Positions 1 to 64,000 of a stretch of DNA of 64,000 nucleotides are shown piece by piece. Location of the stretch: positions 160,001 through 224,000 of IMG/VR virus record IMGVR_UViG_3300023283_000076. One strand, given 5' to 3'. The notes beneath the pieces are model-generated. The model saw only the letters and a list, made by a program, of their open reading frames with translations, ran no database searches and was not told the origin of the DNA. How positions within the stretch are numbered: position 1 is the stretch's first letter; each line of letters opens with the position of its first letter. A program made the position numbers and the translations under genes. The DNA is from a virus (taxonomy: Duplodnaviria; Caudoviricetes).

Positions 1-509
1 TCTTGTATACAATTAGACAGTTGATCAATAGTTTTACCATCACTGCCCTTCCATCTTCTTGCCTGTACGCCATAAATTCTTCCAAGGTCATCTAATCCTT
101 TCCTATTTGGGTTGTTTAACCATTGTTCATTTTCATTTGCATTCGCATCCCATATACTACAGCCCTCTTTTCTAAAATCTTCCGCGTTATCATATCCCTT
201 TAGGAATCCTAAAAGCTCTGCAATTATGGGTTTTATGTTCATTTTTTTAGTAGTTAATATTGGAAATGCGTTTGTTCCTCTAAGATTGAATTTCATCATG
301 TCCCCAATGTACACTAAACAATTTTTTCCGGTTCTTTTATTTTCGATCCATTGACCACAATTTATGATTTTTTTCCCTACGTTGATATATGTGTTGTCAA
401 ATTTTTTTTGACATTTTTCTATTGGTGCTGGTGTTCCGTCCTTATTAATGCACTCTCTTCCGACTAAATAATAATCCATTTGAGTTGGGCATTTATTGTT
501 TTTATCCAT
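1..509 (-). CDS. thyA: Thymidylate synthase, N-terminal part (runs off the window start; absent from the supplied ORF track)
   Basis: Manual translation from ATG at 509: ...FPILTTKKMNIKPIIAELLGFLKGYDNAEDFRKEGCSIWDANANENEQWLNNPNRKGLDDLGRIYGVQARRW..., classic ThyA motifs; AAGGA RBS upstream. Confidence 0.93.
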   Translation of the reverse strand, partial: MDKNNKCPTQMDYYLVGRECINKDGTPAPIEKCQKKFDNTYINVGKKIINCGQWIENKRTGKNCLVYIGDMMKFNLRGTNAFPILTTKKMNIKPIIAELLGFLKGYDNAEDFRKEGCSIWDANANENEQWLNNPNRKGLDDLGRIYGVQARRWKGSDGKTIDQLSNCIQ

Positions 510-578
510 AATTTTTTCCTTTTTGAAAATATATATCATTATTATACATCCATTTGAAGAACAACACAAGTGGAATAA

Positions 579-586
579 TATAAATA
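579..586 (+). promoter_or_regulatory. T4-type late promoter TATAAATA
   Basis: Exact TATAAATA 26 nt upstream of the 612 start codon. Confidence 0.75.
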
Positions 587-611
587 TCATGTATAAAAAA
601 CAACATGACTC

Positions 612-3600
612 ATGAAAGAAAGTTTAAATATAAGTTTTAACACTAATGTTCTAGTAACAGAGCATGATCCAGATAATCTCAACGGCCCGGGAAATGTTCT
701 TTTAAACAAATCAAATGCGGTACATTCTCAGAATATGGCACGGGCCATTGCGCGAGCTTTAGCAAGAGAACCCAATTCATTTGTGCATCGAATAGCTTTT
801 GGTAATGGAGGAAGCTTTACTGACGCTGGAGAAACCACCATAATCAATCCCCCTAATGATGGGACTAGGGGGGATGGATGGGAGTCACGTTTATACAATG
901 AAACATATTCCGAAATTGTAGATGAGAGTAACGTCTTAGTTGGAACGGACCCGGGTTCATCTGGACCTAACTCGAATAGAATAGGCGGTGGGGCATCTCC
1001 TACTGATGATCCGGAGGGAACTGGTGTAGTATCATTAGAAGTTGGAAGAAAATCTAACATTATCGCCACAATGTTTATTAATCAAAACGAACCAATAAGC
1101 CAACTGGAACAATCAACGATAGATCAAGAAATTACTGCTGAACAAAAAGCGTTTGAGTTTGATGAATTAGGGTTTTATACAACAGGCCAACCCGCGTTGC
1201 CCACTCCTGCTACATCGTTAATAAATGTTGGAAATAAAACATCTGAAGATATTATTCCGTCTTCAATGCTAGGCAGTCAACTTATATTAAACTATGAAAT
1301 AAATGGAGAAGAGAAACAAACAGTTTTTATTGTTCCTAGTATAGGATCAGGCCCGGGGGGTGAAGTTACGTTCGGTGATCTAGCTGAGGGAATAAACACT
1401 GGAAGCTGGTTTTCAAGTAATCCCGGAGATGATAGTACCACATTAATTAAAGTAACCATAACAGATAGAACACCGGGGGCAGTATATCCCTCCATCGCGG
1501 GATCTGAAACTTTCGGATTTTTGGTGTTTGAAAATCTTGTTGCCGGGGAAGGTAACACGTTAAAGCTTAATTGTTCGGCAATTGGTTCTGATATGTTATT
1601 TGCCTTAACTGGAAATTGCACAAAAGTTGATACCTCTACTAATAATGGTATTGATAGTGGAGTTGCTAATGATGCTGCAAATCCAGTAAATGAACGAGAA
1701 AGACTATTAACTCATTTAACATTTTCGCCTATTTTAAAAAAAGAAAATAGAGTTATAAAAATTGTGTACACGTTAACAATTTCAGTATCCCAAACGGGGG
1801 ACTGTGTTCCTAATATTGAAAATGTACCACCACCGCCATCCCCTAGCCCAACACCGTCCGTATCTGAAAGTGCTACGCCTACACCGACGCCGAGCCCCAC
1901 CCAGAGTATGGGAATTACACCTACTCCTACACAGAGTATTGGAATTACGCCTACACCATCAATATCTGATAGTGCAACACCTACACCGACACCTACACCA
2001 AGTCCTAGTGTTGCAGAACCAATGGTATTAACTATGGATACCACCCTAAATCCCAGTGGTACTGATGTAACATTGCCGATGAAAGGACCGGGAGATGTTA
2101 CTGTTGACTGGGGTGACGGAACCATGGATAGTTTTAATAATTCTACCGTAGACAGCTTTTTACAGTTCGCTCCGCATACTTATTCAACTGATGGTGTGTA
2201 CACTATTATAATTAGTGGAACATTAAATAAATTTGGAGACCTCAATATATTTATGGGAGGAGTTGTAGCGGTTAGTTCTTTTGGTGAATTAGGTACTACA
2301 AGTTTAGGAGGGGCATTAAATAATGCGACAAATTTAAATACTTTACCTGATAATATTCCATCTACTGTTACTGATGTGTCAAACATGTTCTTCAATGCTT
2401 CCAGTTTCAATATTGATATAAACTCATGGGATGTCAGTAATGTTACTAATATGGAAAATATGTTCGAAAACGCAGAATCATTTAATCAACCTCTAAACAA
2501 TTGGAATGTTTCAAATGTTACTAGTATGCACGACATGTTTGATGACGCATCCGCTTTTAATCAAGATATAAGTACATGGGATACTTCTTCAGTTACAACT
2601 ATGGAAGGAATGTTCCAGTCTGCGCAATCGTTTAATCAGCCTTTAGACAGTTGGAATGTTGCGTCTGTTAATAATATGAGTACTATGTTTCAAAATGCAA
2701 ATTCTTTTAATCAGGATCTTCCAAATTGGGATGTATCAAATGTTACTGACATGACATGGATGTTTAATGGCGCGAATATGTTTAATGGCGATATAACAAC
2801 ATGGGATACCTCATCAGTTACTGATATGGGTACTATGTTCCAAAATACTCAAGCATTCAACCAAGACATTTCAGGGTGGGATGTTTCTAATGTAACTGAT
2901 ATGTCATATATGTTCTTCAATGCTACTGCATTCAATCAAAACTTAAGTAATTGGAATACTATAAGTGTAACCCTTATGAATGACATGTTTTCTGGTGCTA
3001 GTATTTTTAATGGAGATATTTCAGGATGGGATGTTTCTAATGTAACTGATATGTCATATATGTTCTTCAATGCTACTGCATTCAATCAAAACTTAAGTAA
3101 TTGGAATACTATAAGTGCAACCCTTATGAATGACATGTTTTCTGGTGCTAGTATTTTTAATGGAGATATTTCAACATGGGATGTTTCTAATGTAACTGAT
3201 ATGTCGTTTATGTTTTCGGGTGCGCTTGCATTTAATCAAAACTTAAATAATTGGAATACTATAAATGTTACTAACATGCGATGGATGTTTGAAAACACGC
3301 CTGTATTTAATGGCGATATAACAACATGGGATACCTCATCTGTTACTGATATGGGTACTATGTTTCAAAACGCTCAAGCATTCAACCAAGACATTTCAGG
3401 GTGGGATGTATCAAATGTTACGGACATGGCATTCATGTTCTTTGGTTCTTCTTTTAATCAAGATATAAGTACATGGGTACCTTCTTCCGTTACTACCATG
3501 CAATCTATGTTTGCAAGCTCTTCTTTTGATCAGAATATCAATTCATGGAATGTTTCAAGTGTTCAAAACATAAGATTCATGTTTGGCGACTCTTCATTTA

Positions 3601-6170
3601 ACCAACCATTAAATAACTGGGATGTATCAAATGTTACTAACATGAATGGTGTTTTTCAAGATAATTCAACATTTAACCAACCATTGAATAATTGGGTCAC
3701 TTCTAGTGTCACAGACATGTCATTTATGTTCCTAAACGCAACTACATTTGATCAAGATATTTCAGGGTGGAATGTACTTAATGTTACTACTATGGAAGAA
3801 ATGTTTAAAAATGCAGCATCATTTAACCAAGAATTGAACAATTGGAATGTTTCTGGTGTATCGGTCATGCAGTCTATGTTCCAAGGTGCGGTATTATTTA
3901 ATCGACCATTGGGTAATTGGGATGTCTCTAATGTAACTGATATGAGTTTTATGTTTGATGGCGCATCCGCTTTTAATCAAGATATAAATTCATGGGTAAC
4001 TTCTTCAGTTACAACAATGAGAACGATGTTTCAGAATGCTGATGCATTTAATCAAGATCTTTCAAATTGGAATGTATCGAATGTCACAGACATGGCGTTC
4101 ATGTTCTTTGGAGCAGATATCTTTGATGGTGACATAACAACATGGACTACTTCATTGGTTACTACAATGGAAAGCATGTTCCAAAATGCAACATCGTTTA
4201 ATCAGAATTTATCAGGGTGGGATGTTTCAAATGTCACCAACATGCAAGAAATGTTTGAAGATTGTACTAATTTCAATGGAGATGTTAGCACTTGGGACGT
4301 ATCATCTGTTACCACCATGGAAAGAATGTTCGAAAACACTGAATCGTTTAATCAAGATTTAAGTTCATGGACACCAATATCTGTTACTACTATGGAAAGA
4401 ATGTTTGATAATGCAAGTGCATTTAATGGTAATGTTACGACATGGGATACATCATCTGTCACTAATATGAGAACTATGTTTCAAGATACTTTATTATTTA
4501 ACCAAGATATTTCAGGGTGGGATGTATCGAATGTTACTGACATGTCATTCATGTTCTTTAATTCTTCTTTCAATCAAGATATAAGTACATGGATACCCTC
4601 TTCCGTTACTGCCATGCAATCTATGTTTGGAAACTCCTCTTTTGATCAAAATATTGATTCGTGGGATGTTTCAAGTGTGCAAAACATAAGATTTATGTTT
4701 GGAAATTCTTCATTTAATCAACCATTAAATTCATGGGACACATCTTCTGTTGTTGACATGGGTGCTGTTTTTGAGAATAATTCAACATTTAACCAACCAT
4801 TGAATAATTGGGTCACTTCTAGTGTCACAGACATGTCATTTATGTTTAATGGGGCAAGTGCCTTTGATGGTGATGTTACTACATGGGATACGTCATCTGT
4901 CACTAATATGAGAGTCATGTTTCAAAATGCTGGAGCGTTTAATCAGGATATCTCGAATTGGAATGTAGAAAATGTTACTGACATGGAATTTATGTTTTGG
5001 AGTGCTTCAGTATTTAATCAAGATTTGAGTGGATGGTGTGTTACTAATATAACTTCAGAGCCTAATGGTTTTAGTGATAATACACCGTTAACAGCCGCTA
5101 ATAAGCCAAATTGGGGTACATGCCCAACACCTACGCCTACGCCGACTCCATCAGTATCTGAAAGTGCTACACCTACACCTACGCCGTCAGTATCTGATAG
5201 TACTACACCCACGCCTACACCTACACCGACTCCGTCGGAGCCGACAGAGCCAGCATCTCTTACTGTGTTCAGTGGGGCGCGAGATAACACTGTACGCAAG
5301 ATCGATCCGTCAACCATGACTCAAGTGGGGTCCAGTTTTACGGGGCATAGCAGTTGGGTGTTTGCATTAGCCTTTGGCACTGACGGGAATTTGTACAGTG
5401 GGTCGATAGACGACACTGTTCGCAAGATTGACCCGTCAACCATGACCCAACTGGGTTCCAGTTTTACGGCACCGGATATTGTGAATGCATTAGCCTTTGG
5501 TACCGACGGATACTTATATAGCGGGTTGAGTGATCAGACTGTTCGCAAGATTGACCCGTCAACCATGACTCAAGTGGGGTCCAGCTTTACAGGGCATACG
5601 GCTCTAGTGAACGCATTAGCCTTTGGTACAGATGGATACTTATATAGTGCATCTAATGACTTGACAGTTCGCAAAATTGATCCTTCGACCATGACGCAAG
5701 TCGGATCAAGCTTTGCGGATCACACTGTTTCAGTAAATGCATTAGCTTTTGGTACGGATGGATACTTATATAGTGGAGGCTGGGACGACACCGTTCGCAA
5801 GATTGATCCTTCGACCATGACTCAAGTAGGATCAAGCTTTACAGGACATACGGATAATTTGATCGTATTAGCTTTTGGTACCGATGGGAACTTATACAGT
5901 GGTTCGCATGATAGCACTGTGCGTAAGATTGACCCGTCAACCATGACTCAAGTAGGATCAAATTTTGTAGCCCCAGATCGTGTGCTTTCATTGGCATTTG
6001 GTACTGATGAGAATTTATATGTTGGCACGCAAGACGACACCGTCCACAAGGTTACCCCATCAGATATGACTCAGGTGGGATCCACTTTTGTAGCACATAC
6101 TGCTCGCGTACAGGCGTTAGCTGTAGATAAGAACATCACTGAAATGATTTTAGAGGCTACGCCGCCATAA
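612..6170 (+). CDS. Mosaic virion/tail-fibre-like protein: phage N-terminal domain, PT linker, about 35 DUF285/BspA-type repeats, PT linker, 7-blade WD40-like propeller
   Basis: Repeats of FNQDISxWDVSNVTDMxxMF; [10 protein letters not shown] linkers; seven copies of LYSGxxDxTVRKIDPSTMTQVGSSFTGH..VxALAFGTDG; late promoter. Confidence 0.8.
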   Translation: MKESLNISFNTNVLVTEHDPDNLNGPGNVLLNKSNAVHSQNMARAIARALAREPNSFVHRIAFGNGGSFTDAGETTIINPPNDGTRGDGWESRLYNETYSEIVDESNVLVGTDPGSSGPNSNRIGGGASPTDDPEGTGVVSLEVGRKSNIIATMFINQNEPISQLEQSTIDQEITAEQKAFEFDELGFYTTGQPALPTPATSLINVGNKTSEDIIPSSMLGSQLILNYEINGEEKQTVFIVPSIGSGPGGEVTFGDLAEGINTGSWFSSNPGDDSTTLIKVTITDRTPGAVYPSIAGSETFGFLVFENLVAGEGNTLKLNCSAIGSDMLFALTGNCTKVDTSTNNGIDSGVANDAANPVNERERLLTHLTFSPILKKENRVIKIVYTLTISVSQTGDCVPNIENVPPPPSPSPTPSVSESATPTPTPSPTQSMGITPTPTQSIGITPTPSISDSATPTPTPTPSPSVAEPMVLTMDTTLNPSGTDVTLPMKGPGDVTVDWGDGTMDSFNNSTVDSFLQFAPHTYSTDGVYTIIISGTLNKFGDLNIFMGGVVAVSSFGELGTTSLGGALNNATNLNTLPDNIPSTVTDVSNMFFNASSFNIDINSWDVSNVTNMENMFENAESFNQPLNNWNVSNVTSMHDMFDDASAFNQDISTWDTSSVTTMEGMFQSAQSFNQPLDSWNVASVNNMSTMFQNANSFNQDLPNWDVSNVTDMTWMFNGANMFNGDITTWDTSSVTDMGTMFQNTQAFNQDISGWDVSNVTDMSYMFFNATAFNQNLSNWNTISVTLMNDMFSGASIFNGDISGWDVSNVTDMSYMFFNATAFNQNLSNWNTISATLMNDMFSGASIFNGDISTWDVSNVTDMSFMFSGALAFNQNLNNWNTINVTNMRWMFENTPVFNGDITTWDTSSVTDMGTMFQNAQAFNQDISGWDVSNVTDMAFMFFGSSFNQDISTWVPSSVTTMQSMFASSSFDQNINSWNVSSVQNIRFMFGDSSFNQPLNNWDVSNVTNMNGVFQDNSTFNQPLNNWVTSSVTDMSFMFLNATTFDQDISGWNVLNVTTMEEMFKNAASFNQELNNWNVSGVSVMQSMFQGAVLFNRPLGNWDVSNVTDMSFMFDGASAFNQDINSWVTSSVTTMRTMFQNADAFNQDLSNWNVSNVTDMAFMFFGADIFDGDITTWTTSLVTTMESMFQNATSFNQNLSGWDVSNVTNMQEMFEDCTNFNGDVSTWDVSSVTTMERMFENTESFNQDLSSWTPISVTTMERMFDNASAFNGNVTTWDTSSVTNMRTMFQDTLLFNQDISGWDVSNVTDMSFMFFNSSFNQDISTWIPSSVTAMQSMFGNSSFDQNIDSWDVSSVQNIRFMFGNSSFNQPLNSWDTSSVVDMGAVFENNSTFNQPLNNWVTSSVTDMSFMFNGASAFDGDVTTWDTSSVTNMRVMFQNAGAFNQDISNWNVENVTDMEFMFWSASVFNQDLSGWCVTNITSEPNGFSDNTPLTAANKPNWGTCPTPTPTPTPSVSESATPTPTPSVSDSTTPTPTPTPTPSEPTEPASLTVFSGARDNTVRKIDPSTMTQVGSSFTGHSSWVFALAFGTDGNLYSGSIDDTVRKIDPSTMTQLGSSFTAPDIVNALAFGTDGYLYSGLSDQTVRKIDPSTMTQVGSSFTGHTALVNALAFGTDGYLYSASNDLTVRKIDPSTMTQVGSSFADHTVSVNALAFGTDGYLYSGGWDDTVRKIDPSTMTQVGSSFTGHTDNLIVLAFGTDGNLYSGSHDSTVRKIDPSTMTQVGSNFVAPDRVLSLAFGTDENLYVGTQDDTVHKVTPSDMTQVGSTFVAHTARVQALAVDKNITEMILEATPP
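1827..2010 (+). repeat. Pro/Thr/Ser mucin-like coding repeat ([10 protein letters not shown])
   Basis: Visible in translation; boundaries approximate. Confidence 0.85.
2330..5075 (+). repeat. DUF285/BspA-like ~25-aa tandem repeat array
   Basis: Periodic W-D/N-V/T-S-x-V-T-x-M-x-x-M-F...F-N-Q motif; 150-bp period visible in the DNA at 2880/3030/3180; boundaries approximate. Confidence 0.9.
5260..6130 (+). repeat. WD40-like seven-bladed beta-propeller repeats
   Basis: Seven ~42-aa near-identical units; higher GC than flanks; boundaries approximate. Confidence 0.85.
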
Positions 6171-6203
6171 AGTATGCTTGTAAAACAAATTAGGCACATG
6201 TTC

Positions 6204-7832
6204 TTAAGTTGAATATGTGTTTTCTACTCTTTCACCTTTACTATAATGTGATATTCTATGATGTGTGATCGGTGATGCTAATAGACATCCAACTTTAAGT
6301 TTATCCTCTCGTATTGCAATTTGAGCTTCGGCCATCAAAGAGCTTTCTGCCATTCTTTTGTGTTTGTAGCAATATTTAATAAATTTAGCATTCCCATTTT
6401 TGCTAAAGAGTATAGGCCAATTACAATAAAAGTACTCTCCTATATTATATGCTAGACCTCGATAACAATTACTATAAAATATTTTAGTTCTTATTTCTGG
6501 AACCTCTTTATTTTTAAGAAATTTTTCTTTCCTATTGGGATCTAAATTATACCATGCCCAGTTAGTATGATTATTCCCAAAGAATTCTGAAAATGACAGT
6601 TTTAAATAATCTAATTCATTTTCTTCTAGTATAGAGATTGCTTTATCGAATAAATCCTCGTCATATTTTTTAAAACCAGCATCACATATTTTCCCCTTTT
6701 CTTGTTGTTTATTAATCAACATATCGTCTTCAAAAAAAACCATATAAGAATGTGTTGATTTGGCAAAATGCTCAGCAGCATATTGTCTTCCCCCGGTAAT
6801 TCCTATATTGTTGAATTTATATTCTGTTAAATCGTATTCTTTTGTTATTTTGTCATATTCATTTTGAAGTTCTTTTTTAGTTGAATTATTTAATAAGTAT
6901 TTCGGAGATTTCTTAAAATCTTCGGGGAAAGTTTCTTTAAATCTAGATAAACATTCTATCAACTGTTTGGGTGCATTAAAAGTCAAAAAATACAATGCCA
7001 ACTTATCGTCGCTTTCTTGTTTTCGATTTTTCACTTTTTCAAAATATGAATTAATTAGTCCATTGGGCTCTATCATTTGAATATTAAATAAATGTTTATT
7101 AGTATAACTTATGATAGTGAATACAGACTCCTCAGTTCCCATATAACCCTGTTTTAATGTTTCGTTGAGTGTTCGGTAATATACATCATTAACCTTGTTT
7201 ATAGCTTCTTTGGTGCCCCCGAAGAAGCCACCTCTACATACATATTTGGTGTCTGTTCCAGCAAACCGGTTCATTCCTTCTTTTTTAAATCCATGAACTT
7301 CATTTTGTCCATCATATGGGAATGCTAGATACAACATTTTGTTCTTTTTAACATCTTCTATAAGTTTTTTGTCAAATTGATTAACACTAAAATATGATTG
7401 TATATTGACGGTATTACTTATTCCAGCGTCTATCCAAAAGAAATATCTGGAATCGAAGAAATTATTTAATGAGCTATCATTAAGTTTAAATTGCTTGGAC
7501 ATTACTAGTGGATTATAATATTCCAATTTTGCTTGGGGACTTTGTTCTAGCCACCCTGCTTGTGAATACCATTCTTTATTATTTCTTATTTTATCTGTTA
7601 AACCTTTAAATGGAAAATCAATATTTCGTAACATTACTTTTGTATTTTCCGGGCTTCGGTGTTTCCATACAAAATCTGAAACTTCTTTATCGCAATAAAC
7701 CACTAAATTAATATCCTGATCCAACAATTTTTTAAACGCTTCGAGGTACTGATTCATAGACCGTTTAAAATTATCTTTTAGATTATCTCGGTTCAAATTA
7801 TATAATGCAGTAACAAAAGTTATATCATTCAT
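6204..7832 (-). CDS. Two-domain glycosyltransferase-like protein (HtrL/WlaTC-like N-terminus plus GT-A-like C-terminus)
   Basis: ITFVTALY, YNPLVMSK, FFWIDAG, VCRGGFFGG, GTEES motifs; C-terminal NIGITGGRQ...MVFFEDDM. Confidence 0.75.
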   Translation of the reverse strand: MNDITFVTALYNLNRDNLKDNFKRSMNQYLEAFKKLLDQDINLVVYCDKEVSDFVWKHRSPENTKVMLRNIDFPFKGLTDKIRNNKEWYSQAGWLEQSPQAKLEYYNPLVMSKQFKLNDSSLNNFFDSRYFFWIDAGISNTVNIQSYFSVNQFDKKLIEDVKKNKMLYLAFPYDGQNEVHGFKKEGMNRFAGTDTKYVCRGGFFGGTKEAINKVNDVYYRTLNETLKQGYMGTEESVFTIISYTNKHLFNIQMIEPNGLINSYFEKVKNRKQESDDKLALYFLTFNAPKQLIECLSRFKETFPEDFKKSPKYLLNNSTKKELQNEYDKITKEYDLTEYKFNNIGITGGRQYAAEHFAKSTHSYMVFFEDDMLINKQQEKGKICDAGFKKYDEDLFDKAISILEENELDYLKLSFSEFFGNNHTNWAWYNLDPNRKEKFLKNKEVPEIRTKIFYSNCYRGLAYNIGEYFYCNWPILFSKNGNAKFIKYCYKHKRMAESSLMAEAQIAIREDKLKVGCLLASPITHHRISHYSKGERVENTYST

Positions 7833-8626
7833 ATATCAAGTTCCTTGATGATTTTGTTGTACGGTAAATTGTAATAATTGTAATATATACCTATAACTTC
7901 ACCTTTTACAATGTTTTTAGGATTATTATATCCGGCTTTAGCTAATGAAATTCCCAGTTCGTAACTTTCTCCCCACGATACACAATCACTTTTTTGTAAT
8001 ATATAATTCAATCTTCTTAGTTCACTTGCAAACAACTCTATTTTATTATTTTCGTTTTTTAATATAAAAAAATGTTCACTGGGTAACCCTACGTTATAGG
8101 GGTCTGGAGGATTTTCTTTTTTTCCATACACTCGTTTTTTATGATTATATATTGAGTGTTCTCTATCCCATTCTTGACCTAGTGTATCTCCCATTCTTGC
8201 ACCAACCATATCGTATTCGCCTTTTATAAGTGTTTCATATATGAAATTTTCGTTTTCGTCTGTTAGTTCTAATGCACAATCGCAATCTATAAAAAAGACG
8301 ATATCATACTGTTCTATGTTGGGGATATTTTCAAAACATAGAAATTTTAAAGTACAATTGAATTTTTTAGGGCCATTGATTGCTCTTAAACGTTCTTCAT
8401 GTTCTGGGATATCAGTGAAAATCTTTAAATCTTTTGTGATATTATTACGCGATTTTACTCTATTAGATCGTATAATATCTTCTGGTTTGTTAGTCGATAC
8501 TAGTATATCGTGATTTGTTGTTGATAATAGAGAGGTTATTAATTGATTGCAATATTTTATATACCGTTTGTCATTTGTTTGATCGATACATAATAAAGTG
8601 AATAATATTTTATACCTTTTAGTCAT
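7829..8626 (-). CDS. Putative GT-A glycosyltransferase
   Basis: YDIVFFIDCD (DxD), upstream K-F motif, position in the GT cluster, ATGA overlap with the next gene. Confidence 0.5.
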   Translation of the reverse strand: MTKRYKILFTLLCIDQTNDKRYIKYCNQLITSLLSTTNHDILVSTNKPEDIIRSNRVKSRNNITKDLKIFTDIPEHEERLRAINGPKKFNCTLKFLCFENIPNIEQYDIVFFIDCDCALELTDENENFIYETLIKGEYDMVGARMGDTLGQEWDREHSIYNHKKRVYGKKENPPDPYNVGLPSEHFFILKNENNKIELFASELRRLNYILQKSDCVSWGESYELGISLAKAGYNNPKNIVKGEVIGIYYNYYNLPYNKIIKELDI

Positions 8627-8641
8627 ATTTTATCTAATGAT

Positions 8642-9448
8642 TTATGTTTGTATTATAAAATACCGGTCGTCTTCCATGAATTTTGTATCATTTAATGGAC
8701 AGGTATTTAGTATAGTTTCAATAACATTATTTATTAAGTTTTTATCAGGTTTCCAGTATGAATTTTGTTTTTCCGCTTGTTCTAATTTGCCGTAAAACAT
8801 GGGAGACTCTGGTGAATCATGTTTCCAAACACTATAATAATCGGCAAATTTTATACCATCTCCTACTAAACTGTCATCATAATGCAATGGTATTGCAGGT
8901 ATTTCATATGCATGGGCTACAATGAGGCCGTGAAGTGTAGTAGAAATAATTTTTTTACATGATACAACCTCATCAATATATTTTTCAAATTTTAACCCAT
9001 GTGAGGTGCTTGGGTCAATAATTTTATATTCTAGATTTTTTTCTTTTATTTCGTTAGCAATTTTTGTGAAATGAATTTGGTGTGGTATTATGCCAATATC
9101 ATATTGTTTGGCGGTAGAATTTGGAACATAAAAATGTGGTAGGGCAATTGCTGGGTCCCCCCATGGTAAGTCTGAATAATTTGTATTTTGTTCAGTATAT
9201 TTTCCTCGTACTAAATCATATATTGCTCGGGGTTCGAGTTTTGTATTTTTTTCTATAATACCGCTTCCCCAAACCCTAGTATTTGGTTTAGCGCCAATTC
9301 CTGCAATTGACCCAGTAGAAATTATTTTAAACTCTTCATGATGATGGGCCCATACATAAGGTATTTTCCATTTATTTAACATGTACGGAAATACACAATC
9401 TCCAAAATTTGAAGCATTTACAAAATTAGCTTTAAGTATTCTTTTCAC
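8642..9448 (-). CDS. Polysaccharide pyruvyltransferase (ExoV-like)
   Basis: NFGD, STGSI, VWGSG, VRG, GDPA, IGIIPH, IISTTLHGLIVAHAYEIPA, GDGIKFADYY. Confidence 0.88.
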   Translation of the reverse strand: MKRILKANFVNASNFGDCVFPYMLNKWKIPYVWAHHHEEFKIISTGSIAGIGAKPNTRVWGSGIIEKNTKLEPRAIYDLVRGKYTEQNTNYSDLPWGDPAIALPHFYVPNSTAKQYDIGIIPHQIHFTKIANEIKEKNLEYKIIDPSTSHGLKFEKYIDEVVSCKKIISTTLHGLIVAHAYEIPAIPLHYDDSLVGDGIKFADYYSVWKHDSPESPMFYGKLEQAEKQNSYWKPDKNLINNVIETILNTCPLNDTKFMEDDRYFIIQT

Positions 9449-9474
9449 TTTTTATATATTAGCCTATAGACGTA

Positions 9475-11127
9475 TTATTTATGTTTATATTCATATACTT
9501 TATTTCCACAATCCCATATTCGCAAAAATCTATTGGCTAACATATTCTCATACTCTGAAAGACTAGGATCAAATTCCTCCAAGAGACCCTCAAGCTTATG
9601 TTTTTGATACTTATTTCGAGATTCTAGAATGCGTTCTTTGGGTTTAAAGTATTTATAATTTGGTGCGGATTGGCCAATTAATCTAAATCCATTCTTTTCA
9701 TATATACTACCATCAAAAAATGCAATATCACAGTAAGATATCACACTATTAAAAGAATTGTTTTCTTTAAAGTGCGTCATTAATTTAGGAAATGCTCCGT
9801 TAACTATGGTTCCTTTTCTGTTGGCAAATCGACATAACTCGAAATCGTGATTTTTAGAAAATCTCGGCTTAGAAAATGTCATTACTGATACTAATTCGTT
9901 ATTGTGTAGCAACCCGTACCGTATTTTTCCTTGGAATGTATTACCTTGTAAATGATTTAAATCTAAAAAATTTTTACTTTCGGTAGGAGTAAGTTCTACT
10001 ACTTTACATTTCCTTGCTGCCACAGTTTCTCTGGCTTTTCCAAGCCTAATGGATATCAAACTTTTAATTATATCATGTTTAAATTCCCAATCATATTCTG
10101 ATATATGAATTAGAGAATAGCCTTTTTCATTAACTGCTTTAGTTTTTTTAAGATGATAGTTCTTATGTTTATACAAATCACAGTGCCAGAATAGTCCATT
10201 ACACTCTATAGCAAGCTTTTTACTAGGAATCACTATATCTAATTCCATCGGAGCTATTAACCTTCTATCCGATTTAATTGTGTTAAGCCCAAGTTCATCG
10301 ACAAAATCAGCAATTTCAATTTCAAAATCGCTCGATTTCGACAACAAAGTTTTTAATTTTTGAATATTAGATAATAGTCGGGTTTCAATGTAACCGTCTT
10401 TGGTTTTTATGGTTATGGGTTTGTGGACCCCTTCATACTCTTCTTCTTTGCTTAATAGTTCTCCTCCCTTGGACTCTACCAATTCTTTTACCACGGAATA
10501 TGACAGACGCTGATTTTCACGTCTTTTTTGTAAACAATATTCTTTTGAATATAACTTTTGTTGCTTGCGTATATATGAAATCTTTTTTTTCTCTCTTACG
10601 CCGTCAATCGTCTCTACTAAAAGAGGAGCATCCCATCCATTATATTCTGTTGACAGTAATTTACCGCCACGCATTTCAACTTCTTTTTTTATTTCGTTTA
10701 AGGTGGGTTTACTACCTCTAAGAGAAAGGGATTCACTTTGTGGCGATAGTTTTCCTAGTTTTCTTATACTATTTCTTATACTAGTCCACGTTCTTTCATT
10801 AATTTCACCGTTTGGAAATTGTATTTTGATTGGAGTGATATCGTTTACGTATGTTTTACTAACAAGTTTAACGTTATAATCTTGTAATTTTTTCTTTATT
10901 TTTTTCAGAGATTTTTCTCTCTTTGAATCTGAAAGACTTTTTATCTGTTCTGGTTTGGGTTTTAATGTTTTTGTTTTTCGTATATTCACCAGTTTTCTGG
11001 TTTCAATATTATCTCCTATTTTTATCAACAAGTCTTGATGGACTCCATTATATTCAGTTGACAAAAGTTCCCCACCTTTCGATTTTATTATTTCATCTAC
11101 TTCACCAATTGTCAACTTTTGGGGCAT
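9475..11127 (-). mobile_element. Free-standing Hef-like homing endonuclease (4 N-terminal repeats, PD-(D/E)xK/DUF559-like domain, C-terminal domain)
   Basis: Repeats of KGGELLSTEY; ELDIVIPSKKLAIECNGLFWH; LVSVMTF...ELCRFA...LRIWDCG. Confidence 0.8.
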
Positions 11128-11133
11128 AATTAA

Positions 11134-12537
11134 TCATCCGTCTACGTTTTTAGTAACCTTATCTAACCATCCATTAGATTTACTATGAGGCCACACAGTA
11201 TACGTGCTTGGGGCTATGCTTGACAAGAAGATAAACCTATAATCAATAAATCCATTGTCACCAGTTACATATTTTTTAAATTCTGGTCCTGATAAATCTT
11301 TTCTATGTATTTCATTACCATCTGCATCATGTGCACCAACAAAGCAAAAGTCTATGTCATCCAATACTTTACTATTATTAAATATCGAAGGAAATTCGTT
11401 CTTGTGTGTGCATATTCTTACATCATTAGAACGGGCAAATGAGTCTTTCCATTCTTGTTCATTATTATATGGATAATTAACTGGGGGTTCTTCTTGATCT
11501 AATGTAGGTTGCTGTACGCCTCTATGTTCAAAACTAATACCAGCATACTCCTCATATTGTCGTAATGTTCTTTCATTACCAAAGCCATATTTCCCAAAAT
11601 CAATTTGATTGGGGTCTTCGCCGTCCATTCCAAACAAAATTCTATTTCTTTTATGACACATATTATTTCTTTCTACCCAATCCTTTTCTACGTTGCCTTT
11701 CTTTTTATTTATAGTTGTGTGGTCATCCCATACTTTGGTTCTACCTTTTCTGGTATATTCGTGCCATATCAATAACTTATGTGGTGTAAACAAATCATAT
11801 CCATGCGTATATGCCCTAGTAGCTATTGAGATTTCTTCTCCATGAAAAAAATAATATGGATCATGTTGCACATCTTCTGCAAACGATCCATCAGCGAAGC
11901 AAAAATGGCCAGAGTAAAATCTAGCACGTTGAGGTTTATCACGCTCTTTCCAATTTTTCATTTCAGATGGTATAAAGAACACTGCACCTTCTGGTATAAA
12001 CCTATCAAAGTTTGTTTGCCATGGTATTTGTACTCTTCCATTAGGATCATTTTCAGGGTTATATGATGGAATGTACCCTGTTAAAATAGGTTTCGGTGTT
12101 TTTGTAGTTCTAACACTTTCTAACAGTTCTATTAATTCTTTATCCCAATTTTCTATAAATCTATGATGGGAATCTAGTTGTAGAGTATATTTTTCTTTGT
12201 TATATTGTTGTTGAATTAAATTTCTAGCCCAGCATGTCCCTTTAGTTTCTGTATAATGTAAATCTATAAGATTAACATATGCATTATCCTTCATCAATTC
12301 TATAATATTAAATTCTTTATCTTTTCCATCAATGTCGGTACATTCATATACTCGATATCCTTGTATATCATAGCCTTGATCTAAAAAATCGTCTATGGAT
12401 TGCTCATCACCATGTTGCCAATTTACTACTACATGTAAATTTTCCGGGTGTGCGCTGTTAGATATCAAACTTTTTAGCGTGGGTATAAGTTCTGGATCTC
12501 TGTAACTTGCTATTTGAACAAATATAGTGTTTTTCAT
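11134..12537 (-). CDS. GT60-like (Pfam GlcNAc / Gnt1-like) polypeptide or hydroxyproline alpha-GlcNAc transferase
   Basis: TIFVQIASYRDPEL, KGTCWAR, YTLQLDSHHRF..WD, FFHGEE, AYTHGYDLFTP, WHEYTR. Confidence 0.85.
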   Translation of the reverse strand: MKNTIFVQIASYRDPELIPTLKSLISNSAHPENLHVVVNWQHGDEQSIDDFLDQGYDIQGYRVYECTDIDGKDKEFNIIELMKDNAYVNLIDLHYTETKGTCWARNLIQQQYNKEKYTLQLDSHHRFIENWDKELIELLESVRTTKTPKPILTGYIPSYNPENDPNGRVQIPWQTNFDRFIPEGAVFFIPSEMKNWKERDKPQRARFYSGHFCFADGSFAEDVQHDPYYFFHGEEISIATRAYTHGYDLFTPHKLLIWHEYTRKGRTKVWDDHTTINKKKGNVEKDWVERNNMCHKRNRILFGMDGEDPNQIDFGKYGFGNERTLRQYEEYAGISFEHRGVQQPTLDQEEPPVNYPYNNEQEWKDSFARSNDVRICTHKNEFPSIFNNSKVLDDIDFCFVGAHDADGNEIHRKDLSGPEFKKYVTGDNGFIDYRFIFLSSIAPSTYTVWPHSKSNGWLDKVTKNVDG

Positions 12538-12564
12538 AATATTCGGGTTTCCATAATTTCGATT

Positions 12565-12572
12565 TATTTATA
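12565..12572 (-). promoter_or_regulatory. Late promoter TATAAATA driving the glycosyltransferase cluster
   Basis: tatttata on + strand, 28 nt upstream of the 12537 start. Confidence 0.75.
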
Positions 12573-12576
12573 TTAA

Positions 12577-12603
12577 AAAAGGGAGGTTGAATTCCTCCCT
12601 TTT
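12577..12603 (-). terminator. Intrinsic terminator
   Basis: aaaagggagg-ttgaatt-cctccctttt hairpin after the 12631 stop codon. Confidence 0.8.
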
Positions 12604-12630
12604 AGCGTAACAATAAATATTTTTTATTAA

Positions 12631-13095
12631 TTATTTATTATTTTTTGGTGGTCTACCCGGACCGCGTTTAGCGGTAGGTTTAGGTGCGCTTTCGGTCTTG
12701 GGTTTCGGGGGTTGTTGTGTGGATTGCTGCGGGGCACGAGCGCGTTTTTGCGGGGTCATTGGGTTCGCAGTCTGACGTAATCCTCTTCTAGTGGATGACG
12801 GAGATATGATCTGCCCAGATTTGGTCCGAACTTGAACCAATTGATGAAAATATTCTAAAGCATTCATACCATTTTTCAACGTTACCTGATCCATTATATC
12901 CCATAACGGAGCATTGTTGGCTCCTCTTTTTTTTAGGATATCACCCATTCTTTTAATATCTACATGATCTAAACTTTCTTCTTTTATGAAATATACATCT
13001 CCATTGGTATCTTCTTTAATAATAATAACATTATATCCAATCCCGTTTCCGTATATATCCATTGCTCTATAATGATTGTAAACTTGTTGTTCCAT
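12631..13095 (-). CDS. Hypothetical phage protein with basic, Pro-rich C-terminus
   Basis: Strong AAGGAG RBS; C-terminal KRGPGRPPK. Confidence 0.7.
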   Translation of the reverse strand: MEQQVYNHYRAMDIYGNGIGYNVIIIKEDTNGDVYFIKEESLDHVDIKRMGDILKKRGANNAPLWDIMDQVTLKNGMNALEYFHQLVQVRTKSGQIISPSSTRRGLRQTANPMTPQKRARAPQQSTQQPPKPKTESAPKPTAKRGPGRPPKNNK

Positions 13096-13224
13096 TTTAA
13101 AATATCTCCTTTATATTATTGTAATTTGGTTACTAATATTGTATAATTACATCATCTAGAACATATTTAGAAAGAAAAAAAATAAGTGATTTATAATACA
13201 ATACTTTAAAAATAAGGAGAATGT

Positions 13225-13686
13225 ATGAGAGAGAAAGTATACAGAGCAGGAATGATTCCATTCTTTATCGATGAAAATAATAATATAAAAATGAAATTTA
13301 TGGTACCATCTGATCAAACATATGGAACTGGATATCCACAGTTTGCTAAAGGAAGGATAGAAAAAAACGAAATACATGAAGAAGCTGCAATTAGAGAAGC
13401 CAAAGAAGAATTGGGCCTTCGTGAAGAAAATGTTAAATGGTTCAACTACTTAGGTATATTCCTTGGTAGAACATATATGTATATTTGTGAAGTTGAGAGT
13501 AAAGAAAACTTTGATGAACCTCATTATGAAACCGAGAGTACACATTGGATGTCATTAGAGGAGTTTGAAAAGCATGGTAGAGAGCTTCATAGGCCGGTGA
13601 TCAGAGAAGCTTATATGACTTTTAATATTATAAAAAGAGAGCAGGAAAATGGAGAACATGAAGAAGATCATGTCATTTATGAATGA
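13225..13686 (+). CDS. NUDIX hydrolase
   Basis: Nudix box KGRIEKNEIHEEAAIREAKEELG; AAGGAG RBS. Confidence 0.92.
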   Translation: MREKVYRAGMIPFFIDENNNIKMKFMVPSDQTYGTGYPQFAKGRIEKNEIHEEAAIREAKEELGLREENVKWFNYLGIFLGRTYMYICEVESKENFDEPHYETESTHWMSLEEFEKHGRELHRPVIREAYMTFNIIKREQENGEHEEDHVIYE

Positions 13687-14450
13687 TTATCTAATTGTCT
13701 GATTTCATTTAATTTTAATGATATCTCATAAAATAAATCTCCGGGATTTTTTATGAGATATTCATTAGATCTATTATTGTCAAAAAAACGTTCGCCATGT
13801 CTTTCTACAACTTCGACCCAATCAAAATCGGGTTCAAAATTATATAATTTAATTATATTAAATTCAGAATCTTTTATAATATTAAACATTGAAGTATCTA
13901 CCCCAAACACATATATATTTGGATATGTAGAATCTTTATATCGACCTATAAAAAAATATTTTTCTTTTGTCTGTGCATATTCTATTTTATGATGAATTCT
14001 AGTTCCTAAAAATTCTGACCATGTATACCATTCCCCCGTTCTTTGGTAATATACATCTGGACGTGCAGGTATATCAGCCGGTTTGTTTTCTGTTCTACAA
14101 TATTCATGCCATTGATTTACTGACGTAAAGTTTAATTTTCGGGCAAATGCTTTAGCATCCTCATATGATCTAAAGAAATTAGGTTTTTTCTTTGGCATTT
14201 CATTATATGTACCTAAAAAATATCCCCACCCTTTCCAATAATTTTTGTATGCTCTATCTGGCCGCTTGGGTAATTTTGCTGGAGTATTTAATGCATACCA
14301 TTGTGCATATTCTCTGACGGATCTTAAATTTTCTAAACGGACTTTCTGCACTGCTTCTTCAAATTCAAAATTTCGTCTGGGTCGTCCGGGGGGATTTTTC
14401 TTTTTTTCTTTCTTGTTCTTTTTCGATTTCCTTGCTTTTTTATTGGTCAT
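13677..14450 (-). CDS. Protein with two phage-integrase-repeat-like units (PF14882-like), putative DNA binding
   Basis: FEEAVQKVRLENLRSVREY...LPKRPDRAYKNYWKGWGYFLGT and YEDAKAFARKLNFTSVNQW...IPARPDVYY..EWYTWSEFLGT. Confidence 0.7.
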   Translation of the reverse strand: MTNKKARKSKKNKKEKKKNPPGRPRRNFEFEEAVQKVRLENLRSVREYAQWYALNTPAKLPKRPDRAYKNYWKGWGYFLGTYNEMPKKKPNFFRSYEDAKAFARKLNFTSVNQWHEYCRTENKPADIPARPDVYYQRTGEWYTWSEFLGTRIHHKIEYAQTKEKYFFIGRYKDSTYPNIYVFGVDTSMFNIIKDSEFNIIKLYNFEPDFDWVEVVERHGERFFDNNRSNEYLIKNPGDLFYEISLKLNEIRQLDNHS

Positions 14451-14455
14451 ATTTT

Positions 14456-14492
14456 TATAAATATTTTAATTAACGTAGGGTATATATTTATA
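14456..14492. promoter_or_regulatory. Two face-to-face late promoters (TATAAATA on + at 14456-14463, on - at 14485-14492)
   Basis: Exact motifs between the divergent genes starting at 14450 (-) and 14492 (+). Confidence 0.65.
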
Positions 14493-14962
14493 TGCAAAAA
14501 ACCGTTGGTGTTTTATTAAATGGGGCACATGTTATTGATGCATGGAGATTAATTCCACGTGGGATAGTCGGCATGTATGGTTTCTTGATATATAAACTTT
14601 TCGTATGGTATACAGGAATTCCTACACATGAAGAAAAATCGTGTGATGATGCTTTGATTAAAACACTACTGGAAAATAACGTAGATATTACTATAGCCAC
14701 CGAGATGGCCTGTACTATTGTAGATACAGTAGGGGGGCCAACACCTGCACAAACTTCTTTTGTAACGGTTATTGTTGGATTATCGTCCGCAATGTTTGCT
14801 TTTTATGTAAATAGCGGCGGCAGTTGGAGGACTGACACAAACTTTAATACAAGCATTTCAGGAAATAAAGGAAAAATTCCTTGGAGAAAACCAAATGATG
14901 GCGAACGCGAGAGAAGAGATGAACGAAACGAACGGGAAGAGCGAGAAGAGCGAAGGCCATAA
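14492..14962 (+). CDS. Small two-TM membrane protein, possibly holin-like
   Basis: DAWRLIPRGIVGMYGFLIYKLFVWY and QTSFVTVIVGLSSAMFAFYV hydrophobic segments; highly charged C-terminus; late promoter. Confidence 0.5.
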   Translation: MQKTVGVLLNGAHVIDAWRLIPRGIVGMYGFLIYKLFVWYTGIPTHEEKSCDDALIKTLLENNVDITIATEMACTIVDTVGGPTPAQTSFVTVIVGLSSAMFAFYVNSGGSWRTDTNFNTSISGNKGKIPWRKPNDGERERRDERNEREEREERRP

Positions 14963-14963
14963 T

Positions 14964-15929
14964 TTAGTTTGGTGGCTTATTTTTTAGAAAGTCAGCCATT
15001 TCTGTTGCCCTAGACGTAATATTTCCCAAAGAGTTTTTCCCAGCAAATTTTATAAATCGTAAAAAATCTAACTCTTTTTCTTGTCCCATTTCTTTTATTA
15101 TACTCTTTTTTATGCGTTTCTTTATATGTTTGGGTTGTTTATCTAAACATAATAAAAGTTCGTTTTCTTTAAAAACATCACCAACAATATATTTTTTTTC
15201 TATATATTTTTTCTCAGAATTACAATATATTGTTTCCATGAATTCATGGTTCATCATATTACTTTTTTTTACATCATCATAATATGCTTCTACTATTTTA
15301 TTCTTTCTGACTCTAGGATAACTTGATCTGACATTATCTTTGTTATCCCCGCGTATACATTTTTCAAAAATCATAAGCCCTGCATCATTATTCCATTCTT
15401 CCAAGTTTCTATCCAACCCTGCTTTTAACGGATTTATGATTTTTACATTATCATACTTTAATAATTGAAGATAATCTTTGTCACTTGATACTAATATAAC
15501 TTCAGTGTCAGGTACTTTGCTATACATATCACAAATTACCCCTGCAAAATCATCTGCTTCTATTAATGGTTCTTGTAATATATATAACTTAGTTTTTTTA
15601 AGAACATTAACTAACTCATCTATTTTTTTATTCAAATATTTCTTAGCTTCTAATTCTTTGGTAGTCTTTTTTTCTTTTCTGTTTGCTTTATAAATTTTAT
15701 GTGTTATTGAATCAGATGATTCGGTATATTTTTCTCTCCATGTGATGCCAGAATCAAACGCTATAATAGTAACATCAGGTTTAATTTTATCATGCGTATA
15801 CTTAAATTCTAATATAGTCTTGGATATTGAAAAATCAATAGCACTTGTATCCGGTGCTCCGGTTTTCTTTTCTGTATGATAATTTTTATGTGCTATATTA
15901 TTTCCGTCAATGAATAGAATTTTTTCCAT
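14964..15929 (-). CDS. rnh: RNase H / 5'-3' flap exonuclease (T4 rnh-like)
   Basis: ILFIDGNN, IAFD, YKANR, EADD, VSSDKDYLQL, RGDNKDNV. Confidence 0.9.
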   Translation of the reverse strand: MEKILFIDGNNIAHKNYHTEKKTGAPDTSAIDFSISKTILEFKYTHDKIKPDVTIIAFDSGITWREKYTESSDSITHKIYKANRKEKKTTKELEAKKYLNKKIDELVNVLKKTKLYILQEPLIEADDFAGVICDMYSKVPDTEVILVSSDKDYLQLLKYDNVKIINPLKAGLDRNLEEWNNDAGLMIFEKCIRGDNKDNVRSSYPRVRKNKIVEAYYDDVKKSNMMNHEFMETIYCNSEKKYIEKKYIVGDVFKENELLLCLDKQPKHIKKRIKKSIIKEMGQEKELDFLRFIKFAGKNSLGNITSRATEMADFLKNKPPN

Positions 15930-15940
15930 TATTAATCCAG

Positions 15941-16357
15941 TTATTCAGTGTATTTTTTCGCTTCTTCTTCTGACATCTCAGTCCCAGTTTCTCTGACTAA
16001 TGACGCAAAATATATAGATACCATATCTTCTTCACTCGATGCATTTATTCCCTGTCTTTTTAATTCTTGAATAAAATGTTTGTTCCAATCCATCTTAACA
16101 CCAACTCTTCCATCATCTTCCATAAATACTTCAAAATCCGCCCATGGTTCATCACTTTCTTTTAATATCTCTTTTTCGGTTTTATAGTTCTTGTATCCTT
16201 CCATTTCTTCTTCTATGGAAGATATTCGCTTGTCATATCGTTTTCTCTGTTTTTTAAAAATTTTTAACATTTTGAATATTTGTTCATCATAATATTCTTT
16301 TTGCTCATTTAATTCATGTTTCAATGATTGTATTTTTTTTGTATTAAATATGTCCAT
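15941..16357 (-). CDS. Hypothetical protein
   Basis: Co-directional ORF with AGAGG RBS; coiled-coil N-terminus. Confidence 0.7.
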   Translation of the reverse strand: MDIFNTKKIQSLKHELNEQKEYYDEQIFKMLKIFKKQRKRYDKRISSIEEEMEGYKNYKTEKEILKESDEPWADFEVFMEDDGRVGVKMDWNKHFIQELKRQGINASSEEDMVSIYFASLVRETGTEMSEEEAKKYTE

Positions 16358-16381
16358 AATATTGTGTTACCTCTTAATATT

Positions 16382-17125
16382 TTATGTTTCTGGAAAAATA
16401 TACATGCTAAGCCCATTAATTTTTAATAGCATTATACCTTTTTCTGATATTTGTATTTTTATTTTTTCTTTTTCTTTGCCTGATTCATTTAATAACGGAA
16501 AGATTATTTTAAAGTTATATTTAACAGAGAATGATTCAGGTGCATTTGTGTCTATGATTTTGTATGAATCTGTTAGTTCTTGTGTTAATACATCTTGTTC
16601 TATATCTGTTATTTCGCAATTAACTGTTCCGCTTTCAGTAGTATAAAATTTTAACTCTTTAGCACCCATTGCTGATATTCCACTATTGAGTAATCTTAAA
16701 TCATCTGATTTTATATTAAAGGAATAAAAAATAGGTTTTTTGAATTTTTTAGGTAATCCCTTTTCCGTAAGTATTGAAGTATTAAAACTAACAGAAGTCC
16801 GCTCTCCTTTTAATCGTAATTTTGATACGATAGTAGTTTCATCATCTAAAGTTTTTATATCTGCATACAATTCATACGGTATCTTAGATTTCTCGAACAT
16901 ATTAAACCTAGGATATAATGATTGAACTCGGTTGATATAAAGAGTATCAAATTCTAAAAAATCAAAATTGCCGGGTTCTATTAAATAGACCGCCTTTTCA
17001 TCTTGTTTAGCCCGGATACCATGCTTATCAATCATTAGAGATTTAATATCTACCAAATTGCAATATTTAATTGCAAACGCTATTATATCTTTACTTTTTT
17101 CTGATAGTTTAACCATTTTATTCAA
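16382..17125 (-). CDS. Putative sliding clamp (gp45-like)
   Basis: About 250 aa, directly downstream of polB, alternating beta/alpha pattern; sequence similarity not verified. Confidence 0.55.
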   Translation of the reverse strand: MNKMVKLSEKSKDIIAFAIKYCNLVDIKSLMIDKHGIRAKQDEKAVYLIEPGNFDFLEFDTLYINRVQSLYPRFNMFEKSKIPYELYADIKTLDDETTIVSKLRLKGERTSVSFNTSILTEKGLPKKFKKPIFYSFNIKSDDLRLLNSGISAMGAKELKFYTTESGTVNCEITDIEQDVLTQELTDSYKIIDTNAPESFSVKYNFKIIFPLLNESGKEKEKIKIQISEKGIMLLKINGLSMYIFPET

Positions 17126-17163
17126 TGTTTCCGTTATCTTATTGATTGTGACATTATACAGGC

Positions 17164-18114
17164 TTACTCATCAAATTCCAATACTTCATCTGCCAACACA
17201 TTTTTTTCATTTGGAACTGGTTCCCCAATTGCATCTAATATGTTCTTTATGGGTTTGTCAACCAAGCTTAAAAGTTGTCTATCAACGTCTATGTATGGTT
17301 CTAAATTTTTCCACCATTCAGGTATTAATTGTAAATCTACAGGAAGTGCAATTGCATTAAATTTCCCAAACGTTTTTTTCTTATGAAAATATAATTTTTT
17401 TACCTTTTCACCTGAACGTATTTTAATAGATTGTCCATCATTATATTTTGTCAAACATATATTATAAAATATACTAGCCTTTGCCATATGTGGTATATTT
17501 GCTTCTTTGTCATTATTAAAAACATTGGTATATTTTTCTATTGAATTGACTCCAGAGGGAACACCTAATTCTAATACATCTCGTTGTTTTAAATCTCTTT
17601 TAAACTCTACAATATCTTTTTTTACTGTTTTCCATGATTCTCCTTTCAAAAATCGTTCAAAAAAATTAGTTAATGTTTTTCGTATATATTTTGGAAGGTT
17701 CGTCTTCTTTATCTGTAAGCCCATAACTTTCATCTCATCAACTGGATTGCCATCAAGGTTTATGAGATGCAACAAATAATGTTTTTTTGCTACAAATATT
17801 CCTCTATCTGAAATTACCTCTTGTTCGGCTATTATATAATTTTTTCTTTTTTCATCACAATGAAACGCCTTTTGCATAAATTTCGGAAAGCTATTGTTTA
17901 CCAATTTACATACTGCCCCTGCAACGGCACTTGAGTTTTCTTCATTGTCTGCCCCGGTGATGAAATAAATACTGTTATGTACTAAGACATCATTAGCCAC
18001 AAAAAATGGATATTTTTCATCTTTCATTACAACATCATATACATAATCTTCTTCATCTAATAATATTTTTTCTATTGTTTTTACTTTTGACCTTTCAATG
18101 ACTGTATCATCCAT
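17164..18114 (-). CDS. DNA polymerase B C-terminal fragment preceded by the C-half of a split intein
   Basis: ...VYDVVM...FFVANDVLVHN|SIYF; then KKHY, MGLQIKK; AGAGGA RBS. Confidence 0.92.
   Translation of the reverse strand: MDDTVIERSKVKTIEKILLDEEDYVYDVVMKDEKYPFFVANDVLVHNSIYFITGADNEENSSAVAGAVCKLVNNSFPKFMQKAFHCDEKRKNYIIAEQEVISDRGIFVAKKHYLLHLINLDGNPVDEMKVMGLQIKKTNLPKYIRKTLTNFFERFLKGESWKTVKKDIVEFKRDLKQRDVLELGVPSGVNSIEKYTNVFNNDKEANIPHMAKASIFYNICLTKYNDGQSIKIRSGEKVKKLYFHKKKTFGKFNAIALPVDLQLIPEWWKNLEPYIDVDRQLLSLVDKPIKNILDAIGEPVPNEKNVLADEVLEFDE
17974..18114 (-). mobile_element. Split intein, IntC half (47 aa)
   Basis: Block F (VYD) and block G (VHN) followed by Ser+1. Confidence 0.88.
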
Positions 18115-18180
18115 TTTATAGTTTCCTCTTATGGTTTTTTGTTTATCTTTTTTATAATCTAATTCCCAAACTGTTCGGTA

Positions 18181-20340
18181 TCACTCTTTAAAAGTTATGA
18201 AAATATCTTTTTCTGACAGTTCTGCTGCTTTTATAGTAATAAATTTACCGTTTCTTTCTACTACAAGAGAATGATCTTCTGTTACAGTTACTTCTTTTCC
18301 ATTATCTAATGTTATTTTATATAATGGTTTTTTAACTTTATGTCTATATACAGTAAGTACTTGTTTAGTTATCTTTTTCTTTTGTTCTGGGTTATAACAT
18401 GGCGAAAAGTATTCATCATTATTGAATTTAATAATTTGTTTGTTGTTCTTATCAGTAAACACTCCATGCTTGTCGGAAAGATAATCAAACCAATTTTCTA
18501 TTGTTTCATTTTTACCATTTATAGTTATTATAGAATCTTTTGTAACACTATCAGTATCACCATAAATTATTGATTCTGATGGAAATTTATATTCTCCATC
18601 TAATGATTTTGCAATTTGTTTAGCCATATGCAATAAAATTTCTCTACCCGTCTTGGTTGTAGATTCTGCTATTCTCACGTCAAAAAACCTAAAGTATTTG
18701 TTGCCAAAAACACCATACATGGAGTTTAACTGAATCTTTTTTAAATATTGAATATTATCATAGTATTCCTTCTGTTTTTCATATGCAGGATCTTTGGTTT
18801 CCCCATATTTTTTTGTCATTTCAGCTTTCAATTTTTGATATTTTATTCTATCCTCAAACCAACTAGTCAATATGGATGGAATGATACCTTCTTGTGATTG
18901 GTCAAATATTGTTCCATGTGCTGATATACTCCATTTATTATTATGGAGATATTCGTTCCATTCTGCAGCAGTCATAGTATCATCACGACCATTCTCGTAC
19001 AGTACAGTAAGCTCTACATCGTTTTTTTCCATTATGTACTCATACGCCTTATCATTTTCGAAAAATTGGCCTATGAGCGTCTCAGGCGATATGTTAATCG
19101 CTCTCATTGATGAAGGATATAGAGATTTAATATCCACTGAAGAAATCCATTCATGTAATCCAATTTGTGGTTCCAATACGAATGCTCCCTCGAATTTTTT
19201 TCCATGTTCATCTACAGAATATGGAGCATCTGGAAGTACGACTCTTTCTGGCAATTCATGCTTGCAAAAATTTAAAATAGCGGTATCTGATGTACTAACC
19301 GTAGTTAATACAGATGGGATTCTATTTGTGACCATATGCGAAAAATTGATAGCCAGATTCATATATTTAAATTTTAAATCTAACCCTTTTAGAATTTCAG
19401 TATCTCTAATATTATATTTTATAAATTGATCAAAGTCTTCTCGATATAAACGATATAAACTTTTTTCATAGTCCAATTTTTCCATACCCTCAAGTTCTTC
19501 CTCTGCTACTGCTTCTAGAGAATATGAGGACCGTTGGTTTGCGTCAAACTTCTTGACCATTTGCATAAAATCTATCCAAACCCTTCCGATTGGTTTAACA
19601 TTTATTTCTGTGGACCCATATTGTTCGACTTCTATAACACCTACATCCTGATCTATCTCAGGAAAATTCATAGCCCTTGTAGCATTTTTTCCAAATATTT
19701 TCATCAATCGGAAATAAATATATGGAGTATCAAAAAAATCGCTGTTCCAACCGCTGATAATATCAGTGTCTTCGATTTCTTCTATAAACTTAGTTAATAA
19801 TTCCTTTTCATTTTTAAAAATGTATATCTCTGCTTCATGTTCTAAATGTTCTAACTGTTCTACACTACAATTTTTCCAAGCACCCTCTTTTGGTGGTACT
19901 GCAAAAACTATAGATTTGTTTGTATGCTTATGATATAAAGCTATGGAATTTACCGGTGCGTATGGATTTGAACTACCTGCATGACCCTTTTTTGGATCAT
20001 AATCAACCTCGATATCATAAAACGTTATATTTAATTCGTCTATTGGGGCTTTATAGTAGTTGTCAGATAATATTTTTAATTCTGGAGATATATCCGATTC
20101 ATATAAGTTAACCCCACGTTCTCTAAGTCTTTTTCGTTCTTTAAAAAATTCAAACGGATCGTCAAATTCAATGTTTGTTAATTTTGCACCTTTAACAGAT
20201 TTGTACTTCTCTGTTGATTCATAATCTTCTATAAAAAAATTATACGGGGCATCGTATGTTACTAGTACCCTGCCCTGCGGGGTTCTTTCCCATACATATA
20301 CATTTTTTTTATCATTCGATGTCGCCGTAGAAATATACAT
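18181..20340 (-). CDS. DNA polymerase B N-terminal fragment (3'-5' exonuclease plus motifs A/B) ending in the N-half of a split intein
   Basis: FYDIEV, GWNSDFFD, YNIRD, DIKSLYPS, KIQLNSMYG, YGDTD|SVTKDS. Confidence 0.95.
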   Translation of the reverse strand: MYISTATSNDKKNVYVWERTPQGRVLVTYDAPYNFFIEDYESTEKYKSVKGAKLTNIEFDDPFEFFKERKRLRERGVNLYESDISPELKILSDNYYKAPIDELNITFYDIEVDYDPKKGHAGSSNPYAPVNSIALYHKHTNKSIVFAVPPKEGAWKNCSVEQLEHLEHEAEIYIFKNEKELLTKFIEEIEDTDIISGWNSDFFDTPYIYFRLMKIFGKNATRAMNFPEIDQDVGVIEVEQYGSTEINVKPIGRVWIDFMQMVKKFDANQRSSYSLEAVAEEELEGMEKLDYEKSLYRLYREDFDQFIKYNIRDTEILKGLDLKFKYMNLAINFSHMVTNRIPSVLTTVSTSDTAILNFCKHELPERVVLPDAPYSVDEHGKKFEGAFVLEPQIGLHEWISSVDIKSLYPSSMRAINISPETLIGQFFENDKAYEYIMEKNDVELTVLYENGRDDTMTAAEWNEYLHNNKWSISAHGTIFDQSQEGIIPSILTSWFEDRIKYQKLKAEMTKKYGETKDPAYEKQKEYYDNIQYLKKIQLNSMYGVFGNKYFRFFDVRIAESTTKTGREILLHMAKQIAKSLDGEYKFPSESIIYGDTDSVTKDSIITINGKNETIENWFDYLSDKHGVFTDKNNKQIIKFNNDEYFSPCYNPEQKKKITKQVLTVYRHKVKKPLYKITLDNGKEVTVTEDHSLVVERNGKFITIKAAELSEKDIFITFKE
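18184..18549 (-). mobile_element. Split intein, IntN half (122 aa, Ser1)
   Basis: Begins SVTKDSII right after YGDTD; block B VTEDHSL; no endonuclease domain. Confidence 0.88.
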
Positions 20341-20376
20341 TTCTATCCATACCTCGTGTTCGTATTAGAAAGATAG

Positions 20377-20405
20377 AGTATATATCCTTAGTTTTTCGCA
20401 GTCAA
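20377..20405 (-). promoter_or_regulatory. Sigma70-type promoter for the polymerase operon
   Basis: TTGACT-N17-TATACT. Confidence 0.75.
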
Positions 20406-21026
20406 TTAAATATCCCAATTCTCAGGGTTTAATTCAAAATTTTCAGGGTGAAATTCATATGGTTTTGTTGATCTTATTTGTAACCTTACTTGAGTTAATG
20501 ATCCAATATTTACAGGAGCGACACCATTTGCAAAATTGGGGGCAGTTGGAAATATGATTAGTGTTCCTCGTTGTGGTTTAAAATTTATATCAAACGTGGG
20601 AAATTCTAATTTTCCCCCATTTACTTCAAAAAGGGGATCAAAGTCTGGTCTGTCATTATGATCATTTAACCATAAAATTCCGGTAAAGTCTATTAGATTA
20701 TATCGTACCCAACCGCGTTCCCGTGTTTGCATATATCCGTCAGTTTTAACTTTTGTAGGTTGATAACCGGGTGGGTACCATTCAAACATTAAATTATGTG
20801 TCCCCAAATAAGAAGTATTGAATTTATTTTCAAGTTTATATATAACATCGTCAAACGTTTGTAGAATGCGTGTGCTATTTAAACGACTCGATAATATAGT
20901 AACTTTAGGGTTTCCATCTTGACCTTTCATGGGAACAGCTTTGTCTATTCTTAAATCTTCTAATATTCTTTCACATAAAAGTGGTGATACAAATTCTTCA
21001 ATAATTAAAAATGGTATTTCTTTCAT
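20406..21026 (-). CDS. Prolyl-4-hydroxylase-like 2OG-Fe(II) oxygenase fold, apparently lacking metal ligands
   Basis: EEFVSPLLCERI, FTGILWLND, GGKLEFP, PQRGTLIIFP; expected HxD reads KTD. Confidence 0.7.
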   Translation of the reverse strand: MKEIPFLIIEEFVSPLLCERILEDLRIDKAVPMKGQDGNPKVTILSSRLNSTRILQTFDDVIYKLENKFNTSYLGTHNLMFEWYPPGYQPTKVKTDGYMQTRERGWVRYNLIDFTGILWLNDHNDRPDFDPLFEVNGGKLEFPTFDINFKPQRGTLIIFPTAPNFANGVAPVNIGSLTQVRLQIRSTKPYEFHPENFELNPENWDI

Positions 21027-21065
21027 ATTATGTTTATATACTGTGTTATAATGTAAGTGTACTGT

Positions 21066-21073
21066 TATTTATA
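21066..21073 (-). promoter_or_regulatory. Late promoter TATAAATA
   Basis: Exact motif 40 nt upstream of 21026. Confidence 0.65.
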
Positions 21074-21082
21074 TTAAAAAAA

Positions 21083-21979
21083 TTACTCTGTAAGAGTGGG
21101 ATTCTGTTCTAAAATTATACCCTCAGAAGAACTATTTCTGGCTTTTCTTACAATAAATTCTTTTAGTTCGTCTTTGCCAGAATTTTCAATTTCTACATTT
21201 AAAGATATTTTGCTTACACCATCTTCAGTACATATGCCCGCATACACTTCTCGACCCATAAATTTTAATTTTCCCATCATACATGAATCATCGATTTTTT
21301 CAAAATCTTCTACAACAATTTTATTTGCATCGCCCATATTATATTTTATAGTAGGTTTATCACTAAAGGTTTTTATAGTTATATTATTTTTTTGTTCGGT
21401 ATCATGTTCGGCGAGGGATTCTTTTACTGTTTTAGATTCGTCATCTTCTTTTGATGATTTTGCTTTTTTTTCTCCTTCGTCTTTTTTTTCTATTCCCAGT
21501 ATATGTTTAAATAGTGTTTTTAATTCATCTTTGTTCTCTGCTACCGGAATATCATTTCTATAACATACGATATCAACGTTCCCTTTTCTATAAAACTTTT
21601 TAGGACAATATACGATTACTGTTTTATCACTTTCTAATACTTTACCTAACTCTAACAACGTTATAGGTGATTTACTATCTTCTGCAAAATATATTAGTAC
21701 CGCATCTGATTTTTCTATATGATCAAGCTCCCAAGATACTTGATCATAAAATTGTGTATTTTCTATAGATTGTGTCCATGAAGGGTCCCAATCTTCTCTT
21801 CTTGGGTTATATATTGTTATCTTAACTTGTTCTGAACTACATTCTTCTAAAAATTCAGTTATTTCTTTTTGCCAATCTTCGGAATCGCCCATGTCAATAG
21901 TTCCTGCTAAAAATATTTTAACAGAATTGGATAGTGGACGTTCTCTAGTGGGAGCTTTGAATACTTTTATATTACTCAT
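21083..21979 (-). CDS. Nucleoside 2-deoxyribosyltransferase-like protein with C-terminal extension
   Basis: KIFLAGTI..DWQ..YNPRR..QVSWELDHIE..SPITLLELG..YRKGNVDIVC. Confidence 0.85.
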   Translation of the reverse strand: MSNIKVFKAPTRERPLSNSVKIFLAGTIDMGDSEDWQKEITEFLEECSSEQVKITIYNPRREDWDPSWTQSIENTQFYDQVSWELDHIEKSDAVLIYFAEDSKSPITLLELGKVLESDKTVIVYCPKKFYRKGNVDIVCYRNDIPVAENKDELKTLFKHILGIEKKDEGEKKAKSSKEDDESKTVKESLAEHDTEQKNNITIKTFSDKPTIKYNMGDANKIVVEDFEKIDDSCMMGKLKFMGREVYAGICTEDGVSKISLNVEIENSGKDELKEFIVRKARNSSSEGIILEQNPTLTE

Positions 21980-21985
21980 TATGCG

Positions 21986-22357
21986 TTATTTTTTACCCCG
22001 CAATCTTTTGTTGAATTGCTGAAGTCTTTCTGTGGGTGCTCTTCGTTTCGCTAATTTTGTATGACGAACTCGCTGACCTTTTTTGTATCTAGAAGCTTTT
22101 TTACCGGCTCTTACTTGTTTAGGGTCTTTTTTGACTCCACATTTTTGGGGGTTTTTTACTAATCTCCCTTTGCGGGGTCCCGACATGCACCTAAATTGTC
22201 TATCAAGTTTATTTCCATAACGTTTAAACTGTCTAGTGACGCTTCGTTTTTCTTTTCCACGCTGAATATCTGGAGTCATAGATCCCTTTTTTTCTTCTAA
22301 ATATATAATCTCATCCTCGATATCCTGAACACATTCAAAAATATCATCTATTTTCAT
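21986..22357 (-). CDS. Basic hypothetical protein, probably head-associated
   Basis: RQFRCMSGPRKGRLV motif; acidic N-terminus with IFE/LEE, basic C-terminus. Confidence 0.55.
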   Translation of the reverse strand: MKIDDIFECVQDIEDEIIYLEEKKGSMTPDIQRGKEKRSVTRQFKRYGNKLDRQFRCMSGPRKGRLVKNPQKCGVKKDPKQVRAGKKASRYKKGQRVRHTKLAKRRAPTERLQQFNKRLRGKK

Positions 22358-23664
22358 GAGAGTATACCTCCACTTCTCCGATTCGGTGAACTTATATTAT
22401 TTGGTTTATTTTGTCCTCGTCGATTAGAATCTGATGAGTCTTCTGCGTCATTTTGGTTATCTTGTCCTTCTTTTCTTTCGTTATCTTGTGCTAAACGTAT
22501 TTGAGCATTTAATTTACGTTGTTTTAATGCTCTTTCTTGGGGGTCTTTAATGTTACTCACTTCTCTGCGTTGACGTCGTAGTGATGCAGCATCTACTCCG
22601 CTATCTTCGTTTTCCAACATATGCACCAAAAAATCCCCAAAGCCGTAAAATGATTCTGATACCGTTCCACCTCTCATTTTAAATTTAGCAAGATCAGAAA
22701 GTTTTTTAGCTTCTTTTTCTTTTTCTTTTTGCTGTTTCATTTCTTGCTCCATTCGAGCAAGTTCTTCTTGATTTTCCATTTCTTCCTGAGCCGCTTTCAT
22801 TGAATATTTGGCTTGTAGAGCCCTTGATTTTTCTGCCTCTGCTTCATACTGAGCACGTCGGGCTTCTGCTTCTGAAGATAGCATATTTACGATATTCTTA
22901 AGCATGCTTTCTTCGTCATCCTCAGACCCAAAGTCAGTTCCTAGATCTTCTTCACCTTCTTCTTCTGACTCTTCGTCTCCAAAGTCCACATCATTCAACT
23001 CTTCATCTTCGCCCTCGGCGGACTGCCCATCATCAAACCCTTCTTCTCCATCAATGCTCTCATCATCTGAGGGGGCGTTTGGTTGTGATTCCAGCGTGTC
23101 CAATTCATCTGGTTCCGAAACCTTATCTGCATTATATATTTTATCTTTAGGAATCTCCGGGAATTCTACATTTACAATATCAAAATTCTGTTTTAAATTA
23201 TAAAGAACTTCAGCCATAGATACGTTCCCGCCATGGCCGCTTCTTCCAGTCATTTTATACTCTTCAACTTCAGCCAATTCTTGTGCTAGTGCGCTTTCGA
23301 ATTCGTCTTGTTGATCACCTCTTATGGTAATTTTCATAAGATTTCCATCATCATCCTCTACGCCATAGGTTTGAGTATTATCTTCATGCATTCTAGATTG
23401 GTTTTGAACACCACCGAGCTTAGAGTATATTTGATCTAATGATACATTTTCTTTTAATGATACTGGAAAGGGAGTTTTAATTTCTTTCATATTAAGACCA
23501 TTAGCTATTTTTTTACGTCTATTTTGTAAATATTTAAGAAAACCTATGTCTCTTTTTTGCGTAGGATAATCGTCTCGTCCCTTAATATCAGTTCTCACCG
23601 CAACTGAACCTGCGCTAACTGCGCCAGCGGCGGCAGATTCTTTTAGACTTCTTTTATTTGTCAT
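22354..23664 (-). CDS. Acidic, coiled-coil putative prohead core / capsid-internal protein
   Basis: LKESAAAGAVSAG start, several L/I/V-x-E sites, D/E-rich middle. Confidence 0.5.
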   Translation of the reverse strand: MTNKRSLKESAAAGAVSAGSVAVRTDIKGRDDYPTQKRDIGFLKYLQNRRKKIANGLNMKEIKTPFPVSLKENVSLDQIYSKLGGVQNQSRMHEDNTQTYGVEDDDGNLMKITIRGDQQDEFESALAQELAEVEEYKMTGRSGHGGNVSMAEVLYNLKQNFDIVNVEFPEIPKDKIYNADKVSEPDELDTLESQPNAPSDDESIDGEEGFDDGQSAEGEDEELNDVDFGDEESEEEGEEDLGTDFGSEDDEESMLKNIVNMLSSEAEARRAQYEAEAEKSRALQAKYSMKAAQEEMENQEELARMEQEMKQQKEKEKEAKKLSDLAKFKMRGGTVSESFYGFGDFLVHMLENEDSGVDAASLRRQRREVSNIKDPQERALKQRKLNAQIRLAQDNERKEGQDNQNDAEDSSDSNRRGQNKPNNISSPNRRSGGILS

Positions 23665-23698
23665 AATATGACCACTCTAACTTATGTTGTACAATTAT

Positions 23699-24145
23699 TT
23701 ATATGAATTGGTCTTTTTCGGTTAAAATGCGAAACTCTATTCCCTTGGATTTACACCATTTTTCTGCGGCATCCCATTTATGTTGATTAACAATATACGT
23801 ATATTGTTCTTGCATCCTTTTAGAGGCTTTTTTAGCTTTACTGGGTTTTGATTGTTTAAATGGTTTAATTTCTATTAATTGTTTGTGATATTTTCCGTCT
23901 TTATCTTTAAAAACTAAAAAAATATCTGGATAGTATATAGAAGAAACTAGCCCTCCTGTTCGTGGGTCTGGTTTATAATATTGAATCGGAATTTCTTCTG
24001 ATGCCCATTTTATAATATTTGGGTTGTTATCACAAAACTTAAAAAATTCTAGTTCCCATGAAGATAGGTATCGTATAGAAGATATATCTCCTAAATATTT
24101 CTCAGGTTTTCGTGGAATGTATTGCCCTTGAACCCAATTCTTCAT
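23699..24145 (-). CDS. Head completion nuclease (T4 gp4-like)
   Basis: YLSSWE..F..FCD.NPNI..WASEE..YYPD..IEIKP..N..KW.AA. Confidence 0.9.
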   Translation of the reverse strand: MKNWVQGQYIPRKPEKYLGDISSIRYLSSWELEFFKFCDNNPNIIKWASEEIPIQYYKPDPRTGGLVSSIYYPDIFLVFKDKDGKYHKQLIEIKPFKQSKPSKAKKASKRMQEQYTYIVNQHKWDAAEKWCKSKGIEFRILTEKDQFI

Positions 24146-24148
24146 CTA

Positions 24149-24421
24149 TTACAATATAAGTCCCATTATATCACTATGTCGAATCATTAAAAGCTTTTCG
24201 TTTTCAAATTCTATACTTTTTCCTGTCCCATTAGAAAAAAATACAGTGTCTCCAACGGAAACCTCAAATTCTTTTTTGGAATTATTTGGATTGGTTCCGG
24301 TAGAAACAACTTCACCTTTTATACAGGTCCTAGCATTTTCGGGTATTATCAATCCATTCTTGGTTTCTTCTTTTATTATGGGTTTTATAAATATTTCGTC
24401 TCTTAAGGCTTTTAATTTCAT
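24149..24421 (-). CDS. groES: Co-chaperonin GroES-like
   Basis: LKALRDEIFI..GLIIP..GEVVSTG..VSVGDTVFF..G. Confidence 0.88.
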   Translation of the reverse strand: MKLKALRDEIFIKPIIKEETKNGLIIPENARTCIKGEVVSTGTNPNNSKKEFEVSVGDTVFFSNGTGKSIEFENEKLLMIRHSDIMGLIL

Positions 24422-24492
24422 TATGTTTCCTTATCTTATACACATACGTGTAATATATTTAGAACATTAACTTTAGAGTGTATTTTTTATTC

Positions 24493-25197
24493 TTAAGCTA
24501 ACCTAGTACTCGCATCAGGTAACGGACCATTTATTGATGAACCGTCTGGGGTAACTTGAGATTTGTTTTCTTTATCTACTTTATATGCATCATAAGTAAA
24601 CGTTATGGCTATTGTACTGGCTTCAGATACCGTCATATTTAAATCATCCGCCGCAATATCGATTATTTTAGGATTAGCATATGTATAGGTAGTTAATGTT
24701 CCTACCCCCTCATGTACTAATTCAATTTTATCAATTATCCCTAATTCACTTCCGTTTCTAAGAGCACCGATAGTTTGGCGTTCGCCTAGCACACTCGCAT
24801 TTGAACTTGGTGCAGAGGCCAATGGACTAACGGCTTCCATATAAGCATCAATAATAGTATGTGATCTATTAGAAGAATCATCATAAAATGACAACGACAA
24901 ATTTCCAAATTCTGTTTTTGTGGCTACTTTTGTACGATATCCATAAAAATTTACATCGGTATATTCTATGTTAGGGTTTAATCTTGAAGAATGTTTTACA
25001 GGTAATAAATTAGTTACAAGATTTAACCCCCCATCAGCGTTATTTTGAGTTACCTCTTCCCCATCACTTCTAAAAGTGAATTTTACAAAAAAATTAAACT
25101 TTAGCTTTGGAGATTCTGTCGTGGCAAATTTGTCTAGTATGTCTGAGGCCCCGGGGCCTGTACCATCAAAAAGACTAGGAAATGGAAACTTGCTCAT
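24493..25197 (-). CDS. Tail tube-like paralogue (gp54/gp48/gp19 fold)
   Basis: PKLKFNFFV..VNFYGYRTKV..LSLSFYDD..ITFTYD. Confidence 0.65.
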   Translation of the reverse strand: MSKFPFPSLFDGTGPGASDILDKFATTESPKLKFNFFVKFTFRSDGEEVTQNNADGGLNLVTNLLPVKHSSRLNPNIEYTDVNFYGYRTKVATKTEFGNLSLSFYDDSSNRSHTIIDAYMEAVSPLASAPSSNASVLGERQTIGALRNGSELGIIDKIELVHEGVGTLTTYTYANPKIIDIAADDLNMTVSEASTIAITFTYDAYKVDKENKSQVTPDGSSINGPLPDASTRLA

Positions 25198-25730
25198 TAC
25201 CGTTTTCTCCTATATCTTTCACGTAAACAAAAATTAGCACAATTTTTAATATATGGCAGTAAAACCCTATAATTTTTCCTGTAAAATGAACCCTCATGTA
25301 CCTTATTATAAATGCTAGTCATGTATTTAATGAATATCGTATATTTTGTGTCATCAAGTTCTTTCAATTCTTTACACAGACTCTCAAGTCCTAATGATTG
25401 TATTACCGCATATGTTTTTTCTTCTTGTTTGATGCTGGATGAATCCACAAATGGTATTACTGGTGCATCTTGTGGTAAATCAAATTCTTTTATGGTATCA
25501 GTATTATTTCGTCTTATTGTAGATGAAACCAATTCTAAAAAAATCATACCTTTAGATATTGGTCCGCCTCCGGTATCCTTTGTTAATATCTTTAAATCGT
25601 CTAACCTTGAAGTCTTATTTCTTTTTTCAAATAAGCCACAAAACACGTTTAGAAGACAATTATATGGATTTACATTTTTAGTTTTATTAGTCTTTATGGT
25701 TTGCATTGCCTCTGGGTCTTTTGTTAGCAT
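25197..25730 (-). CDS. Hypothetical protein
   Basis: Co-directional ORF with a late promoter; 1-nt overlap with the next gene. Confidence 0.6.
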   Translation of the reverse strand: MLTKDPEAMQTIKTNKTKNVNPYNCLLNVFCGLFEKRNKTSRLDDLKILTKDTGGGPISKGMIFLELVSSTIRRNNTDTIKEFDLPQDAPVIPFVDSSSIKQEEKTYAVIQSLGLESLCKELKELDDTKYTIFIKYMTSIYNKVHEGSFYRKNYRVLLPYIKNCANFCLRERYRRKR

Positions 25731-25755
25731 TTTAGGAACTTTTAATTGTATTTGT

Positions 25756-25763
25756 TATTTATA
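25756..25763 (-). promoter_or_regulatory. Late promoter TATAAATA
   Basis: Exact motif directly after the terminator. Confidence 0.7.
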
Positions 25764-25794
25764 AAAAAGGCCCAATAATATATCGGGCCTTTTT
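25764..25794 (-). terminator. Intrinsic terminator after the tail tube gene
   Basis: aaaaaggccc...gggccttttt hairpin. Confidence 0.8.
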
Positions 25795-25818
25795 ATTATA
25801 CCTAAATTGCGCTTACAC

Positions 25819-26415
25819 TTATGTGTTAGAGCCACCAGTAGCTTTATCACCAAAGTTAGCGCCCGGTAGTAGATATGCATGATCGTATCTTATTTGTAGC
25901 GTCGTTTTTACGGTCTCGGATGCTTGGTAATCTATGTCACCAAAGTCTGCATTATTTATAGCACACCCCTCTAGTTTCCATGTTTCAAGGGGAACACCTG
26001 TCGGATTATGATCTCCGTCCAACATGTTCATGTCCAGCGCGAATTTATAAGACTGTCCTGATCGAGCTTGCCCTAAAAATGCCCCCGACGTAGGACCAAT
26101 CAATCTTTGTTGACGTTCCATCTGTTGTACGATAGCATCATGGACTAAACTCCCGATATCAGGTTCCAATGTTATACTAATTGGTTGAAATGTATATTTG
26201 CCCTGTAGATACGCGCGTGAGTTATAACGATCTAGAGTTATTTCTTCATATTCTACTTTTGGTCGCTCAGCCGTGATGGCCATAGATGTTAAGCCTCTTG
26301 AGCCCGCAGACAAACCACCGAACTTAAATTCTATTTGCCAGCGGTTTTTGTATAATGGTTGTAAAATTCCACTACTTTCGCCGCCCGGTACACCCATATC
26401 TGATATAGTTGCCAT
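25819..26415 (-). CDS. Tail tube protein (gp19-like)
   Basis: LQPLYKNRWQIEF..RPKVEYEEITL..GKYTFQPISITL..ETWKLEGC..DY..S..LQIRYDHA. Confidence 0.85.
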   Translation of the reverse strand: MATISDMGVPGGESSGILQPLYKNRWQIEFKFGGLSAGSRGLTSMAITAERPKVEYEEITLDRYNSRAYLQGKYTFQPISITLEPDIGSLVHDAIVQQMERQQRLIGPTSGAFLGQARSGQSYKFALDMNMLDGDHNPTGVPLETWKLEGCAINNADFGDIDYQASETVKTTLQIRYDHAYLLPGANFGDKATGGSNT

Positions 26416-26525
26416 ACTCTTAAACTCCTAAATAATTTATTAACAATCTCGTCTCATTATTATTTATTAAAATGCTTATCATAAAATTCATAAATATATT
26501 GTAAGTACGGGTTTAGGATTTATAG

Positions 26526-27275
26526 TTGCATATGAGTAAATATACCAAATACAATCAGGCATCATTGTTGTTTCACGCTGTAATAGATAATCTAGATAAT
26601 AGTCATTTTATATATGAAAAAGATTCTGGAAAATTATCTTTTAATGTAGGAAAAGTTTCAAGAAACTCTTCATTCTCGCATATTAATTTTATATTAATGA
26701 AAATAGATGATAAAAAGCCCCATATTAAACCAGCAAAATTAAAAAATGAATCAAATTCATTTGCAGTAGTGGTAAAAGATCAAGAGTTCCCTAAATCTAT
26801 GAAAGAAGTAGATTCATTTTTGGAATCGTCTAAAAGAAGTATCGATATTATTAAAGCTCTCGCAGAAATCATTAGAGTTGCTCCACCGAATGATTACACT
26901 ACGGCAAAAACAAATTCCTCTAGTCGTAAAACAGGATATGAAAAAGAAAAATATTATAATGACAGAGATACTTTCGAAGATTTCTATCAATCTGCTGTTA
27001 AAAAAATGCGAAATAAGATAGATGACTTGAAATCTTCAATTAAGGAATTGGAAACAAAAATAGAAAATACCGGAATATCATCTAGAAAGGTTACATATCA
27101 GATGGCTATAAAAAACCTGAAAGACGATGTTGTAGGAGAAAGTTTAAATAAATTTAAAACTAATTTCATGAACATATTAAATGATATAGATTCTGAATTC
27201 AAAGAACATTTAAACTCAGAAAATAAAAAACGATTAAATGCTAGAATAGAACAATTTTATTCTGAAATTGAATGA
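26526..27275 (+). CDS. Hypothetical protein
   Basis: 249-aa ORF; CATAAATA at 26489-26496 upstream. Confidence 0.65.
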   Translation: MHMSKYTKYNQASLLFHAVIDNLDNSHFIYEKDSGKLSFNVGKVSRNSSFSHINFILMKIDDKKPHIKPAKLKNESNSFAVVVKDQEFPKSMKEVDSFLESSKRSIDIIKALAEIIRVAPPNDYTTAKTNSSSRKTGYEKEKYYNDRDTFEDFYQSAVKKMRNKIDDLKSSIKELETKIENTGISSRKVTYQMAIKNLKDDVVGESLNKFKTNFMNILNDIDSEFKEHLNSENKKRLNARIEQFYSEIE

Positions 27276-27276
27276 T

Positions 27277-27751
27277 TTAAACGAAAATCATATTCAAGGA
27301 TATAAAGTCAAACGTTAAATTAGGATTTATATTTTAACGATATGTTAGTTTCTGTTATGACGTTTTCTAAAGGTAATATATCTAGAAAATCGAAGGGTTG
27401 GGAAATAGACAGGTTTGCCTCATTAATGAACACTTCAGTAATTGGAGGTGCTAGTAAACTATGGGAATACTTTCTAAATCATTATATGCCAGATATAGTT
27501 GTGTCATACGCAGACAACAGATGGTCTAATGGTAATTTATATAAAACTTTAAACTTTCAGTTTGAAAAAACACTACGCCCAACTATTGGTATTTTAACCC
27601 AAATGAACTTATACGAATACATCGTTTTACATTAAGAAAAAATAGTTCTGATTATGATCAGTTAACGGAATATCATAATCGATTATTAAATGGATATTTA
27701 AGAATATGAGATTGCGGAAGTTCTAAATGGGTATGGAAAAGGTCCTGCTAA
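27277..27751 (+). pseudogene. Degraded Hef-like homing endonuclease C-terminal remnant
   Basis: LNENHIQG/NVKLG/LYFNDMLVSVMTF..WEIDRFA..SYAD.RWS.G..Y/PNYWYF..YLRI*DCG; about three frameshifts plus a TGA at 27707; N-terminus missing. Confidence 0.88.
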
Positions 27752-27766
27752 AAAACAAGACCTTTT
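27737..27766 (-). terminator. Intrinsic terminator after the sheath gene
   Basis: Minus-strand AAAAGGTCTTG-TTTTTTAG-CAGGACCTTTT. Confidence 0.7.
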
Positions 27767-27775
27767 CGTTTTTCT

Positions 27776-29914
27776 TTAGTTACTTGTTGGCACACTTTCG
27801 ATACTACCAACGTCACCCACATCAGCACTTTGCAACACAACACGTATCGGTACAAAAATAAATTCCACCGCCAGTGTAGGCTTAAGAGCAACATCAATCC
27901 AAAGCTCTTTTCGCTGTACTCTATCCGGAGTATTATTCGTAGAATCGCTTAAGGTTGCGAAATCTTGTAACGCTCTAGTGTTCAATAATCCATTTAAGAA
28001 ACTATCTACTACTGCCTTTGCTTGGTTCCTAGTAATCTGGTCATTTGGCTCAAATAGGAACGGAAAGACTGATCGTCTAATTTCTCTTTTTACAAAGCGT
28101 AACATTCTTTCCACATTTATTGACTCTCTAGAAGATACAGCAGGGGCTGCAGTTTTCTGACCCATCACCAATATCCCTCTTCCAGTGATTCGTGAAATTG
28201 GATTTATGTTTTTGGGAAATTCATAAAGAGAATCTCTCTTTCCACGATCTAGATTTTCTACTACAAATGTCGTGGGTGCTCCTAGAATTCCAGAAACGTA
28301 TCCCGTATCGGTTAGGTGGGGGCATATGCCTCGTGAGCTTCCTGCTGGGGCGAACCATAACTCTCTTGACCTATCATTAAATGCAAGAACTCTAAGAGCA
28401 GTTCCTGCTGAGGTTGTCAATATTTCTTTTCCATCGATATTTGATGAAAGTCCATGGCCATACCAATATGCTAACCCAACATCAGTATTACGCTCATCAA
28501 CTGCCCAGTTTATTATACTATCTAGACCTGACGGTGGTTTATCAAACGGTGTCTCACCTACAACAAACACTTCATCTAACATGTCATCAGCTAATCTGAC
28601 TAATTCATCAACTAGCTCAGGATATCCGGGGCAGGCTAATAAATTATAACTAAACGCGTCCGGGTTTCTAATTCCTAAGTCAGGATCATTTACTGCTGCT
28701 TGAAGTTTTTCAACAATTTCTTCTTTTCTTTCTTCGTTATTTGTTCCTAATTGTGTGAAGTTTCTAAATTCTAATGTTAACTCATATTCATCGGAAGCAG
28801 TTTCAACAATTGAACATACTTGTTCTGATGTATATTCTGTAGAATCTTCGATAGCTGCAAATAACCCATCAAACGCTCCAACAGCATCTTGATCAAAACC
28901 ATTCGGGAACATTAATAGAGGCTGTGGACCTTTGCCAGATACTGGTTCAGCGAAAGAAGAAAATAGATTCAACGAACTAAATAAGCCCTCTGCACCTGAA
29001 ACATCTTCAGTTATTTCTATTTCAGATGTTACCCCCGGAAAACCAGAAGTCAATCTTAATCTTCCAGCGTTAAAATCTATAGAACCATTAGACCCGAGTT
29101 CTGCATTAATATTATCAATTAATTCACCGAATGTTTGTATTTGTGATCCTTCTAGTGAAAGCGGCTGGGGTGTTCCGTCAATCGTAACGGTTGCTGAGAA
29201 TGTTGAACTATCATCCACTACGCCAGTTACATCTGCACGAGTCAAAAATCCGCCAGACGTATCAAATATAACTTCTTGATATGCTGCGGCTGGTTCAGTG
29301 TGATCATCTAAAAAGCCATCTTTAAATAAGTTGTTGTTTCCTGTTCTTCCTTTAGCCGAAAATGAATAACAATCAAACACTTCTTGCAAAGATTCTTCTA
29401 ACAGAATTTTAACATCTTCACCATCAATTGTTGTTTTCTGGTTTTGCCCTGTTAGGTTATTTTCTTGATTAAATTCTTCTAAGTAGTCTACAAAAAGTTC
29501 ATTGAAGAAGTTACATGATTCTGCTATTTTTTTACTAAATAGACTTCTAACCGCACCGATACTATCATTAGTATTTACATTTGCACGTACAACCAATGCT
29601 CTATTACCAACTTCAAGGAACTTGTTAAGTGCATCTAATCCATATTCGTTTCTTGCATCACCATGAAATGGTTCTCCTTCGGCGCTTTCTAAATACCGTG
29701 GGATGCCATAAAGACGTAAGCTTTCACTTATTGATGTTACTTCTCTATAAACTCCATGTTCATATGTTCCTAGGGCGGGTGTGACACCATCTGGCTGTGT
29801 TTTTTGCTCTTCTGTTGCAATGAAAATAACTGGAATGGCTGCCGCTCTTCCCGGAACAAAAAAACTTTCGTCTATTATTGTTACACTTGTACCCGGACTA
29901 ATTAAATCTGCCAT
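27776..29914 (-). CDS. Tail sheath protein (gp18-like)
   Basis: LISPGTSVTIIDES, NEYGL, LLACPGYPEL, WFAPAG..RG, INPI..GQKT, INVERML, LFEPND. Confidence 0.95.
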   Translation of the reverse strand: MADLISPGTSVTIIDESFFVPGRAAAIPVIFIATEEQKTQPDGVTPALGTYEHGVYREVTSISESLRLYGIPRYLESAEGEPFHGDARNEYGLDALNKFLEVGNRALVVRANVNTNDSIGAVRSLFSKKIAESCNFFNELFVDYLEEFNQENNLTGQNQKTTIDGEDVKILLEESLQEVFDCYSFSAKGRTGNNNLFKDGFLDDHTEPAAAYQEVIFDTSGGFLTRADVTGVVDDSSTFSATVTIDGTPQPLSLEGSQIQTFGELIDNINAELGSNGSIDFNAGRLRLTSGFPGVTSEIEITEDVSGAEGLFSSLNLFSSFAEPVSGKGPQPLLMFPNGFDQDAVGAFDGLFAAIEDSTEYTSEQVCSIVETASDEYELTLEFRNFTQLGTNNEERKEEIVEKLQAAVNDPDLGIRNPDAFSYNLLACPGYPELVDELVRLADDMLDEVFVVGETPFDKPPSGLDSIINWAVDERNTDVGLAYWYGHGLSSNIDGKEILTTSAGTALRVLAFNDRSRELWFAPAGSSRGICPHLTDTGYVSGILGAPTTFVVENLDRGKRDSLYEFPKNINPISRITGRGILVMGQKTAAPAVSSRESINVERMLRFVKREIRRSVFPFLFEPNDQITRNQAKAVVDSFLNGLLNTRALQDFATLSDSTNNTPDRVQRKELWIDVALKPTLAVEFIFVPIRVVLQSADVGDVGSIESVPTSN

Positions 29915-29951
29915 GTTGTAAACTCCTATAAAATACTTTTTCTTATAATGT

Positions 29952-29960
29952 TATTTATTA
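29952..29960 (-). promoter_or_regulatory. Late promoter variant TAATAAATA
   Basis: ATAAATA core 38 nt upstream of the sheath start. Confidence 0.55.
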
Positions 29961-29985
29961 TGTGTGTAATAGATTTTAGGAAAAA

Positions 29986-30786
29986 TTACTGTTCAGGTGG
30001 ATCTAAATCTGCTACATCAAATATTGTTTTATAGCCCTCATCAGGATTATCACCTCTAGCGGCGGCAGATTCTTTAATTTCTGCAACCGATGATATGTCC
30101 AAATTTTCCAATGTTTGAACCCGCGCTTTTATTTTTTGTACTATATTCTCTCTTACCTGAACCGGGGCAGACATCCATGCTAAAAACTGAAATGATAGCG
30201 TCGATGACAATATTCTTTTATCTGTTCCCGCAGGATAATTTTCTTCTAACGTTATACCGTTTAATCTAACATAATTTAAAGCGGTCCAGTCATCTGCATC
30301 ATCTGATGTGTTAAATTGAATTTCCGGGCGAAATAATAAAAATATCTGTTCCAAAAGTTCATATTTTTGATGAAGACTGGAAGTTAATATATTAAGCTCT
30401 ACACCAAACCAATATGGAATTGGCATTAATTTTGTTACAGTTTTAAGATCATCCGGGAATGTTCCTCCGCGAGGGAATGTTACATGGGTATGTGTGGTCC
30501 CCTGTCCCTTCATTCTGTCTGTAGCTATTTCTATTGCTGTTATATGCGCCGCAATTGACGGTAATTGAATTGGAACGTTTGGAGTATTGTCTGCTAATAT
30601 ATACGCTACTACTTTGTCCTTTGACCCGTGCACTACTGGTACTCTTATCAAATTAGAGTTTGAGCCATTTTCATTTTTTCCTGTTGACACTTGAACTCCA
30701 GAAAATATAGCCATGAATTGAACAAGATATTTTTCTATCTGTGCTTGAAAATAATAATCGTTTAAACTTGAATTTTGTGTTGTCAT
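29986..30786 (-). CDS. Tail sheath stabiliser/terminator (gp15-like)
   Basis: QIEKYLVQFMAIFS..IRVPV..G..LP..P.PY...ELNI..LEQI..F.P. Confidence 0.8.
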   Translation of the reverse strand: MTTQNSSLNDYYFQAQIEKYLVQFMAIFSGVQVSTGKNENGSNSNLIRVPVVHGSKDKVVAYILADNTPNVPIQLPSIAAHITAIEIATDRMKGQGTTHTHVTFPRGGTFPDDLKTVTKLMPIPYWFGVELNILTSSLHQKYELLEQIFLLFRPEIQFNTSDDADDWTALNYVRLNGITLEENYPAGTDKRILSSTLSFQFLAWMSAPVQVRENIVQKIKARVQTLENLDISSVAEIKESAAARGDNPDEGYKTIFDVADLDPPEQ

Positions 30787-30793
30787 GGTTAAA

Positions 30794-30829
30794 TTATATG
30801 TACTATTATATGTACTATTATATGTATTA
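30794..30829. repeat. 12-bp tandem repeat x3 (TTATATGTACTA) in the gp15-like 5' UTR
   Basis: ttatatgtacta ttatatgtacta ttatatgtatta. Confidence 0.9.
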
Positions 30830-30873
30830 TTTATTAATGTTATTTTTTTAGAAGTAGTTGAAATATATTGACA

Positions 30874-33800
30874 TCAGATCAACCCTGTATTATAGTTTTC
30901 GGACACTTCTGTGCTGGTAAGCGCCCTATCGTAAAAGACGATCTTGTCAAGAATCCCATCAAGCTCAAAGCCTGAATCCCCGGAGAAAATCGAGCCGATG
31001 TGAAAAATTGTCCCGTGTACGTCGCCACTCTCAACAGGCCCTGAATTTACAGCGACTCCATCGACATAAATCGTGCCCGTAGAGCCACTCCGAGTCACTA
31101 CAACATTATGCGGCTCTCCGTCGGTGATTCCGGTGTCACCTCCGGAGTCAAAGTTGGACGGATCGCCGCCCGTCCTTGTAAATACCCGGATATGGCCGGG
31201 GGTGAGGTTTCCTGTCGCATCGCCATTTATGCTGATGAAAATTCTTGCATTGAAGTTATCCGAGTCCCACATAAGCATTTCATTCGCTTCATTGGTCGTT
31301 TGAATCCAGAATTCACAAGTGAAATCACCATTGCCATCCCAGATCGGAACCTCTATATGTGCTTGGTTGCCCGGCACTCGCATCGCGGCTGTGCTGCCCG
31401 ATGCAAGCGGCGTAGCCCCGAGCGTGGGTGTACCACGGAACGTGCCATCGTTTCCGTTACCGGATGAGTCAGCAGCGGCCACTCCGCTGGTCTCATCGAC
31501 TTTCCAGTAGCCAAGCGGGTTGCGAGAAAGAATAACCTCGTCATGCGTGACCGTTTTTAATGGTGGACCGCTCTTGTATGGGTGGTCTGCGGGCAGGTTG
31601 GATTCAATCCCGAATTTGTGGGCGAGGTATCCTTCTAGTTTTTGTCTGTCATCAGTCGAAAGTGCGGAGGCTGTCATCACAAGCGCCCTGAATTTGCCGC
31701 TCATATTGACGCTCGAAGACCCGTCAGCGGCAACGGCGTTCATTGTATCGACGGTGTTGACCGTTGTAGTTCCGCTAGTGTTTTCGGATACACCATCCCG
31801 CCAAATAGTATGGTCACCCATTGTAGTACCGTCTAATATAGCGCCATAGATGCCACCCCCCGAATCGTTCAAGGATGTAGTTGTGCCGCCTCCTTGAATT
31901 TCCAACCTGATCCCCCCATTATCTTGCCGAAATGTCCAGCGAGTGCCTTCATCAGACAACTCACTGTAGTTCATGCTAAAAAGTCCACGATCTGAGCTTG
32001 AACCGGGGTCTACAACCATCATAAGCGTTCTGTTATCGCTACCTGAAATTCCGAGCGTGGGTAGGTCTCCGCGTTGCGTGCCCCCGGCAAATACCAAATG
32101 CTGGCTCTTGGAATCTGTGGCTATTGCTGGATTCGTGTTAAAGGTCATGTGACGGCCATTACCGCTTATATCATCAAGCTGCTGGGCATCTCCATTGACG
32201 TCTGTTGTGATCGTGTCGTTTTCGCTTGCATCAAGCCATAGCGACGTAGTGATGTCTGCAGGGGTCCATAGGTCCTCGTATACAAACGCTGCCGCGAGCG
32301 TGTCGGATTCACTTCCCTGAGTCACCGCCACGTCAACTGTTCCGGTTCCAGCCGGGGTCGTGCAAGTGATTTCTGTTTTACTGACAACCGTGATGTTGGT
32401 TGCAGATACACCGCCGAAGGTAACTGTCGCGCTGTTACCGGTGTCGAAATTCTCGCCGGTGATCGTGACGCTGGTTCCGCCTGCTTCATCGCCTGTAGTC
32501 GGGTTGATGCTACTTATAGACAACATTCTGGCTTCTGATTGGGCCTGTATTTGAGCTGCAGAAAGCACCTTCCGGTAAAACGCTACCAACTGCACGCTTG
32601 CGTCACTTTCTTTGGTTATAGATGAATCCCTTACCGCACCGATTGCAATTTCCCCTCGTGAGGATAATCGTCCAAGACCTCCGGATAACGTCCCGGTTGC
32701 AACAGAAACACCATCTACAAATACCTCGACAGCGTCTGTTGAGTCTGTGAAAGTTACGTGGACAAGGTGTGTGGTTGCATCTGCCGTTAGGCCGGTAGAA
32801 GAACTGTACTGCTCCCACGATCCGTTAAAAACTTTCACTAAGATCGAACCATCTGATTCAAGTGATACTTCAGTTCCCTGATTGTTGGAGACCGTTCTAA
32901 TTCCCCAATGATTTGACAGATTCCCTCCAGTGTCTCTTCGCGCAAGAAATGCGAACGTTGCATCATCGCCTTTTTTGGGCTGGTCTGCATTTGTCGCAGA
33001 TGTGGTTGAATATGTATCAGCCAACCCTGCATTGTTGTTCGTTAAGTCAACTGAATCTATTGCAAAGCCGTCTAGCGCCCCGGCAGTCCCTACGTTCGAT
33101 CCTCGATCAAGTGTGCTGACACCAGATACAGACTCGGTTACTGTCGAGCCAGCTTGATCAAAGTTCCAAAGCTGGATCGGAGAATCTGCTAGCATTACGT
33201 CAACCAAGCTATCAGAAGACTGCATACTGGTTTGTGTTGGTGATGGTGTAGGTGTTGGAGTAACACTCTCAGATATCGATGGTGTGGGTGTTGGTGTAGC
33301 ACTCTCAGATACTGATGGTGTAGGTGTTGGTGTAGGTGTAGTACTATCAGATACCGATGGTGTAGGTGTTGGAGTGGGGGTGGGGGTAACACTCTCAGAT
33401 ATCGATGGCGGGCTGTTCTTGTAGGGGTGGTCTGCTGGCAATTGGCTTTCTAGTCCATGCCGATGGTGCAGATATCCTTCAACTTTTTCACGCTCTGCGG
33501 GAGCATTTTTCAAGATCAAAACCTCGCCCATAGCGCCGTTCAGGTAATCACCAGTCGATAATCCAGTCAGCCTGCCAAGTCTTACCTGCCCTCCTGTTGT
33601 CATTTCAGCAACTGCGCCGGATGTGGTGACGTTGCTGATTTCCGTTGCGGCGTCGTAGATCCTGACAGACGTCCCGACGATTTTCCTAAGCTGCGATACG
33701 AAAAGAGGTTTTCCGGAATTGGGGAAGCTGTTAAATACCGAGCTGTCGGCACGGGTTGAATTGTTAAACGCTTGTAAAAGCTGTCTGGTGTCTCGAATAT

Positions 33801-35748
33801 ACCGAGCTAACCAAAAGCCAGACGAGTGCTCGCCGAAAGCTATAATCCCTTCATACTCTGCGGCAGCCCCGACCGCATCAGCACGCATAACAATAAATGC
33901 TTCGTACTCATCATTTGTGCCGTCTTCGGGGTTAATATCAGGCCCGAGGAATTCTTGGTTATTGTCGAATTGCCAAAACGCTCGCCCGTTAATATTGACC
34001 GTAGTCGGAGCGCCGTTCGAAACGAAGTCATGGTTGTTCCCAGATTTATCGAGCCAATTAAATTCGCCACCCCCGGCATCCGTTACTGTGGATGCGTCGT
34101 CGCGATCAAGCCAGATAGGAAGATTTGCGGCGGGGATGCTTGCCGGTGTCCAAACGCTTGATGCTGCTGTAAACTCAAACGCCCCCGCCAGTGTCTCGGA
34201 CTCGCCACCTTGAGTCAGAACCACGTCAACTGTTCCGGTGCCAGCCGGAGTAGTACACGTGATTTCGGTATCGCTGACCACGACGATATTGGTCGCATCG
34301 ATGCCGCCGAAGGTGACTGTAGCCGCTGTGCCTGTATCGAAATTCTCGCCCGTGATCGTAACATCGGTGCCACCTGCTTCATCACCTGTCGTCGGGTTGA
34401 TGCTACTTATAGACAACATACCGGATTGTGGTGATGTTACGTTTATATCCGATCCGATTTGAAAATATTCTTTCCCATTTTGTATTATACTAAGTTGATC
34501 TGAACTAGGATCTTCTATAGGAAAACTTATTATATTTGAAGTAGGAACAGTATCATCATATGTAAAAGTATTATCCCATTGACGTATTTTAAGTGCTTGT
34601 GCTATACGATCTATCCTACATGCAAAGGCATTTATTGTATCTCCACTTCCCGCAAACGCCAATCCAACAATCTTCTTAACTCCACCAAATTCTGCTATTA
34701 ATGCAGATCCAGAATCCCCACCATCAATTATTCCAGCGCTTCCATCAGAATGTTGATAATGTATAATATCACCAAATGGTATAGACAAATTTCCATTATC
34801 AAAACCTACGTTTATATTAACACCCAATCCCACTGCCTCTATTGTACAAGCAGGGTCAGTTCCCCACCCTTTAGGTCCTGTTGTTCGTCCCACAGAAAAC
34901 ATTTTCGGTTTGGGTGTATCTAATAAACTATCAATTTCTGTGGTAGTAGCAAATGGTAAGAATGCGGTAGATTCGGTCACTCCTGAAGGATGGTGTATTT
35001 TAAAAGAATCGTTTTCAGTTATATTTTGAGGATTCATTATAAGAAGTGCAGTATCTACGTAGTTCATTTGACCATCGTTATGCATTGGATGGTATCTTTT
35101 GATATCAGAAGATACATCAATGATACTATCAGCAAATCCGGTTCCACTTCTAGCTCTCGCAGATGAAGAATAGGATTGACCATCAACAGGCCAATTAAAT
35201 TCTTTTTTTGTATTATACGGATTATCACTTTCTTCACGTATGTCTCTATTTGAGGTAAACAGCAATTTATCTACTACCACATGGGCATTGGTTATTCCTA
35301 CGACTTTATCATCTATATCATCTACTGCAAAAAACCCTAATGTTCCAACACTAAATCCGGATGGATCTCCTGATGTATTAGTTTCCCAACCAAGTGGGAA
35401 TTTTATTATTTCTTGACCACCTTTCAATGGTGTTATAAGTGAAGGATTGCCTTGCAATTTAAGTATATCTGGATCGTTGGAGTTAGAGAAACATGCCATG
35501 AATTTTATTTCATTTATTTCTTTAACATCAGTTTTAAATTTCGTTCCATCTATTTCTATTTCTTCAGGTACTATTTCTGAGGGGGATAATTGATCTAACG
35601 ATTTCTTTTCTGGGACACTCACTCTTATACATATCTCTGACGTTTCCTTCCCATCCTTTTCTTTTCTAGCAATTGATATTGATCTACAGTTATAACTGTT
35701 TTCTTTAAATAATTTCTCAATTTCATGTTTTATGTTATTAATATCCAT
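30874..35748 (-). CDS. Mosaic virion protein: Nal1-like trypsin serine protease, IPT/TIG, LamG-like lectin domains, PT linker
   Basis: GTLG..TNAHVV..VDTAL..GRTTG..GDSGS triad; two IPT modules; WLD/PADHPYK and YWKVDETSG LamG-like modules. Confidence 0.8.
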   Translation of the reverse strand: MDINNIKHEIEKLFKENSYNCRSISIARKEKDGKETSEICIRVSVPEKKSLDQLSPSEIVPEEIEIDGTKFKTDVKEINEIKFMACFSNSNDPDILKLQGNPSLITPLKGGQEIIKFPLGWETNTSGDPSGFSVGTLGFFAVDDIDDKVVGITNAHVVVDKLLFTSNRDIREESDNPYNTKKEFNWPVDGQSYSSSARARSGTGFADSIIDVSSDIKRYHPMHNDGQMNYVDTALLIMNPQNITENDSFKIHHPSGVTESTAFLPFATTTEIDSLLDTPKPKMFSVGRTTGPKGWGTDPACTIEAVGLGVNINVGFDNGNLSIPFGDIIHYQHSDGSAGIIDGGDSGSALIAEFGGVKKIVGLAFAGSGDTINAFACRIDRIAQALKIRQWDNTFTYDDTVPTSNIISFPIEDPSSDQLSIIQNGKEYFQIGSDINVTSPQSGMLSISSINPTTGDEAGGTDVTITGENFDTGTAATVTFGGIDATNIVVVSDTEITCTTPAGTGTVDVVLTQGGESETLAGAFEFTAASSVWTPASIPAANLPIWLDRDDASTVTDAGGGEFNWLDKSGNNHDFVSNGAPTTVNINGRAFWQFDNNQEFLGPDINPEDGTNDEYEAFIVMRADAVGAAAEYEGIIAFGEHSSGFWLARYIRDTRQLLQAFNNSTRADSSVFNSFPNSGKPLFVSQLRKIVGTSVRIYDAATEISNVTTSGAVAEMTTGGQVRLGRLTGLSTGDYLNGAMGEVLILKNAPAEREKVEGYLHHRHGLESQLPADHPYKNSPPSISESVTPTPTPTPTPSVSDSTTPTPTPTPSVSESATPTPTPSISESVTPTPTPSPTQTSMQSSDSLVDVMLADSPIQLWNFDQAGSTVTESVSGVSTLDRGSNVGTAGALDGFAIDSVDLTNNNAGLADTYSTTSATNADQPKKGDDATFAFLARRDTGGNLSNHWGIRTVSNNQGTEVSLESDGSILVKVFNGSWEQYSSSTGLTADATTHLVHVTFTDSTDAVEVFVDGVSVATGTLSGGLGRLSSRGEIAIGAVRDSSITKESDASVQLVAFYRKVLSAAQIQAQSEARMLSISSINPTTGDEAGGTSVTITGENFDTGNSATVTFGGVSATNITVVSKTEITCTTPAGTGTVDVAVTQGSESDTLAAAFVYEDLWTPADITTSLWLDASENDTITTDVNGDAQQLDDISGNGRHMTFNTNPAIATDSKSQHLVFAGGTQRGDLPTLGISGSDNRTLMMVVDPGSSSDRGLFSMNYSELSDEGTRWTFRQDNGGIRLEIQGGGTTTSLNDSGGGIYGAILDGTTMGDHTIWRDGVSENTSGTTTVNTVDTMNAVAADGSSSVNMSGKFRALVMTASALSTDDRQKLEGYLAHKFGIESNLPADHPYKSGPPLKTVTHDEVILSRNPLGYWKVDETSGVAAADSSGNGNDGTFRGTPTLGATPLASGSTAAMRVPGNQAHIEVPIWDGNGDFTCEFWIQTTNEANEMLMWDSDNFNARIFISINGDATGNLTPGHIRVFTRTGGDPSNFDSGGDTGITDGEPHNVVVTRSGSTGTIYVDGVAVNSGPVESGDVHGTIFHIGSIFSGDSGFELDGILDKIVFYDRALTSTEVSENYNTGLI

Positions 35749-35751
35749 AAA

Positions 35752-38700
35752 TTAATTCTCCCATGTTATAAAGATAGTAGAAACGTCATTCAGATTTGAT
35801 GGCGTTGGCGTAGGTGTAGGCGTGGGAGTAGCACTCTCAGATATCGATGGTGTGGGTGTTGGAGTAACACTCTCAGATACTGACGGTGTAGGTGTTGGAG
35901 TAGCACTCTCAGATATCGATGGTGTTGGTGTAGGTGTGGCACTCTCAGATACCGACGGTGTAGGTGTTGGAGTAGCACTCTCAGATATTGATGGTGTTGG
36001 TGTGGGTGTTACACTTTCAGATACTGACGGTGTTGGCGTAGGTGTTACACTATCAGATATTGATGGTGTTGGTGTAGGTGTGGCACTCTCAGATACCGAC
36101 GGTGTAGGTGTTGGAGTAACACTCTCAGATACTGACGGTGTAGGTGTAGGTGTAGGTGTAGGTGTAGTACTATCAGATACCGATGGTGTAGGTGTTGGAG
36201 TTGCACTATCAGATGTCGATGGCGTAGGTATAGGTGTTGCACTTTCAGATATTGATGGTGTGGGTGTTGGAGTGACGCTCTCAGAAACTGACGGTGTGGG
36301 TGTAGGTGTTACACTATCAGATATTGTTGGTGTAGGAGTAGGTGTAGCACTTTCAGAAACTGACGGTGTAGGTGTAACACTCTCAGATGTTGTAAATTCA
36401 AATGCCCCCACCAGCGTATCCGCTATACCGTTCTGTGTGACCACAACGTCAACTATTCCGGTACCAGCCGGGGTCGTGCAGGTGATTTCGGTATCACTGA
36501 CTATCGTGATGTTAGTCGCAAGTACATTATCAAACCTGACTGTCGCGCTTCTGCCGGTGTCGAAATTCTCGCCCGTGATCGTAACGTCGGTTCCCCCAGC
36601 TTCATCCCCTGAAGTCGGGCTGATGCTACTTAGAGATATCACACTTGGTGTCGGTGTCGGAGTAAATCCGCTACCCTGACTAGGTGTCGGTGTCGGAGTA
36701 AATCCGCTGCTCTGAGTAGGGCTCGGCGTGGGAGTAACGCTTATAGATACTGACGGTGTAGGTGTGGGAGTAACACTTATAGATATTGACGGAGTAGGTG
36801 TGGGTGTGACACTTGTAGATACTGATGGCGTAGGCGTGGGTGTGACAGAAACCGATGGTGTTGGAGAGGGTAATATTTCACCACAGTCAATTTCTGAAGG
36901 AAACACCTGTATTATATCCTCCAGTGTTGGCGTATTTAATTCTACCCTGTTAGATACATCTACAGATACCCATGAAGTTTTAAATATATCAGGATGTTTT
37001 TGATTTAACGATACTGAACGCTCCAGTAATTCAAAGAAAATATCGTTAACTTCAACAGCAGAAAATATTTCATATATCGATTTATAAAAATCTCTTATAC
37101 CTTCTATTCTATCTAAATCAAAACTATCAATGAATTCTTCTATGTCAACTCGCTCCCACTGTCTTGAAGGATCCAGTAGTACTTCCATAGTTAATTTCAT
37201 TATCTCAGGCTTGTCCATAAGAACTCTGCCATTATATAACCCTATTCTTGATGTTGCTCCTTCTATTAAAGTATCAAATCGTATTCTGCTTTCGCTTGGA
37301 AGTGACGATTCTGTATCAAGATCAAAATCATTATTGATCACAGTTTTTTCAGTTGCAGCTTCTATAACCTTCTTCCACAATAATAAATCTATTTTTCCAG
37401 ATTGTTTTCTTCTAGTTAATTTCCATGACCAATGCTTATTACTTAATTTTAAGTCCTTTTTGTTTAATCGATCACGTAAGGTATAATCTTTAGTAAGGCG
37501 TAATATGTAATTATTATCGTCTTTAACGGTTCGATTTAATCCCTTTATAGTACATGCAGAGAATCGTGTTGGCAGGGTATTATCTTCTGGATCATATGTG
37601 CTACCGAATAAAACACCGTAACCCGTTCCTTCATTTCTAAAGCCATGTATTATGGCAAAAGGTTCTGACATTGATTTATATGCTCGTTCAGCATCAAATA
37701 AAGTTAGAGAAGTATTTTGCAGCAATTTTTCTGAGCGCATATCGGACACCCAATAAAAATAAATATATTCTTCCTCTAATGAGTTAGTATTGAATGACTT
37801 AACTTTGGTATGTGGATAAATTATTACATACTCTTCATTTTCCAGTTCTTCTTGTGTTGGTTCGTGTGGTTCCCGCACAAGAGTTAACATATCTTTTTGT
37901 TGTATGTCCCCAGATGTTATATCATTGTCTATCATTACTTCTAAGGCAGATGCATTATCATATTCTATAGATCGTAGAAATTCTCCGTTAACATATACGT
38001 TTAAAGAATCACCGGAGGAAAACATAGAAGTATCGTTTGTATTGTCATATCCTGCCACAGGAAATTTTGATACTGTTATCGTCTCTTCCTGCCATATTGG
38101 TTCTTCTGTAGTTCCAATATTTTTATATACTATTCTACGAGGATTTCCGGTAACTTTCTCTGACAGTTCTATTCGTCTATTTTCATCCTCTTCCGCTTGT
38201 TCAATGTATTCAGTTGGGGAGAGCGTTGTCTGGATCCATTTATAAAGTTTAACATCACCAAATTCTTCTAATTGTCCCCACACTAAACTTCTTTCGTCTT
38301 CTGTTAAAAAGATATCTTCATCAAAATATGGTTTATAAAATTGTCTGGACGTATCTAACCAAATAGTTCCTGTTTCTTTACTGTGCCAGTAATTTTTTTT
38401 CACCCTACTTTCATTTAAATCATTAGTGTATTTCGCCGGGTCATCGGGTCTATCTATATCAATAGGAAACTCACCAAGTGGATTATGTTGATCCAATGCG
38501 GGGTTCCATATAGGAATTTCTTTTAGCACCTTTTCTGGTTTTTTAGTTTCGATTAATCTAAGTGGGTTTTCTTCTTCATATGCATAGGTTAATGTTACGA
38601 CTTTAATATTTTCCCAATCATCAAAATCTTCATCTATAAATTCTAAAATTCTAGAGTTTATGAATCTAAAGGATATTCCTTCGGATGCATTTTTTTCTGT

Positions 38701-41700
38701 CCCATCTATTGTATATGTTACAATTGCACCATATGCTGGTTTGTTTAATTTTATTGATTTATTACCGGTTCCTCTTTGGAATTGTGTAAGCTCTGCAAGA
38801 TTTTCGGCATTTAAAATAATCTCTTGTTCTTTGGCGTCAAAGAAATATCCATTATGCGGATTCATTAACCGTATTACATCAGGTAAATTATTCCAACGCT
38901 CAACATCATTTAACCTAATAGGAATGGCGTTTCTAATTATAACCCCGCCAGTAGGTGGGGCAAATTCTAATCTTAATTCTCGTTTGATAACGTCATCTGT
39001 TTTTAACTTTATCTCTGGATATGATTTTCTTTCTGAATCTCCAAATTCACAAAGTCTATATGCCCAATATTCATCTATGTTCACGTTTTCTAATAATCTA
39101 TGACCAGTAAACGCTGTTAAGGATTTGTTTGTTCCTTTATTTTGTATAAAAGATTTCCAAAAAATAAATTGAGACTTTTCGTCTATGCCCAAATCAAACA
39201 TAAATTGATTAGGTCCTTGATATCCAACGGATTTTTTTGCCTCAATAGAAGTTTTGTCGGTCTCTATAGACTTATATGGGTCGTAATAATACCGTATATC
39301 TTCTATAGATTTTTCTATACTATCTATCAATGAATTATTGTTCAATACTAACCCACCAACACTAGGTCGACCAGTTTTTTCTGTTGGCTTTATAAATTCT
39401 AGAAATATTCTGGGGGTTGCTATACCTAAGAATGAGTCGTATATCAATTTATCTCCGGTGCTATACGGGTCAAAGTTGCATATATGGCTAACATCAATCA
39501 ATGAGGTACTTCCGCCAGCTATAACTTTATTAGTATTCTCAGTTAATGCTATTTTTGATTTGGTATCTTTTCTATATAATAATACATCTTCTAAATCTAA
39601 GTGTTTTAATTCACTGTCGTATAGCGAGTTATTTTGGAAAACATTAGAATTGTTTGTTTCTACGAATGACTCCAAAAGGCCGTTTTCATGTTCTACAGAA
39701 AATTGTATTTTATAAGGATTTAATATTCTATTGGGGAACTTTTTGTTTTTTCTGAAGACACTTATTTCTATAATACCATTTCCTGTATTGAATGGTATAT
39801 TTTTTCCATTTAATGCATCTCTTTCGGTAAATGCTAATTGAATGTTTCCACTGTTAGTGATTATTATATAATATGGTATAAAACTATTAAACGGAAAGTT
39901 AAGTTCATCTGGGACAGTACCATTCTCGCCGGCAACGTCATTAATTGAAACCTTGTCCCCTGTTCCAAATATTATATTGGTTTGTGGTTTAAATGCATTG
40001 CTGTTTCGGTCTACTTCAACTTTTATCGAAGGAGTGGCGTTTATACTGGTTAACAAGAGCTTGTTAGCCCATGAAAGATATTTTTCTAATTCTACTTGCC
40101 AACTATTTCCTCTTCCAGTTTCTTCATCAACATTATCTTGTCGTTCGTTTTCCGATAATATTCCAGTATATTCTAGATAATCATTATATCCTAAAATAAA
40201 GTCTACTAAATTTTGTAATCTTGATATTGTGATGTTTCCAGTATATTCATGTATTTTTCTAGTATCTGGTTCATAATGTCTAAATGGAATATCTGGATCC
40301 CCGCCCAATGGTTTAAAGGTTCTCGCGAGGTTACCAACCCAGAAACACCCGGCACCGGTTGAGAGATTTATTAATTCTTTATTGTCAATTGCATTAGCTT
40401 GCGTATTTGCTAGTTTAAATGTAAAATCATCTATTTTAATAAGATAATATGGTTTCTCTTTGTCTAATGCTCCCGGTAAGGTTCCATCAGTATCTAGATA
40501 TACTTCTTGACCGGTATCCCATGGAAGAGTGATTGCGTTTTGTGGTATTATTACCCCGTCCACGGTTTCAGATGATAAACCCCTATCTTCTTCTACTCTG
40601 ATAATCGTTTTTGCGTCATCGCGGGAAAATGCTACTGACTCTATAGTGAATTCACCATTAAAATTCTCTGAATTAATAATTTCTATAGTGTCCCCGATTT
40701 TAAAATATCTTGTTTGGTTTCCTTTTAAAAAGAATATATTATCAAATTCTAATGATGTTGTACCTGTGTCAGAGAAAAATCCAGTTTGTATATTAGTAAA
40801 TAACGTGTCGGAAGATACGTTTATACTCGATGTTGATGTATCAACATTTGTATTATCACTCTCTATAATGATAGAACCGGACTCGATTGAGGCTGACGCA
40901 CCTGATAGTTGCTCATTTAATGATTGTAATATTTTGTTTATTGTTGGTGGTGTTTGTGCGTTTCCAACAATAGTGACTGTAGTTGATGTTTGTCCATCCA
41001 CTTCTATAGTTGCTTGATAAGTAGATGTTAAGTTGCTTATAGTATCTAACGAAAGCGGATCACTATACGTTGCCCTCCAAAACCCTCTAGTATTAGATAT
41101 ACTCGCATCTTCTATTTTATAAGATGAAATTCCAAATTCTGAATCAGATAATTGTCTAAATTCATAATTTTGTGGATGAAATGTTTCTAATGTTTTTACT
41201 TTTTTCGGAGTTTGAGATTCTAATTCAAATACCCAATTCTTACTGTCATATATTGAATCTGAAAATCTTGAAGGAATTTTTCGTATGGATGCTTTTATTG
41301 ACGCAAATAAATTACTTATTTTTGTAGTATCTTTTAATATATCAACAGAAAAATCCTTATCTGTTATATCTATTGTATCTCCCTGAACCCGCAGTGTAGT
41401 ATCATTTATAAATGTGTTAAACAGATATGACAGTCTTGGTTCCCAATTTTTCCATATATTTCTATACAATGACGATGCGCCATCCTTTTCATTAAATCTA
41501 TTATAGTGGACTAACCACTGTTGCAGTCCGTGTGATATGTATGGAGAACCTTCACGTATTTCTCCGTGAAATGTCGTATTTTTATGTGAGAGTACCTTTT
41601 CTGTTTTTTTATCAACTAATAAACAATCTACGTATTGGAATTGATTTCCATATGCCTTATTGAAAAATTTAAGAGGATCTAGTTTATATGCTATTTTAAT

Positions 41701-44700
41701 GCGGGCGTATATATAATCTATCGAGTTTCTCCACTCCCACTCGTTATGGCCATTTTGGCCAAATAAAAAGCTTGCATTTGGAGTCTTTATAAATTCTTGT
41801 TCAGATTTATCAAATATTGGTTTGAATCTTGGATCGGATGATAATGAACCATCCCAATATGGTGGTATTATTTGATCCGGGAGCACTCCAGCAATATTAT
41901 CATTTGTTATGTTTATCGGGACGTGTGAATATGCATATGCCGCTTCATTAGAGGCCCCTGTTGATGTAGTGCCGTTTGGGAGTGTTTCTCCAGAAGGTAT
42001 TATACCAGAAAGTATATTATCCCACATTGAACGATCCCATTTTGCAACTGAAGAATCGTCTAGGTTTATATATTTTTCATCCCACCAATCAGGTTTATTT
42101 TTATAACCCTGCATTCTCCACGGCTCCATATGTGGATATGGTGTATTGAATAATTTTTCATATATGGCCTGCCAAGAGCCCCTAGATTCAGTTGGGCCCT
42201 GTCCTATTATTGGATTGTTTTCAATTAGCGTAAGTGTATAGTTCCACGTGAATGCATCCGCGCTATCAAATATATCGTTTTCCAATGCATTATTATTGCA
42301 AAAATAGTTTAAAAATTCTTTCCTTTCTAGTTCTGAGAAATTGTCCAATTCTATGACTGAGTCAATATCATATTGCCGATCTACTGTTTCTGCTATTTTT
42401 TTTGAAACTTCATATAATTTAGTTTCTATTTCTATTATGTAGTCGCCTATTATTTTTTCTAGGTCTACAAACTTCCATGATGAATCTTCTAAAGAATATA
42501 AATCAACTGTTTGTTTTACGGAATTTCCTCGTATTAAAAAGTCTCCGTCAGAGAAGTTAGATGAATCCGGGAAAGGATCATCTAATGAAGTTATTTTTTG
42601 TTGTGTATCTGTTAATGCTCTGAATGCAACTAACTTTTCTTCCAATTTTGGTTTTATAATGCTTCTATGGCCGTCATGGTGTAAAATAGCCCAATTGTCT
42701 CTTACTTTATATAATTGAGGTTCATAGAAGTTAGTTAATCGTATTACACTGGATGTTGCAATTACATTTTTTATACCAACACCAGCGAAAAACGAAGATG
42801 AATCTCCAAAAATTCTATCTAATCTAAAATCATTATTAATGTAACTGAGTATATTATCAGATGTAATATTCTCTTCTAATATTTGGGGCAGGGTATCCAT
42901 GATTCGATTCATAACAGAAAATAATATGTTTCTGTATTGTTTGCCCGCAAATTCTATAACGTCATTTATGCTTACGTTTCCAGATGTTAGTGTTGATATC
43001 AATAAATCCCAATTTTCATTATGTTCTTTTATTGTCCCGCCTATCCCTTCGTTAGGGTACTCTAATGCATGATATATGTTTTGTGGTTCTCCTATTAACA
43101 TGGGATCACTTTGGGCAAGTTCTATTGTTCTATAATGCCGGAAGATGTCTACTAGACTGGTCTCTTTTTTTAAATCGTGTTCTATGTTATAAAACCACGG
43201 ATTTGGCATATCCCAATCTGGTCCAATTTTTTGTGGAACATATTGTTCATTATTTCGACCTCTCCTCCATATAGATTTGACGATTCCATCTGTTAAATCT
43301 TTATAACATAACAATCTTCCGTTATTTTCCATTAATCCGTGTTCAAATACAAAATCACTTGCATTTCTTTTTGTTTCCAATCTTCTAAACACATAATTGT
43401 TTATTATTGCATCGTTAGATTCCTTAAACCAAAATATTGGATTTGATTTTTGCAATGCATTTCCAAAAATATCATACAATTTAAATTGAGGATATTGGTT
43501 CGTTTTAGTTTTTTTCTGTTCTACTCGACGATCATCTGATATATTATATGCATCTATACCATAGTCCGTTAAAACATCTACATCCTTTTTACCGACATCT
43601 TCTTTAAAATATTCTCCCAGTTCAACTCTTATACGATCACTTGGGCCTACTACTATGTCATTGTCTAATATTATATGTGTAGTATATTTTCCATTTACAC
43701 TTCCTTCGTTAAACCTGTCAAATATTCTTTCACCATTAATATATAATCTTAAATCGCCTTCTTGAAAATCTTCAAAGAGGCATATATTATGTAATGTGGG
43801 ATCAAATTCAATTCTTAACCCGGCATATTCGTTGGTAGGGTTAAATTCTTGGAAATTTAACCCTACTATACTTTCAAATTCTTCGCCTACTGAATTAATT
43901 GCAGTATATGAATTTGTTTTTCCTAATAGCATTGGGTTTATTTCTTTGTCTACGCTACTAGGTGTTATATTTTTTACTCCGTTGAATATCCAGTGATCAT
44001 GATTCGGATCATATATGTCACCTTTACTGGTAAGTCTAGGATGTATTAAGGCCCCTACAGGAGAATCTGATAGATTTAGAAATGAGCTAAGTACTCTAAT
44101 TTCAGTTACGTATCTCTTATTTGGTGCTGGCTGTATAAATTTTACTTCATCAACGGCATACGTTCCAGTATTATTAGAAAAACCAGAAAATACAATTATA
44201 TCACCCGGTTTAATATGTGGTTCCATATTACCATATTTTTCAGGTAATCTAAATGTATTAGGACCTACATATTCTAATACATTATCGCTATCTAATTCTA
44301 TATTAGATATTTCAAATAAGTTAGGATCTTGTTCTACTTTTATATGTGAAGCATCTACCGCAGGTGAATATTCCCAATCATATGTAAAATTAGAAAACTC
44401 AGATAATTCCAAATATGACTCGTATTCTATAATAGGCATCGCTGCTTGGCGACTTAGTGATAAAGTGCTTAATTGGTTTTTATGTGCCCAACTATTGCTT
44501 TTTTGCCAATCATTTGTATGTATATTGGATACTTTCTCGGTTGAGTTTAATAAAGTTGAAAAAGATAATCCTTTATTAACCCATTCACCTTGAATATATT
44601 GCTTTAATATATCATTAACAAGATCAAACCAAACATCGTTTTCTTCTGGTGTTTCGTTTTTTTCTAGTGTGCTATCTTTGAAGATGGTAAACTCTTGATC

Positions 44701-45942
44701 AGTATCAGTGAAAAAATTAATGGAATTGTTTAATGTAACGCTGTTATTCGTATAAGAACTTATATCATAAGTACCTGAATTTGGGCCTGTTTTTATGTTT
44801 ATTTTATAATCAATATTTGGTATTAACAAGGTATTTAAATTAATACCATTTATTGTTATGGTAGAAGAACCTAATGTTGTTTCACCTGTACCTGATATTA
44901 TTTCATTCTTATTGGTCCATATAGTTTTTCCTATTGTAAAGACATCAATCTCTTCAGGTAACACTGTTTTTGAAGGGTTTTTCAACGCTAGATATTTTTG
45001 AAACTCTGTTGTAATAGTTGGATGTAACGAAAGCTTTGAATAATTAAAATTATTCAAGGGTTCTGTAAACGTTATTGTTAATAAATTAGTTTCAGGTTCC
45101 CAGAATACATTTTCTACAGTAAAAAATTCTTGAACGTCATTCTCTGTTGAGTATAAACTGACTATATATCCACTAGGAATGTTTTGTAAATTTGGGCCAC
45201 TTATTGTTACTGAGTTTGGTGTAATTGAATTTAATGAATAATCGAGTTTTATATATTCAAACGTGTTCGAGAATTCTGGTTCTGTTCCATTTTCAAGTTC
45301 AACTAACGTTAGCCCGGATTTTCTTACCAATGTTCGAGTATTTTTATTGGTATCAATCACAACGAAGAGGCCATCGTCTTCGTTATTGATTATGGTATAT
45401 ATTGAGCTAGTAATAGTAGGGTTTTGAACCATACCAAAAACGGATTGGAGAAGTTTTTCAAGCCGTCCTTTGGAGTTTACTTTTTCGTTTTTTATCGTGA
45501 TGTAGTCTGGTGTTGTCTTTTGATCCGTCCAATAATAGTCTTGGAAGTTTATTATTTTGTCTATATCTATAGGGGGATAAAAATTAAACTGTAGTGTTTT
45601 GCCCCATTCATTAAACTTATCTACATCTATCCCTTCGTTTTCGAGAATTCTCATGAATTGTTCAAAGGTTAAAAATTCTGATTCGTTACCAATATCTTTT
45701 TTTAATACAGGTTGAAGTTGATTTTTTTCTAAAAATTCTCGATCTTCGGGGAGTTTATTTACTACAGCATCTTCAGAGTCTTCTCCAACGAACCCATTTA
45801 CATTTTCAAAATCTCTTTTAGTGAAAAATCTATTGAATATATTATCTGATATTCCTTCTAATATATCAGTTCTAATATGCTCTGGTAGTAGGGTTGTAGC
45901 GTCAACTACTCTTCCCTTTTTGTAATCATTATTCCTAGACAT
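35752..45942 (-). CDS. Giant virion structural (baseplate/tail) protein, 3396 aa, with C-terminal IPT and PT repeats
   Basis: Uninterrupted 10-kb ORF directly after the baseplate wedge gene; late promoter. Confidence 0.75.
35790..36385 (-). repeat. Long (PTPTPS[VI]S[ED]S[AV]T)n mucin-like repeat, about 16 copies
   Basis: Visible in translation and DNA; boundaries approximate. Confidence 0.92.
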
Positions 45943-45966
45943 TGATTTCTTTTAAAGTTGTAAAGA

Positions 45967-45974
45967 TATTTATA
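45967..45974 (-). promoter_or_regulatory. Late promoter TATAAATA
   Basis: Exact motif 25 nt upstream of 45942. Confidence 0.75.
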
Positions 45975-46008
45975 AAGAGTTCAATGGTTGGTTTTTTCTA
46001 AACAAAGA

Positions 46009-48939
46009 TTATAATCGTTGTTTTATTGTTTTGGAATCTAATCTTTGAACCATTTCTATATCATCCACGCTGATGCTGGGTTGAATTATTTCATCTTCCC
46101 TCGCGATTATTTGAAATAGGTCTCCAAAATTATTATCTGGTGACTTTGGGACTAATACGACAGATTCAATTTCTGAAGACAATTCATTGTGTATGGCAGA
46201 GGCTAATTCGGTAAAATAAAATGGTTGGCCAAAGTTCCATGCTGTTATGTCAAAAAATCTGTTAACAACAGATACTATATCGTTTTTTATTCTGTTATTA
46301 CTAGATACACTATTAGGTGATTTAACGACTTTGAGTGTGGCCTGTAATTCTCTTTGTGCTTTTGGTCCAATAATTGGTTTTATTTTTCCTGAATGTAAAA
46401 GTAACGTATCAGATATCATTTTACTCTCAATAAGTTCTCCGAAGGAAGATTTCAGTTCAAACGAAGATGGAGGTATGGGTTCATTCTCTATTCTTCCGTT
46501 TAACCAATCTCTTACATTATTATAATATCCTCTAGTTACAATAAACGAGTCTATTATATTACTAGCAGCCGGATCGATCAAATAATATCGTGGTGTTCTA
46601 TGTAACCATAGAAAATTAAGACCCTCTACGCCTTGTTCTCTTTTCCATAAACGATCTTCTTTGGGTTTGCTTTGTTCGTTTTGCCAATCTTCAATAATCC
46701 CATCTCTAAATGGCACAAATTTCCATGGAGCATTGCTGTCTTCTCTAAAAAAGTATACATAGGACGTATCAGTTAACATATAATCTAATGAAATTGCGTC
46801 CGGTATCCCATTTTCGTTTTCATCTGTGGGTAGAATACTTAAACTATTAAAATCACATATTCCTTTATCTATACCTTTATCTAGTGTTTTTCCACTAATC
46901 ACAAAAAAGTTTTTATTTTCGGAAAGAGGATTTCCGTCAGCGCCGATATTTGCTTTCAACACTACAATGTTATCTTTATTAGAATTTAATGTATCAAAGG
47001 TTATAACTCGTTCCTCTTCATTAGTAGAAGTAAATATTATTTCTTCGCTATGTGCGGTTAGGTCCTTGGTCTTAAAGGTAACAATCCAACTACTATCTGA
47101 TTGAGATTCTATAGCTATATCCCATTCATCTGGTTCTGAAGCAATCTGAAAGCTCCATCTGTTATCTTCTTGGTTATTTTGTATGTTTAAATTAAGATAT
47201 ACTGTATTAGGAGTTGATGTTATTACATTGTTTAGTGCAGACGCAAATTCTAATAGTTCTACTTCCGTAAAGTTAAAGCGTATGAATTCTGGAGCTACAC
47301 CATCAAGTATCATAGAATTATAAAAGTCTTGTCTTCTGAATATAGGTTCTATATGATTAAATATTATGGCGTTTGTTAATGGAACATTTAATCCTCCGTC
47401 TTCTGCAGGCAAATCATCTGCAAGTATGTTAAATGTTTTTTCTTCTGTTTCAAAAAATAAAACAAGATCGTTACCGAAAAGTTTCACATTTTCATAGTAT
47501 TCTTTCGGATCATGCCAGCCTATGAATTTAGAATCTCCTGCAAATGTTCTATTTACTGCTCTTAGCTTCAATATACTATTATTTTGAAGCATAAACTCAT
47601 TATAGTCTCTTCCATTAACCATTCTATCCTGTGTATAATAAACAGAAGGTGCGACTTCTCGTATACGTTCTACCGATTCTGTTGGGGCGGAATTTTGTAT
47701 AGGTGAGAATAAACTAAAAGTAAAAGAAAATGATTCTATACGACCATCTTCACCATTGTACGAAAAATCCCCAGATTTATTTTGTATAGAACTCCTTGGA
47801 ACAAAGAGAGATGAATCTTCACTATCAAATTCTGTTACTCTATACCATGTGTCAAATTTTCCTGATGGTATATTAGCAAAATTTCCATCGCCAAATAAAA
47901 GTCTAACACCATCATTTGCTAAGGTCTCTATTTCATACTTGTTTCTATTTGGGGATGTATTAAATAATATATTTTGAGAATTTGCTACATCAACCTCTTG
48001 CCATTCTCCTTCTCTGGGTTCATTATACCTTTCTCCACCAGATATTACTTCATTAGTTTCACTGTCTATGTTATTTAACCATACATCAGTTTCATTAATT
48101 GAGGTTGCATCTATAACTCTTTCTTGGTTTGGTAATATTCCGTCAAACTCGAATGTTTGTCGCTGTAAGTTTCCTTGTTTTGTTAGAAAAAAGAACCCGG
48201 TATTATTAGATGAGTCTCCCAATCCGTCACTTGCATATAGTATATTTAATTTTTGATTCCTTTCTGGTCTTTTTTCTTGAGGACCAAACTCAGTCAAATC
48301 AGAGCTTACTAATTCCATACTATGCGTGACATTAGAAACAGTTACGTTATATTGTATGGTTTCGCTCTGTAATGGATTATTTGTTAATGTATAAAGTTCA
48401 AATAATACATCTTGTACTTGTACTCTATCAGATGGTAAAACGGTTCCAAATTTCTGTTCCATAACCTTTTCCATGACCAATATGAACTGTTCTTTCCAAT
48501 CATCATTGTTAGGATCATTCCAAAATATGGTTTTATTAGTTAGATTATTTCCTTTACTATCAAAAACAGTTTCTGTAGTGCTTATAGATGTTATTTTTAC
48601 GAGACCTCTAGCAGGTATTAATCTAGATGGGTTATATGATATGTATTTTGCTAACCTTAACACTGATTCTTTTCTTTCTGCAGTAGATAAGAAGTTTTCA
48701 TGCGTATTAAGGTCTATTCTATATGCTAATAGTTCTCCCAGATACGAAAACAGTTCTATTATGGCTATCATATCTGAAGTTTCAATATAATCATTGAAAT
48801 CTTCTGGATAGTATAATTTAAGATAATCAACCATAGATTGTTTTATGGTTTCATAATCCCACGCCTTAAAATTTATTTCCTGAAAGGCATCATATGCTCT
48901 TTCCCAGTTTTCCGCTATGTTAGGTTGTCTTTTATCCAT
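46009..48939 (-). CDS. Baseplate wedge protein (gp6-like)
   Basis: DYETIKQSMVDYL..DFND..IELFSYLG..NTHENFLSTAERKESVLRLAK; ESVERIR..APS.Y.TQDRMV..DY. Confidence 0.9.
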   Translation of the reverse strand: MDKRQPNIAENWERAYDAFQEINFKAWDYETIKQSMVDYLKLYYPEDFNDYIETSDMIAIIELFSYLGELLAYRIDLNTHENFLSTAERKESVLRLAKYISYNPSRLIPARGLVKITSISTTETVFDSKGNNLTNKTIFWNDPNNDDWKEQFILVMEKVMEQKFGTVLPSDRVQVQDVLFELYTLTNNPLQSETIQYNVTVSNVTHSMELVSSDLTEFGPQEKRPERNQKLNILYASDGLGDSSNNTGFFFLTKQGNLQRQTFEFDGILPNQERVIDATSINETDVWLNNIDSETNEVISGGERYNEPREGEWQEVDVANSQNILFNTSPNRNKYEIETLANDGVRLLFGDGNFANIPSGKFDTWYRVTEFDSEDSSLFVPRSSIQNKSGDFSYNGEDGRIESFSFTFSLFSPIQNSAPTESVERIREVAPSVYYTQDRMVNGRDYNEFMLQNNSILKLRAVNRTFAGDSKFIGWHDPKEYYENVKLFGNDLVLFFETEEKTFNILADDLPAEDGGLNVPLTNAIIFNHIEPIFRRQDFYNSMILDGVAPEFIRFNFTEVELLEFASALNNVITSTPNTVYLNLNIQNNQEDNRWSFQIASEPDEWDIAIESQSDSSWIVTFKTKDLTAHSEEIIFTSTNEEERVITFDTLNSNKDNIVVLKANIGADGNPLSENKNFFVISGKTLDKGIDKGICDFNSLSILPTDENENGIPDAISLDYMLTDTSYVYFFREDSNAPWKFVPFRDGIIEDWQNEQSKPKEDRLWKREQGVEGLNFLWLHRTPRYYLIDPAASNIIDSFIVTRGYYNNVRDWLNGRIENEPIPPSSFELKSSFGELIESKMISDTLLLHSGKIKPIIGPKAQRELQATLKVVKSPNSVSSNNRIKNDIVSVVNRFFDITAWNFGQPFYFTELASAIHNELSSEIESVVLVPKSPDNNFGDLFQIIAREDEIIQPSISVDDIEMVQRLDSKTIKQRL

Positions 48940-48943
48940 TTAA

Positions 48944-49318
48944 TCATCCAAAAAAATCTAGTCGTATGTCTAATGTATCATTGAAATTTAGTTCTACATA
49001 AAGAAATTCTATTCGTATATTTACCGTTTTGGCATCTGGTTCTGGTTCTATTGAAAAATTTATTGGTTCTATTCTTGGATCGAAATTTACAATTTCTATG
49101 ACATCTTCCTCTATTATTGATAATGTTTCTTCATCTAAGGGTTCAAATAATAAATCCGGTATTCTAGAACCAAAACGGGGCATCATTACTCTCTCACCGC
49201 GTCGTGTAAAAATAAAATTTAATAAATCCTGTTTTACTAAATCAGAATCTTTAAGCATTATGCTTTTGTTATTTTTATATTGGTTAAAGGATATTCCTTT
49301 GTAAAAAATCTGGTCCAT
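48944..49318 (-). CDS. Baseplate wedge subunit (gp25-like)
   Basis: LVKQDLLNFIFTRRGERVMMPRFGSRIPDLLFEP..DPR. Confidence 0.92.
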   Translation of the reverse strand: MDQIFYKGISFNQYKNNKSIMLKDSDLVKQDLLNFIFTRRGERVMMPRFGSRIPDLLFEPLDEETLSIIEEDVIEIVNFDPRIEPINFSIEPEPDAKTVNIRIEFLYVELNFNDTLDIRLDFFG

Positions 49319-49346
49319 TAAATTTATATATTTTGTAGGTCAATTA

Positions 49347-49354
49347 TATTTATA
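49347..49354 (-). promoter_or_regulatory. Late promoter TATAAATA
   Basis: Exact motif 29 nt upstream of 49318. Confidence 0.7.
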
Positions 49355-49360
49355 TAATTT

Positions 49361-49699
49361 TTACCTTCTCCAAAGCGGGCCTCTTTCTATAGTTTCGTCA
49401 CCTTCAACTCTCCCTATGGGTTCTGCGGTTTGTCTACTCTCTTTGTTCGTATACTGATCTATCCAATCTACATTGTTTTTATAACCATCACTCTCTTGAT
49501 CAACGGTATCCCCTCCGTCTATTTTAAGCACTCTAGGCCACGGTTCATGCATTGGAACTCTATTAGTCCAAGGAGATATTTCGGATAGAGAAACTTTGGA
49601 TTTTTCTGCTAAAGGAGGTTGTACAGATTGAAAACGTGGGGCAAAGTTTTCAAATTCCTGTACTACGTCTTCGTTTATTGTCCATTCATTGGTATTCAT
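49361..49699 (-). CDS. Small protein carrying RVPxHEPW, recalled as a gp5 C-terminal motif
   Basis: RVPMHEPWPR; ATGA overlap with the gp5-like gene. Confidence 0.55.
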   Translation of the reverse strand: MNTNEWTINEDVVQEFENFAPRFQSVQPPLAEKSKVSLSEISPWTNRVPMHEPWPRVLKIDGGDTVDQESDGYKNNVDWIDQYTNKESRQTAEPIGRVEGDETIERGPLWRR

Positions 49700-52233
49700 G
49701 TTAATCCATCTAATCCTTGCGAGTATCCTTGATATATAGAAGCGGTGTCTGTTAATTGACTATAGTCAAATGCATTTACTGCACTTGGATCTTCTTGTAC
49801 CAGTTTATTTAAACTATCTATTGTCCTAGAGTGGTCATTTAATTCATTTTCGAGTTCTGTGACCGGTTCAACTTCTTCAAATCCTACATTTGTATTGTGT
49901 GAATCCGCTAAGCTGTTGAATTCTGCTACATTATCCCGCAGATTGCCTATTTCTGCAGTATATCTGGCAATTTCTTGTCCATTGTCTGTTACTGTTATAC
50001 TTGCCAAATTTGACAAAGAGAAGTTAATTTCGTCGACCACTCCCTTTATTTGTCCTATTGAAGAGTCAAACGCAGCCTCTCCGGTTGCCAACGCTGAGGA
50101 GAAGCTGTTTAACGAGAGATCTAACTTATCTTTATGTCTATCTGCCCAATCTTTAAAGTTGTCCAATGTCCATCCGCCCAAATCTATGTTTATCGCTCCG
50201 AACATGTTTGTGGGAAGAGGGTTAAAGTTACTTATTTCTAATGGGTCTGCAATATTTATACAGAAATCAAAATCAAACTCTGGAAGATCAATGGCCGGGA
50301 ATCTAAATGATGGAGGACGAGGAAATGATGGAAGAGCGGGTATTGTAAAACCATCCGGAAGTGGTACTAACCAACTATCAACCATTCCTTGTAATCTATC
50401 CTGAACAGTGAAAACCAAATCGTTTACATTTGTTTCCAGTTGTTCCAATCCTTTGTTGATATCTGAAACTCTTGTATCAAGTTTTCCGGTTATGTCACTT
50501 ATACCACCTTGTACTTTCATGAATACATCTTCTACTGCATCCATGTTTATACCAACAGGGTCAAATGAGACATTTACACCTCCGTCTATTCTAAGACATT
50601 GACTTGATATGGGTTGACCGTCAATTGCCGGTTCACCGTCGATAACTTCAAACCCGTTATATACTTGTTGTGCAATTTCTTTAGTACTTTGCATAACCGC
50701 TTGTCCCACAGTAAATATATTGATTGCTGGGTTTCTCATTGTTATTTGATTTTGTCCCTCGTTAGATTTAAGTTTCATGTTTTTCTCTATAGCCTCTAAC
50801 GTCATATCACCTTCAAATGATTTCAGTGTCATTTCTAGTTGTGATCCAATATCTACCTTTCCAGTATAAGAGTATATTTCAGTGTCATTAACCGCTTGAA
50901 TTATATTGTCATCACCAGAAAATATCGATGTATCGCCCGAAACATTGTGATAATAATCCCCATCTATAGATATATTATAATTGCCATCGTTTACAATGAA
51001 GTCCACACCTGATTCTACTTGTGTTTTTAAACTATCTCCTATGCTTATAAATGAATTTTTTCCGATTTCTGCAAAAGAATCTTCTTTGATTAAACTTCGA
51101 AAATTCTTTTCTACCATTAAATGTGTATCTCCTGTAGAGTGAAATCGGATTTCACCATCTTCGGGTTTTCCTTCATCTAACTCTACCTGTTTTTTGGTGT
51201 CTCCCGAGTACATGTATATACCCTTTTTAGCTTTAACGCGAAAGGATTCATCAGTAGAAAAATTTATATCCTTTTCAGCATGCACGGATATTCGTCGTTT
51301 GGAATATACATCTATATTTCCATTACTGTCAAATTCTACAACATTGTTTCCTTCGTTTGTAGAAAGATATATTCTTTCATTTGTGTCATCAAATATTAAT
51401 TGGTGGCCAGTAGCAGAACGTATTCTTATCCTGTTATTATATGCTCGATCATCCATGGAGATTGCATGGAAGCCCGGGGTTGACCATCCATATACTTTAG
51501 AGGATAAAAAAGACCCAAGTGCTTTATTAGACGACCAATCATACCCATGAGCACCCAGAATATCCTTTACCCATTCATCACTTTCTTCTTCTGATATTCC
51601 TTCATATTGTTCATCTAAATATTCTTCTAGATTTTCTGCTGGTATGGGGCCATCTTCTGGTATCGCACATGCCTGATACTCTGCCTGTCTTGTTTTCCAT
51701 TCTCTAGATTCTCTATTATTCTCAAATGCTTTACCTGCATTTGTATAATATGGCTCTATGGGGTTGCATTTTGATGATAGTGGACCATCTGGTTCTCCAT
51801 TGCCGTCCCATTTGTATCTTCCATGTAATAGAGTATGAGTTTCTTGATGACTGGGTATACATCCAAGCCAAACTCGTCGTCTTTCATCACCATCTATTTT
51901 TGCGACAAGTACCACTGCACCTTGTTCTGGTACTCCCCAAAAACCATATGATACAGCCCCTCCAGTTTTTTCTGGTCCCTTTCCTGCACCTCTAGTAAAT
52001 TCTGAGTTGGAAATTGTTCCGGCCAATGGGGATGCACATACAGCCCACGGGAGGTGATGCAATTTCTTGGGACTATCATTTAAATTGGGACAATATACCC
52101 TAAGACGTCCGTTTTGTAATGGATCGTCCGTATCTACCACAACACCTACAGTTATTGAATCATGTGCAATGGTTCCTCTGCCGACATCAAGTTGTTCGTT
52201 TACTATTTTTAATAAAGTTGTTGAATCTAACAT
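49696..52233 (-). CDS. Baseplate hub/spike protein (gp5/VgrG-like OB fold, no lysozyme domain seen)
   Basis: GVVVDTDDPLQNGRLRVYCP..LPWA..GFWGVPEQGAVVLV; RIRSATGHQLIFDDTNERIY. Confidence 0.85.
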   Translation of the reverse strand: MLDSTTLLKIVNEQLDVGRGTIAHDSITVGVVVDTDDPLQNGRLRVYCPNLNDSPKKLHHLPWAVCASPLAGTISNSEFTRGAGKGPEKTGGAVSYGFWGVPEQGAVVLVAKIDGDERRRVWLGCIPSHQETHTLLHGRYKWDGNGEPDGPLSSKCNPIEPYYTNAGKAFENNRESREWKTRQAEYQACAIPEDGPIPAENLEEYLDEQYEGISEEESDEWVKDILGAHGYDWSSNKALGSFLSSKVYGWSTPGFHAISMDDRAYNNRIRIRSATGHQLIFDDTNERIYLSTNEGNNVVEFDSNGNIDVYSKRRISVHAEKDINFSTDESFRVKAKKGIYMYSGDTKKQVELDEGKPEDGEIRFHSTGDTHLMVEKNFRSLIKEDSFAEIGKNSFISIGDSLKTQVESGVDFIVNDGNYNISIDGDYYHNVSGDTSIFSGDDNIIQAVNDTEIYSYTGKVDIGSQLEMTLKSFEGDMTLEAIEKNMKLKSNEGQNQITMRNPAINIFTVGQAVMQSTKEIAQQVYNGFEVIDGEPAIDGQPISSQCLRIDGGVNVSFDPVGINMDAVEDVFMKVQGGISDITGKLDTRVSDINKGLEQLETNVNDLVFTVQDRLQGMVDSWLVPLPDGFTIPALPSFPRPPSFRFPAIDLPEFDFDFCINIADPLEISNFNPLPTNMFGAINIDLGGWTLDNFKDWADRHKDKLDLSLNSFSSALATGEAAFDSSIGQIKGVVDEINFSLSNLASITVTDNGQEIARYTAEIGNLRDNVAEFNSLADSHNTNVGFEEVEPVTELENELNDHSRTIDSLNKLVQEDPSAVNAFDYSQLTDTASIYQGYSQGLDGLT

Positions 52234-52237
52234 GTTA

Positions 52238-54115
52238 TTATACCAATACGTCCGTTCTTAATAAGAAAAGCTTTTGAAAAAAAGATCCAGCTTTTATTAC
52301 ATTCTCTATTTTATATATGTGCATCCATTCACTATGATAAAATGCACTTTCTACTGTTGAGTCAGTATCTTCTATTGGGTTGTGTTTAATAATTACTTTA
52401 GCATATATAGGAAGAACCTCTGGCTTTTCATAGTATATTGCATTACCGGGATCTCCAGCGGCTGCATCTCTAGGGGATCTAAATATATCCGATAACAAAT
52501 TCGGGTTCCCTCGTATAGTTATTTCCAGTGAGGATTGTTGTGTATTTTGTACAGGATATTTTATTTTTATATTGTCTGCTAATTCTCTTGGATATTCTAC
52601 TCCAAGAGTTTTAATATTTAACACATTTGCACGATTTCCACTATAACCCGCTTTGAAGAAGTTGATATTAGGTTCTCTTTCTGCACTTATTTCTTCTCGC
52701 TCTGCACCAAAAGAAAGTCTTCCGGCTTCCGTATCTATTACGTCTTCAATTACCAACAGAGAATCAGATCTACGTAATATTCCATTCACTGTCATAATGT
52801 CGTCACGATTTATCATGTTTCCATCTTCTGAAGATTCGCCTGTTTCTGAATTGGCCGACTGGGCCGATTGATCAGCGTTTCCGGCTCCTTTGAAGAAAAA
52901 TGTCAAGGGATCTTTCGATGATTCAGCAGCATCTCCACTGTTAAATCCATCTACTTTATTTATCGGCAAAAAATAGCTTTTTACCCATATATCATATTTA
53001 ACTTCATTGAGCAGTCGTCTCCATGTTAATCCAACTTTATAATCTCTCCGGGCACCGTTTCCACCTGCGCCGCCCCTAGCTTCTACACCAACCTGTTTAG
53101 AATACTCCATCATTCGATCTACTGTATCTTGTATATTTTCTCCATAGCGTGTCGGTATTGCCCGTACACCGGGAAGATTTTGTCTTTGTTCTGGTTGTTC
53201 AAACGGAAGGTTTCTATTATTGATTAAAAACGGTTCAAATACATCATCTAAATGCATTATATATTCTATGGGCAATTCTTCTGCTTTTATTTGTATGGGA
53301 TCTTTGATTTTATCAGTAAAATCTTCACGTATTATACCTTGCCAGTGTTGATACTGTTTATCATGCAATTTATTATTTTCGTTTAGTTCCAGTTCTAATG
53401 CTTCAAACGCTTGTTTAAGATTTTCCATTGGTTTACTTTTTTCTATTCGTTCAAGTCGTTTGCTTTCTTTTTCAGAATCTTCATCCTTCCTAGGTTTTAT
53501 AGAACCTTCGCTTGGATCGGCTTCCGGGATTTCATCATGTAACGCACCATCTTTATGTGTGATTGTCGTATTATATATTCTAGTAAAATTTGTATAATGT
53601 GCTTTTGCGTTATATAATGGAACTATATCTGCAATATAAAAATGCATATTCCCTGTTAGTTTGTGTTCTATTTGGGATATAGAAAAGAAGAGTCTATTCG
53701 GTGATATTATGTCATCTTCGTCATTATCGGGTATGAAAAATAATTTCATGGAAAATGTTATATTTTCTAGAGAGGTGTCTAGTTTCTCTAATATCTCTGT
53801 TTTTAAAAATGTTAAAAACTCACCAGCAGTAGTGTCCGTTATGATTAAATTGCCGCCAGAGCTTGTAGTGTTTATATGTTCTCCCACCCAATTAAAATCG
53901 AATCTAAAATCCTTCACTAAAAATCTGCTAGGTGCGATTCTTTCCCTTATAGAATCGTTAATCATAACAATACCGGGTCCCGCAGGCGCACCCTCGGGGC
54001 CATCTCCTAAAGATAAGTCTCGTTGTTCTGCCTCGTCGGTTCTTTTAAATGCCGCTATTACATAATATGTGGTATAACTATTGGGGGATTCTAATGGATT
54101 TACTGGTAACGACAT
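52238..54115 (-). CDS. Putative baseplate hub protein (gp27-like position)
   Basis: NPLESPNSYTTYY start; ITIRGNP near the C-terminus; synteny. Confidence 0.55.
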   Translation of the reverse strand: MSLPVNPLESPNSYTTYYVIAAFKRTDEAEQRDLSLGDGPEGAPAGPGIVMINDSIRERIAPSRFLVKDFRFDFNWVGEHINTTSSGGNLIITDTTAGEFLTFLKTEILEKLDTSLENITFSMKLFFIPDNDEDDIISPNRLFFSISQIEHKLTGNMHFYIADIVPLYNAKAHYTNFTRIYNTTITHKDGALHDEIPEADPSEGSIKPRKDEDSEKESKRLERIEKSKPMENLKQAFEALELELNENNKLHDKQYQHWQGIIREDFTDKIKDPIQIKAEELPIEYIMHLDDVFEPFLINNRNLPFEQPEQRQNLPGVRAIPTRYGENIQDTVDRMMEYSKQVGVEARGGAGGNGARRDYKVGLTWRRLLNEVKYDIWVKSYFLPINKVDGFNSGDAAESSKDPLTFFFKGAGNADQSAQSANSETGESSEDGNMINRDDIMTVNGILRRSDSLLVIEDVIDTEAGRLSFGAEREEISAEREPNINFFKAGYSGNRANVLNIKTLGVEYPRELADNIKIKYPVQNTQQSSLEITIRGNPNLLSDIFRSPRDAAAGDPGNAIYYEKPEVLPIYAKVIIKHNPIEDTDSTVESAFYHSEWMHIYKIENVIKAGSFFQKLFLLRTDVLV

Positions 54116-54492
54116 TATTGTTCTATGGGTTCTTTTTGTATATTTCTATTTACAAGTGAAGATAGCGTGCGATCAACATCAGGTAATAATATTTCTTTAC
54201 CTGTTATAAACTCTTCTTCAATGTCTACTATATTATTATATTGAAGTACTAACCAAAATAAATTCGATTTTCTGTATACTCTAAATGCCAACAAATCTGG
54301 TCTTTTAGAAAATACTTCTGGTATTGTTATGCGTATGTCAGTAGCAGTATTTTTTTGAAGTGGTCTACGTTCCCACCATCCTAGTTTGTTTCCTTTGATT
54401 TCAGTATCACCACCATTTAACATTCTAGAATTTCTTTTTGCTAATGATGTTTTGTCTCTAAAAAGTTTAAATCTGTTGTTTTTACCAGCCAC
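54115..54492 (-). CDS. Baseplate wedge protein (gp53-like, LysM-like)
   Basis: RPDLLAFRVY..LFWLVLQYNNIVD..F..G..I.LP. Confidence 0.8.
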   Translation of the reverse strand: MAGKNNRFKLFRDKTSLAKRNSRMLNGGDTEIKGNKLGWWERRPLQKNTATDIRITIPEVFSKRPDLLAFRVYRKSNLFWLVLQYNNIVDIEEEFITGKEILLPDVDRTLSSLVNRNIQKEPIEQ

Positions 54493-55114
54493 CTAATTCA
54501 CCTCTTCTAAATTTATCTATATCAAACTGTCTTAATTCGTTTATTGATCTAGCTTCTTTTAATGACACCGAAACAGGCCAAATTATTGGTACATCATGTC
54601 CGTTGTCAGTTCTTATATAATCGACATCCTCGGGTTCTTCAATAGTAAGACTAGTTATTCTAACTTTAATACTATTAAACCAATTACCAAATCCTCTTAG
54701 TGTTAGTCTTGATGGGGTTTTAAGAGCATTTAACCCTCCTCCCGATTGTTCTGGCATTCTCCATGATCGTAATAGTTGAACGCTTTTCCAACTTTTACGT
54801 GCTTCTGATTTGGATCTGGAAACAAAACGCCCATTTATGGAGAACTCTCTACTAGGTGTTCCCATGTATATAAGCATGTTTGCCGCTTGTCGTATATCCC
54901 CAATTTCAAAATAAGACACACTCCCGGATTCTGAAAGTGTAGGTTGAATATCAAACTCTACTTTACCGGTTTCTTCCCCTTGCACTGGTACTTGAGCTTG
55001 GACGCCCGCAATCCCGGTGGGAACTGATCTAGTAGTACCAGTACTTTCATCAATATCATTACCAGTTAATGTTATTTTTCTATTTGAAGGAATTCTTGAT
55101 GCGTTAGCTGCCAT
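54482..55114 (-). CDS. Putative baseplate tube-initiator-like protein
   Basis: VEF..P.LSESGSV.Y..YMGTPSREFSING..P.RLTL.GFG..ITSL; synteny. Confidence 0.55.
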   Translation of the reverse strand: MAANASRIPSNRKITLTGNDIDESTGTTRSVPTGIAGVQAQVPVQGEETGKVEFDIQPTLSESGSVSYFEIGDIRQAANMLIYMGTPSREFSINGRFVSRSKSEARKSWKSVQLLRSWRMPEQSGGGLNALKTPSRLTLRGFGNWFNSIKVRITSLTIEEPEDVDYIRTDNGHDVPIIWPVSVSLKEARSINELRQFDIDKFRRGELGGW

Positions 55115-55143
55115 ATTTTTTTCTTACGTTTAAATGTTGTACA

Positions 55144-55197
55144 TATTTATCCGTTTAAAGTGTTTCTAATTTCATCTTTATAAGTATAGGATAAATA
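55144..55197. promoter_or_regulatory. Divergent late promoter variants GATAAATA (- at 55144-55151, + at 55190-55197)
   Basis: ATAAATA cores about 27-30 nt from each start codon. Confidence 0.55.
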
Positions 55198-55223
55198 TTG
55201 TTTAGTATTAGAATTAATTAATT

Positions 55224-56222
55224 ATGCAAGAAAACAATAAACAACCTAATCCTCTTATAGAAAAGAGTAGGGCAGCTATTCCGGGTGTTGTATTTCGTCT
55301 TCCCTCACGAGGGAAAATATATGATGAGGGTGTATTAGACGAAGGTGTAGAAGAAGGCGAGGTGCTAGTATATCCAATGCGCCTAAAAGAGGAACTCAAA
55401 ATGAAATCAGTGGATTCTATCTTACAAGGAACTGCTGTTTCTGATTCTATTAAATATTGTGTTCCTGAAGTGTTAGATCCTTTGAAATTGTGCCCGGAAG
55501 ATGTTGATTATTTAATAACAACAATTAAAAAAATGACTCATGGTAGTACGTTTAAATTTAAAGATACTTGCATGAAATTAGAAGACCATACAAATATTCC
55601 TACACCAGATAATGCATTATCTGAAATGAGTGAAGAAAATAGAACAAGTAATATTGAACTCCCCGAAGATGTCTCTCAAGATGACTCTGAGGGTTCTGAA
55701 AACAAAGCTGACACGCAAGATGCAATTAAAAAAGAAAATATAAACAATCTTGGAGAAAATAGTAGCGTATGTGAATTTAACGTGTCTTTGGATTTTTTTC
55801 TTAATAATGCAAAAGAACTTAATATTGATGAATATAAAGAAAAAAATGCATTAACATTGAATGGATTTAATATAGAATTTCATCCCATCACATTTGAAGC
55901 GTTTAAAGAATTAAATACGTTAAATCTTAAAGACCAAACTAAAATGGATGATGAAGAATATTTTAATTTTATAAATGAATTTAGTAATGTTAATATAGCT
56001 AGAAGAATTAAAAAAGTTGATGATATATCAGATCCAAATATTATATCTGAATGGGTAGAAACGTTATCTTTAAGTGATAGAGAAAAAATATTTAATAAGG
56101 TAGCTGAACTGCAAGACTGGGGTATAGACTTTTCGTATAATATTAAATGTAATACATGCGGGAAAACTAAAAAAACGGATCAATCATATATAAATCCGTT
56201 GTATTTTTTTTTAATATACTAA
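55224..56222 (+). CDS. Baseplate hub assembly chaperone (gp26-like)
   Basis: LPSRG..Y..PMRLKEE..DVDYL..I..MTHG; C-terminal CNTCG..NPLYFF. Confidence 0.8.
   Translation: MQENNKQPNPLIEKSRAAIPGVVFRLPSRGKIYDEGVLDEGVEEGEVLVYPMRLKEELKMKSVDSILQGTAVSDSIKYCVPEVLDPLKLCPEDVDYLITTIKKMTHGSTFKFKDTCMKLEDHTNIPTPDNALSEMSEENRTSNIELPEDVSQDDSEGSENKADTQDAIKKENINNLGENSSVCEFNVSLDFFLNNAKELNIDEYKEKNALTLNGFNIEFHPITFEAFKELNTLNLKDQTKMDDEEYFNFINEFSNVNIARRIKKVDDISDPNIISEWVETLSLSDREKIFNKVAELQDWGIDFSYNIKCNTCGKTKKTDQSYINPLYFFLIY
56204..56213 (+). promoter_or_regulatory. Candidate -1 programmed frameshift site (T9 run; T TTT TTT / T TTT TTA)
   Basis: -1 frame is open from the T-run into ORF 56255. Confidence 0.6.
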
Positions 56223-56254
56223 AGATCGGAAATACTGAGGAAATTACAAAATAT

Positions 56255-56461
56255 ATGAAAGCCCTGCAAAAGGGTAGCAGAAATCTTATACAATCTGCTA
56301 TACATATATCATATTTCATGCGTGGAGGCATTCAGTATGAAGATGTACTTGAAAGAACTTTCTTTGAAAGAAGCGAAATGATAGATTACATAAATGATAG
56401 GATAAAACGTGAATCAGAAAAATGCAGGGAGAGTAAAGGAAAGCTCCCGCCAATATACTAA
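56255..56461 (+). CDS. gp51-like small chaperone, possibly expressed as a frameshift fusion
   Basis: ISYFMRGGIQYEDVLERTFFER; downstream of the gp26-like gene. Confidence 0.7.
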   Translation: MKALQKGSRNLIQSAIHISYFMRGGIQYEDVLERTFFERSEMIDYINDRIKRESEKCRESKGKLPPIY

Positions 56462-57158
56462 TATAATTTCTATAGACCCATCCACCAGTTGTACTGGATT
56501 ATGTATAAATGGAAAGTTATATACTATTGTTCAACACGAACTCGCATATACTAAAAAAGATAAAGCAAAACGATGGTTCGAACTTTCTTCTTCGTTCTGT
56601 GATATAATAACATATAATAAAAGATCTAAAACCGGTTCTTATTCAGAAGAAGAAATATCAAAACTTGAGTATTATTATAATATAACCGATCATATAATTA
56701 ATGTAATAAAATCTAACGTTGTTGATTTTAAAAATTCAGTTGTTTTAATAGAAGGATTTAGCTATGGTTCGTCTTCTGGTCATTTAATAGATTTAGTTGG
56801 TCTTTCTACTCTAGTCAGATCAAGATTATGGAATATGGGTTTTAATATAAAAATTATAGCACCCGCAGACTTAAAAGCAATGACTGCAAGATTAAGTTAC
56901 GACCCTATAGATGTTGGCAAAAAGAAACCTAAATTAGAGTGGAGAAACAATAGTGGTGTGTCTGGTGGATCCTTTGATAAACATGATATGTATTCAGCAA
57001 TATTAGACAGTAGTAAAACAAACTCAAAATGGAAAACATTTTTACAAGAATATTCAGATGAAATATTGAACATGAAAAATGTTCCAAAACCTATAGATGA
57101 TATTAATGATGCGTTTTTATTATATAAAATATTTAAAGAGAGTTTAACCCCCCGATAA
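56409..57158 (+). CDS. RuvC-like Holliday junction resolvase (start uncertain)
   Basis: ISIDPSTSCTG, VLIEGFSYG, P.DLK, DDINDA. Confidence 0.8.
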   Translation: MNQKNAGRVKESSRQYTNIISIDPSTSCTGLCINGKLYTIVQHELAYTKKDKAKRWFELSSSFCDIITYNKRSKTGSYSEEEISKLEYYYNITDHIINVIKSNVVDFKNSVVLIEGFSYGSSSGHLIDLVGLSTLVRSRLWNMGFNIKIIAPADLKAMTARLSYDPIDVGKKKPKLEWRNNSGVSGGSFDKHDMYSAILDSSKTNSKWKTFLQEYSDEILNMKNVPKPIDDINDAFLLYKIFKESLTPR

Positions 57159-57188
57159 ATAGTTTAATACTGTTCAATTATATATAAG

Positions 57189-58532
57189 ATGAAAATACAA
57201 AATGTAATACATATTGTCGAAAATGTTTTATTTGAAATATCTAGACATGGTAGTGAATCCGCAACTCATATGTCTGACGAAGATTATCAAGAAGTTCGTC
57301 AATTTTTAAATGTTTTAGTTAATATAATTAAAACAGAAAGTGACAATAAAGACATGTCATTGAAAGAGTTGAACTCTAGCCTTCAACTTATTAGGAACAA
57401 TAGTGCCAAACAATATATATTCGGAAAATCTAAATCAATTAAAAGATCTTCCACCCAGTCATCATATCGAAAAGATGATGAAGAACGGATATCTTCATTT
57501 GCTGGCCCAGAAGAGAAAGAATTTTCAGTGTCTTCCCAGAGAGCGGAAGACACTGTACATGTAGCTAAAGCATTGGATAAAATGGGTTATGTTAAACTGG
57601 ATTTTGCTTCTGAAACCTTTAATATCATAGACACACCAGCACTTGCTAGAATAAGAAACATGGTTCAAGTTGGGTTCGACCGTGCAAAACTTTCTACTGT
57701 ATCTCAAGCATTGGAAAGATTTGATGATCTTAGACATCTATATGCGGGCTATGCAAAAAATAGATTACAACCAGATGAGGATACTATACATGGTCAATCA
57801 CAGATTAAAGAGTTGACACCTAACATCATGGCATTTTTAGCTCAAGTTAGTAGAAAAAGAAAGGGTGGTGAAAAATGGCATGAACATCTAGATCCGAGTA
57901 ATTATGAAAATAGATATTTCCGTGGCAATACAGAAGGATACTTTACTTATGATCCTCATGAAGCTGCTGATGAGTTACAGCGTTTAGGGTTAGCTAAACA
58001 AACAAAATCTGGAACATATACATTAGATAAGGATAGTATAGAAAAATCTGTAAGAGAATTCAAGAGAATCGCAGAAACATTATTATCTGGTGCATTATTA
58101 GTCAATCCAATTAGTAAAACCGGAGCCCCAAACGAAAAAGAGCAAAAAGTTAGACAAACCATTAATTTTGTAAAACAACATTTTTCAGACAAAATTTGGA
58201 ATAATGCGAAAAAAAGTGTATATCGTAAAATGGAAGATGTCGGGGGATCTGTAAAACAGGCACTAGACTTTTATATTAGTTCTAAAGAACAAACAGGACT
58301 AAACGCTGATAGTAGAGTTTCAAAACAATTGAATGATGTAGATAAAACTATTGTGGGCACCGTTATAGATTTTGCGACGGCAAAATTGGTATTGCGTAAA
58401 ATGTTGTTTGATGCACGTTATGTATTGGGTAATCCTAAGAAAAATGTTCCTAATTTCATTTCCACCAAGGATGTTTCTCTTGCCGGTAGAGTCATTGATA
58501 AGGGAATACATACTCGAAAAGCTAGAGTTTAA
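57189..58532 (+). CDS. Hypothetical late protein
   Basis: 447-aa ORF; GATAAATA at 57154-57161; IVE/LFE sites near the N-terminus. Confidence 0.65.
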   Translation: MKIQNVIHIVENVLFEISRHGSESATHMSDEDYQEVRQFLNVLVNIIKTESDNKDMSLKELNSSLQLIRNNSAKQYIFGKSKSIKRSSTQSSYRKDDEERISSFAGPEEKEFSVSSQRAEDTVHVAKALDKMGYVKLDFASETFNIIDTPALARIRNMVQVGFDRAKLSTVSQALERFDDLRHLYAGYAKNRLQPDEDTIHGQSQIKELTPNIMAFLAQVSRKRKGGEKWHEHLDPSNYENRYFRGNTEGYFTYDPHEAADELQRLGLAKQTKSGTYTLDKDSIEKSVREFKRIAETLLSGALLVNPISKTGAPNEKEQKVRQTINFVKQHFSDKIWNNAKKSVYRKMEDVGGSVKQALDFYISSKEQTGLNADSRVSKQLNDVDKTIVGTVIDFATAKLVLRKMLFDARYVLGNPKKNVPNFISTKDVSLAGRVIDKGIHTRKARV

Positions 58533-58546
58533 ATGTTAAACAAATC

Positions 58547-58577
58547 TTGACACACATCTTTTAAGGGTGTATAAATA
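58547..58577 (+). promoter_or_regulatory. Near-consensus sigma70 promoter with an overlapping late promoter
   Basis: TTGACA(58547)-N17-TATAAA(58570); TATAAATA at 58570-58577. Confidence 0.8.
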
Positions 58578-58579
58578 AC

Positions 58580-59170
58580 ACACTGTTCGTTGATATACAT
58601 GATTTCAACGCTACAATTAAACATTTTAAAATCCTGAACAGGCTGCACAATAGCACTTATACAGTGTTCGTCGGACAAGGGTGATATTAAATGATGAAAA
58701 ATAATATCAGTTTACTCCCCTTAAAGGTCTGGATGAGAGAATAGTATATTGAAAAGGTTTTAGCAGGGTTCAAACTAATAATATATTATATTCTTGACTC
58801 ATCGAAACCCCTCTCAATATTCATCATGTTGAGAGAGGTCCTGAATCTTTTTTAAGATTGTGAGGATCGACAGTCATTATTCATGTAATGATGATATCTT
58901 TAAATGATGGTATAAAGATTTTGATGTCACACCATCTAGGTTGGAGAGGGCAATTTCCTAATTTAAATTTTAAATAAAAAATGGGGGAGGGAGAGTCTTT
59001 AAAACTCTTAGAAGTTGAATCTTAGAAGTTAAAGATAAAATTGTCAAAAAAGACAATAAAAATGCGAGCGTTAGCGAGTATTTTTATTGTCTCTTCCGAT
59101 GAAAAGAAATATAAATTTTTCAAAAACTGGCGTTTTTGCAGGGAGTTCTTTTTTCAAGAACTCCCTGCCT
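58580..59170 (+). ncRNA. Candidate structured non-coding RNA or replication origin
   Basis: No ORF of 60 aa or more; own promoter; many hairpins including two perfect 13-bp stems. Confidence 0.4.
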
Positions 59171-59171
59171 C

Positions 59172-59200
59172 TTGATTATTTGTGGTACCTGTGGTAGAAT
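59172..59200 (+). promoter_or_regulatory. Sigma70 promoter (extended -10) for the helicase
   Basis: TTGATT-N17-TAGAAT with a TGn extension. Confidence 0.7.
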
Positions 59201-59223
59201 GTGTTTTAAAAATGGAGACCATA

Positions 59224-60885
59224 ATGCCCTTACTGACAGAAGCTCAACTTTTAGAAAAGAAAGAACAAGAGCTTATAGACCAATTAGATAAAAGAACAAT
59301 GAATAAAAGTTGGGGAACAATATTACCAAAATTTACTCCTAGAAGCTCTCAGACACATGTGATGGAATGGATTAATGAATTGCCAGCACATGTTAAATAT
59401 GTAATGTGTGAGATGCCTGTGGGATCAGGCAAATCTCCTCTAGCAATGGCGTTCAGTGGTTATATCAATAATGGAATGGGTAATGCCTTCATAATGACAC
59501 CACAAAAGACATTACAACGCCAGTACGAAGAATCATTTGAAAAAGAAATATTAGCTTCAGTATACGGGCGTTCGAATTATAAATGCGAAGCGAAAAATAC
59601 AACATGTGATGTAGGGTCAGATATTAAACCTAAATGTGAAGAATGCCCAGCAGATTGCGCTAGAGAGGTAGCATTGAGTTCTCCTAATATGGTATTGAAT
59701 TATAGTATTGCATTGACGTATTTTAAATATCTTAAACATAAAATACCTGCACGAGATGTTATGGTATTTGATGAATGTCATGTATTAGAATCACATTTGG
59801 TAGAATTCAGTTCATTGAATATCAGCAAGAATATATGTAAAAAATATTCAGTAAAATTTAAAAAACCGAAAAACTCTGATGATGCCATTCAATTTCTAGA
59901 AAAGGTATATCATCCTGCAGTATGTGAAAAAATTAGTGAATATAGAAAGCATATAACGCAGTTAGACAATTCTTTTAGTAATAAGCTATCCAAGGCTGAC
60001 ATTAAAGTAATAAAAGCTTACAAAGCTGCTACAGAGCATAGAGACACCATTCAAGAGGTATTGTCTACAGATAGAAAATACTTTGATAAAAAGTATGTAT
60101 TAATTGTTGATAATGATTATTTTAAATTTAAAGAATTATTCGGTAAAAACAATTTTAGAAACTTATGTTTACCTAAAGCAAATCGTTTTCTATTCATGTC
60201 ATCTACAATATTGGATAAAGAAGGCTTCTGTAATGATTTGGGTATCAATTCAGATGAAGCTGCAATGATTTCAGTTGATTCAGAATTTAATGTACAAAAT
60301 CGAGAAGTAATATATAAACCAATAACAAAAATGAACTATGGTTGGCATACCCCAGAACGCTCAAATGAACGTAAAAAAATGATTAAAACCATAAATCATA
60401 TATGCAATTACCATAACAACGAATCTGGTATAATTCATAGTGGAAGTTTTAAAGTTGCAGAATGGATATTACATAATATAAACTGTCCACATGAAATCAT
60501 TGACCACAACCCAAGTGGAGAAAGAACTAGAGATGATGCCATCGAATATTTTTTGGAAAATTCACAATTACGACCGATGATATTGGTATCACCTTCTGTG
60601 ACTGAGGGCATGGATTTAAAGGACGACCGTGCTAGATTTGGGATTATCACAAAAGTGCCATATCCATTTTTGGGTGATGCATGGGTTAAAAGACGTATGC
60701 AATTATCTAAAGATTGGTATAATCGTCAGGCCATTACGGGAATCATCCAAGGCTGCGGACGTGTTGTACGTTCTAAAGAGGATTGGGGACAAATTTATAT
60801 ACTTGACGAATCTTTTTCTTATTTGTATAAGCAAACATTAAAAATGATTCCCCAATGGTGGAAAGACGGACTAATTGTACTCTAA
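59224..60885 (+). CDS. DinG/Rad3-like SF2 helicase (start revised from 59182)
   Basis: MPVGSGKS, DECH, SSTI, HSGS, EGMDL..KVPYP..QGCGRVVRS.EDWG; GGAG RBS before ATG 59224. Confidence 0.92.
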   Translation: MPLLTEAQLLEKKEQELIDQLDKRTMNKSWGTILPKFTPRSSQTHVMEWINELPAHVKYVMCEMPVGSGKSPLAMAFSGYINNGMGNAFIMTPQKTLQRQYEESFEKEILASVYGRSNYKCEAKNTTCDVGSDIKPKCEECPADCAREVALSSPNMVLNYSIALTYFKYLKHKIPARDVMVFDECHVLESHLVEFSSLNISKNICKKYSVKFKKPKNSDDAIQFLEKVYHPAVCEKISEYRKHITQLDNSFSNKLSKADIKVIKAYKAATEHRDTIQEVLSTDRKYFDKKYVLIVDNDYFKFKELFGKNNFRNLCLPKANRFLFMSSTILDKEGFCNDLGINSDEAAMISVDSEFNVQNREVIYKPITKMNYGWHTPERSNERKKMIKTINHICNYHNNESGIIHSGSFKVAEWILHNINCPHEIIDHNPSGERTRDDAIEYFLENSQLRPMILVSPSVTEGMDLKDDRARFGIITKVPYPFLGDAWVKRRMQLSKDWYNRQAITGIIQGCGRVVRSKEDWGQIYILDESFSYLYKQTLKMIPQWWKDGLIVL

Positions 60886-60960
60886 GAGATCGTCTAATTG
60901 TACCTTACATGTATCATGGAGTTGATAGTATCATTTTTTCACGGTGAAAGTACCCCTTTA

Positions 60961-60990
60961 TTGACAAACGACAATGTTATATGGTAGTAT
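60961..60990 (+). promoter_or_regulatory. Sigma70-type early promoter
   Basis: TTGACA-N18-TAGTAT with TGn. Confidence 0.65.
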
Positions 60991-61017
60991 GGTAAATAAA
61001 TTACAAAGATATATAGA

Positions 61018-61197
61018 ATGAAAAAATTAAAAGATCTATACTATAGAGAACACAAGCGTTGTCCTAAATGTGGAAATGCTACACTTTATCAAAATTACGT
61101 TGGATTTATAGAACGTCATGGGGTAATTTATAAAGATATGAATGATGCATCGTGTAAATGTGGTTGGCGTGGCATGGTACATGATTTAATAAAATAA
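61018..61197 (+). CDS. 59-aa Zn-ribbon-like protein (below the ORF-track cutoff)
   Basis: MKKLKDLYYREHKRCPKCG...DASCKCGWRGMVHDLIK. Confidence 0.7.
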   Translation: MKKLKDLYYREHKRCPKCGNATLYQNYVGFIERHGVIYKDMNDASCKCGWRGMVHDLIK

Positions 61198-61210
61198 TTG
61201 GAGAAATTAA

Positions 61211-61645
61211 ATGACAGATGAATTTATAAAAATGATAAATGAAATCGAGAAGGGACGTGTACAATATCTTGATATACCAATTAAAGATTGGGAAAAACTA
61301 CGTGATGCACATTATAGAGAAATTCATAAAAAAGAAGAAACACAAACCGATGATAATGTAATAACAGTTGATATTCCTGAAAAAGAGTTGTTAAGTTTAT
61401 GCTTAATGGCACATGAAAAAAATATAACGTTAAATCAATTAGTAAATGACATATTGCGTGATACAATAAAACAGAAACAACCAATTGACCAAACTGAATT
61501 TTTAAATGAATGTTATAAAATTTTTAGTTTTGGTTTAATACAAATAGAGTCATCACTTAGACACAATAATATTAAAGGAGCTAAGGAAAAAATTGCCAAA
61601 ATGTGGGAAGAAGTGGCCACTGCCGAGAGGTTATATACGGATTAA
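61211..61645 (+). CDS. Hypothetical early protein
   Basis: GGAG RBS; LMAHEKNITLNQLVNDIL, possibly ribbon-helix-helix-like. Confidence 0.7.
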   Translation: MTDEFIKMINEIEKGRVQYLDIPIKDWEKLRDAHYREIHKKEETQTDDNVITVDIPEKELLSLCLMAHEKNITLNQLVNDILRDTIKQKQPIDQTEFLNECYKIFSFGLIQIESSLRHNNIKGAKEKIAKMWEEVATAERLYTD

Positions 61646-61654
61646 GGATTAAGT

Positions 61655-61876
61655 ATGAGAAATTTTTTAAAAACTGTAAAACATGTATCGTTTAAAGAAC
61701 TTAAAAAAATTGTTAAATCTCAAGATATGGATTATGCTGGCATATGTGACCCCGGACAACCGTCGAAAGAAGCTCAGGAGTTATATAAAAGATCGATGGA
61801 AGCAGAATTTAATCCTATGGAACGTAGACTTATTCGATATGAATTGAACATAGAAGGGTTGAGCGATCCAGAATAA
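61655..61876 (+). CDS. Hypothetical protein
   Basis: AAGGA RBS, co-directional. Confidence 0.6.
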   Translation: MRNFLKTVKHVSFKELKKIVKSQDMDYAGICDPGQPSKEAQELYKRSMEAEFNPMERRLIRYELNIEGLSDPE

Positions 61877-61898
61877 TATATTATTTAGGAGATAAAAA

Positions 61899-62390
61899 AT
61901 GGTAGAGAAAGTAATAATCGAAAAATATCGATCATTTGATGAAAAACTATTTGACGATATCGAAAGTTGCAAAAATCATGAACATCTTATTATAGATATA
62001 AGATCAGTAGAAATGGCATTAGAACCCATCCCAAAGGATGTTAATTTTCTTAATGGTCATGGATACGTCCAACATAACCCATTAAACTTTAATATTGCTA
62101 TGAGTTCTTTATTTGAATTGTTAAAATCGCATATTAATGACACACCAGAGAATAAAGGGGTAAGGTCCGCAGTAGAAGATGCATGTAGAGTATCGGAGCA
62201 CACACCCGAAAAAATGTCCAATCTATCTAGATTGTTGGAATATAATGGTGTTAATTCTTATTTGATTGCTTTGATGCGAGACAGATTCAATAATATTGAT
62301 AGTAGGCTTAGAGAATGGGGGCAATTATATTTTGCATTAAATCCCGACGCGGGTGACCAACATTGTTTAAATAAGAAAGAAATATGTTAA
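61899..62390 (+). CDS. Hypothetical protein
   Basis: AGGAG RBS. Confidence 0.7.
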   Translation: MVEKVIIEKYRSFDEKLFDDIESCKNHEHLIIDIRSVEMALEPIPKDVNFLNGHGYVQHNPLNFNIAMSSLFELLKSHINDTPENKGVRSAVEDACRVSEHTPEKMSNLSRLLEYNGVNSYLIALMRDRFNNIDSRLREWGQLYFALNPDAGDQHCLNKKEIC

Positions 62391-62472
62391 GGGAATGGAA
62401 TTTGGCACCCTTCCCCTCCTAAAGTGCGAGAAGGAAAGGAGTCTTTGCTTTTTGATAAAAACTTAAAAAAAA

Positions 62473-63999
62473 TTACTTTTCTACAACATTTGAGAATCCA
62501 TTTTTGAGTTCGATTTCTACACGTTCGTTGAAAGAACTTTTAATTTCATCTCGATGTGATATTACAAACATTGATAGTTTATTATTTTTAGCGACATCCT
62601 TGATGACTTTTAGAGTCTTTTTAACTCCAACATTACTTAAGCCAACATCTAAACATTCATCTAGAATGAAAAGATTTATGAAATTATGTTTTGATTGAAG
62701 AACATCTCTAAACGCTAATGAAAGGGCAATATTGATTCTAGCCTTTTGACCGGATGACAGATTAGAATAGGAAATCTCGTTGCCAAATTGACTTATTTCT
62801 GTGGATAGATCAGAAGTAAATTTAGCTTTATGTGGAAGACCCATTAAATTTAGATAGTTTTTTAATCTTTTATTCAAGAAAGGAAGGTATTTGTCCATTA
62901 ATGCTTTACGAATAAATGAATCCTTTTTCGTAAGTAGTTTAAGTAGAAACTCTTGATGTTTAATATCTTCAATTAAAGTATTTATTTCGTCATCTTTCCC
63001 TTTCTTAGGCTCATATTTAGATAGAGATTTAAGCACTTTATCATAGGGGTTATTTTGTTCTTCGAGATATTTAAGTTTATCTTCTAGACCAGATTTCTTA
63101 TTTTTCATCTTGAATAATTCTTCTTCGGAGGTAAATAAACACTCTTCTTTTATATTATTAAACTTCTCCTTCTTTCCTTTCTCTTTATCCCGCAGATTAT
63201 CTAGCAAATTTGTGAGATGATCTATTTCATCACTTTTATCTTCGTATGGGTTATTAGATTCTTCCAAAGATTTGATGTCTTTCTTCAACTGGTTCTTCTT
63301 TGTAACATAACGTTCAATTTCTACCAATGATGAAAACTCTAGGGAAGATTTTAAGTCTTCGATACTTTCCCCTACAGATTTGATATTTTCGTCAAATGAG
63401 GCCAATTTTTTTTCGAGATCATTTTTGGAATTACCCAAAGATTTTATATTTGATTCTACATCTTTTAGTTTCCTTTTAGCATCCTCATAATCCTGCAGAC
63501 AATAAGGGCATTTAGATTTTTCTAATTCCTTTTTTTCATCAGATAGATCATTTATCGATTGATCTATCTCTTCGTATTCACTCTGTAATTTTTTTTGTTT
63601 TATTTTATGATCTTTTAATGTAGTTTCATTTTCTTCTACAGATTCTATTATTTTTTTCTGTTCGTTCAATTTTTTTGCGGAAATAGAATAATCGGATAAT
63701 TCATTCTTTTTCAATGTAATATTTTTTTCTTTATCTGATTCAAACGAATTGGCTTTGTTGGTTTCTTCTTGTATTCTTTCAAGTTCATCTGCTGTAGATT
63801 TTACCTCTCTCCTGATATCATCTAATTCTTTTTGTGTGTTTTTAAGATTCCTTAAAGATTCTAGTTCTAAATCAAAATTTATTTCACCTAGAGCTTTAAT
63901 ATTATCGTTAATATCGTTAATTTTCTTTTGAGTGGATTCTATCCATTCTGCATGATCACGTTTAGCCTCTTCAAGCTGTTTAATATGTCTTGAATGTTC
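62473..63999 (-). CDS. Recombination endonuclease ATPase subunit (T4 gp46/SbcC/Rad50-like), 5'-truncated by the window edge
   Basis: Coiled coils, CPYC Zn hook, LSSGQKARI, FILDE, VISH; frame is open to the window end. Confidence 0.93.
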   Translation of the reverse strand, partial: EHSRHIKQLEEAKRDHAEWIESTQKKINDINDNIKALGEINFDLELESLRNLKNTQKELDDIRREVKSTADELERIQEETNKANSFESDKEKNITLKKNELSDYSISAKKLNEQKKIIESVEENETTLKDHKIKQKKLQSEYEEIDQSINDLSDEKKELEKSKCPYCLQDYEDAKRKLKDVESNIKSLGNSKNDLEKKLASFDENIKSVGESIEDLKSSLEFSSLVEIERYVTKKNQLKKDIKSLEESNNPYEDKSDEIDHLTNLLDNLRDKEKGKKEKFNNIKEECLFTSEEELFKMKNKKSGLEDKLKYLEEQNNPYDKVLKSLSKYEPKKGKDDEINTLIEDIKHQEFLLKLLTKKDSFIRKALMDKYLPFLNKRLKNYLNLMGLPHKAKFTSDLSTEISQFGNEISYSNLSSGQKARINIALSLAFRDVLQSKHNFINLFILDECLDVGLSNVGVKKTLKVIKDVAKNNKLSMFVISHRDEIKSSFNERVEIELKNGFSNVVEK

Positions 64000-64000
64000 T

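Follow-up and report, generated by a model that had tools for sequence, protein, structure and literature searches.

A candidate cytoplasmic O-glycosylation cassette for Pro-Thr-Ser-rich tracts of virion appendages in a jumbo phage

A five-gene cluster of a caudoviricete jumbo phage probably encodes a cytoplasmic protein O-glycosylation cassette, which would be expressed late with the tail genes and would decorate Pro-Thr-Ser-rich tracts of the virion appendages; we put the probability of this reading at roughly 0.6. The window, the whole stretch of DNA that was analysed, is 64,000 nt long and covers positions 160,001 to 224,000 of IMG/VR record IMGVR_UViG_3300023283_000076 (Caudoviricetes). 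The analysis established how the operon is laid out, what its genes encode (tentatively for D), which terminator and promoter precede it, the conservation of genes A and E, and a genomic linkage between GT60 genes and Pro-Thr (PT) tracts. Virus-encoded virion glycosylation is established in giant viruses and in some mycobacteriophages, the latter reportedly the subject of work by Freeman et al. in 2023. To our knowledge, virion glycosylation by virus-encoded enzymes has not been established for jumbo myoviruses of Gram-negative-type hosts.

Layout and transcription signals of the cluster

The cluster occupies positions 6204-12537 of the minus strand and is made up of five closely spaced genes, A to E, which follow a terminator hairpin and then one exact copy of TATAAATA:

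12577-12603, minus strand: terminator hairpin of the intrinsic type followed by a T run (RNA fold -14.3 kcal/mol, z -3.68)
12565-12572, minus strand: TATAAATA, a motif resembling a T4-type late promoter, 27 nt 5' of the gene A ATG
11134-12537, minus strand: gene A, GT60-like (PF11397) glycosyltransferase, 467 aa (Pfam, PHROG, XacN1 orthologue)
9475-11127, minus strand: gene B, Hef-like homing endonuclease, 550 aa (phrog_559, tblastn, dispersed copies)
8642-9448, minus strand: gene C, polysaccharide pyruvyl transferase family, 268 aa (PF04230)
7829-8626, minus strand: gene D, putative GT-A glycosyltransferase, GT8/GT6-like, 265 aa (ESM Atlas, DCD motif)
6204-7832, minus strand: gene E, tandem GT-A protein with an HtrL_YibB and a GnT-I-like domain, 542 aa (Pfam, AF2, Foldseek, VIA)

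The genes are separated by 6 nt (A/B), 26 nt (B/C) and 15 nt (C/D), and D and E overlap by 4 nt. Three of the five (A, C and E) encode glycan enzymes and a fourth (D) probably does, and the four-enzyme cluster described in an earlier note on this DNA was borne out to that extent, but the note had overlooked gene B, which takes up about a quarter of the cluster. Gene B matched phrog_559 (E 1e-104) and, by tblastn, the Hef genes of Campylobacter and AR9. Its kin in the same genome amount to three full copies, B included, and one decayed copy, and it is missing at the equivalent site between A and C in two relatives (L010 and L011). Gene B is a selfish element that has invaded the operon and has no role in the glycan chemistry.

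The hairpin is predicted to end the transcript of an upstream 154-aa gene shortly before the cluster promoter, upholding the earlier proposal that a terminator insulates the cluster from upstream transcription. The genome holds 57 copies of TATAAATA, 25 of which lie 20-42 nt before the start of an ORF on the same strand (about 0.7 would be expected by chance). The ORFs preceded in this manner include the cluster, genes for 1852-aa and 3396-aa proteins considered below, and one baseplate gene. The placement of the motif at a short fixed distance 5' of tail genes is that of a T4-type late promoter, and late timing is predicted for the cluster. The exact motif claimed before the cluster was there, albeit one nucleotide closer to gene A than the 28 nt first given.

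The enzymes, their candidate acceptors and the proposed chemistry

The GT60-like, pyruvyltransferase and HtrL plus GT-A identities first suggested for A, C and E all stood, as PF11397, PF04230 and HtrL_YibB were each matched in a Pfam profile search. Gene A, present in one copy in this phage genome, aligned with positions 1-351 of the 352 in the GlcNAc profile PF11397 (E 6e-77; 259.9 bits, where the cut-off is 21) and matched phrog_24687 (E 1e-166). The acidic metal-binding motif D122-S123-H124 is invariant across 26 homologs of gene A, as are the further residues H259-E260; the motif may be the counterpart of the DxH motif in mucin-type transferases. Gene A is predicted to be the initiating polypeptide transferase. 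It resembles the protist enzymes of CAZy GT60 (Dictyostelium Gnt1 and pp-alphaGlcNAcT2, Trypanosoma cruzi OGNT) in its full-length PF11397 match, its solubility and its predicted targets, Thr/Ser/Pro-rich mucin-like tracts. It differs from them by its phage origin and bacterial homologs, its tandem GT-A partner and an additional conserved C-terminal region of about 130 aa. Gene A has no sequence-detectable similarity to any solved structure: profile searches with it found no solved GT60 structure for comparison of catalytic residues, and nothing useful emerged when A, C, D and E were compared with solved structures by sequence and by profile.

Gene C scored 27 bits against PF04230 (PS_pyruv_trans; cut-off 25.3), and all 42 of its 42 relatives matched the same profile (best E 6e-18); no solved relative was found. 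The DxD GT-A enzyme of the earlier note corresponds to gene D, for which a D114-C-D116 motif and a GT8-like ESM Atlas similarity (features 0.96-0.97; TM 0.60-0.68 to GT8/Nucleotid_trans clusters) spoke in favor of the assignment, but neither Pfam nor PHROG gave a match. We regard gene D as an accessory gene whose product resembles a GT-A enzyme in motif and predicted fold.

Residues 3-251 of gene E matched HtrL_YibB (PF09612; E 2.5e-14). Its AF2 model (pLDDT 91) retrieved LARGE1, K4CP, PmHS2 and LH3 in Foldseek, and VIA placed the N domain at Z 13 to GT6 enzymes and the C domain at Z 13-15 to B4GALNT1, GnT-I and TarP. D135 and, in the C-terminal domain, E368-D369-D370 are invariant. Judged by the model, gene E is an N-terminal retaining-type GT6-like domain joined to a C-terminal inverting-type GT-A domain. 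The two-GT-A architecture is shared with LARGE1, the heparosan synthase PmHS2 and the chondroitin polymerase K4CP, and LARGE1 and PmHS2 likewise combine one retaining-type with one inverting-type domain; the likeness to all three is in fold only, at 8-13% identity.

Three virion proteins encoded in the window carry Pro/Thr/Ser repeats, in agreement with the earlier note, and are the candidate acceptors:

612-6170, plus strand: 1852-aa tail appendage protein (Pfam, PHROG, PT tracts; TATAAATA 25 nt upstream)
30874-35748, minus strand: 1624-aa virion protein with TIG and Laminin_G_3 domains (PT tract at residues 767-852)
35752-45942, minus strand: 3396-aa virion protein (PT tracts; TATAAATA 24 nt upstream)

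The 1852-aa protein opens with a conserved tail-protein-like N-domain (residues 1-400), the model of which matched phage tail proteins at Z 8.5-9.2, and continues with a PT linker, DUF285 repeats, a second PT linker and a WD40 propeller; its Pro/Thr/Ser repeats span residues 395-485 and 1491-1561. The PT tracts of the 3396-aa protein span residues 3014-3115 and 3176-3394, the latter in its C-terminal tail. A complex prediction of gene A with this PT tail (residues 3320-3396) scored 0.00, which is no answer and counts neither for nor against binding.

The following scheme is our inference as to which residues are modified, which sugars are used, in what order they are added and what this does to the virion. 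Gene A would start the glycan on Thr/Ser of the repeats with a sugar that is probably a HexNAc donated by a UDP-sugar, and the two GT-A domains of gene E would add two more sugars or a short alternating chain. Gene D may supply an extra sugar particular to this phage, and gene C would attach a pyruvate ketal to one of the sugars, which would give the glycan a negative charge. Genes for nonulosonic-acid synthesis (NeuB, CMP-transferase) were absent from the record. Cytoplasmic O-GlcNAc priming of a low-complexity Ser/Thr-rich tract followed by extension is also the scheme of GtfA/GtfB, which act on the serine-rich repeat adhesins of Gram-positive bacteria; GtfA/GtfB, however, are GT-B fold enzymes (GT4) coupled to accessory Sec export and are unrelated in sequence to the enzymes of the cassette.

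Conservation in jumbo phages and bacteria

Searches returned more than 7,500 homologs of A and more than 5,300 of E; a megablast search of the cluster against isolated phages gave no match. Many bacteria and the XacN1-like jumbo phages share A and E as a conserved pair; what stands between the two genes varies among pyruvyl-, carbamoyl-, sulfo- and methyl-transferases, all of them glycan decorators. The order A, variable tailoring genes, E and a convergent tail-protein gene was found in XacN1 and in five of the six metagenomic jumbo phages examined. L010 and L011 depart from the shared order in the convergent gene only, and L010 has a PT-rich propeller protein there.

Gene A is 59.6% identical to ORF334 of the Xanthomonas jumbo phage XacN1, and the E orthologues are 47% identical. 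The ORF330-ORF334 region of XacN1 (PMC5852040) has orthologous A and E and the same flanking genes, but carries a carbamoyltransferase and two unrelated genes where this phage has Hef, C and D. XacN1 virions contain at least two Schiff-stained glycoproteins, reported as bands not assigned to proteins; the authors gave names to ORF328 and ORF334 only and assigned no acceptors (PMC5852040). XacN1 also carries a GT9 gene, which counts against tying the stained bands to the cassette. In our survey of the literature on GT60/PF11397 in phages and on glycosylation of VgrG, the XacN1 paper (PMC5852040) was the only relevant find.

In bacteria, E adjoins A in 27-28 of 80 loci; of 75 loci, 26 have a PT-rich ORF no more than 10 kb from the GT60 gene, and in 13 the distance is within 1 kb. 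No listed (TP)4-coding tract of three bacterial genomes (6.0, 7.9 and 12.8 Mb) is farther than about 5 kb from the GT60 gene, in a survey whose five genomes were picked for having PT ORFs near GT60. PT adjacency within loci lost its significance in a Fisher test after dereplication (p 0.07-0.16). The GT60 gene of Burkholderiales is the last of a type VI secretion (T6SS) operon and lies opposite VgrG spikes, and the VgrG proteins of these GT60-containing clusters have Pro/Thr/Ser/Glu-rich repeat ends in 16 of 16 cases. Comparative genomics supports the link between GT60 and PT tracts, and the (TP)n tracts concerned are otherwise rare in the bacterial genomes.

The proposal of the earlier note, a GT60-led cassette that glycosylates PT linkers, drew support from the shared late-promoter motifs, the A and E module, the GT60-(TP)n linkage including the VgrG tails, and the glycoproteins and restriction-cuttable DNA of XacN1. 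Support was partial overall. The donor sugar, the choice of Thr/Ser over hydroxyproline, the order of extension and a pyruvate end cap are predictions; gene B is a homing endonuclease, conservation is limited to A and E, gene C occurs in some relatives only, and no homolog of gene D was found in the eight related loci compared.

Competing explanations and significance

The strongest competitor, although we consider it unlikely, is that the cassette makes or alters glycans not carried on protein, such as the LPS or capsule of the host in superinfection exclusion, or that its acceptors are proteins other than the PT tracts, for instance proteins of the host or folded domains of the virion. HtrL/YibB is tied to the LPS core gene cluster of E. 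coli, by family name only; decoration of polysaccharides is the classic role of pyruvyl-, carbamoyl- and sulfo-transferases, and Iyer and Aravind described the glycosyltransferase clusters of jumbo phages as surface-polysaccharide modifiers (PMC7824862). However, A, C, D and E lack hydrophobic or membrane segments, and the conserved neighbours, phage or bacterial, include no initiating lipid-phosphate transferase, no flippase and no exporter, of the ABC type or otherwise. The late-type promoter motif common to the cassette and the tail genes and the specific linkage of GT60 to PT tracts also argue for the PT tracts as targets.

In all relatives, the cassette lies amid replication and nucleotide-metabolism genes (DNA polymerase, 5'-3' exonuclease, NUDIX, deoxyribosyltransferase-like and thymidylate synthase genes), a setting that counts against virion glycosylation and would suit enzymes that attach sugars to hydroxymethylated bases of the phage DNA, a hypermodification of the kind known from T4, base J and the thymidine of YerA41 with its oligosaccharide-like modification. 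A bulky sugar-like DNA modification exists in phage YerA41 (PMC9023294). We nevertheless regard DNA modification as very improbable: the thymidylate synthase is of the canonical kind, and the Tet_JBP search for a TET/JBP gene gave no match, although its control was silent too. The search for an enzyme that would make the acceptor base, a pyrimidine hydroxymethylase or a TET/JBP enzyme, yielded only this ThyA homolog, which keeps the Asn of PFNIASY and falls among the T5-type enzymes, whose phages have normal thymine. The homolog has Ala for the Trp of YGxQW, yet T5-type enzymes also lack that Trp (Gly), so the Ala is no evidence of hydroxymethylation and we rejected the protein as a hydroxymethylase. 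The DNA of XacN1 is cut by BssHII, NaeI and SpeI (PMC5852040). Moreover, the bacterial homologs occur in T6SS or PT-protein contexts and not with restriction-modification genes.

Attachment of the sugar to hydroxyproline of the same PT tracts after prolyl hydroxylation is just as improbable: the best-studied GT60 enzyme, Gnt1, does act on hydroxyproline (in Skp1), and a conserved 206-aa protein 8 kb upstream (20406-21026) looks like a P4H-type dioxygenase (PF13640) with a TATAAATA motif, but we rejected it as an active prolyl hydroxylase since it has no invariant His across eight homologs, and therefore lacks the iron-binding triad, and has neither a Pfam match nor a homolog in the bacterial GT60 loci.

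Glycosylation of the PT tracts by the cassette would resemble the systems of mycobacteriophages, PBCV-1 and Mimivirus in the use of virus-encoded cytoplasmic glycosyltransferases on virion proteins, and pyruvate is also found on the fibril glycans of Mimivirus. The enzyme families and acceptor sequences differ from those of mycobacteriophages and giant viruses, and the targets here would be the PT-repeat stalks of tail appendages in a Gram-negative-type jumbo myovirus. A broader and speculative proposal, which we consider unlikely, is that A and E form a widespread 'proteoglycan' system, cytoplasmic and so far undescribed, that serves contractile injection machines. Gene A would prime Thr/Ser in the PT tails of phage appendages and T6SS VgrG spikes, gene E would act as a co-polymerase of an alternating alpha/beta chain in the manner of LARGE1 and heparosan synthase, and interchangeable pyruvyl-, carbamoyl-, sulfo- and methyl-transferases would terminate the chain and determine how long and how charged it is.

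If the proposed glycosylation is true, thousands of environmental jumbo phages would carry a charged, tunable glycan along the flexible stalks of the tail appendages, and such a coat would alter adsorption and immune recognition as well as the stiffness of the stalks and their resistance to proteases. XacN1, Paraburkholderia and Ralstonia provide cultured models for the cassette. The A and E pair would also modify bacterial proteins, including the tails of T6SS spikes, and would represent a new class of bacterial cytoplasmic O-glycosylation.

Layout, promoter and enzymes of the cluster

Five co-directional ORFs (genes A-E) filled positions 6204-12537 of the minus strand, spaced 6, 26 and 15 nt apart except for D and E, which overlap by 4 nt. 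The 154-aa gene upstream ends at 12631 and is followed by a hairpin of -14.3 kcal/mol (z -3.7) and then by a T run, which upholds the claim of the earlier note that a co-directional cluster lies behind a terminator. The product of this upstream gene (window 12631-13095, minus strand) was kept in all related loci and has a basic Pro-rich C-terminal tail with an AT-hook-like GRP motif. An exact late-promoter motif had also been proposed in front of the cluster; the motif, which is like T4-type late promoters, was present, but 27 nt rather than 28 nt from the ATG:

12565-12572, minus strand: TATAAATA, 27 nt 5' of the gene A ATG

The genome holds 57 copies of the motif, and 25 of them sit 20-42 nt 5' of a same-strand ORF start, compared to a chance expectation of ~0.7 derived from the ORF count. 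Genes so placed include the cluster itself, the 1852-aa and 3396-aa genes, a baseplate wedge gene and another gene for a protein rich in Pro/Thr/Ser repeats (PT tracts), a distribution that fits a predicted co-expression of the cluster with tail genes.

Gene A (467 aa) matched the full PF11397 (GT60 family) profile with an E-value of 6e-77, and its D122-S123-H124 is invariant among homologs. Metagenomic homologs number more than 7,500 for gene A and more than 5,300 for gene E. The model of gene E (542 aa; pLDDT 91) folds into a pair of GT-A domains. The first, HtrL_YibB (1-267), is similar to retaining GT6 enzymes (Z 13), and the second (273-542), with an invariant E-D-D, to the inverting enzymes B4GALNT1, GnT-I, POMGnT1 and TarP (Z 13-15). 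The best alignments of the whole model were to tandem GT-A enzymes, among them LARGE1, K4CP, PmHS2 and LH3, and some gene E homologs carry fused methyltransferases. Gene C (268 aa) belongs to the polysaccharide pyruvyl transferase family; its own score was barely over the Pfam cut-off, and 42/42 sampled relatives matched this family. Gene D (265 aa) had no profile match; it contains a DCD motif, its ESM Atlas resemblance is to GT-A proteins of the GT8/GT6 type, and no homolog was found in eight related loci.

By its match to phrog_559 (E 1e-104), gene B (550 aa) is a Hef-type homing endonuclease, a selfish insertion and no glycan enzyme. In the closest relatives gene B is missing from the cluster position and gene C directly follows gene A. 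Two full copies and one decayed copy were found elsewhere in the same genome (G000, whole-record coordinates):

window 27321-27739, plus strand: decayed Hef-like copy with TAG and TGA stops
G000:234701-235528: full-length Hef-like copy, outside the window
G000:239969-240661: full-length Hef-like copy, outside the window

The locus and PT tracts in jumbo phages

The source record is an IMG/VR virus record of 270,653 bp (completeness estimate 79%, G+C 34%), and the window, which spans its bases 160001-224000, codes for giant virion proteins, baseplate wedge proteins and a tail sheath. Among cultured phages it is closest to XacN1, Xoo-sp13, CM1 and RAS14, jumbo phages of Xanthomonas and Stenotrophomonas. 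The order DNA polymerase B, 5'-3' exonuclease, NUDIX, small protein, gene A, variable genes and gene E is common to XacN1 and six jumbo phages from metagenomes. The variable slot held glycan-tailoring enzymes only, namely a pyruvyltransferase, a Sulfotransfer_4 protein, or a carbamoyltransferase with partners. A convergent ~400-aa gene lies 3' of gene E in six of these seven loci, with thymidylate synthase beyond it where the flank extends that far. The ~400-aa protein corresponds to the N-terminal domain of the window's 1852-aa protein, and the model of this domain (pLDDT 84) resembles the tail of HFTV1 (Z 9.2) and, at Z 8.5, sheath domains of E217 and XM1; this likeness to phage tail proteins makes the 1852-aa protein a tail appendage whose DUF285 and WD40 modules are joined by PT linkers.

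The thymidylate synthase (G000:159547-160590, minus strand, overlapping window 1-590) has a 66-aa Cys-containing N-terminal extension, also seen in the homolog of the related locus L011. The family B DNA polymerase ORF (window 18181-20340, minus strand, 719 aa) matched an intein-splicing domain at residues 635-716 and ends inside the match; relatives have polymerases of ~725 aa that share this match, or of ~850-875 aa that lack it, and the enzyme may be split or intein-interrupted.

The PT tracts that the earlier note assigned to three large virion proteins were present in all three, and in four more proteins of the genome. TPTPTP-coding tracts were also found in XacN1, one of them near the C-terminus of its giant ORF325, and in two further related phages. 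XacN1 virions contain at least two Schiff-stained glycoproteins, for which the authors suggest ORF328 and ORF334 as makers (PMC5852040). A 210-aa protein (G000:156050-156682, plus strand), ~3.3-4 kb before the window start, matched the sialyltransferase-like phrog_4603 (E 7.6e-23) and weakly Pfam MptE-like/DUF115. Its gene is directly 5' of that of a 946-aa PT-rich beta-propeller protein, each with its own TATAAATA, so that a second glycosylation gene may here adjoin a PT protein; a search of the record for NeuB and CMP-transferase genes found neither.

GT60 homologs and PT tracts in bacteria

A profile scan of bacterial genomes with gene A yielded 80 loci with full-length matches of 35-62% identity, and gene E adjoins gene A in 27-28 of them, across several phyla. 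A PT-rich ORF lay within 10 kb in 26/75 loci and within 1 kb in 13/75. Among genomes chosen for PT ORFs near GT60, all (TP)4-coding matches listed for one Ralstonia (6.0 Mb), one Paraburkholderia (7.9 Mb) and one Saprospiraceae genome (12.8 Mb) were within ~5 kb of the GT60 gene, as was one of three such places in a fourth genome; outside these places the genomes have few such tracts. A simple within-locus test of adjacency, applied to the link between GT60 and PT tracts at the centre of the earlier note, was significant before dereplication (OR 3.4, p 0.002) but not after it (p 0.07-0.16). Even so, against a background of about one tract per genome, the presence of a tract in one third of the 21-kb loci far exceeds expectation.

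PT-rich proteins adjoining the GT60 gene in five loci (L039, L052, L056, L061, L072) start with twin-arginine-like motifs (RRKALK, RRRFVR), and one had a weak T9SS sorting-domain match. Tat export of a folded, already glycosylated protein would fit a cytoplasmic transferase.

About 19 Burkholderiales loci share one layout, in which the GT60 homolog closes a tssF-tssG-tssA operon (with a fimbrial-like gene) opposite a VgrG-Rhs pair:

Burkholderiales T6SS-type loci: L019-L021, L024-L028, L030, L031, L034, L040-L042, L047-L050, L059, L071

The VgrG spikes in these loci (16/16) have fast-evolving Pro/Thr/Ser/Glu-rich C-terminal repeats, some closely similar to the phage PT repeat unit. This context suggests glycosylated T6SS spikes, of which our literature search found no report.

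Alternatives and proposed glycan assembly

A glycan linked via hydroxyproline is disfavoured. A conserved 206-aa protein (window 20406-21026, minus strand), preceded by TATAAATA and just 5' of the DNA polymerase, resembles P4H-type 2OG-Fe(II) dioxygenases (PF13640), but it lacks the conserved iron triad, with no invariant histidine across eight homologs. Export of the product as a polysaccharide is likewise disfavoured, as the enzymes are predicted to be soluble and neither a lipid-linked initiator nor an exporter is among the conserved neighbours. Hypermodification of phage DNA, for which the surrounding replication genes and the YerA41 precedent (PMC9023294) could speak, is very improbable given a canonical, T5-like ThyA homolog, a negative TET/JBP gene search (whose control was uninformative), the cutting of XacN1 DNA by BssHII, NaeI and SpeI (PMC5852040) and the contexts of the bacterial homologs, which are not DNA-related.

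Beyond the gene identities and associations established here, the most likely mechanism of this putative virus-encoded virion glycosylation system would build the glycan in the order A, E, D, C. Gene A would prime Thr or Ser, gene E would add one alpha- and one beta-linked sugar, possibly repeatedly, gene D would add a branch, and gene C would add a pyruvate ketal.

Follow-up and report, generated by a model that had tools for sequence, protein, structure and literature searches.

A predicted cysteine-independent split intein in DNA polymerase B of an uncultured jumbo phage and the apparent remnant of its homing endonuclease gene

How is a contiguous DNA polymerase obtained when its coding sequence is divided between two genes right at the catalytic motif C, and what gave rise to such an arrangement? 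These questions are raised by a 64,000-nucleotide stretch of DNA (positions 160,001 to 224,000 of IMG/VR record IMGVR_UViG_3300023283_000076), here termed the window, in which a family B DNA polymerase (PolB) of an uncultured jumbo phage is encoded by two adjacent genes on the minus strand. The genome record comprises 270,653 bases, i.e., about 79% of the genome, and is a metagenome assembly without end repeats.

Two adjacent genes for one polymerase

Gene 1 (18181-20340, minus strand, 719 aa) reads ...IIYGDTD/SVTKDS... (the slash marks the junction) and starts with the PolB N-extein (residues 1-597; 18550-20340), which comprises the exonuclease domain and the polymerase palm up to the motif C sequence YGDTD, as evident from Pfam matches to DNA_pol_B_exo1 (E 6e-18) and DNA_pol_B (E 8e-34). 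The N-extein is followed by a 122-aa IntN (18184-18549), whose Ser1 codon (18549-18547) lies directly after YGDTD, and by a TGA stop codon (18181-18183). Downstream of a 66-nt spacer (18115-18180), gene 2 (17164-18114, minus strand, 316 aa) opens with a 47-aa IntC (17974-18114). The codon for its terminal Asn (17976-17974) is immediately succeeded by SIYF and thereby by Ser+1 of the 269-aa C-extein, which represents the thumb region (17164-17973 including the stop codon) and was delineated by tblastn and by alignment with the P0020 allele introduced below. Gene 2 is preceded by a ribosome-binding site of its own, AAGAGGAA (18130-18123), located 9 nt before the ATG. A scan of the spacer for promoters, terminator-like sites and unusual RNA folds yielded nothing notable. 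In a preliminary description, the locus had been taken for a PolB split in motif C by a Ser1/Ser+1 split intein, with Ser1 and TEDH in a 122-aa IntN and with a separate ribosome-binding site and a 47-aa IntC ending in VHN/S in gene 2, and each of these elements was recovered at the positions given here.

The predicted spliced product comprises 866 aa and aligns without a single gap and with 84% identity to the intein-free 866-aa allele of a close relative (P0020); judged by this alignment, insertion of the intein into PolB is precise. Considered separately, the N-extein is 89% identical to that of the related contig L008 and 84% identical to that of P0020. In tblastn searches, the C-extein matched contiguous DNA polymerases of the Xanthomonas phages Xoo-sp13 and XacN1 from query residue 47 or 37. 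A megablast search of the locus against cultured-phage records returned no match, and relatives were found at the protein level only, the best of them being Xanthomonas jumbo phages with 44% identity. Searches of the record yielded a single PolB and a single intein. As the sole PolB found, the enzyme is presumably the replicative polymerase of the phage; a second polymerase is possible, as the record is about 79% complete. Synteny of the replication module is conserved with the relatives.

Assignment of the intein and the case for trans-splicing

The tail of gene 1 matches the Pfam family Intein_splicing (PF14890) with 40.7 bits, and in a six-frame search of the genome the same family scored 61.2 bits across both halves (E 1.6e-17, cut-off 35.8). 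PDB entry 9HTH, the solved Aes123 PolB1 intein, leads the intein matches of IntN in the PDB (E 2e-13), which bears out the comparison with Aes123 PolB1 suggested at the outset. By these scores, the intein match is not due to chance. The nucleophile Ser1 is invariant in all aligned relatives. IntN further features block A SVTKDSIITING, an NX motif YRH (within V-Y-R-H-K) that aligns with KH of Aes123 and CP21 and RH of GOM-OPS-1, and block B T-E-D-H at IntN residues 92-95, with DHS being invariant in the alignment. In cysteine-independent PolB split inteins, the His of the NX motif is preceded by Arg or Lys (PMC10189870). IntC carries block F (YVYDVVM...PFFVAN) and block G (DVLVHN) and thus ends ...YVYDVVM...FVANDVLVHN, with a terminal His-Asn followed by Ser+1. 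The catalytic residues are present and conserved across eight aligned family members.

Catalytic and conserved positions are devoid of cysteine. The only cysteine of IntN, C51, had been regarded as non-catalytic, in agreement with its location in the variable segment that separates block A from the NX motif, where it shares an alignment column with C43 of CP21, a residue whose exchange for Ser does not slow the reaction (PMC12707363 SI). IntN contains 18 D/E and 21 K/R, while IntC contains no cysteine and, matching the acidic character ascribed to it before, 12 D/E vs. 6 K/R (net charge -6). The two halves lie in distinct open reading frames, each furnished with its own stop and start signal, the split is at the canonical site of endonuclease insertion, and the fragments, with 122 and 47 aa, have the sizes expected of a typical split intein. 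On sequence grounds, this is a genuine, naturally split, cysteine-independent (Ser1/Ser+1) intein of class 1.

According to the alignments, the intein is a member of the known group of PolB split inteins formed by Aes123, CP21, LCGC14 and GOM-OPS-1, with identities to the members compared of 33-39% for IntN and 41-49% for IntC and a tblastn match to CP21 (E 1e-12); LCGC14 was compared by eye, outside the formal alignment, using the sequence in the supplement of PMC12707363. The Ser1/Ser+1 PolB split inteins CP21, LCGC14 and GOM-OPS-1 have been characterized biochemically, the published constructs share the DTD/S junction and, together with Aes123, all of them splice (PMC12707363). The coordinates of our locus L011 are exactly those published for GOM-OPS-1 PolB2 from a marine-sediment metagenome (JQIA01000298; Humberg et al., 2025), which trans-splices in vitro (PMC12707363). 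It resembles the window intein in its DTD/S insertion site, Ser1/Ser+1, an NX motif RH, block B DHS, a ...VYDVVM...FVAND(I/V)LVHN tail, fragment sizes (IntN 120 vs. 122 aa, IntC 46 vs. 47 aa in the window), adjacent genes lacking an endonuclease and separated by a spacer of 47 nt (66 nt in the window), syntenic neighbors and a single non-conserved cysteine, albeit at another position (C57 vs. C51). On the other hand, identity amounts to only 37% for IntN, 41% for IntC and about 43% for the exteins.

Aes123 PolB1 (with CL and CLm; Aeromonas T4-like phage) and CP21 PolB1 share with the window intein the motif C site, Ser1/Ser+1 oxyester chemistry, the NX motif His and an acidic IntC. They differ in sequence (identity 33-39% for IntN, 45-49% for IntC), in residing in T4-like phages of cultured bacteria instead of an uncultured jumbo phage, in retaining a gene between the halves, annotated as "putative VSR endonuclease" in Aes123 and "hypothetical protein" (333 aa) in CP21, and in possessing a block F His that is missing from the clade of the window. 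The window intein reads EKYPFF at this place, and the active inteins LCGC14 and GOM-OPS-1 lack the His as well. As in the cases of cyanobacterial DnaE and Nanoarchaeum PolB, a replicative polymerase would be assembled from two genes by trans-splicing without an endonuclease. Those split inteins, however, use Cys nucleophiles and have their halves encoded at distant loci; moreover, DnaE belongs to the family-C polymerases, and its intein halves show a charge pattern opposite to that of the window intein.

From knowledge of the family, a course of events can be proposed for this locus, in which both genes would be co-transcribed and their products would associate and splice. The two halves would be translated separately, probably from one transcript, with the C-terminal half making use of its own ribosome-binding site and ATG, and the slightly basic IntN and the acidic IntC would then combine into a HINT fold. 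Ser1 would undergo an N-to-O acyl shift aided by the His residues of block B and the NX motif, attack of Ser+1 on the resulting oxyester would yield a branched intermediate, and cyclization of the terminal Asn followed by an O-to-N shift would release a contiguous polymerase of 866 aa with an intact YGDTDSIYF. Structure prediction is consistent with association of IntN and IntC: the predicted complex reached an ipSAE of 0.78 (best control 0.01), the runs shared at least 93% of contacts and partner pLDDT was at least 73. Among solved complexes, 51 of 78 attained the mark set for such scores, compared with two of 108 among mismatched pairs; since split-intein complexes have already been solved, the result is to be read as likeness to these and not as proof of binding.

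Could the halves merely dock, leaving a non-covalent two-subunit polymerase held together by the intein fragments? For T4-related phages, split gp43 polymerases that are not joined by protein splicing have been described (cited in PMC2677866), and in some Aeromonas T4-like phages such an intein-free gp43 operates as a pair of chains. In addition, the intein evolves at 2-6 times the rate of the extein. However, the residues on which the four steps of splicing depend (Ser1, the His of the NX motif, Thr and His of block B, the terminal His-Asn and Ser+1) are all kept in five diverged lineages, a HINT domain of 169 aa placed one residue past the catalytic Asp pair would probably block the active site, and Aes123, CP21, LCGC14 and GOM-OPS-1 are all splicing-competent. 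In the five lineages, IntN and IntC stay open with dN values of 0.17-0.32, and the exteins there differ by up to 40%. Saturation of dS renders exact dN/dS ratios unusable and limits the statement to dN being well below dS, which nevertheless suggests that the intein is under constraint. We consider docking without splicing improbable; trans-splicing most likely joins both halves of PolB.

The stop codon and the origin of the spacer

The notion that the TGA after IntN is not a working stop, due to recoding, readthrough or a sequencing error, and that a single polypeptide with a cis-splicing mini-intein of 192 aa is formed instead, draws on the fact that both genes share one reading frame, with 22 sense codons and no second stop between TGA and ATG, and on the occurrence of contiguous intein-containing PolBs in relatives (P0014, Salicola phage SCTP-2). 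A number of observations speak against it. The standard code gives a coding density of 86%, TGA closes 92 of 323 long open reading frames, none of the 48 tRNAs of the genome reads UGA and the window itself holds no tRNA genes. An alternative genetic code or a suppressor tRNA was therefore rejected: TGA is an ordinary stop. An assembly error, named in the preliminary description as a finding that would overturn the split, is contradicted by a separate Logan assembly (depth 20.5) that is identical over 17600-18900 including the junction; the underlying run is probably the source sample, such that the assembly is independent and the DNA is not. Another run, X2, reached only about 220 bases of the stretch, with a pair of short contigs of 39 and 163 bases, and has no bearing on the junction. 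In the four closest relatives and in three loci of the wider clade, IntN ends at the same point and a whole gene follows. Furthermore, exactly at the IntC start of the relatives, the window has an ATG accompanied by a strong ribosome-binding site, and the 22 codons resemble the C-terminal tail of the relatives' Vsr-like open reading frame and are not derived from an intein. The TGA is a real stop, and we attach very little probability to a single polypeptide.

The genes following IntN in these seven related phage contigs encode proteins of 323-335 aa, which are Vsr-like where tested. The four closest relatives (L005-L008) have the intact layout, with a Vsr-like open reading frame shown or inferred by homology, while L016, L017 and the P0017 contig of the wider clade contain an uncharacterized open reading frame of 323-333 aa at the equivalent position. 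The relatives' protein is 32% identical (E 4e-41) to the "putative VSR endonuclease" of Aes123, and its assignment as Vsr-like is based on this homology, a sub-threshold match to Pfam MTES_1575 and PHROG 22677; among PDB sequences it gave only a weak match to a Ros zinc finger (E 0.14). The spacer DNA of the window is 83% identical to L008:4441-4487, which lies within the endonuclease open reading frame of L008, and the spacer peptide TVWELDYKKDKQKTIRG matches the endonuclease C-terminal tails of L005-L008. A length difference of 1 nt in the alignment puts the remnant into the frame of the IntC ATG. By this homology, positions 18175-18115 derive from the 3' end of a Vsr-like homing endonuclease gene that has otherwise been deleted. 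Genes 1 and 2 are in frame because the spacer consists of the last codons of the endonuclease. A contiguous mini-intein caught in the process of splitting was considered and rejected, the 22 codons after the in-frame TGA being endonuclease-derived.

In the "fractured gene" layout, split-intein halves flank a free-standing homing endonuclease gene of the Vsr-like (EDxHD, I-Bth0305I-type) kind (Dassa et al., 2009; PMC2677866). It is found in L005-L008, and the spacer of the window keeps the C-terminal motif of the endonuclease, but the gene itself is deleted and about 60 nt of its 3' end are left. The ancestor of the window locus would have harbored such a free-standing gene between the halves; about 950 bp would then have been deleted in this phage, leaving about the last 20 endonuclease codons, which would now supply the ribosome-binding site of the IntC gene. 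The earlier statement that a homing endonuclease is absent holds in that no such gene resides between the intein halves, and it has to be qualified in that this appears to be a secondary loss, with relatives carrying a Vsr-like gene.

The idea that the contig is defective or wrongly assembled and that its polymerase gene is in decay, yielding no functional enzyme, can appeal to an incomplete metagenome assembly without end repeats and to the deletion of the endonuclease. Yet it is scarcely credible given that neither open reading frame is disrupted, extein identity to L008 amounts to 81-89% at a dN of 0.07-0.11, replication-module synteny is kept and no other PolB was found in the record. A split Ser intein that rejoins PolB, with its endonuclease lost by deletion, is the best explanation of the whole, and we hold it to be highly probable.

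Endonuclease decay and the intein as a candidate tool

Within one narrow phage clade, several states coexist: an allele free of any intein, a split intein accompanied by its endonuclease gene, one whose endonuclease is reduced to a decaying remnant and one in which hardly a trace of the endonuclease is left. As a case for comparison, the locus shows cleanly how a selfish element passes through its life cycle within a phage gene that is essential. The window locus, GOM-OPS-1 and the P0016 contig, which contains a remnant open reading frame of 51 aa in the spacer, may represent a decay series of the endonuclease. Independent deletions may have been constrained to spare about the last 20 codons of the endonuclease because these carry the translation start signals of IntC.

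Cysteine-independent split inteins are wanted as tools since they splice under oxidizing conditions and do not interfere with thiol labeling. By 2025, only two highly efficient ones had been reported, CLm and LCGC14 (PMC12707363), and with so few at hand each new divergent natural member is worth screening. The intein of the window is not rare, as there are three further characterized members and the same architecture is present in at least 49 of the 120 metagenomic homologue clusters listed; it is one candidate among dozens of comparable ones from metagenomes, and its efficiency is not evident from the sequence with the tools applied here. Wild-type Aes123 splices to about 30% (PMC11923092), only LCGC14 has been reported as virtually quantitative, and low efficiency has been linked to aggregation of IntN (PMC12707363). 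Since the characterized relatives differ so widely, efficient splicing should not be assumed here. With at most 41-49% identity to the characterized relatives compared and a reversed charge pattern (acidic IntC), the intein might nonetheless be an efficient cysteine-less one, orthogonal to CLm and LCGC14. The proposal of a new orthogonal tool in the preliminary description is speculative. Taken jointly, decay series, constrained deletions and an efficient orthogonal intein form a tentative picture that we would sooner doubt than rely on.

Horizontal replacement of the intein, prompted as an idea by the identities between the window and L008 of 89% for the extein vs. 62% for IntN, was unsupported. 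In a tree of IntN sequences, the window and L008 still group together with a support of 72/88, the remaining branching order being unresolved. Of the contiguous intein-containing PolBs in the relatives, that of P0014 comprises 1038 aa.

Organization of the split polymerase gene

In this phage, two adjacent minus-strand genes encode DNA polymerase B. Gene 1 (18181-20340, 719 aa) comprises the exonuclease and polymerase domains (Pfam E-values 6e-18 and 8e-34) and reads ...IIYGDTD, followed by an IntN of 122 residues that opens with SVTKDS, contains TEDH and ends at a TGA. Gene 2 (17164-18114, 316 aa) starts 66 bases past this TGA, with AAGAGGAA ahead of it as ribosome-binding site; its first 47 residues, the IntC, close with ...FVANDVLVHN, and SIYF comes next. 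The Asn and Ser1 codons bound the span 17974-18549. A Pfam intein-splicing model matches the tail of gene 1 and, when the entire record is searched in six frames, covers both halves across one TGA (61.2 bits). The preliminary description had given this layout, including the lack of an endonuclease between the halves, and all of it was borne out, while its residue counts (one Cys in IntN; 12 D/E vs. 6 K/R in IntC) proved exact. Its observation of a PolB split by a Ser1/Ser+1 split intein is confirmed and its interpretation supported.

The IMG/VR virus record of which the window forms bases 160001-224000 (270,653 bases, 34.5% G+C, about 79% complete) holds, as far as it is complete, one PolB and one intein only. 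Among cultured phages, the closest polymerases belong to Xoo-sp13 and XacN1, two jumbo phages of Xanthomonas (44% identity), each a single contiguous intein-free gene within which the tblastn matches of the two halves abut. With the intein removed, the halves give 597 + 269 = 866 aa, and a contiguous PolB of 866 aa (P0020, from contigs up to 246 kb) aligns with the predicted spliced product at 84% identity with zero gaps and the junction YGDTD|SIFF. As the extein tree places this intein-free allele in one clade with the intein-containing window and L008 sequences (support 100/99), presence and absence of the intein are polymorphic among close relatives, as expected of a mobile element.

Known inteins of the same family

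Split Ser1/Ser+1 inteins in PolB motif C have already been described and characterized, namely Aes123 PolB1 with its engineered forms CL and CLm and the crystal structure 9HTH (PMC11923092), as has the atypically split PolB16 OarG intein (PMC10189870). So have CP21 PolB1, LCGC14 PolB2 and GOM-OPS-1 PolB2, each with a single non-conserved Cys and an NX His, an IntN of 115-120 aa and an IntC of 39-46 aa (PMC12707363), a description that fits the window intein alike. GOM-OPS-1, found at exactly the published coordinates, likewise is an adjacent gene pair without endonuclease, and its neighbor genes are similar. Identities to the window intein are 37% (IntN) and 41% (IntC) for GOM-OPS-1 PolB2 and 39 and 45% for CP21 PolB1; the alignment to Aes123 PolB1 proposed at the outset showed homology (33 and 49%) with the catalytic positions in common. 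The element is a new member, of moderate divergence, in a family already known and biochemically characterized, and it may be of value as a tool, as one candidate among many.

Among 120 listed homologue clusters, 49 have PolB N-halves that end 114-139 residues past DTD with a Ser-first intein, 47 seem intein-free and at least five are contiguous with a Ser1 intein. The family also occurs in Lak megaphages, Tenacibaculum phage PTm1 and the cultured phages of the PA5oct group, where the two parts of the split intein flank a Hef-like endonuclease of 560 aa. A related intein sits two residues upstream (YGD|TDS; Ser1, Thr+1) in Klebsiella phage KP13-7 (L003, 3456-8219), where it is split around a 325-aa Vsr-like ORF, and in Salicola phage SCTP-2 (L001, 2495-5764), where it is a contiguous mini-intein that ends in LKN and therefore has no penultimate His. 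In the RefSeq annotation of CP21 (NC_019507), the polymerase (637-4745) is broken into about nine short CDSs and the ORF of 333 aa that separates the intein halves is labeled just "hypothetical protein."

Probable loss of the endonuclease and the nature of the TGA

Metagenomic protein searches led to a clade of uncultured phages sharing this split, and their contigs were compared. In L005-L008, whose exteins are 59-89% identical to that of the window, the N-half ending in IntN is followed by an ORF of 332-335 aa and then by the C-half opening with IntC. This ORF has a Ros/MucR-type zinc finger at its N-terminus and a weak restriction-endonuclease-like C-terminal match, is assigned to PHROG 22677 and, in L008, shares 32% identity (E 4e-41) with the ORF between the Aes123 intein halves ("putative VSR endonuclease"). 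By these matches it is a putative Vsr-like free-standing homing endonuclease of the "fractured genes" type (PMC2677866). The window spacer 18175-18115 aligns at 83% with the final 60 or so nt of L008 ahead of the IntC start, inside the endonuclease ORF, and its translation, TVWELDYKKDKQKTIRG, resembles the endonuclease tails TVWELDYKNDKDKTIRD (L007) and TVWEIDYRKNKQSTIKD (L008). Both likenesses argue for a deletion of about 950 bp of the endonuclease gene, the remnant of which carries the ribosome-binding site used for IntC. This comparative history, a probable deletion with the tail surviving as spacer and ribosome-binding site, is what the present analysis contributes.

Seven of the ten split loci of the wider clade (L005-L008, L016, L017 and the P0017 contig) carry an ORF of 323-335 aa between the halves, which is Vsr-like in L005-L008, the loci tested for this. 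In the P0016 contig (Logan SRR14005096), IntN and IntC lie 261 nt apart with an ORF of 51 aa in the gap, a stage of decay intermediate between a complete endonuclease gene (about 333 aa) and the window's remnant of 66 nt; the window and GOM-OPS-1 have spacers below 70 nt. The translation of the 47-nt GOM-OPS-1 spacer, NEFLKNETDKIKEII, resembles the Aes123 endonuclease tail DNEYLANKDGTISRIVEEI, which is suggestive only.

Since gene 2 lies in frame with gene 1 (one TGA, then 22 sense codons), recoding of the TGA was checked. When the genome is read with the standard code, 86% of it falls in ORFs of 100 aa or more, TGA terminates 92 of these 323 ORFs, and no UGA-reading tRNA was found among the 48 tRNAs of the genome. 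Assembly error had been named as a possible undoing of the split; a 7.6-kb Logan contig from a public run (word depth 20.5) is identical over 17600-18900, though the run probably comes from the source sample, so that the assembly is independent but the DNA is not. The comparison with the loci of the relatives is the strongest evidence for a genuine stop. The 22 in-frame codons as intein linker or sign of readthrough were rejected: they are leftover endonuclease coding sequence, moved into the IntC frame by a 1-nt length difference in the alignment, which explains the shared frame of the two genes.

Probable splicing competence and genomic surroundings

Every catalytic position is present, and none varies, in an alignment with L005-L008, GOM-OPS-1, Aes123 and CP21: Ser1, the NX-motif His after Arg, described as specific to Ser1 inteins (PMC10189870), block B Thr and His, block F Asp, the terminal His-Asn and Ser+1. 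The block F His of Aes123 and CP21 is missing from the window clade, as it is from the active LCGC14 and GOM-OPS-1 inteins. Cys51 is conserved in the five close relatives, absent at that position in GOM-OPS-1 and Aes123, and aligns with CP21 C43, the Ser mutant of which splices at least as fast (PMC12707363 SI). Within the clade, dN of the intein halves (0.17-0.32) is far below the saturated dS (roughly 0.8 or more), consistent with purifying selection on the intein, which evolves 2-6 times faster than the extein. Path lengths in the IntN vs. extein trees are 0.83 vs. 0.13 for window-L008 and 0.53 vs. 0.25 for L005-L006; the topologies stay compatible. The predicted complex of IntN and IntC, each with five extein residues, scored 0.78 vs. 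0.01 for the best control, with at least 93% of contacts in common between runs and a partner pLDDT of at least 73. It passes a mark that 51 of 78 solved complexes attain, as do 2 of 108 mismatched pairs; because split-intein structures have already been solved, this shows likeness to them and does not prove binding.

Upstream of polB, an adjoining gene of 206 aa (20406-21026, minus strand) gave no Pfam match. Genes of matching size (204-208 aa) occur upstream of polB in nine of the ten related split loci, as well as in the intein-free locus L009. They adjoin polB in L005, L007, L008 and L009, and elsewhere the distance is one or two genes; the L017 sequence begins too near polB to judge. The gene at 21083-21979 (minus strand), syntenic in most close relatives, encodes a nucleoside 2-deoxyribosyltransferase-like protein (PF15891, E 3e-32) with a C-terminal extension of about 170 aa without Pfam match. 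The genome carries 48 tRNA genes; for one tRNA-like gene no anticodon was assigned. Two tRNA arrays outside the window (G000:C1, about 28900-37800 on the complement and 64300-74900 on the plus strand) mirror each other in gene content and order (Thr-Val, Met, Leu-Leu-Leu, Tyr, Pro, Arg), the result either of a large inverted duplication or of an artefact in the assembly.

Follow-up and report, generated by a model that had tools for sequence, protein, structure and literature searches.

A conserved slippery T run in a baseplate hub gene of giant myoviruses is predicted to give a gp26-like and a gp51-like protein from one gene

It is a known mechanism that a short and a long form of the same protein are made by a -1 slip close to the end of the tail-assembly gene that encodes them. 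Xu, Hendrix and Duda reportedly described in 2004 that such a -1 frameshift is conserved in the tail assembly chaperone genes of long-tailed phages. Phage lambda produces gpG and gpGT by a -1 frameshift, and phage P2 produces E and E+E' on a T run. In the dnaX gene of E. coli, which encodes tau and gamma, the -1 slip occurs on A_AAA_AAG, assisted by a downstream hairpin and an upstream Shine-Dalgarno-like element, and the shifted product is the shorter one. As a rule, long-tailed phages produce their short and long tail-assembly chaperones by frameshifting, and the T4-type phages have seemed to be exceptional in this respect. The roles of T4 gp26 and gp51 have been obscure for decades. Both proteins appear among the hub assembly chaperones in Leiman et al. 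(2010, PMC3004832).

Here, we analyzed a 64-kb window (the whole stretch of DNA under study) of an uncultured giant phage, which lies within a 270,653-bp IMG/VR virus record with a CheckV completeness of 79%. The hub-assembly gene of the window is located at 55224..56222 on the forward strand and is the sole hub-family gene in the record. Its upstream neighbours are divergent baseplate genes and its downstream neighbour is a RuvC-like resolvase gene (phrog_159). The 0 frame encodes a predicted short product of 332 aa with a gp26-like architecture, ending NPLYFF-LIY-stop. The 3' end of this ORF reads TAT TTT TTT TTA ATA TAC TAA, in which the T run counts exactly nine bases (56204-56212); no other homopolymer in the window reaches this length. 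Together with the following A it forms a putative slippery run (56204..56213, forward strand), assigned by sequence and phase and comprising two overlapping in-phase heptamers, T_TTT_TTT (56204-56210) and T_TTT_TTA (56207-56213). The remaining 0-frame tail, Leu-Ile-Tyr and the TAA of the short product, occupies 56211..56222 on the same strand. The last stop of the -1 (+2) frame is found at 56168-56170, leaving this frame open from 56171. Read from 56210, it continues F-N-I-L-K-I-G-N-T-E-E-I-T-K-Y-M, crosses a 32-nt 'intergenic' gap into an ATG (56255..56257, forward strand; codon 16 of the extension) and ends at the TAA at 56459-56461. This -1-frame extension of 83 codons plus TAA (56210..56461, forward strand) is the candidate C-terminal tail of a 412-aa long product. 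The T9 ending and the open -1 frame leading into ORF 56255 are thus present in the sequence at the coordinates given in the original prediction, which took the ATG as the start of a separate ORF. A GAGG at 56237-56240 lies 14 nt 5' of this ATG, and no promoter-like site was found between the hub ORF and ORF 56255. At a G+C content of 34.6%, the window contains 29 in-phase T_TTT_TTN heptamers in ORFs of at least 150 aa, and only those at 56204 and 56207 are followed by a long open -1 frame (82-83 codons vs 0-32 elsewhere in these ORFs). Taken alone, the window is unremarkable by chance; the real evidence is the conservation in relatives.

We estimate a probability of roughly 85% that two forms, a short and a long one, are made by a -1 slip on the T9 run, as judged from the sequences. 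Most ribosomes would read TTT TTT TTA ATA TAC and stop at the TAA at 56220, releasing the 332-aa short form, which would end just past the conserved NPxxFF motif, like T4 gp26. A fraction of ribosomes would slip back by one base with the Phe tRNA, or the Phe and Leu tRNAs, on U_UUU_UUU / U_UUU_UUA (56204-56213). The tRNAs would then re-pair in the -1 frame and translation would proceed for 82-83 further codons to the TAA at 56459. Slippage at either heptamer results in a predicted protein of 412 aa (329 + 83 or 330 + 82 residues), in which the hub domain would be followed by a helical-hairpin tail, the architecture of T4 gp51. Since both forms would share the hub domain and differ in the tail only, a single gene would deliver a gp26-like and a gp51-like chaperone in a fixed ratio. 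We infer the ribosomal nature of the slip, its efficiency and the chaperone role of both forms; by analogy with T4, both would act as hub assembly chaperones. The -1 frameshift joining the hub ORF to ORF 56255, as claimed in the original prediction, is supported by 135 of 142 related loci, by the coding character of the -1 frame and by natural fusions with the same junction.

As an analogy, the parallel with lambda G/GT that had been drawn beforehand holds. Similar to that system, one tail-assembly gene would yield two proteins that share their N-terminal part and differ in length, by a -1 slip on an X_XXY_YYZ heptamer near the 0-frame stop, and less of the long form than of the short form is expected. 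The products would likewise be assembly factors rather than virion parts, as suggested by the hub protein of phage XacN1, which was undetected in virions (PMC5852040), and by T4 gp51, which is absent from the phage particle (PMC3004832). Unlike lambda G/GT, the hub gene belongs to the PF12322/phrog_150 family and encodes two zinc-ribbon-like Cys pairs; neither the window hub protein nor the natural fusions match a Pfam tail-chaperone family. Also unlike lambda G/GT, the window gene is not situated beside a tape-measure gene, as it diverges from baseplate genes and has the RuvC-like gene next to it, and by analogy with T4 its product would act on the baseplate hub. With dnaX the locus would share a bacterial-type tandem -1 slip on a homopolymeric heptamer, a downstream stem in most relatives and a predicted fixed ratio of forms, yet the shifted product of the window would be the longer one and no upstream Shine-Dalgarno-like element was seen. 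The novelty lies in the gene family concerned and in its connection with T4 gp26/gp51. Full-text literature searches did not turn up any publication describing this frameshift, and the word 'frameshift' is absent from the genome papers of XacN1, Atu_ph07 and RsoM2USA.

The assignment of the gene to the hub family is based on profile matches and alignment. T4 gp26 and gp51 are both members of phrog_150 (E 7e-71 and 3e-84, respectively) and of Pfam PF12322 (T4_baseplate), i.e., they are paralogues of one family. The 332-aa window protein matches phrog_150 ('baseplate hub') with an E-value of 1e-11. It gives no PF12322 match at E 0.1, and this domain is matched by 22 of 24 aligned frameshifting relatives and by all 13 natural fusions. 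The window hub protein aligns with the hub proteins of phages Xoo-sp13, XacN1, RsoM2USA and Atu_ph07. C309, C312 and F328-F329 are invariant in this family alignment (A1) and line up with ..CPECG..EFFELL-stop of gp26.

A metagenome scan with the window protein alone found no relatives. The first set of 62 relatives consisted of four cultured jumbo phages (Xoo-sp13, XacN1, RsoM2USA and Atu_ph07) and 58 IMG/VR loci, and a second IMG/VR scan, seeded with natural fusions, gave 80 loci. By tblastn, each of the four jumbo phages carries the hub gene with a small ORF directly downstream. In all four, the downstream frame is the -1 frame and is open from an in-phase T_TTT_TTN on the C-terminal [N/D]PxxFF. 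The same arrangement is shared by 58 of 58 IMG/VR loci of the first set, with T_TTT_TTY in 57 and an overlapping A_AAT_TTT only in locus L044. The second set comprises 73 loci of the frameshift type, six in-frame loci and one truncated locus. The original prediction had proposed to look for the T run and the open -1 frame in homologues, and had named a missing slippery run or stops in the -1 frame as evidence to the contrary. Both elements turned out to be conserved, as heptamer, phase and open -1 frame are kept in 135 of the 142 related loci. Their common layout is an in-phase T_TTT_TTY on [N/D]PxxFF, a 0-frame stop 0-14 codons further on, and a -1 extension of 73-101 aa.

At the nucleotide level, T_TTT_TTY is found at the same position and in the same phase in 29 of 30 non-redundant relatives. 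The residue before FF in these 30 loci can be N, D, Y, A, V, S, H or T. The codon for this residue is nevertheless always NNT where the T heptamer is present (~1e-13, based on each gene's own third-position T frequency), and the first Phe codon is always TTT, compared to 32% TTC among the other Phe codons (~8e-7); both probabilities ignore shared descent and thus overstate independence, since the loci are phylogenetically related. The diversity of the codons found before FF indicates that the constraint acts on the nucleotides.

Many relatives combine the heptamer with a downstream RNA structure. In 18 of the 30 non-redundant loci, the 60 nt directly 3' of the heptamer form a more stable fold than 95% of the windows from the same gene (Wilcoxon p 1e-5), and the stems begin a few bases 3' of the heptamer. 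An 11-bp stem in XacN1 and Xoo-sp13 is formed between the nucleotides just past the slip site and those surrounding the annotated ATG. RNAalifold detected no common long stem across 20 relatives. In single-sequence folds the stem registers differ between subclades; we make no claim of covariation and use the stability rank within each gene. The window itself lacks such a stimulatory structure: the 60 nt after the T9 hardly fold (-1.6 kcal/mol, a rank of 0.98 among windows of the gene), and folding of 127 nt gave a z-score of -1.4. A hairpin upstream of the run (ACGGAT/ATCCGT) was also considered as a candidate element and was rejected, being weak and unconserved. The window groups with Xoo-sp13, XacN1, RsoM2USA, L005, L007, L008 and L051 in one clade (support 100/100), where the runs are T7-T9 compared to T6C in most relatives. 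The longer T run may compensate for the missing stem in the window.

The T9 may also let RNA polymerase add one U to some of the transcripts, whose ordinary translation would give the 412-aa form by transcriptional slippage instead of, or together with, a ribosomal slip. Runs of about nine A or T cause RNA-polymerase slippage. The T9 is long enough for this, hence it is by inference that we place the ribosomal step in the window. In the window, L005, L007 and L003 (T9) and in L008 (T8), the runs are longer than the T6 of most relatives, and significant downstream structure is missing in four of these five loci. Run length and structure are correlated across loci (Spearman 0.37, p 0.04), but all long-run loci belong to a single clade (100/100), so that descent confounds this value. 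The T6 of most relatives (AAATTTTTTC), however, is too short for efficient polymerase slippage and forms a perfect in-phase X_XXY_YYZ heptamer followed by a stable stem. The short run, the in-phase heptamer and the stable stem of these relatives argue for a ribosomal mechanism as the ancestral one. We regard transcriptional slippage as unlikely, though as the most serious competitor of the ribosomal slip.

A coding function of the -1 frame is apparent from the extensions themselves. The alignment of 38 non-redundant extensions (73-101 aa) is free of gaps, starting with the codon that directly follows the heptamer. Within a clade of 20 sequences, column entropies at positions 1, 2 and 3 of the -1-frame codons amount to 0.59, 0.40 and 1.32 bits, and where the extension overlaps with the 0-frame tail, variation is restricted to position 3 of the -1 frame. 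The start codon does not follow this pattern. Across relatives, the position of the first ATG in the extension frame varies from codon 1 to codon 97, and some extensions contain none. In many relatives at least the first 30 codons of the extension lack a start codon, and the extension of RsoM2USA has no ATG before codon 47. The Met at 56255 of the window aligns with the Leu of a conserved ..AYL.. in relatives, and the 15 codons before this ATG align with the conserved start of the extension. Given the variable or absent ATG and the alignment of the window Met with a Leu, ORF 56255 does not represent a gene that has its own conserved start.

These observations bear directly on the view that the locus consists of two ordinary genes, with ORF 56255-56461 translated only from its own ATG into 68 aa and the frame relation being incidental. 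Such a view may appeal to the GAGG 14 nt upstream of the ATG and to the existing annotations: separate small ORFs were called by the annotators of Xoo-sp13, XacN1 and Atu_ph07 (the RsoM2USA extension is unannotated), and four extensions match a PHROG of unknown function that was built from separate small-ORF calls. Pfam and PHROG scans of the 68-aa ORF and of the full 83-aa -1 stretch of the window gave no meaningful match. Against two ordinary genes stand the conservation of the 15 codons preceding an unconserved ATG, a frame relation that is -1 in every frameshift-type locus, and the existence of one-frame fusions, which together make this reading very unlikely. The sequence data instead lend strong support to the 68-aa ORF being the tail of a predicted 412-aa long form built like gp51, next to a short form built like gp26. 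Minor independent initiation at ATG 56255 may occur in addition.

The predicted joined product has natural counterparts. An exhaustive profile search with the extension returned 778 cluster representatives, most of which are short ORF calls. At least 13 of these 778 are proteins of 325-351 aa that contain the hub domain and the extension in one frame, although a word-indexed search for longer proteins carrying the extension had found none. The fusion junction, ..LDxxxxF-RxKLIxxxxEEI.., equals the junction predicted for the frameshift product. Six lineages have hub domain and extension in one frame. They have lost the T run (..QF-RQ..), and in five of five tested records with an in-frame long form an adjacent short paralogue is present, which stops right after the ..GSxF.. 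position. A single hub-family gene is found in Xoo-sp13, XacN1, RsoM2USA, Atu_ph07, the window genome and four of five other frameshift-type records, the exception being L041 with a tandem duplicate in which both copies keep heptamer and extension. The pattern is thus either one gene with a slip or two genes without a slip. What the natural in-frame fusions demonstrate by themselves is limited to the viability of the joined polypeptide.

The same data leave hardly any room for a homopolymer error, i.e., a true T10 that would make a plain in-frame fusion gene or a run that is otherwise mis-assembled, as had been raised in the original prediction: homopolymers are error-prone and the T9 was checked on contigs, but the run is identical and without indel in contigs from two samples of one study (X1, depth 23 and the probable source of the window; X2, depth 3.4) and recurs in the 76%-identical relatives L005 and L006, the out-of-frame layout is shared by 135 related loci, sampled in many studies, and by four finished phage genomes, and the truly in-frame lineages lack the T run and possess a second short gene.

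In T4, the corresponding functions are divided over two divergently transcribed genes without a frameshift, compared to one gene in the window. T4 gp26 (208 aa) ends ..CPECGKTHAHVIRGLKEFFELL at its stop codon, with three residues following FF as in the 0-frame product of the window. The codons for the FF of gp26 are TTC TTT and stops close the -1 frame there, whereas the window has TTT TTT and an open -1 frame. T4 gp51 (249 aa) extends about 50 residues past the gp26-equivalent end and has a final ..M/L-x-P-x-ER.. motif in common with the extension, yet its tail is about 25 residues shorter than the window extension. In addition, the window protein differs from T4 by an acidic insert of about 60 residues. 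At the profile level, the extension aligns with positions 222-254 of the gp51 profile (hhalign E 1.7e-3, probability 15%), and the natural fusions match an alignment of 23 gp51 members colinearly between residue 35 and the C-terminus (hhalign E 6.5e-4, probability 27%). Similarity in hhalign is weak when extension or fusions are compared with the single T4 gp51 or gp26 sequences, and HMMER gave no matches of the extension to phrog_150 or phrog_634. Besides PF12322, gp51 homologues carry a second precomputed Pfam domain, PF28602. Based on these weak profile similarities, the -1 extension is probably a homologue of the gp51 tail. The predicted joined product is accordingly not the fusion of two chaperones that had been proposed, and ORF 56255 does not qualify as a whole gp51-like protein, as it matches the gp51 tail only, and weakly; it is better labelled as a gp51-type tail belonging to the long form. 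Since gp51 differs from its paralogue gp26 by the C-terminal tail, the short product would have the gp26 architecture and the long product that of gp51.

The signal would imply that a large group of giant myoviruses and of myoviruses from marine and freshwater habitats make gp26-like and gp51-like forms from one gene, with at least 135 loci seen and 778 cluster representatives matching the tail. It would explain why T4 has two paralogous hub chaperones, and the function that distinguishes them is predicted to reside in the gp51-specific tail. Hundreds of small ORFs mis-annotated as 'hypothetical' would be re-identified. The cultured phages XacN1, Xoo-sp13, RsoM2USA and Atu_ph07 offer systems in which the slip could be abolished or forced.

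A more far-reaching scenario appears doubtful to us. Here, gp26 and gp51 would be distant homologues of the lambda-type chaperones, with a chaperone fold in their first ~90 residues. The two-form slip would be ancestral to all long-tailed phages, T4-type phages included, and T4 and a few others would have swapped the slip for a duplication in which one copy kept the tail and the other lost it. Structural alignment with VIA-align against PDB representatives yielded sub-threshold matches only, few of which extend over the N-terminal 90 residues. Two of these few, on residues 2-92, are the HK97 tail assembly chaperone (2ob9) with a Z-score of 4.2 and YqbN (3klu), an XkdN-type tail chaperone, with a Z-score of 5.0, both below the noise level of the tool, and we treat them as a lead rather than as evidence. 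In the hub-domain tree, parsimony places the two-gene forms in three places, the T4 branches are very long, but a single origin of the two-gene forms is compatible with the well-supported branches.

A model of a natural fusion reaches a pLDDT of 89 and a pTM of 0.82, with the tail helices packed as a hairpin. With Foldseek, the fusion model had no match in PDB at an E-value of 0.001 or lower and none in AlphaFold DB Swiss-Prot, and a profile search against PDB sequences gave zinc-ribbon noise only. In the AlphaFold DB clusters, matches are confined to the same baseplate family. The model of fusion P0021, which is not the window protein, matches a BFVD entry annotated as 'baseplate hub assembly protein, T4-like' (E 3e-15). 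For the window extension, AlphaFold2 predicts the same helix pattern, again a helical hairpin, with a pLDDT of 79.

In the related IMG/VR locus L041 (contig of 318,013 bp), the hub gene is duplicated in tandem (positions 1992-4200). Both copies retain an in-phase T_TTT_TTC at ..NFF and each is followed by its own -1 extension of ~75-80 amino acids, with the slip-site junctions reading ..QTNFF|RQRILALSHDEI.. and ..YSNFF|RLRLSSLDHDAI.., respectively. In the window, the T9 run is preceded on the plus strand by an A7 run, an inverted repeat with arms ACGGAT (56175-56180) and ATCCGT (56194-56199), and TGTA (56170-56212, T9 run included). Directly upstream of the slip site, these arms form a weak terminator-like or pausing hairpin (-7.2 kcal/mol), which is partially conserved in the related locus L005 and in none of the other relatives.

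Downstream, a RuvC-like resolvase gene is encoded on the plus strand (56409-57158; phrog_159, E 2.5e-16). The apparent start codon of this gene is GTG 56409; AGGA is located ~8 nt upstream, and from this start the gene overlaps the final 53 nt of the -1 extension. The catalytic-looking ..ISIDPS.. of the RuvC-like protein begins directly after the stop codon of the extension and, therefore, no downstream ATG is usable as the start of this gene. At the other end, the hub gene ATG lacks an upstream Shine-Dalgarno sequence, and 27 nt upstream of it lies TATAGGATAAATA (55185-55197, plus strand), which is similar to the T4 late-promoter box, TATAAATA.

The hub protein itself carries an acidic Ser/Glu/Asp-rich insert of ~60 residues (residues ~118-180, about 55575-55760), which separates the region of the first Cys pair from the remainder of the hub domain. 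The insert is absent from the cultured jumbo phages Xoo-sp13, XacN1, RsoM2USA and Atu_ph07 in an alignment made without L005, and may be the reason why the window protein has no match to PF12322, the Pfam family of T4 gp26/gp51. For the N-terminal fold, residues 2-92 of the model of P0021, a natural one-frame fusion of hub domain and extension, correspond to approximately the first 90 residues of the protein encoded by 55224-56222. This part aligns weakly with the structures of two tail-assembly chaperones, HK97 2ob9 (Z 4.2, 79 residues) and YqbN 3klu (Z 5.0, 81 residues), both under the VIA-align noise level; the two are among the only VIA-align rows not due to the helical tail of the model. 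At the C-terminal part (residues 252-310, 55977-56153), PF25721 ('Phage T4 Y03C protein family') narrowly misses its cut-off of 27 bits (E 2e-5, 25.3 bits) and phrog_2192 likewise matches, which suggests that this subdomain may have a relative in a small T4 ORF.

Follow-up and report, generated by a model that had tools for sequence, protein, structure and literature searches.

Genomic context of the gap

The stretch of DNA analyzed in this study (the window) is 64 kb long and is part of the 270,653-bp genome of an uncultured jumbo phage. A gene-free gap was found at positions 58533–59223 of the window, between the end of an ORF for a polypeptide of 447 amino acid residues (58532) and the start codon of a helicase gene (59224, or an in-frame ATG at 59212). 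The helicase is DinG-type and possesses the domains Helicase_C_2 and ResIII. The locus, which is single-copy in the genome, is positioned between baseplate genes and replication/recombination genes, and gp46/47-like recombination genes are among its neighbors. No ORF of 60 or more residues was found in the gap, which is the largest of the window in a crude gene map that includes only ATG-initiated ORFs of at least 70 residues. The runners-up are 612 and 325 nt in length, of which the 612-nt gap sits inside a frameshifted baseplate-hub gene. Other gaps elsewhere in the genome are mostly in tRNA and small-gene regions, and all 48 tRNA genes of the genome are outside the window. These results confirmed the long ORF-free gap reported in a preliminary description of this DNA. 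The TTGACA-N17-TATAAATA element with which the gap was said to begin is present exactly as described, and the claim that it ends at the helicase's own promoter was borne out by a promoter-like element with a TG extension. The features of the gap, all of which are on the + strand, are as follows.

58547–58577, +: predicted promoter of the RNA; −35 TTGACA (58547–58552), 17-nt spacer, −10 TATAAATA (58570–58577)
58588–58610, +: P0, 5' hairpin CGUUGA/UCAACG; every homologue has a hairpin here, of unrelated sequence
58633–58645, +: 5' strand of the long-range helix P1, CCUGAACAGGCUG, in the near-invariant block CUGAACAGGCUGCAC; paired by RNAalifold with 58937–58950
58652–58668, +: P2, optional hairpin AGCACU/AGUGUU; a ACCUUUUUAGGU-type hairpin is found in most homologues
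58671–58731, +: conserved junction UCGGAC, P3, P3a and an invariant junction; RNAalifold compensatory changes in columns 121–132 / 147–174, with per-sequence folds in agreement
58677–58681 / 58718–58722, +: P3, AAGGG/CCCUU, enclosing P3a
58683–58707, +: P3a, inner hairpin (tgatatta/taatatca); compensatory changes in relatives
58723–58731, +: invariant junction AAAGGUCUG
58732–58808, +: P4, long branched hairpin; GAUGAG (58732–58737) / CUCAUC (58798–58803) plus distal helices, from covariance models R1/R3
58811–58835, +: P5, hairpin CUCUCAAUAU / AUGUUGAGAG (cctctcaa/ttgagag) with the conserved loop UUCAUC
58844–58859, +: P6, hairpin AAUCUU/AAGAUU; in most homologues with differing sequences, from per-sequence folds
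58873–58892, +: P8, hairpin GUCAUUAU / GUAAUGAU (tcatta/taatga); RNAalifold columns 345–352 / 362–369
58896–58936, +: H-type pseudoknot including P9 (atcttta/taaagat); P9 is CUUU (58898–58901) / AAAG (58914–58917)
58906–58910 / 58932–58936, +: pseudoknot stem, GAUGG in the P9 loop with CCAUC; supported by covariation
58937–58950, +: 3' strand of P1, UAGGUUGGAGAGGG, in the near-invariant block CUAGGUUGGAU-UGGGNAAUUUCCUAA
58954–58960, +: pyrimidine tract UUUCCUA
58961–58975, +: P11, variable hairpin that covaries
58976–58993, +: A-run and G-box AAAAAAUGGGGGAGGGAG
58994–59050, +: A-rich, G-poor tail with an 11-nt direct repeat TCTTAGAAGTT at 59006–59016 and 59020–59030
59052–59091, +: P12, hairpin with a 12-bp stem GACAAUAAAAAU / AUUUUUAUUGUC and a conserved cap GCGAGCGUUAGCGAGU (59064–59079)
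59138–59182, +: terminator-like hairpin from a terminator scan; 13-bp stem GCAGGGAGUUCUU / AAGAACUCCCUGC, then U-rich CUCUUGAUUAUUUGU
59172–59226, +: promoter of the helicase gene, outside the RNA; TTGATT-N17-TAGAAT with TG extension (59172–59200), GGAG ribosome site, start codon at 59224

The upstream 447-residue protein evolves fast, and its identities were only 16–25% in phages with a well-conserved RNA core. Its AlphaFold model had a mean pLDDT of 75.5. A Foldseek search of this model against PDB gave nothing with an E value below 0.4 and only faint winged-helix-like rows. In addition, no usable match was found in the protein atlas, and neither phmmer against PDB sequences nor tblastn returned any match. 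No conclusion can be drawn on whether this protein is a partner of the RNA.

Homologues and range of the family

Every close relative fetched, whose helicases were 56–90% identical to that of the window, has a gap of 630–790 nt between an ORF of ~440 residues and a DinG-type helicase gene, and the gap region is kept in all of them. The 17 distinct close homologues have in common the promoter, a pseudoknotted core of ~410 nt, the G-box, the tail, a P12-type hairpin and a terminator-like hairpin, which in most of them is followed by the helicase's own promoter. In the alignment of the homologues, near-invariant blocks alternate with variable stems. The block CUAGGUUGGAU-UGGGNAAUUUCCUAA was used as a search pattern and recovered further homologues, and the covariance models R1, R2 and R3 identified the RNA upstream of the helicase gene in 16 further distinct IMG/VR loci. 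The family includes a distant member, L041, on whose contig the helicase is only 50% identical to that of the window. At least 33 related phages keep the RNA fold, with compensating pair changes. The models did not match in ~50 other helicase-bearing IMG/VR loci, nor in the phages XacN1, Xoo-sp13 or RAS14, and a blastn search of 57000–61000 against 50,697 phage records returned no match. Four IMG/VR loci (L005–L008) that contain the 17-mer AAGGTCTGGATGAGAGA were rejected as chance matches, as nothing beyond the 17-mer was in common.

Predicted transcription unit

The promoter at the 5' edge of the element is, judged by its sequence, a near-consensus promoter of the sigma-70 type, from which a transcription start at about 58583–58585 is inferred. 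Nearly all close homologues keep it as TTGACACAC...TATAAATA, and four of the five distant members read have TTGACA-N17 followed by TATAAATA, TACATT or TACAAT. The combination TTGACN-N16-18-TATAAATA occurs only once in the whole genome. The −10 element also meets the description of a T4-type late motif; genome-wide, 24 of the 57 copies of TATAAATA precede a gene start on the same strand by no more than 80 nt, vs. ~4.6% expected from the share of such positions in the genome. Use of this motif by a late sigma factor is inferred, and so is expression of the RNA both early and late, which rests on the promoter sequence alone without RNA data.

The 3' end of the RNA is inferred to be the terminator-like hairpin. 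Most homologues have a GC-rich hairpin and a U-rich tail at the matching position; in L012, L016 and L017, the best terminator candidate is P12 itself. Upstream of the helicase start, a TTGnnn-N15-19-TAnnAT element was found in 15 of 18 homologues, with a distance of 44–85 nt in 14 of them and of 117 nt in L032. No RNA sequencing run was listed among the public runs holding the sequence. Three runs were listed, all DNA contigs from one study; two of them contain all or part of the stretch, and one is probably the source sample. Because the only public runs that hold the sequence are DNA assemblies, the transcription, ends and abundance of the RNA are all inferred.

Structure, covariation and strand

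The minimum free energy of the region was −168.9 kcal/mol, compared with −125.0 ± 5.7 kcal/mol for shuffled sequences. The folding z-scores were −7.7 for the + strand and −6.9 for the − strand, and the hairpin density was above chance. In an RNAalifold analysis of 19 sequences, 42 of 68 pairs had compensatory changes. For the P4/P5 domain of 18 sequences, 96.8% of the cells could pair, vs. 74.8% in shuffles and ~40% when slid, and double changes were found at 24 of 31 pairs. The corresponding values for alignment A9, which contains 33 sequences, were 94.3, 64.0 and ~41%, with double changes at 28 of 31 pairs and 322 compensatory cells; the observed values exceeded those of all 500 shuffles. 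Moreover, double changes were found at 8 of the 9 pairs of P9 in 26 sequences, and 94.4% of the cells of the pseudoknot stem pair, vs. 32–50% when slid. Alignments from covariance models are fitted to the structure, with a bias toward it. Counts based on MAFFT alignments and alignment-free swaps of hairpin arms, however, agreed with the covariance-model results. The swaps favored P0 (mean of −11.8 kcal/mol for cognate arms and −2.7 for swapped ones), P5, P11 (−5.2 and 0.0 kcal/mol) and P12 (−16.0 and −5.8 kcal/mol).

The folded 5' part, which ranges from the transcription start to the G-box, is ~410 nt long and contains at least 12 helices plus the pseudoknot. In its core of ~350 nt, P1 closes a multi-helix junction comprising P2 to P9, and invariant bases are situated in the junctions. 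P1 has C-G to U-A and G-U to G-C changes in L012, and all of its 7 pairs are kept with a one-base shift in L032. P2 is deleted in six aligned rows that correspond to five distinct sequences (L012, L018, L020/L030, L025, and L027). P4 is flanked by the conserved GAC and GAAAC. P5 is helix 7 of alignment A9 and has double changes at all 7 pairs, and P8 has compensatory changes at 7 of its 8 pairs by RNAalifold. No pair counts are given for P6 because the MAFFT alignment is too poor there. The pseudoknot stem is GACAG/CUGUC, GGUAG/CUACC, GAUAG/CUAUC, CGCAA/UUGCG or UGCUG/CAGCA in other homologues. The G-box does not vary among the close homologues, and 11 of 15 distant homologues retain it. A pairing of the pyrimidine tract with the G-box (P10, UUUCCUA/UGGGGGA) is proposed but unproven; 93% of its cells pair with zero double changes. 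P10 and several junction pairings are unproven because both of their sides are invariant. In 18 homologues, the 85 nt of tail that follow the G-box contained 41–59% A and 4–18% G. Finally, the stem of P12 covaries among the homologues while its cap is constant, except for a G-C to A-U change in L014 and L015. From its sequence, the cap may consist of a C-G pair, tandem sheared G-A/A-G pairs, two Watson-Crick pairs and a GUUA loop.

Six of the seven stems listed in the preliminary description were supported by compensatory changes in relatives. The seventh, the long-range stem acactgt/acagtgt, was not; its 3' half belongs to the local hairpin P2, which is missing in several relatives. A CGGAC/GUCUG helix from single-sequence folding was likewise unsupported in L012 or L014. 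A hammerhead reading of the words CUGGAUGAG...CGAAAC was also rejected, as GAUGAG pairs with CUCAUC in P4 and no hammerhead model matched.

Modeled pairs included 109 G-U and 21 A-C cells, from which the + strand is deduced, and the conserved promoter is on the same strand as this G-U excess. Stop-free stretches are short and in no consistent frame across the homologues. As no frame is consistently open, the region is not a decayed gene. Of the outcomes that would refute the proposals of the preliminary description, those within reach of the analysis (a lack of conservation, a lack of covariation or a frameshifted pseudogene) did not materialize. The earlier proposal of a structured non-coding RNA is well supported by the conservation of the region, by covariation that is both strong and strand-specific, and by the absence of a consistent frame.

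Comparison with cataloged RNA families

Search of Rfam 15 at the gathering score identified no match in the 64-kb window or in five related loci; its scope included RNase P RNA, tmRNA, group I/II introns, 6S, hammerhead and other small ribozymes, GOLLD, ROOL, OLE, and HEARO. At E values up to 10, nothing better than E = 0.05 was found in 58300–59400. The best loose match was Qrr on the minus strand (24.9 bits vs. a gathering score of 50), with a score driven by two 3' hairpins. ARAGORN found no tRNA or tmRNA gene in the window, in line with the preliminary description, in which neither was recognized. RNase P RNA was considered because of the 48 tRNA genes of the genome and rejected, given the mismatch in architecture and the lack of even a weak Rfam match. 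Thus, the RNA family is new in that it is absent from Rfam 15. A literature search found no paper on this RNA, with a catalog of phage csRNAs left unchecked for fragments; the motifs in that catalog are at most 151 nt in length (PMC10690425).

A proposed non-coding RNA gene and its alternatives

What lies at the locus is a conserved, non-coding element of the + strand with a covarying secondary structure, a pseudoknot and a family that extends well beyond the closest relatives. We interpret 58583–59180 (+) as a gene for a non-coding RNA of ~590 nt that is a separate unit acting in trans, and assign to this reading a probability of about 60%, in which the transcription, ends, timing, trans action and biochemical role are inferred. 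The RNA would be made as a separate transcription unit from its own promoter, with synthesis from early infection and possibly throughout, and would act in trans as a folded particle. Such a particle might serve a protein or nucleic acid as a scaffold or decoy, have ribozyme activity, or self-assemble in the manner of GOLLD and ROOL. The RNA is probably neither an antisense regulator nor a leader of the helicase mRNA.

The element invariably occupies the same syntenic position next to genes for replication and recombination. Given this fixed site, a cis-acting role at the DNA level, such as that of an origin, fits too. The RNA might be a structured pre-primer at a replication origin, whose folded 5' domain governs a persistent RNA-DNA hybrid at the G-box and AT-rich tail. 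Transcription from the promoter would proceed toward the helicase gene, and the resulting hybrid would serve to prime the leading strand, as with ColE1 RNA II or with T4 oriF/oriG plus a regulatory fold. The loading of replication proteins would be aided by P12 or the displaced strand. In accordance with this, a strong promoter is followed ~400 nt on by the invariant G-run GGGGGAGGG and then by a region of 70–80% A+T, and the neighboring genes encode the helicase and gp46/47-like recombination proteins. The G-box and tail resemble the R-loop-anchoring elements of RNA-primed origins, although this is a resemblance only, without hybrid data, and P10 pairing with the pyrimidine tract is an alternative role for the G-box. 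ColE1 RNA II is comparable in size, and its fold exerts control over hybrid formation by way of a G-rich segment. Short direct repeats, each with its own lineage-specific sequence, beat shuffles (P < 0.02) in the tails of 8 of 18 homologues; they are not universal, and iterons as a universal feature of the tails were rejected. The global minimum of the cumulative GC skew is at 214–216 kb of the genome, ~3.5 kb upstream of the RNA locus, but it is confounded because the direction of transcription flips at that point (55114–55224 of the window). T4-type origins need no structured RNA, and the RNA-level covariation of ~15 helices goes beyond what simple R-loop origins such as T4 oriF and oriG require. 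Similarly, the invariant junction bases and the pseudoknot indicate a tertiary fold more elaborate than primers are known to need. A conserved antisense promoter like that of RNA I is absent, as the only good − strand site (59047–59019) is not kept in relatives, and the gap is missing from more distant phages whose helicases belong to the same family. An origin is thus neither shown nor excluded, and a structured pre-primer like ColE1 RNA II remains possible, though we consider it rather doubtful.

A cis-acting leader of the helicase mRNA appears improbable. In such a leader, the folded domain would respond to a ligand, a protein or temperature, and its response would determine whether transcription terminates at the hairpin or reads through it. 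The RNA is directly upstream of the helicase gene on the same strand in all members and ends in a terminator-like hairpin, of which the U-tail is weak in the window. However, 15 of 18 homologues have a separate sigma-70-like promoter for the helicase gene downstream of this hairpin, and its −10 element is often extended. Moreover, no alternative pairing links the core to the terminator, because a tail of ~150 nt that is unstructured and poorly conserved intervenes. The folded 5' part of ~410 nt also far exceeds the known riboswitch aptamers, all of which, to our knowledge, are far smaller.

Covariation alone cannot separate an RNA from the DNA strand of like sense, so that the fold could act in + strand ssDNA, for instance as a signal for primosome assembly or packaging that becomes exposed when the DNA replicates. 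P12 may be likened in general form to single-strand initiation hairpins. RNA readily accommodates wobble pairs, which DNA tolerates poorly, and the excess of G-U(T) over A-C cells argues against a DNA fold, as do the conserved promoter exactly at the 5' edge and the terminator-like hairpins at the 3' edge. We know of no ssDNA signal with a pseudoknotted core of ~350 nt, and an action in ssDNA is considered very improbable. Finally, although AT-rich DNA folds readily and z-scores are low on both strands, a non-functional spacer, a decayed gene or chance hairpins can be dismissed within the limits of computation. These readings are refuted by the conservation seen over 33 sequences, with its compensatory changes and strand asymmetry, by the lack of a consistent open frame and by the absence of protein-level matches.

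Relation to known systems

Similar to GOLLD, ROOL and OLE, the RNA of the window is longer than 400 nt, has many covarying helices, a pseudoknot and invariant junction bases, and is without a known biochemical function. Similar to GOLLD and ROOL, which are large ornate RNAs from phages and prophages, it is also encoded in phage DNA as what is predicted to be its own transcription unit. Different from all three, it matches no Rfam 15 model at the gathering score. GOLLD and ROOL often sit beside tRNAs, whereas no tRNA gene is in the window of this RNA, and its hosts are T4-like jumbo phages in which it occupies a fixed syntenic site. In size, helices, pseudoknot and phage-borne nature, the RNA qualifies as a large ornate phage RNA. 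GOLLD, ROOL and OLE were found by cryo-EM to be homo-oligomeric RNA assemblies (PMC12286853); for the RNA of the window, multimer formation can be inferred at most.

ColE1 RNA II, T4 oriF/oriG and mitochondrial CSB II also involve a promoter-driven RNA of several hundred nt and a G-rich block followed by AT-rich DNA beside replication genes, and a defined fold is a further likeness to RNA II. Compared with the ColE1 and T4 systems, however, the RNA of the window lacks a conserved antisense partner promoter, its fold with junction core and pseudoknot is far more elaborate, and there is no evidence of a hybrid or of a DNA start at the locus, for which no reads from infected cells exist. The pRNA of phi29, which is ~174 nt in length and found in small podoviruses, is likewise a phage-encoded structured RNA with its own promoter, and it works in trans within a machine. 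No similarity in sequence or structure was found between the two, and the locus in the window is between baseplate and replication genes rather than in a packaging module.

In XacN1 and Xoo-sp13 (Xanthomonas) and RAS14 (Stenotrophomonas), a different conserved fold is found in the syntenic gap. The order of baseplate hub genes, an ORF of ~350 residues, a gap of 680–820 nt and the helicase gene is alike. The element there also has conserved blocks, compensatory hairpins and a long-range helix that ends in a G-run and closes a domain of ~450 nt, a fold that rests on only three sequences. Models R1, R2 and R3 failed to match this element and blastn found no similarity, so that its homology with the RNA of the window is unproven. 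The paper on XacN1 contains no mention of a non-coding RNA, an origin or a helicase (PMC5852040).

It is conceivable, but unlikely, that the RNA of the window is the first representative of a new class of large RNAs, either catalytic or self-assembling, needed for the replication of jumbo phage genomes, with the RNA of XacN1, Xoo-sp13 and RAS14 as a diverged counterpart. One possibility under this proposal would be a pre-primer or helicase-loading RNA with a tertiary structure that controls the firing of an origin. Few natural RNA classes longer than 400 nt have a well-supported pseudoknotted fold, and OLE, GOLLD, ROOL and HEARO each opened new biochemistry. The comparative evidence for the RNA of the window is unusually clean. 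The members of its family are all from uncultured phages. As XacN1, Xoo-sp13 and RAS14 are cultured and have an apparently analogous element in the same slot, the general question of the role of a large RNA next to the replication genes of giant phages is ready for the bench. If the RNA is a pre-primer, its locus would be the first defined origin in this phage clade; if it acts in trans, a new family would join the short list of large ornate RNAs.

Genomic Setting of the Gap

The contig of 270,653 bp (34.5% G+C), of which the window is bases 160001-224000, is linear and ~79% complete according to its IMG/VR-style metadata. Its gene content is T4-like and includes baseplate hub genes, a T4_Y03C domain and a DinG/Rad3-type helicase with Helicase_C_2 and ResIII domains; in relatives, gp46/47-like genes are neighbors. 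By helicase, the nearest cultured phages are XacN1, Xoo-sp13, RAS14, and CM1 (45-47% amino-acid identity). ARAGORN identified 48 tRNA genes in the genome, none of them within the window. The tRNA clusters, at 28933-37768 (-) and 64348-74860 (+) of the whole contig, form two sets in mirrored order (Cys/Asn/Tyr/Arg/Pro/Tyr...Leu-Leu-Leu...Met...Val-Thr), a pattern that points to a large inverted duplication or to an artefact of the assembly.

The preliminary description had reported an ORF-free, hairpin-dense gap. Both points held: no open frame of at least 60 aa lies between the end of the upstream ORF at 58532 and the helicase start at 59224, and the + strand was predicted to fold far more stably than shuffled sequences (z = -7.7). 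The gap sequence is single-copy in the genome. It is preceded by, and begins with, the following features:

57189-58532, + strand: ORF of a 447-aa protein, directly upstream of the RNA
58547-58577, + strand: promoter-like site by sequence, TTGACA, 17 nt, TATAAATA

The 447-aa protein evolves fast, with identities of 16-25% in phages that conserve the RNA core well. Searches of protein families (Pfam, PHROG), the protein atlas and PDB sequences gave no match. AlphaFold models it, at a mean pLDDT of 75.5, as a largely helical protein that also has small beta-hairpins, and the fold search returned nothing significant, only faint winged-helix-like rows (MukF, GntR/PadR types, E above 0.4). Nothing usable was obtained on this protein as a possible RNA partner. 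Farther upstream, a 249-aa ORF at 56409-57158 (+) carries the PHROGs label "RuvC-like Holliday junction resolvase" (phrog_159, E = 2.5e-16).

Conservation and Covariation

Relatives were collected by a related-locus search, a protein index and two DNA-pattern scans. After duplicate removal, 17 distinct close homologues remained, 2 of them truncated at the 5' end, whose helicases were 56% to 90% identical to that of the window. In every contig reaching upstream, 630-790 gene-free nt separate a ~440-aa ORF from the helicase. In the alignments of close homologues (A1-A3), near-invariant blocks, including UACAAUUUG, CUGAACAGGCUGCAC, AAUGUCGGAC, and AAAGGUCUG as well as GAC...GAAAC, CUAGGUUGGAU-UGGGNAAUUUCCUAA, and AAAAAUGGGGGAGGGAG, alternate with stems that vary in sequence and still pair, a pattern characteristic of structured RNAs.

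RNAalifold on the MAFFT alignment (n=19) predicted 68 pairs, 42 with compensatory double changes. Covariance models were built on helices P4 and P5 (R1) and on the 3' core (R2). In the R1-made alignment (n=18), 96.8% of the paired cells could pair, vs. 74.8% with 3' partners shuffled and ~40% when slid by 1-3 columns. In the n=33 alignment, the values were 94.3, 64.0, and ~41%, respectively, both sides changed in 28 of 31 pairs, and none of 500 shuffles equaled the observed value by any measure. Helix P9 had double changes in eight of its nine pairs. Moreover, a column scan revealed that its conserved "loop" pairs with the five bases immediately 5' of UAGGUUGGA (variants GACAG/CUGUC, GGUAG/CUACC, GAUAG/CUAUC, CGCAA/UUGCG, and UGCUG/CAGCA; 94.4% of cells paired vs. 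32-50% slid), so that P9 and this stem form an H-type pseudoknot. As MAFFT misaligns some hairpins, the arms of each sequence were also compared with arms swapped between sequences; cognate pairing was far stronger for P0, P5, P11, and P12. The long-range helix P1 joins CAGGCUG with UAGGUUG; it shows C-G to U-A and G-U to G-C changes in one related locus (L012), and in another (L032) a one-base shift regains seven pairs.

G-U cells outnumbered A-C cells (109 vs. 21), and the fold is therefore on the + strand. No frame was consistently open across the homologues; thus, the region is non-coding and not the decayed gene that would have refuted the preliminary description. Of its alternatives, the structured RNA is supported by conservation, covariation and the + strand G-U excess. 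Neither Rfam 15 families nor tRNA/tmRNA searches matched the gap RNA, in line with the first inspection. Hammerhead-like words were rejected as part of P4, and RNase P RNA, an idea raised by the 48 tRNAs, found no support in the architecture or weak matches.

Promoters and 3' End

The promoters proposed earlier for both ends of the gap were recovered as promoter-like sites. At the start, the pairing of TTGACA, 17 nt and TATAAATA is unique in the whole genome. TATAAATA itself is not over-represented (57 copies vs. ~72 expected from base composition). Because 24 of the 57 copies precede a gene start on the same strand by at most 80 nt (~4.6% expected), its placement fits a T4-type late promoter. 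With the -35 TTGACA at 17 nt, the site doubles as a predicted near-consensus host-type promoter. Since the two types are joined at one site, expression both early and late is a fair inference from promoter sequence, but no more. A minus-strand promoter-like site at 59047-59019 (-) (TTGACA-N17-TAAGAT, 10/12 matches) points antisense into the RNA; its TTGACA is not conserved in relatives.

Following the conserved G-box, all homologues have an A-rich, G-poor tail (41-59% A, 4-18% G). Only 8 of 18 tails have conspicuous short direct repeats, among them the window 11-mer TCTTAGAAGTT, present twice. The stem of the next hairpin, P12, covaries and its cap is conserved (GCGAGCGUUAGCGAGU, with variants such as CGAACGAAGUGAG); the cap is inferred to be a tandem sheared G-A motif beneath a small loop. 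Most homologues then have a GC-rich terminator-like hairpin, followed in 15 of 18 by a sigma-70-like helicase promoter, often with an extended -10. As the hairpin precedes a separate helicase promoter, the RNA looks like its own transcription unit, predicted at ~590 nt in the window. A distant family member (L077:1240-1340) has two hairpins with a GA-type cap, CCGAACAAAGUGAGG and UCGAACGCAGUGAGA, and another locus (L052) has two with GCUUCGC loops instead; the 3' hairpin module has thus been duplicated or exchanged in some lineages.

Distribution

A profile search for distant helicases yielded 74 IMG/VR loci. R1, R2, and a rebuilt model, R3, added 16 distinct loci that have the RNA upstream of the helicase (E-values 1e-13 to 1e-4 for R1 and 5e-18 to 2e-7 for R3), one of which (L041) encodes a helicase 50% identical to that of the window. 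The five distant members inspected had the same element order, four with the TTGACA promoter, and the G-box was found in 11 of 15 distant members. In RsoM2USA, G, pT24, and Tunturi_5, whose helicases are ~30% identical, there was no gap at the helicase. Two related helicases of 901 aa (P0008, L029:4001-6706; P0022, L030:4001-6706) contain an intein with homing-endonuclease domains Hom_end_hint and LAGLIDADG_3, which the window helicase lacks.

Three cultured jumbo phages retain the synteny, with gene-free gaps of 680-820 nt before the helicase:

L033:3233-3916, syntenic gap of XacN1
L034:3142-3961, syntenic gap of RAS14
L115:420-1116, syntenic gap of Xoo-sp13

None of R1, R2, and R3 matched these gaps, which have conserved blocks of their own, common to all three. 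RNAalifold predicted 86 pairs, 22 of them compensatory, from only three sequences, in a fold closed by a 13-bp long-range helix, AAUAAACCCCCCG/CGGGGGGUUUAUU. On this thin support, the element is taken as analogous to the window RNA, and homology is possible. In XacN1, a 53-aa "predicted ORF" is annotated in the gap on the opposite strand.

Possible Function

A conserved, pseudoknotted RNA fold with its own predicted promoter is established; the data are silent on its role. The invariance centered on junctions, the separate promoter and terminator and the helicase's own promoter favor a stand-alone RNA that would act in trans through its tertiary structure, be it as a scaffold or decoy, as a ribozyme or as a particle that assembles itself (probability roughly 0.6). 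The main rival, a structured pre-primer at a replication origin, draws on the G-box, the AT-rich tail, the gene neighborhood and a minimum of cumulative GC skew at a distance of 3.5 kb, and remains unlikely. The whole-contig skew has its global minimum at window positions 54000-56000 (genome 214-216 kb), and genes change direction at the same place (- strand ORF end 55114, + strand ORF start 55224); because the minimum coincides with this transcription-direction switch, it carries little weight. A leader of the helicase mRNA ranks lower and is doubtful, a signal in single-stranded DNA is more improbable still, and absence of function can practically be dismissed.

Literature searches found no description of the gap RNA. 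Its nearest category is that of the large ornate RNAs GOLLD, ROOL, and OLE (PMC12286853), and it is a new family within this known kind, the large ornate phage RNAs.
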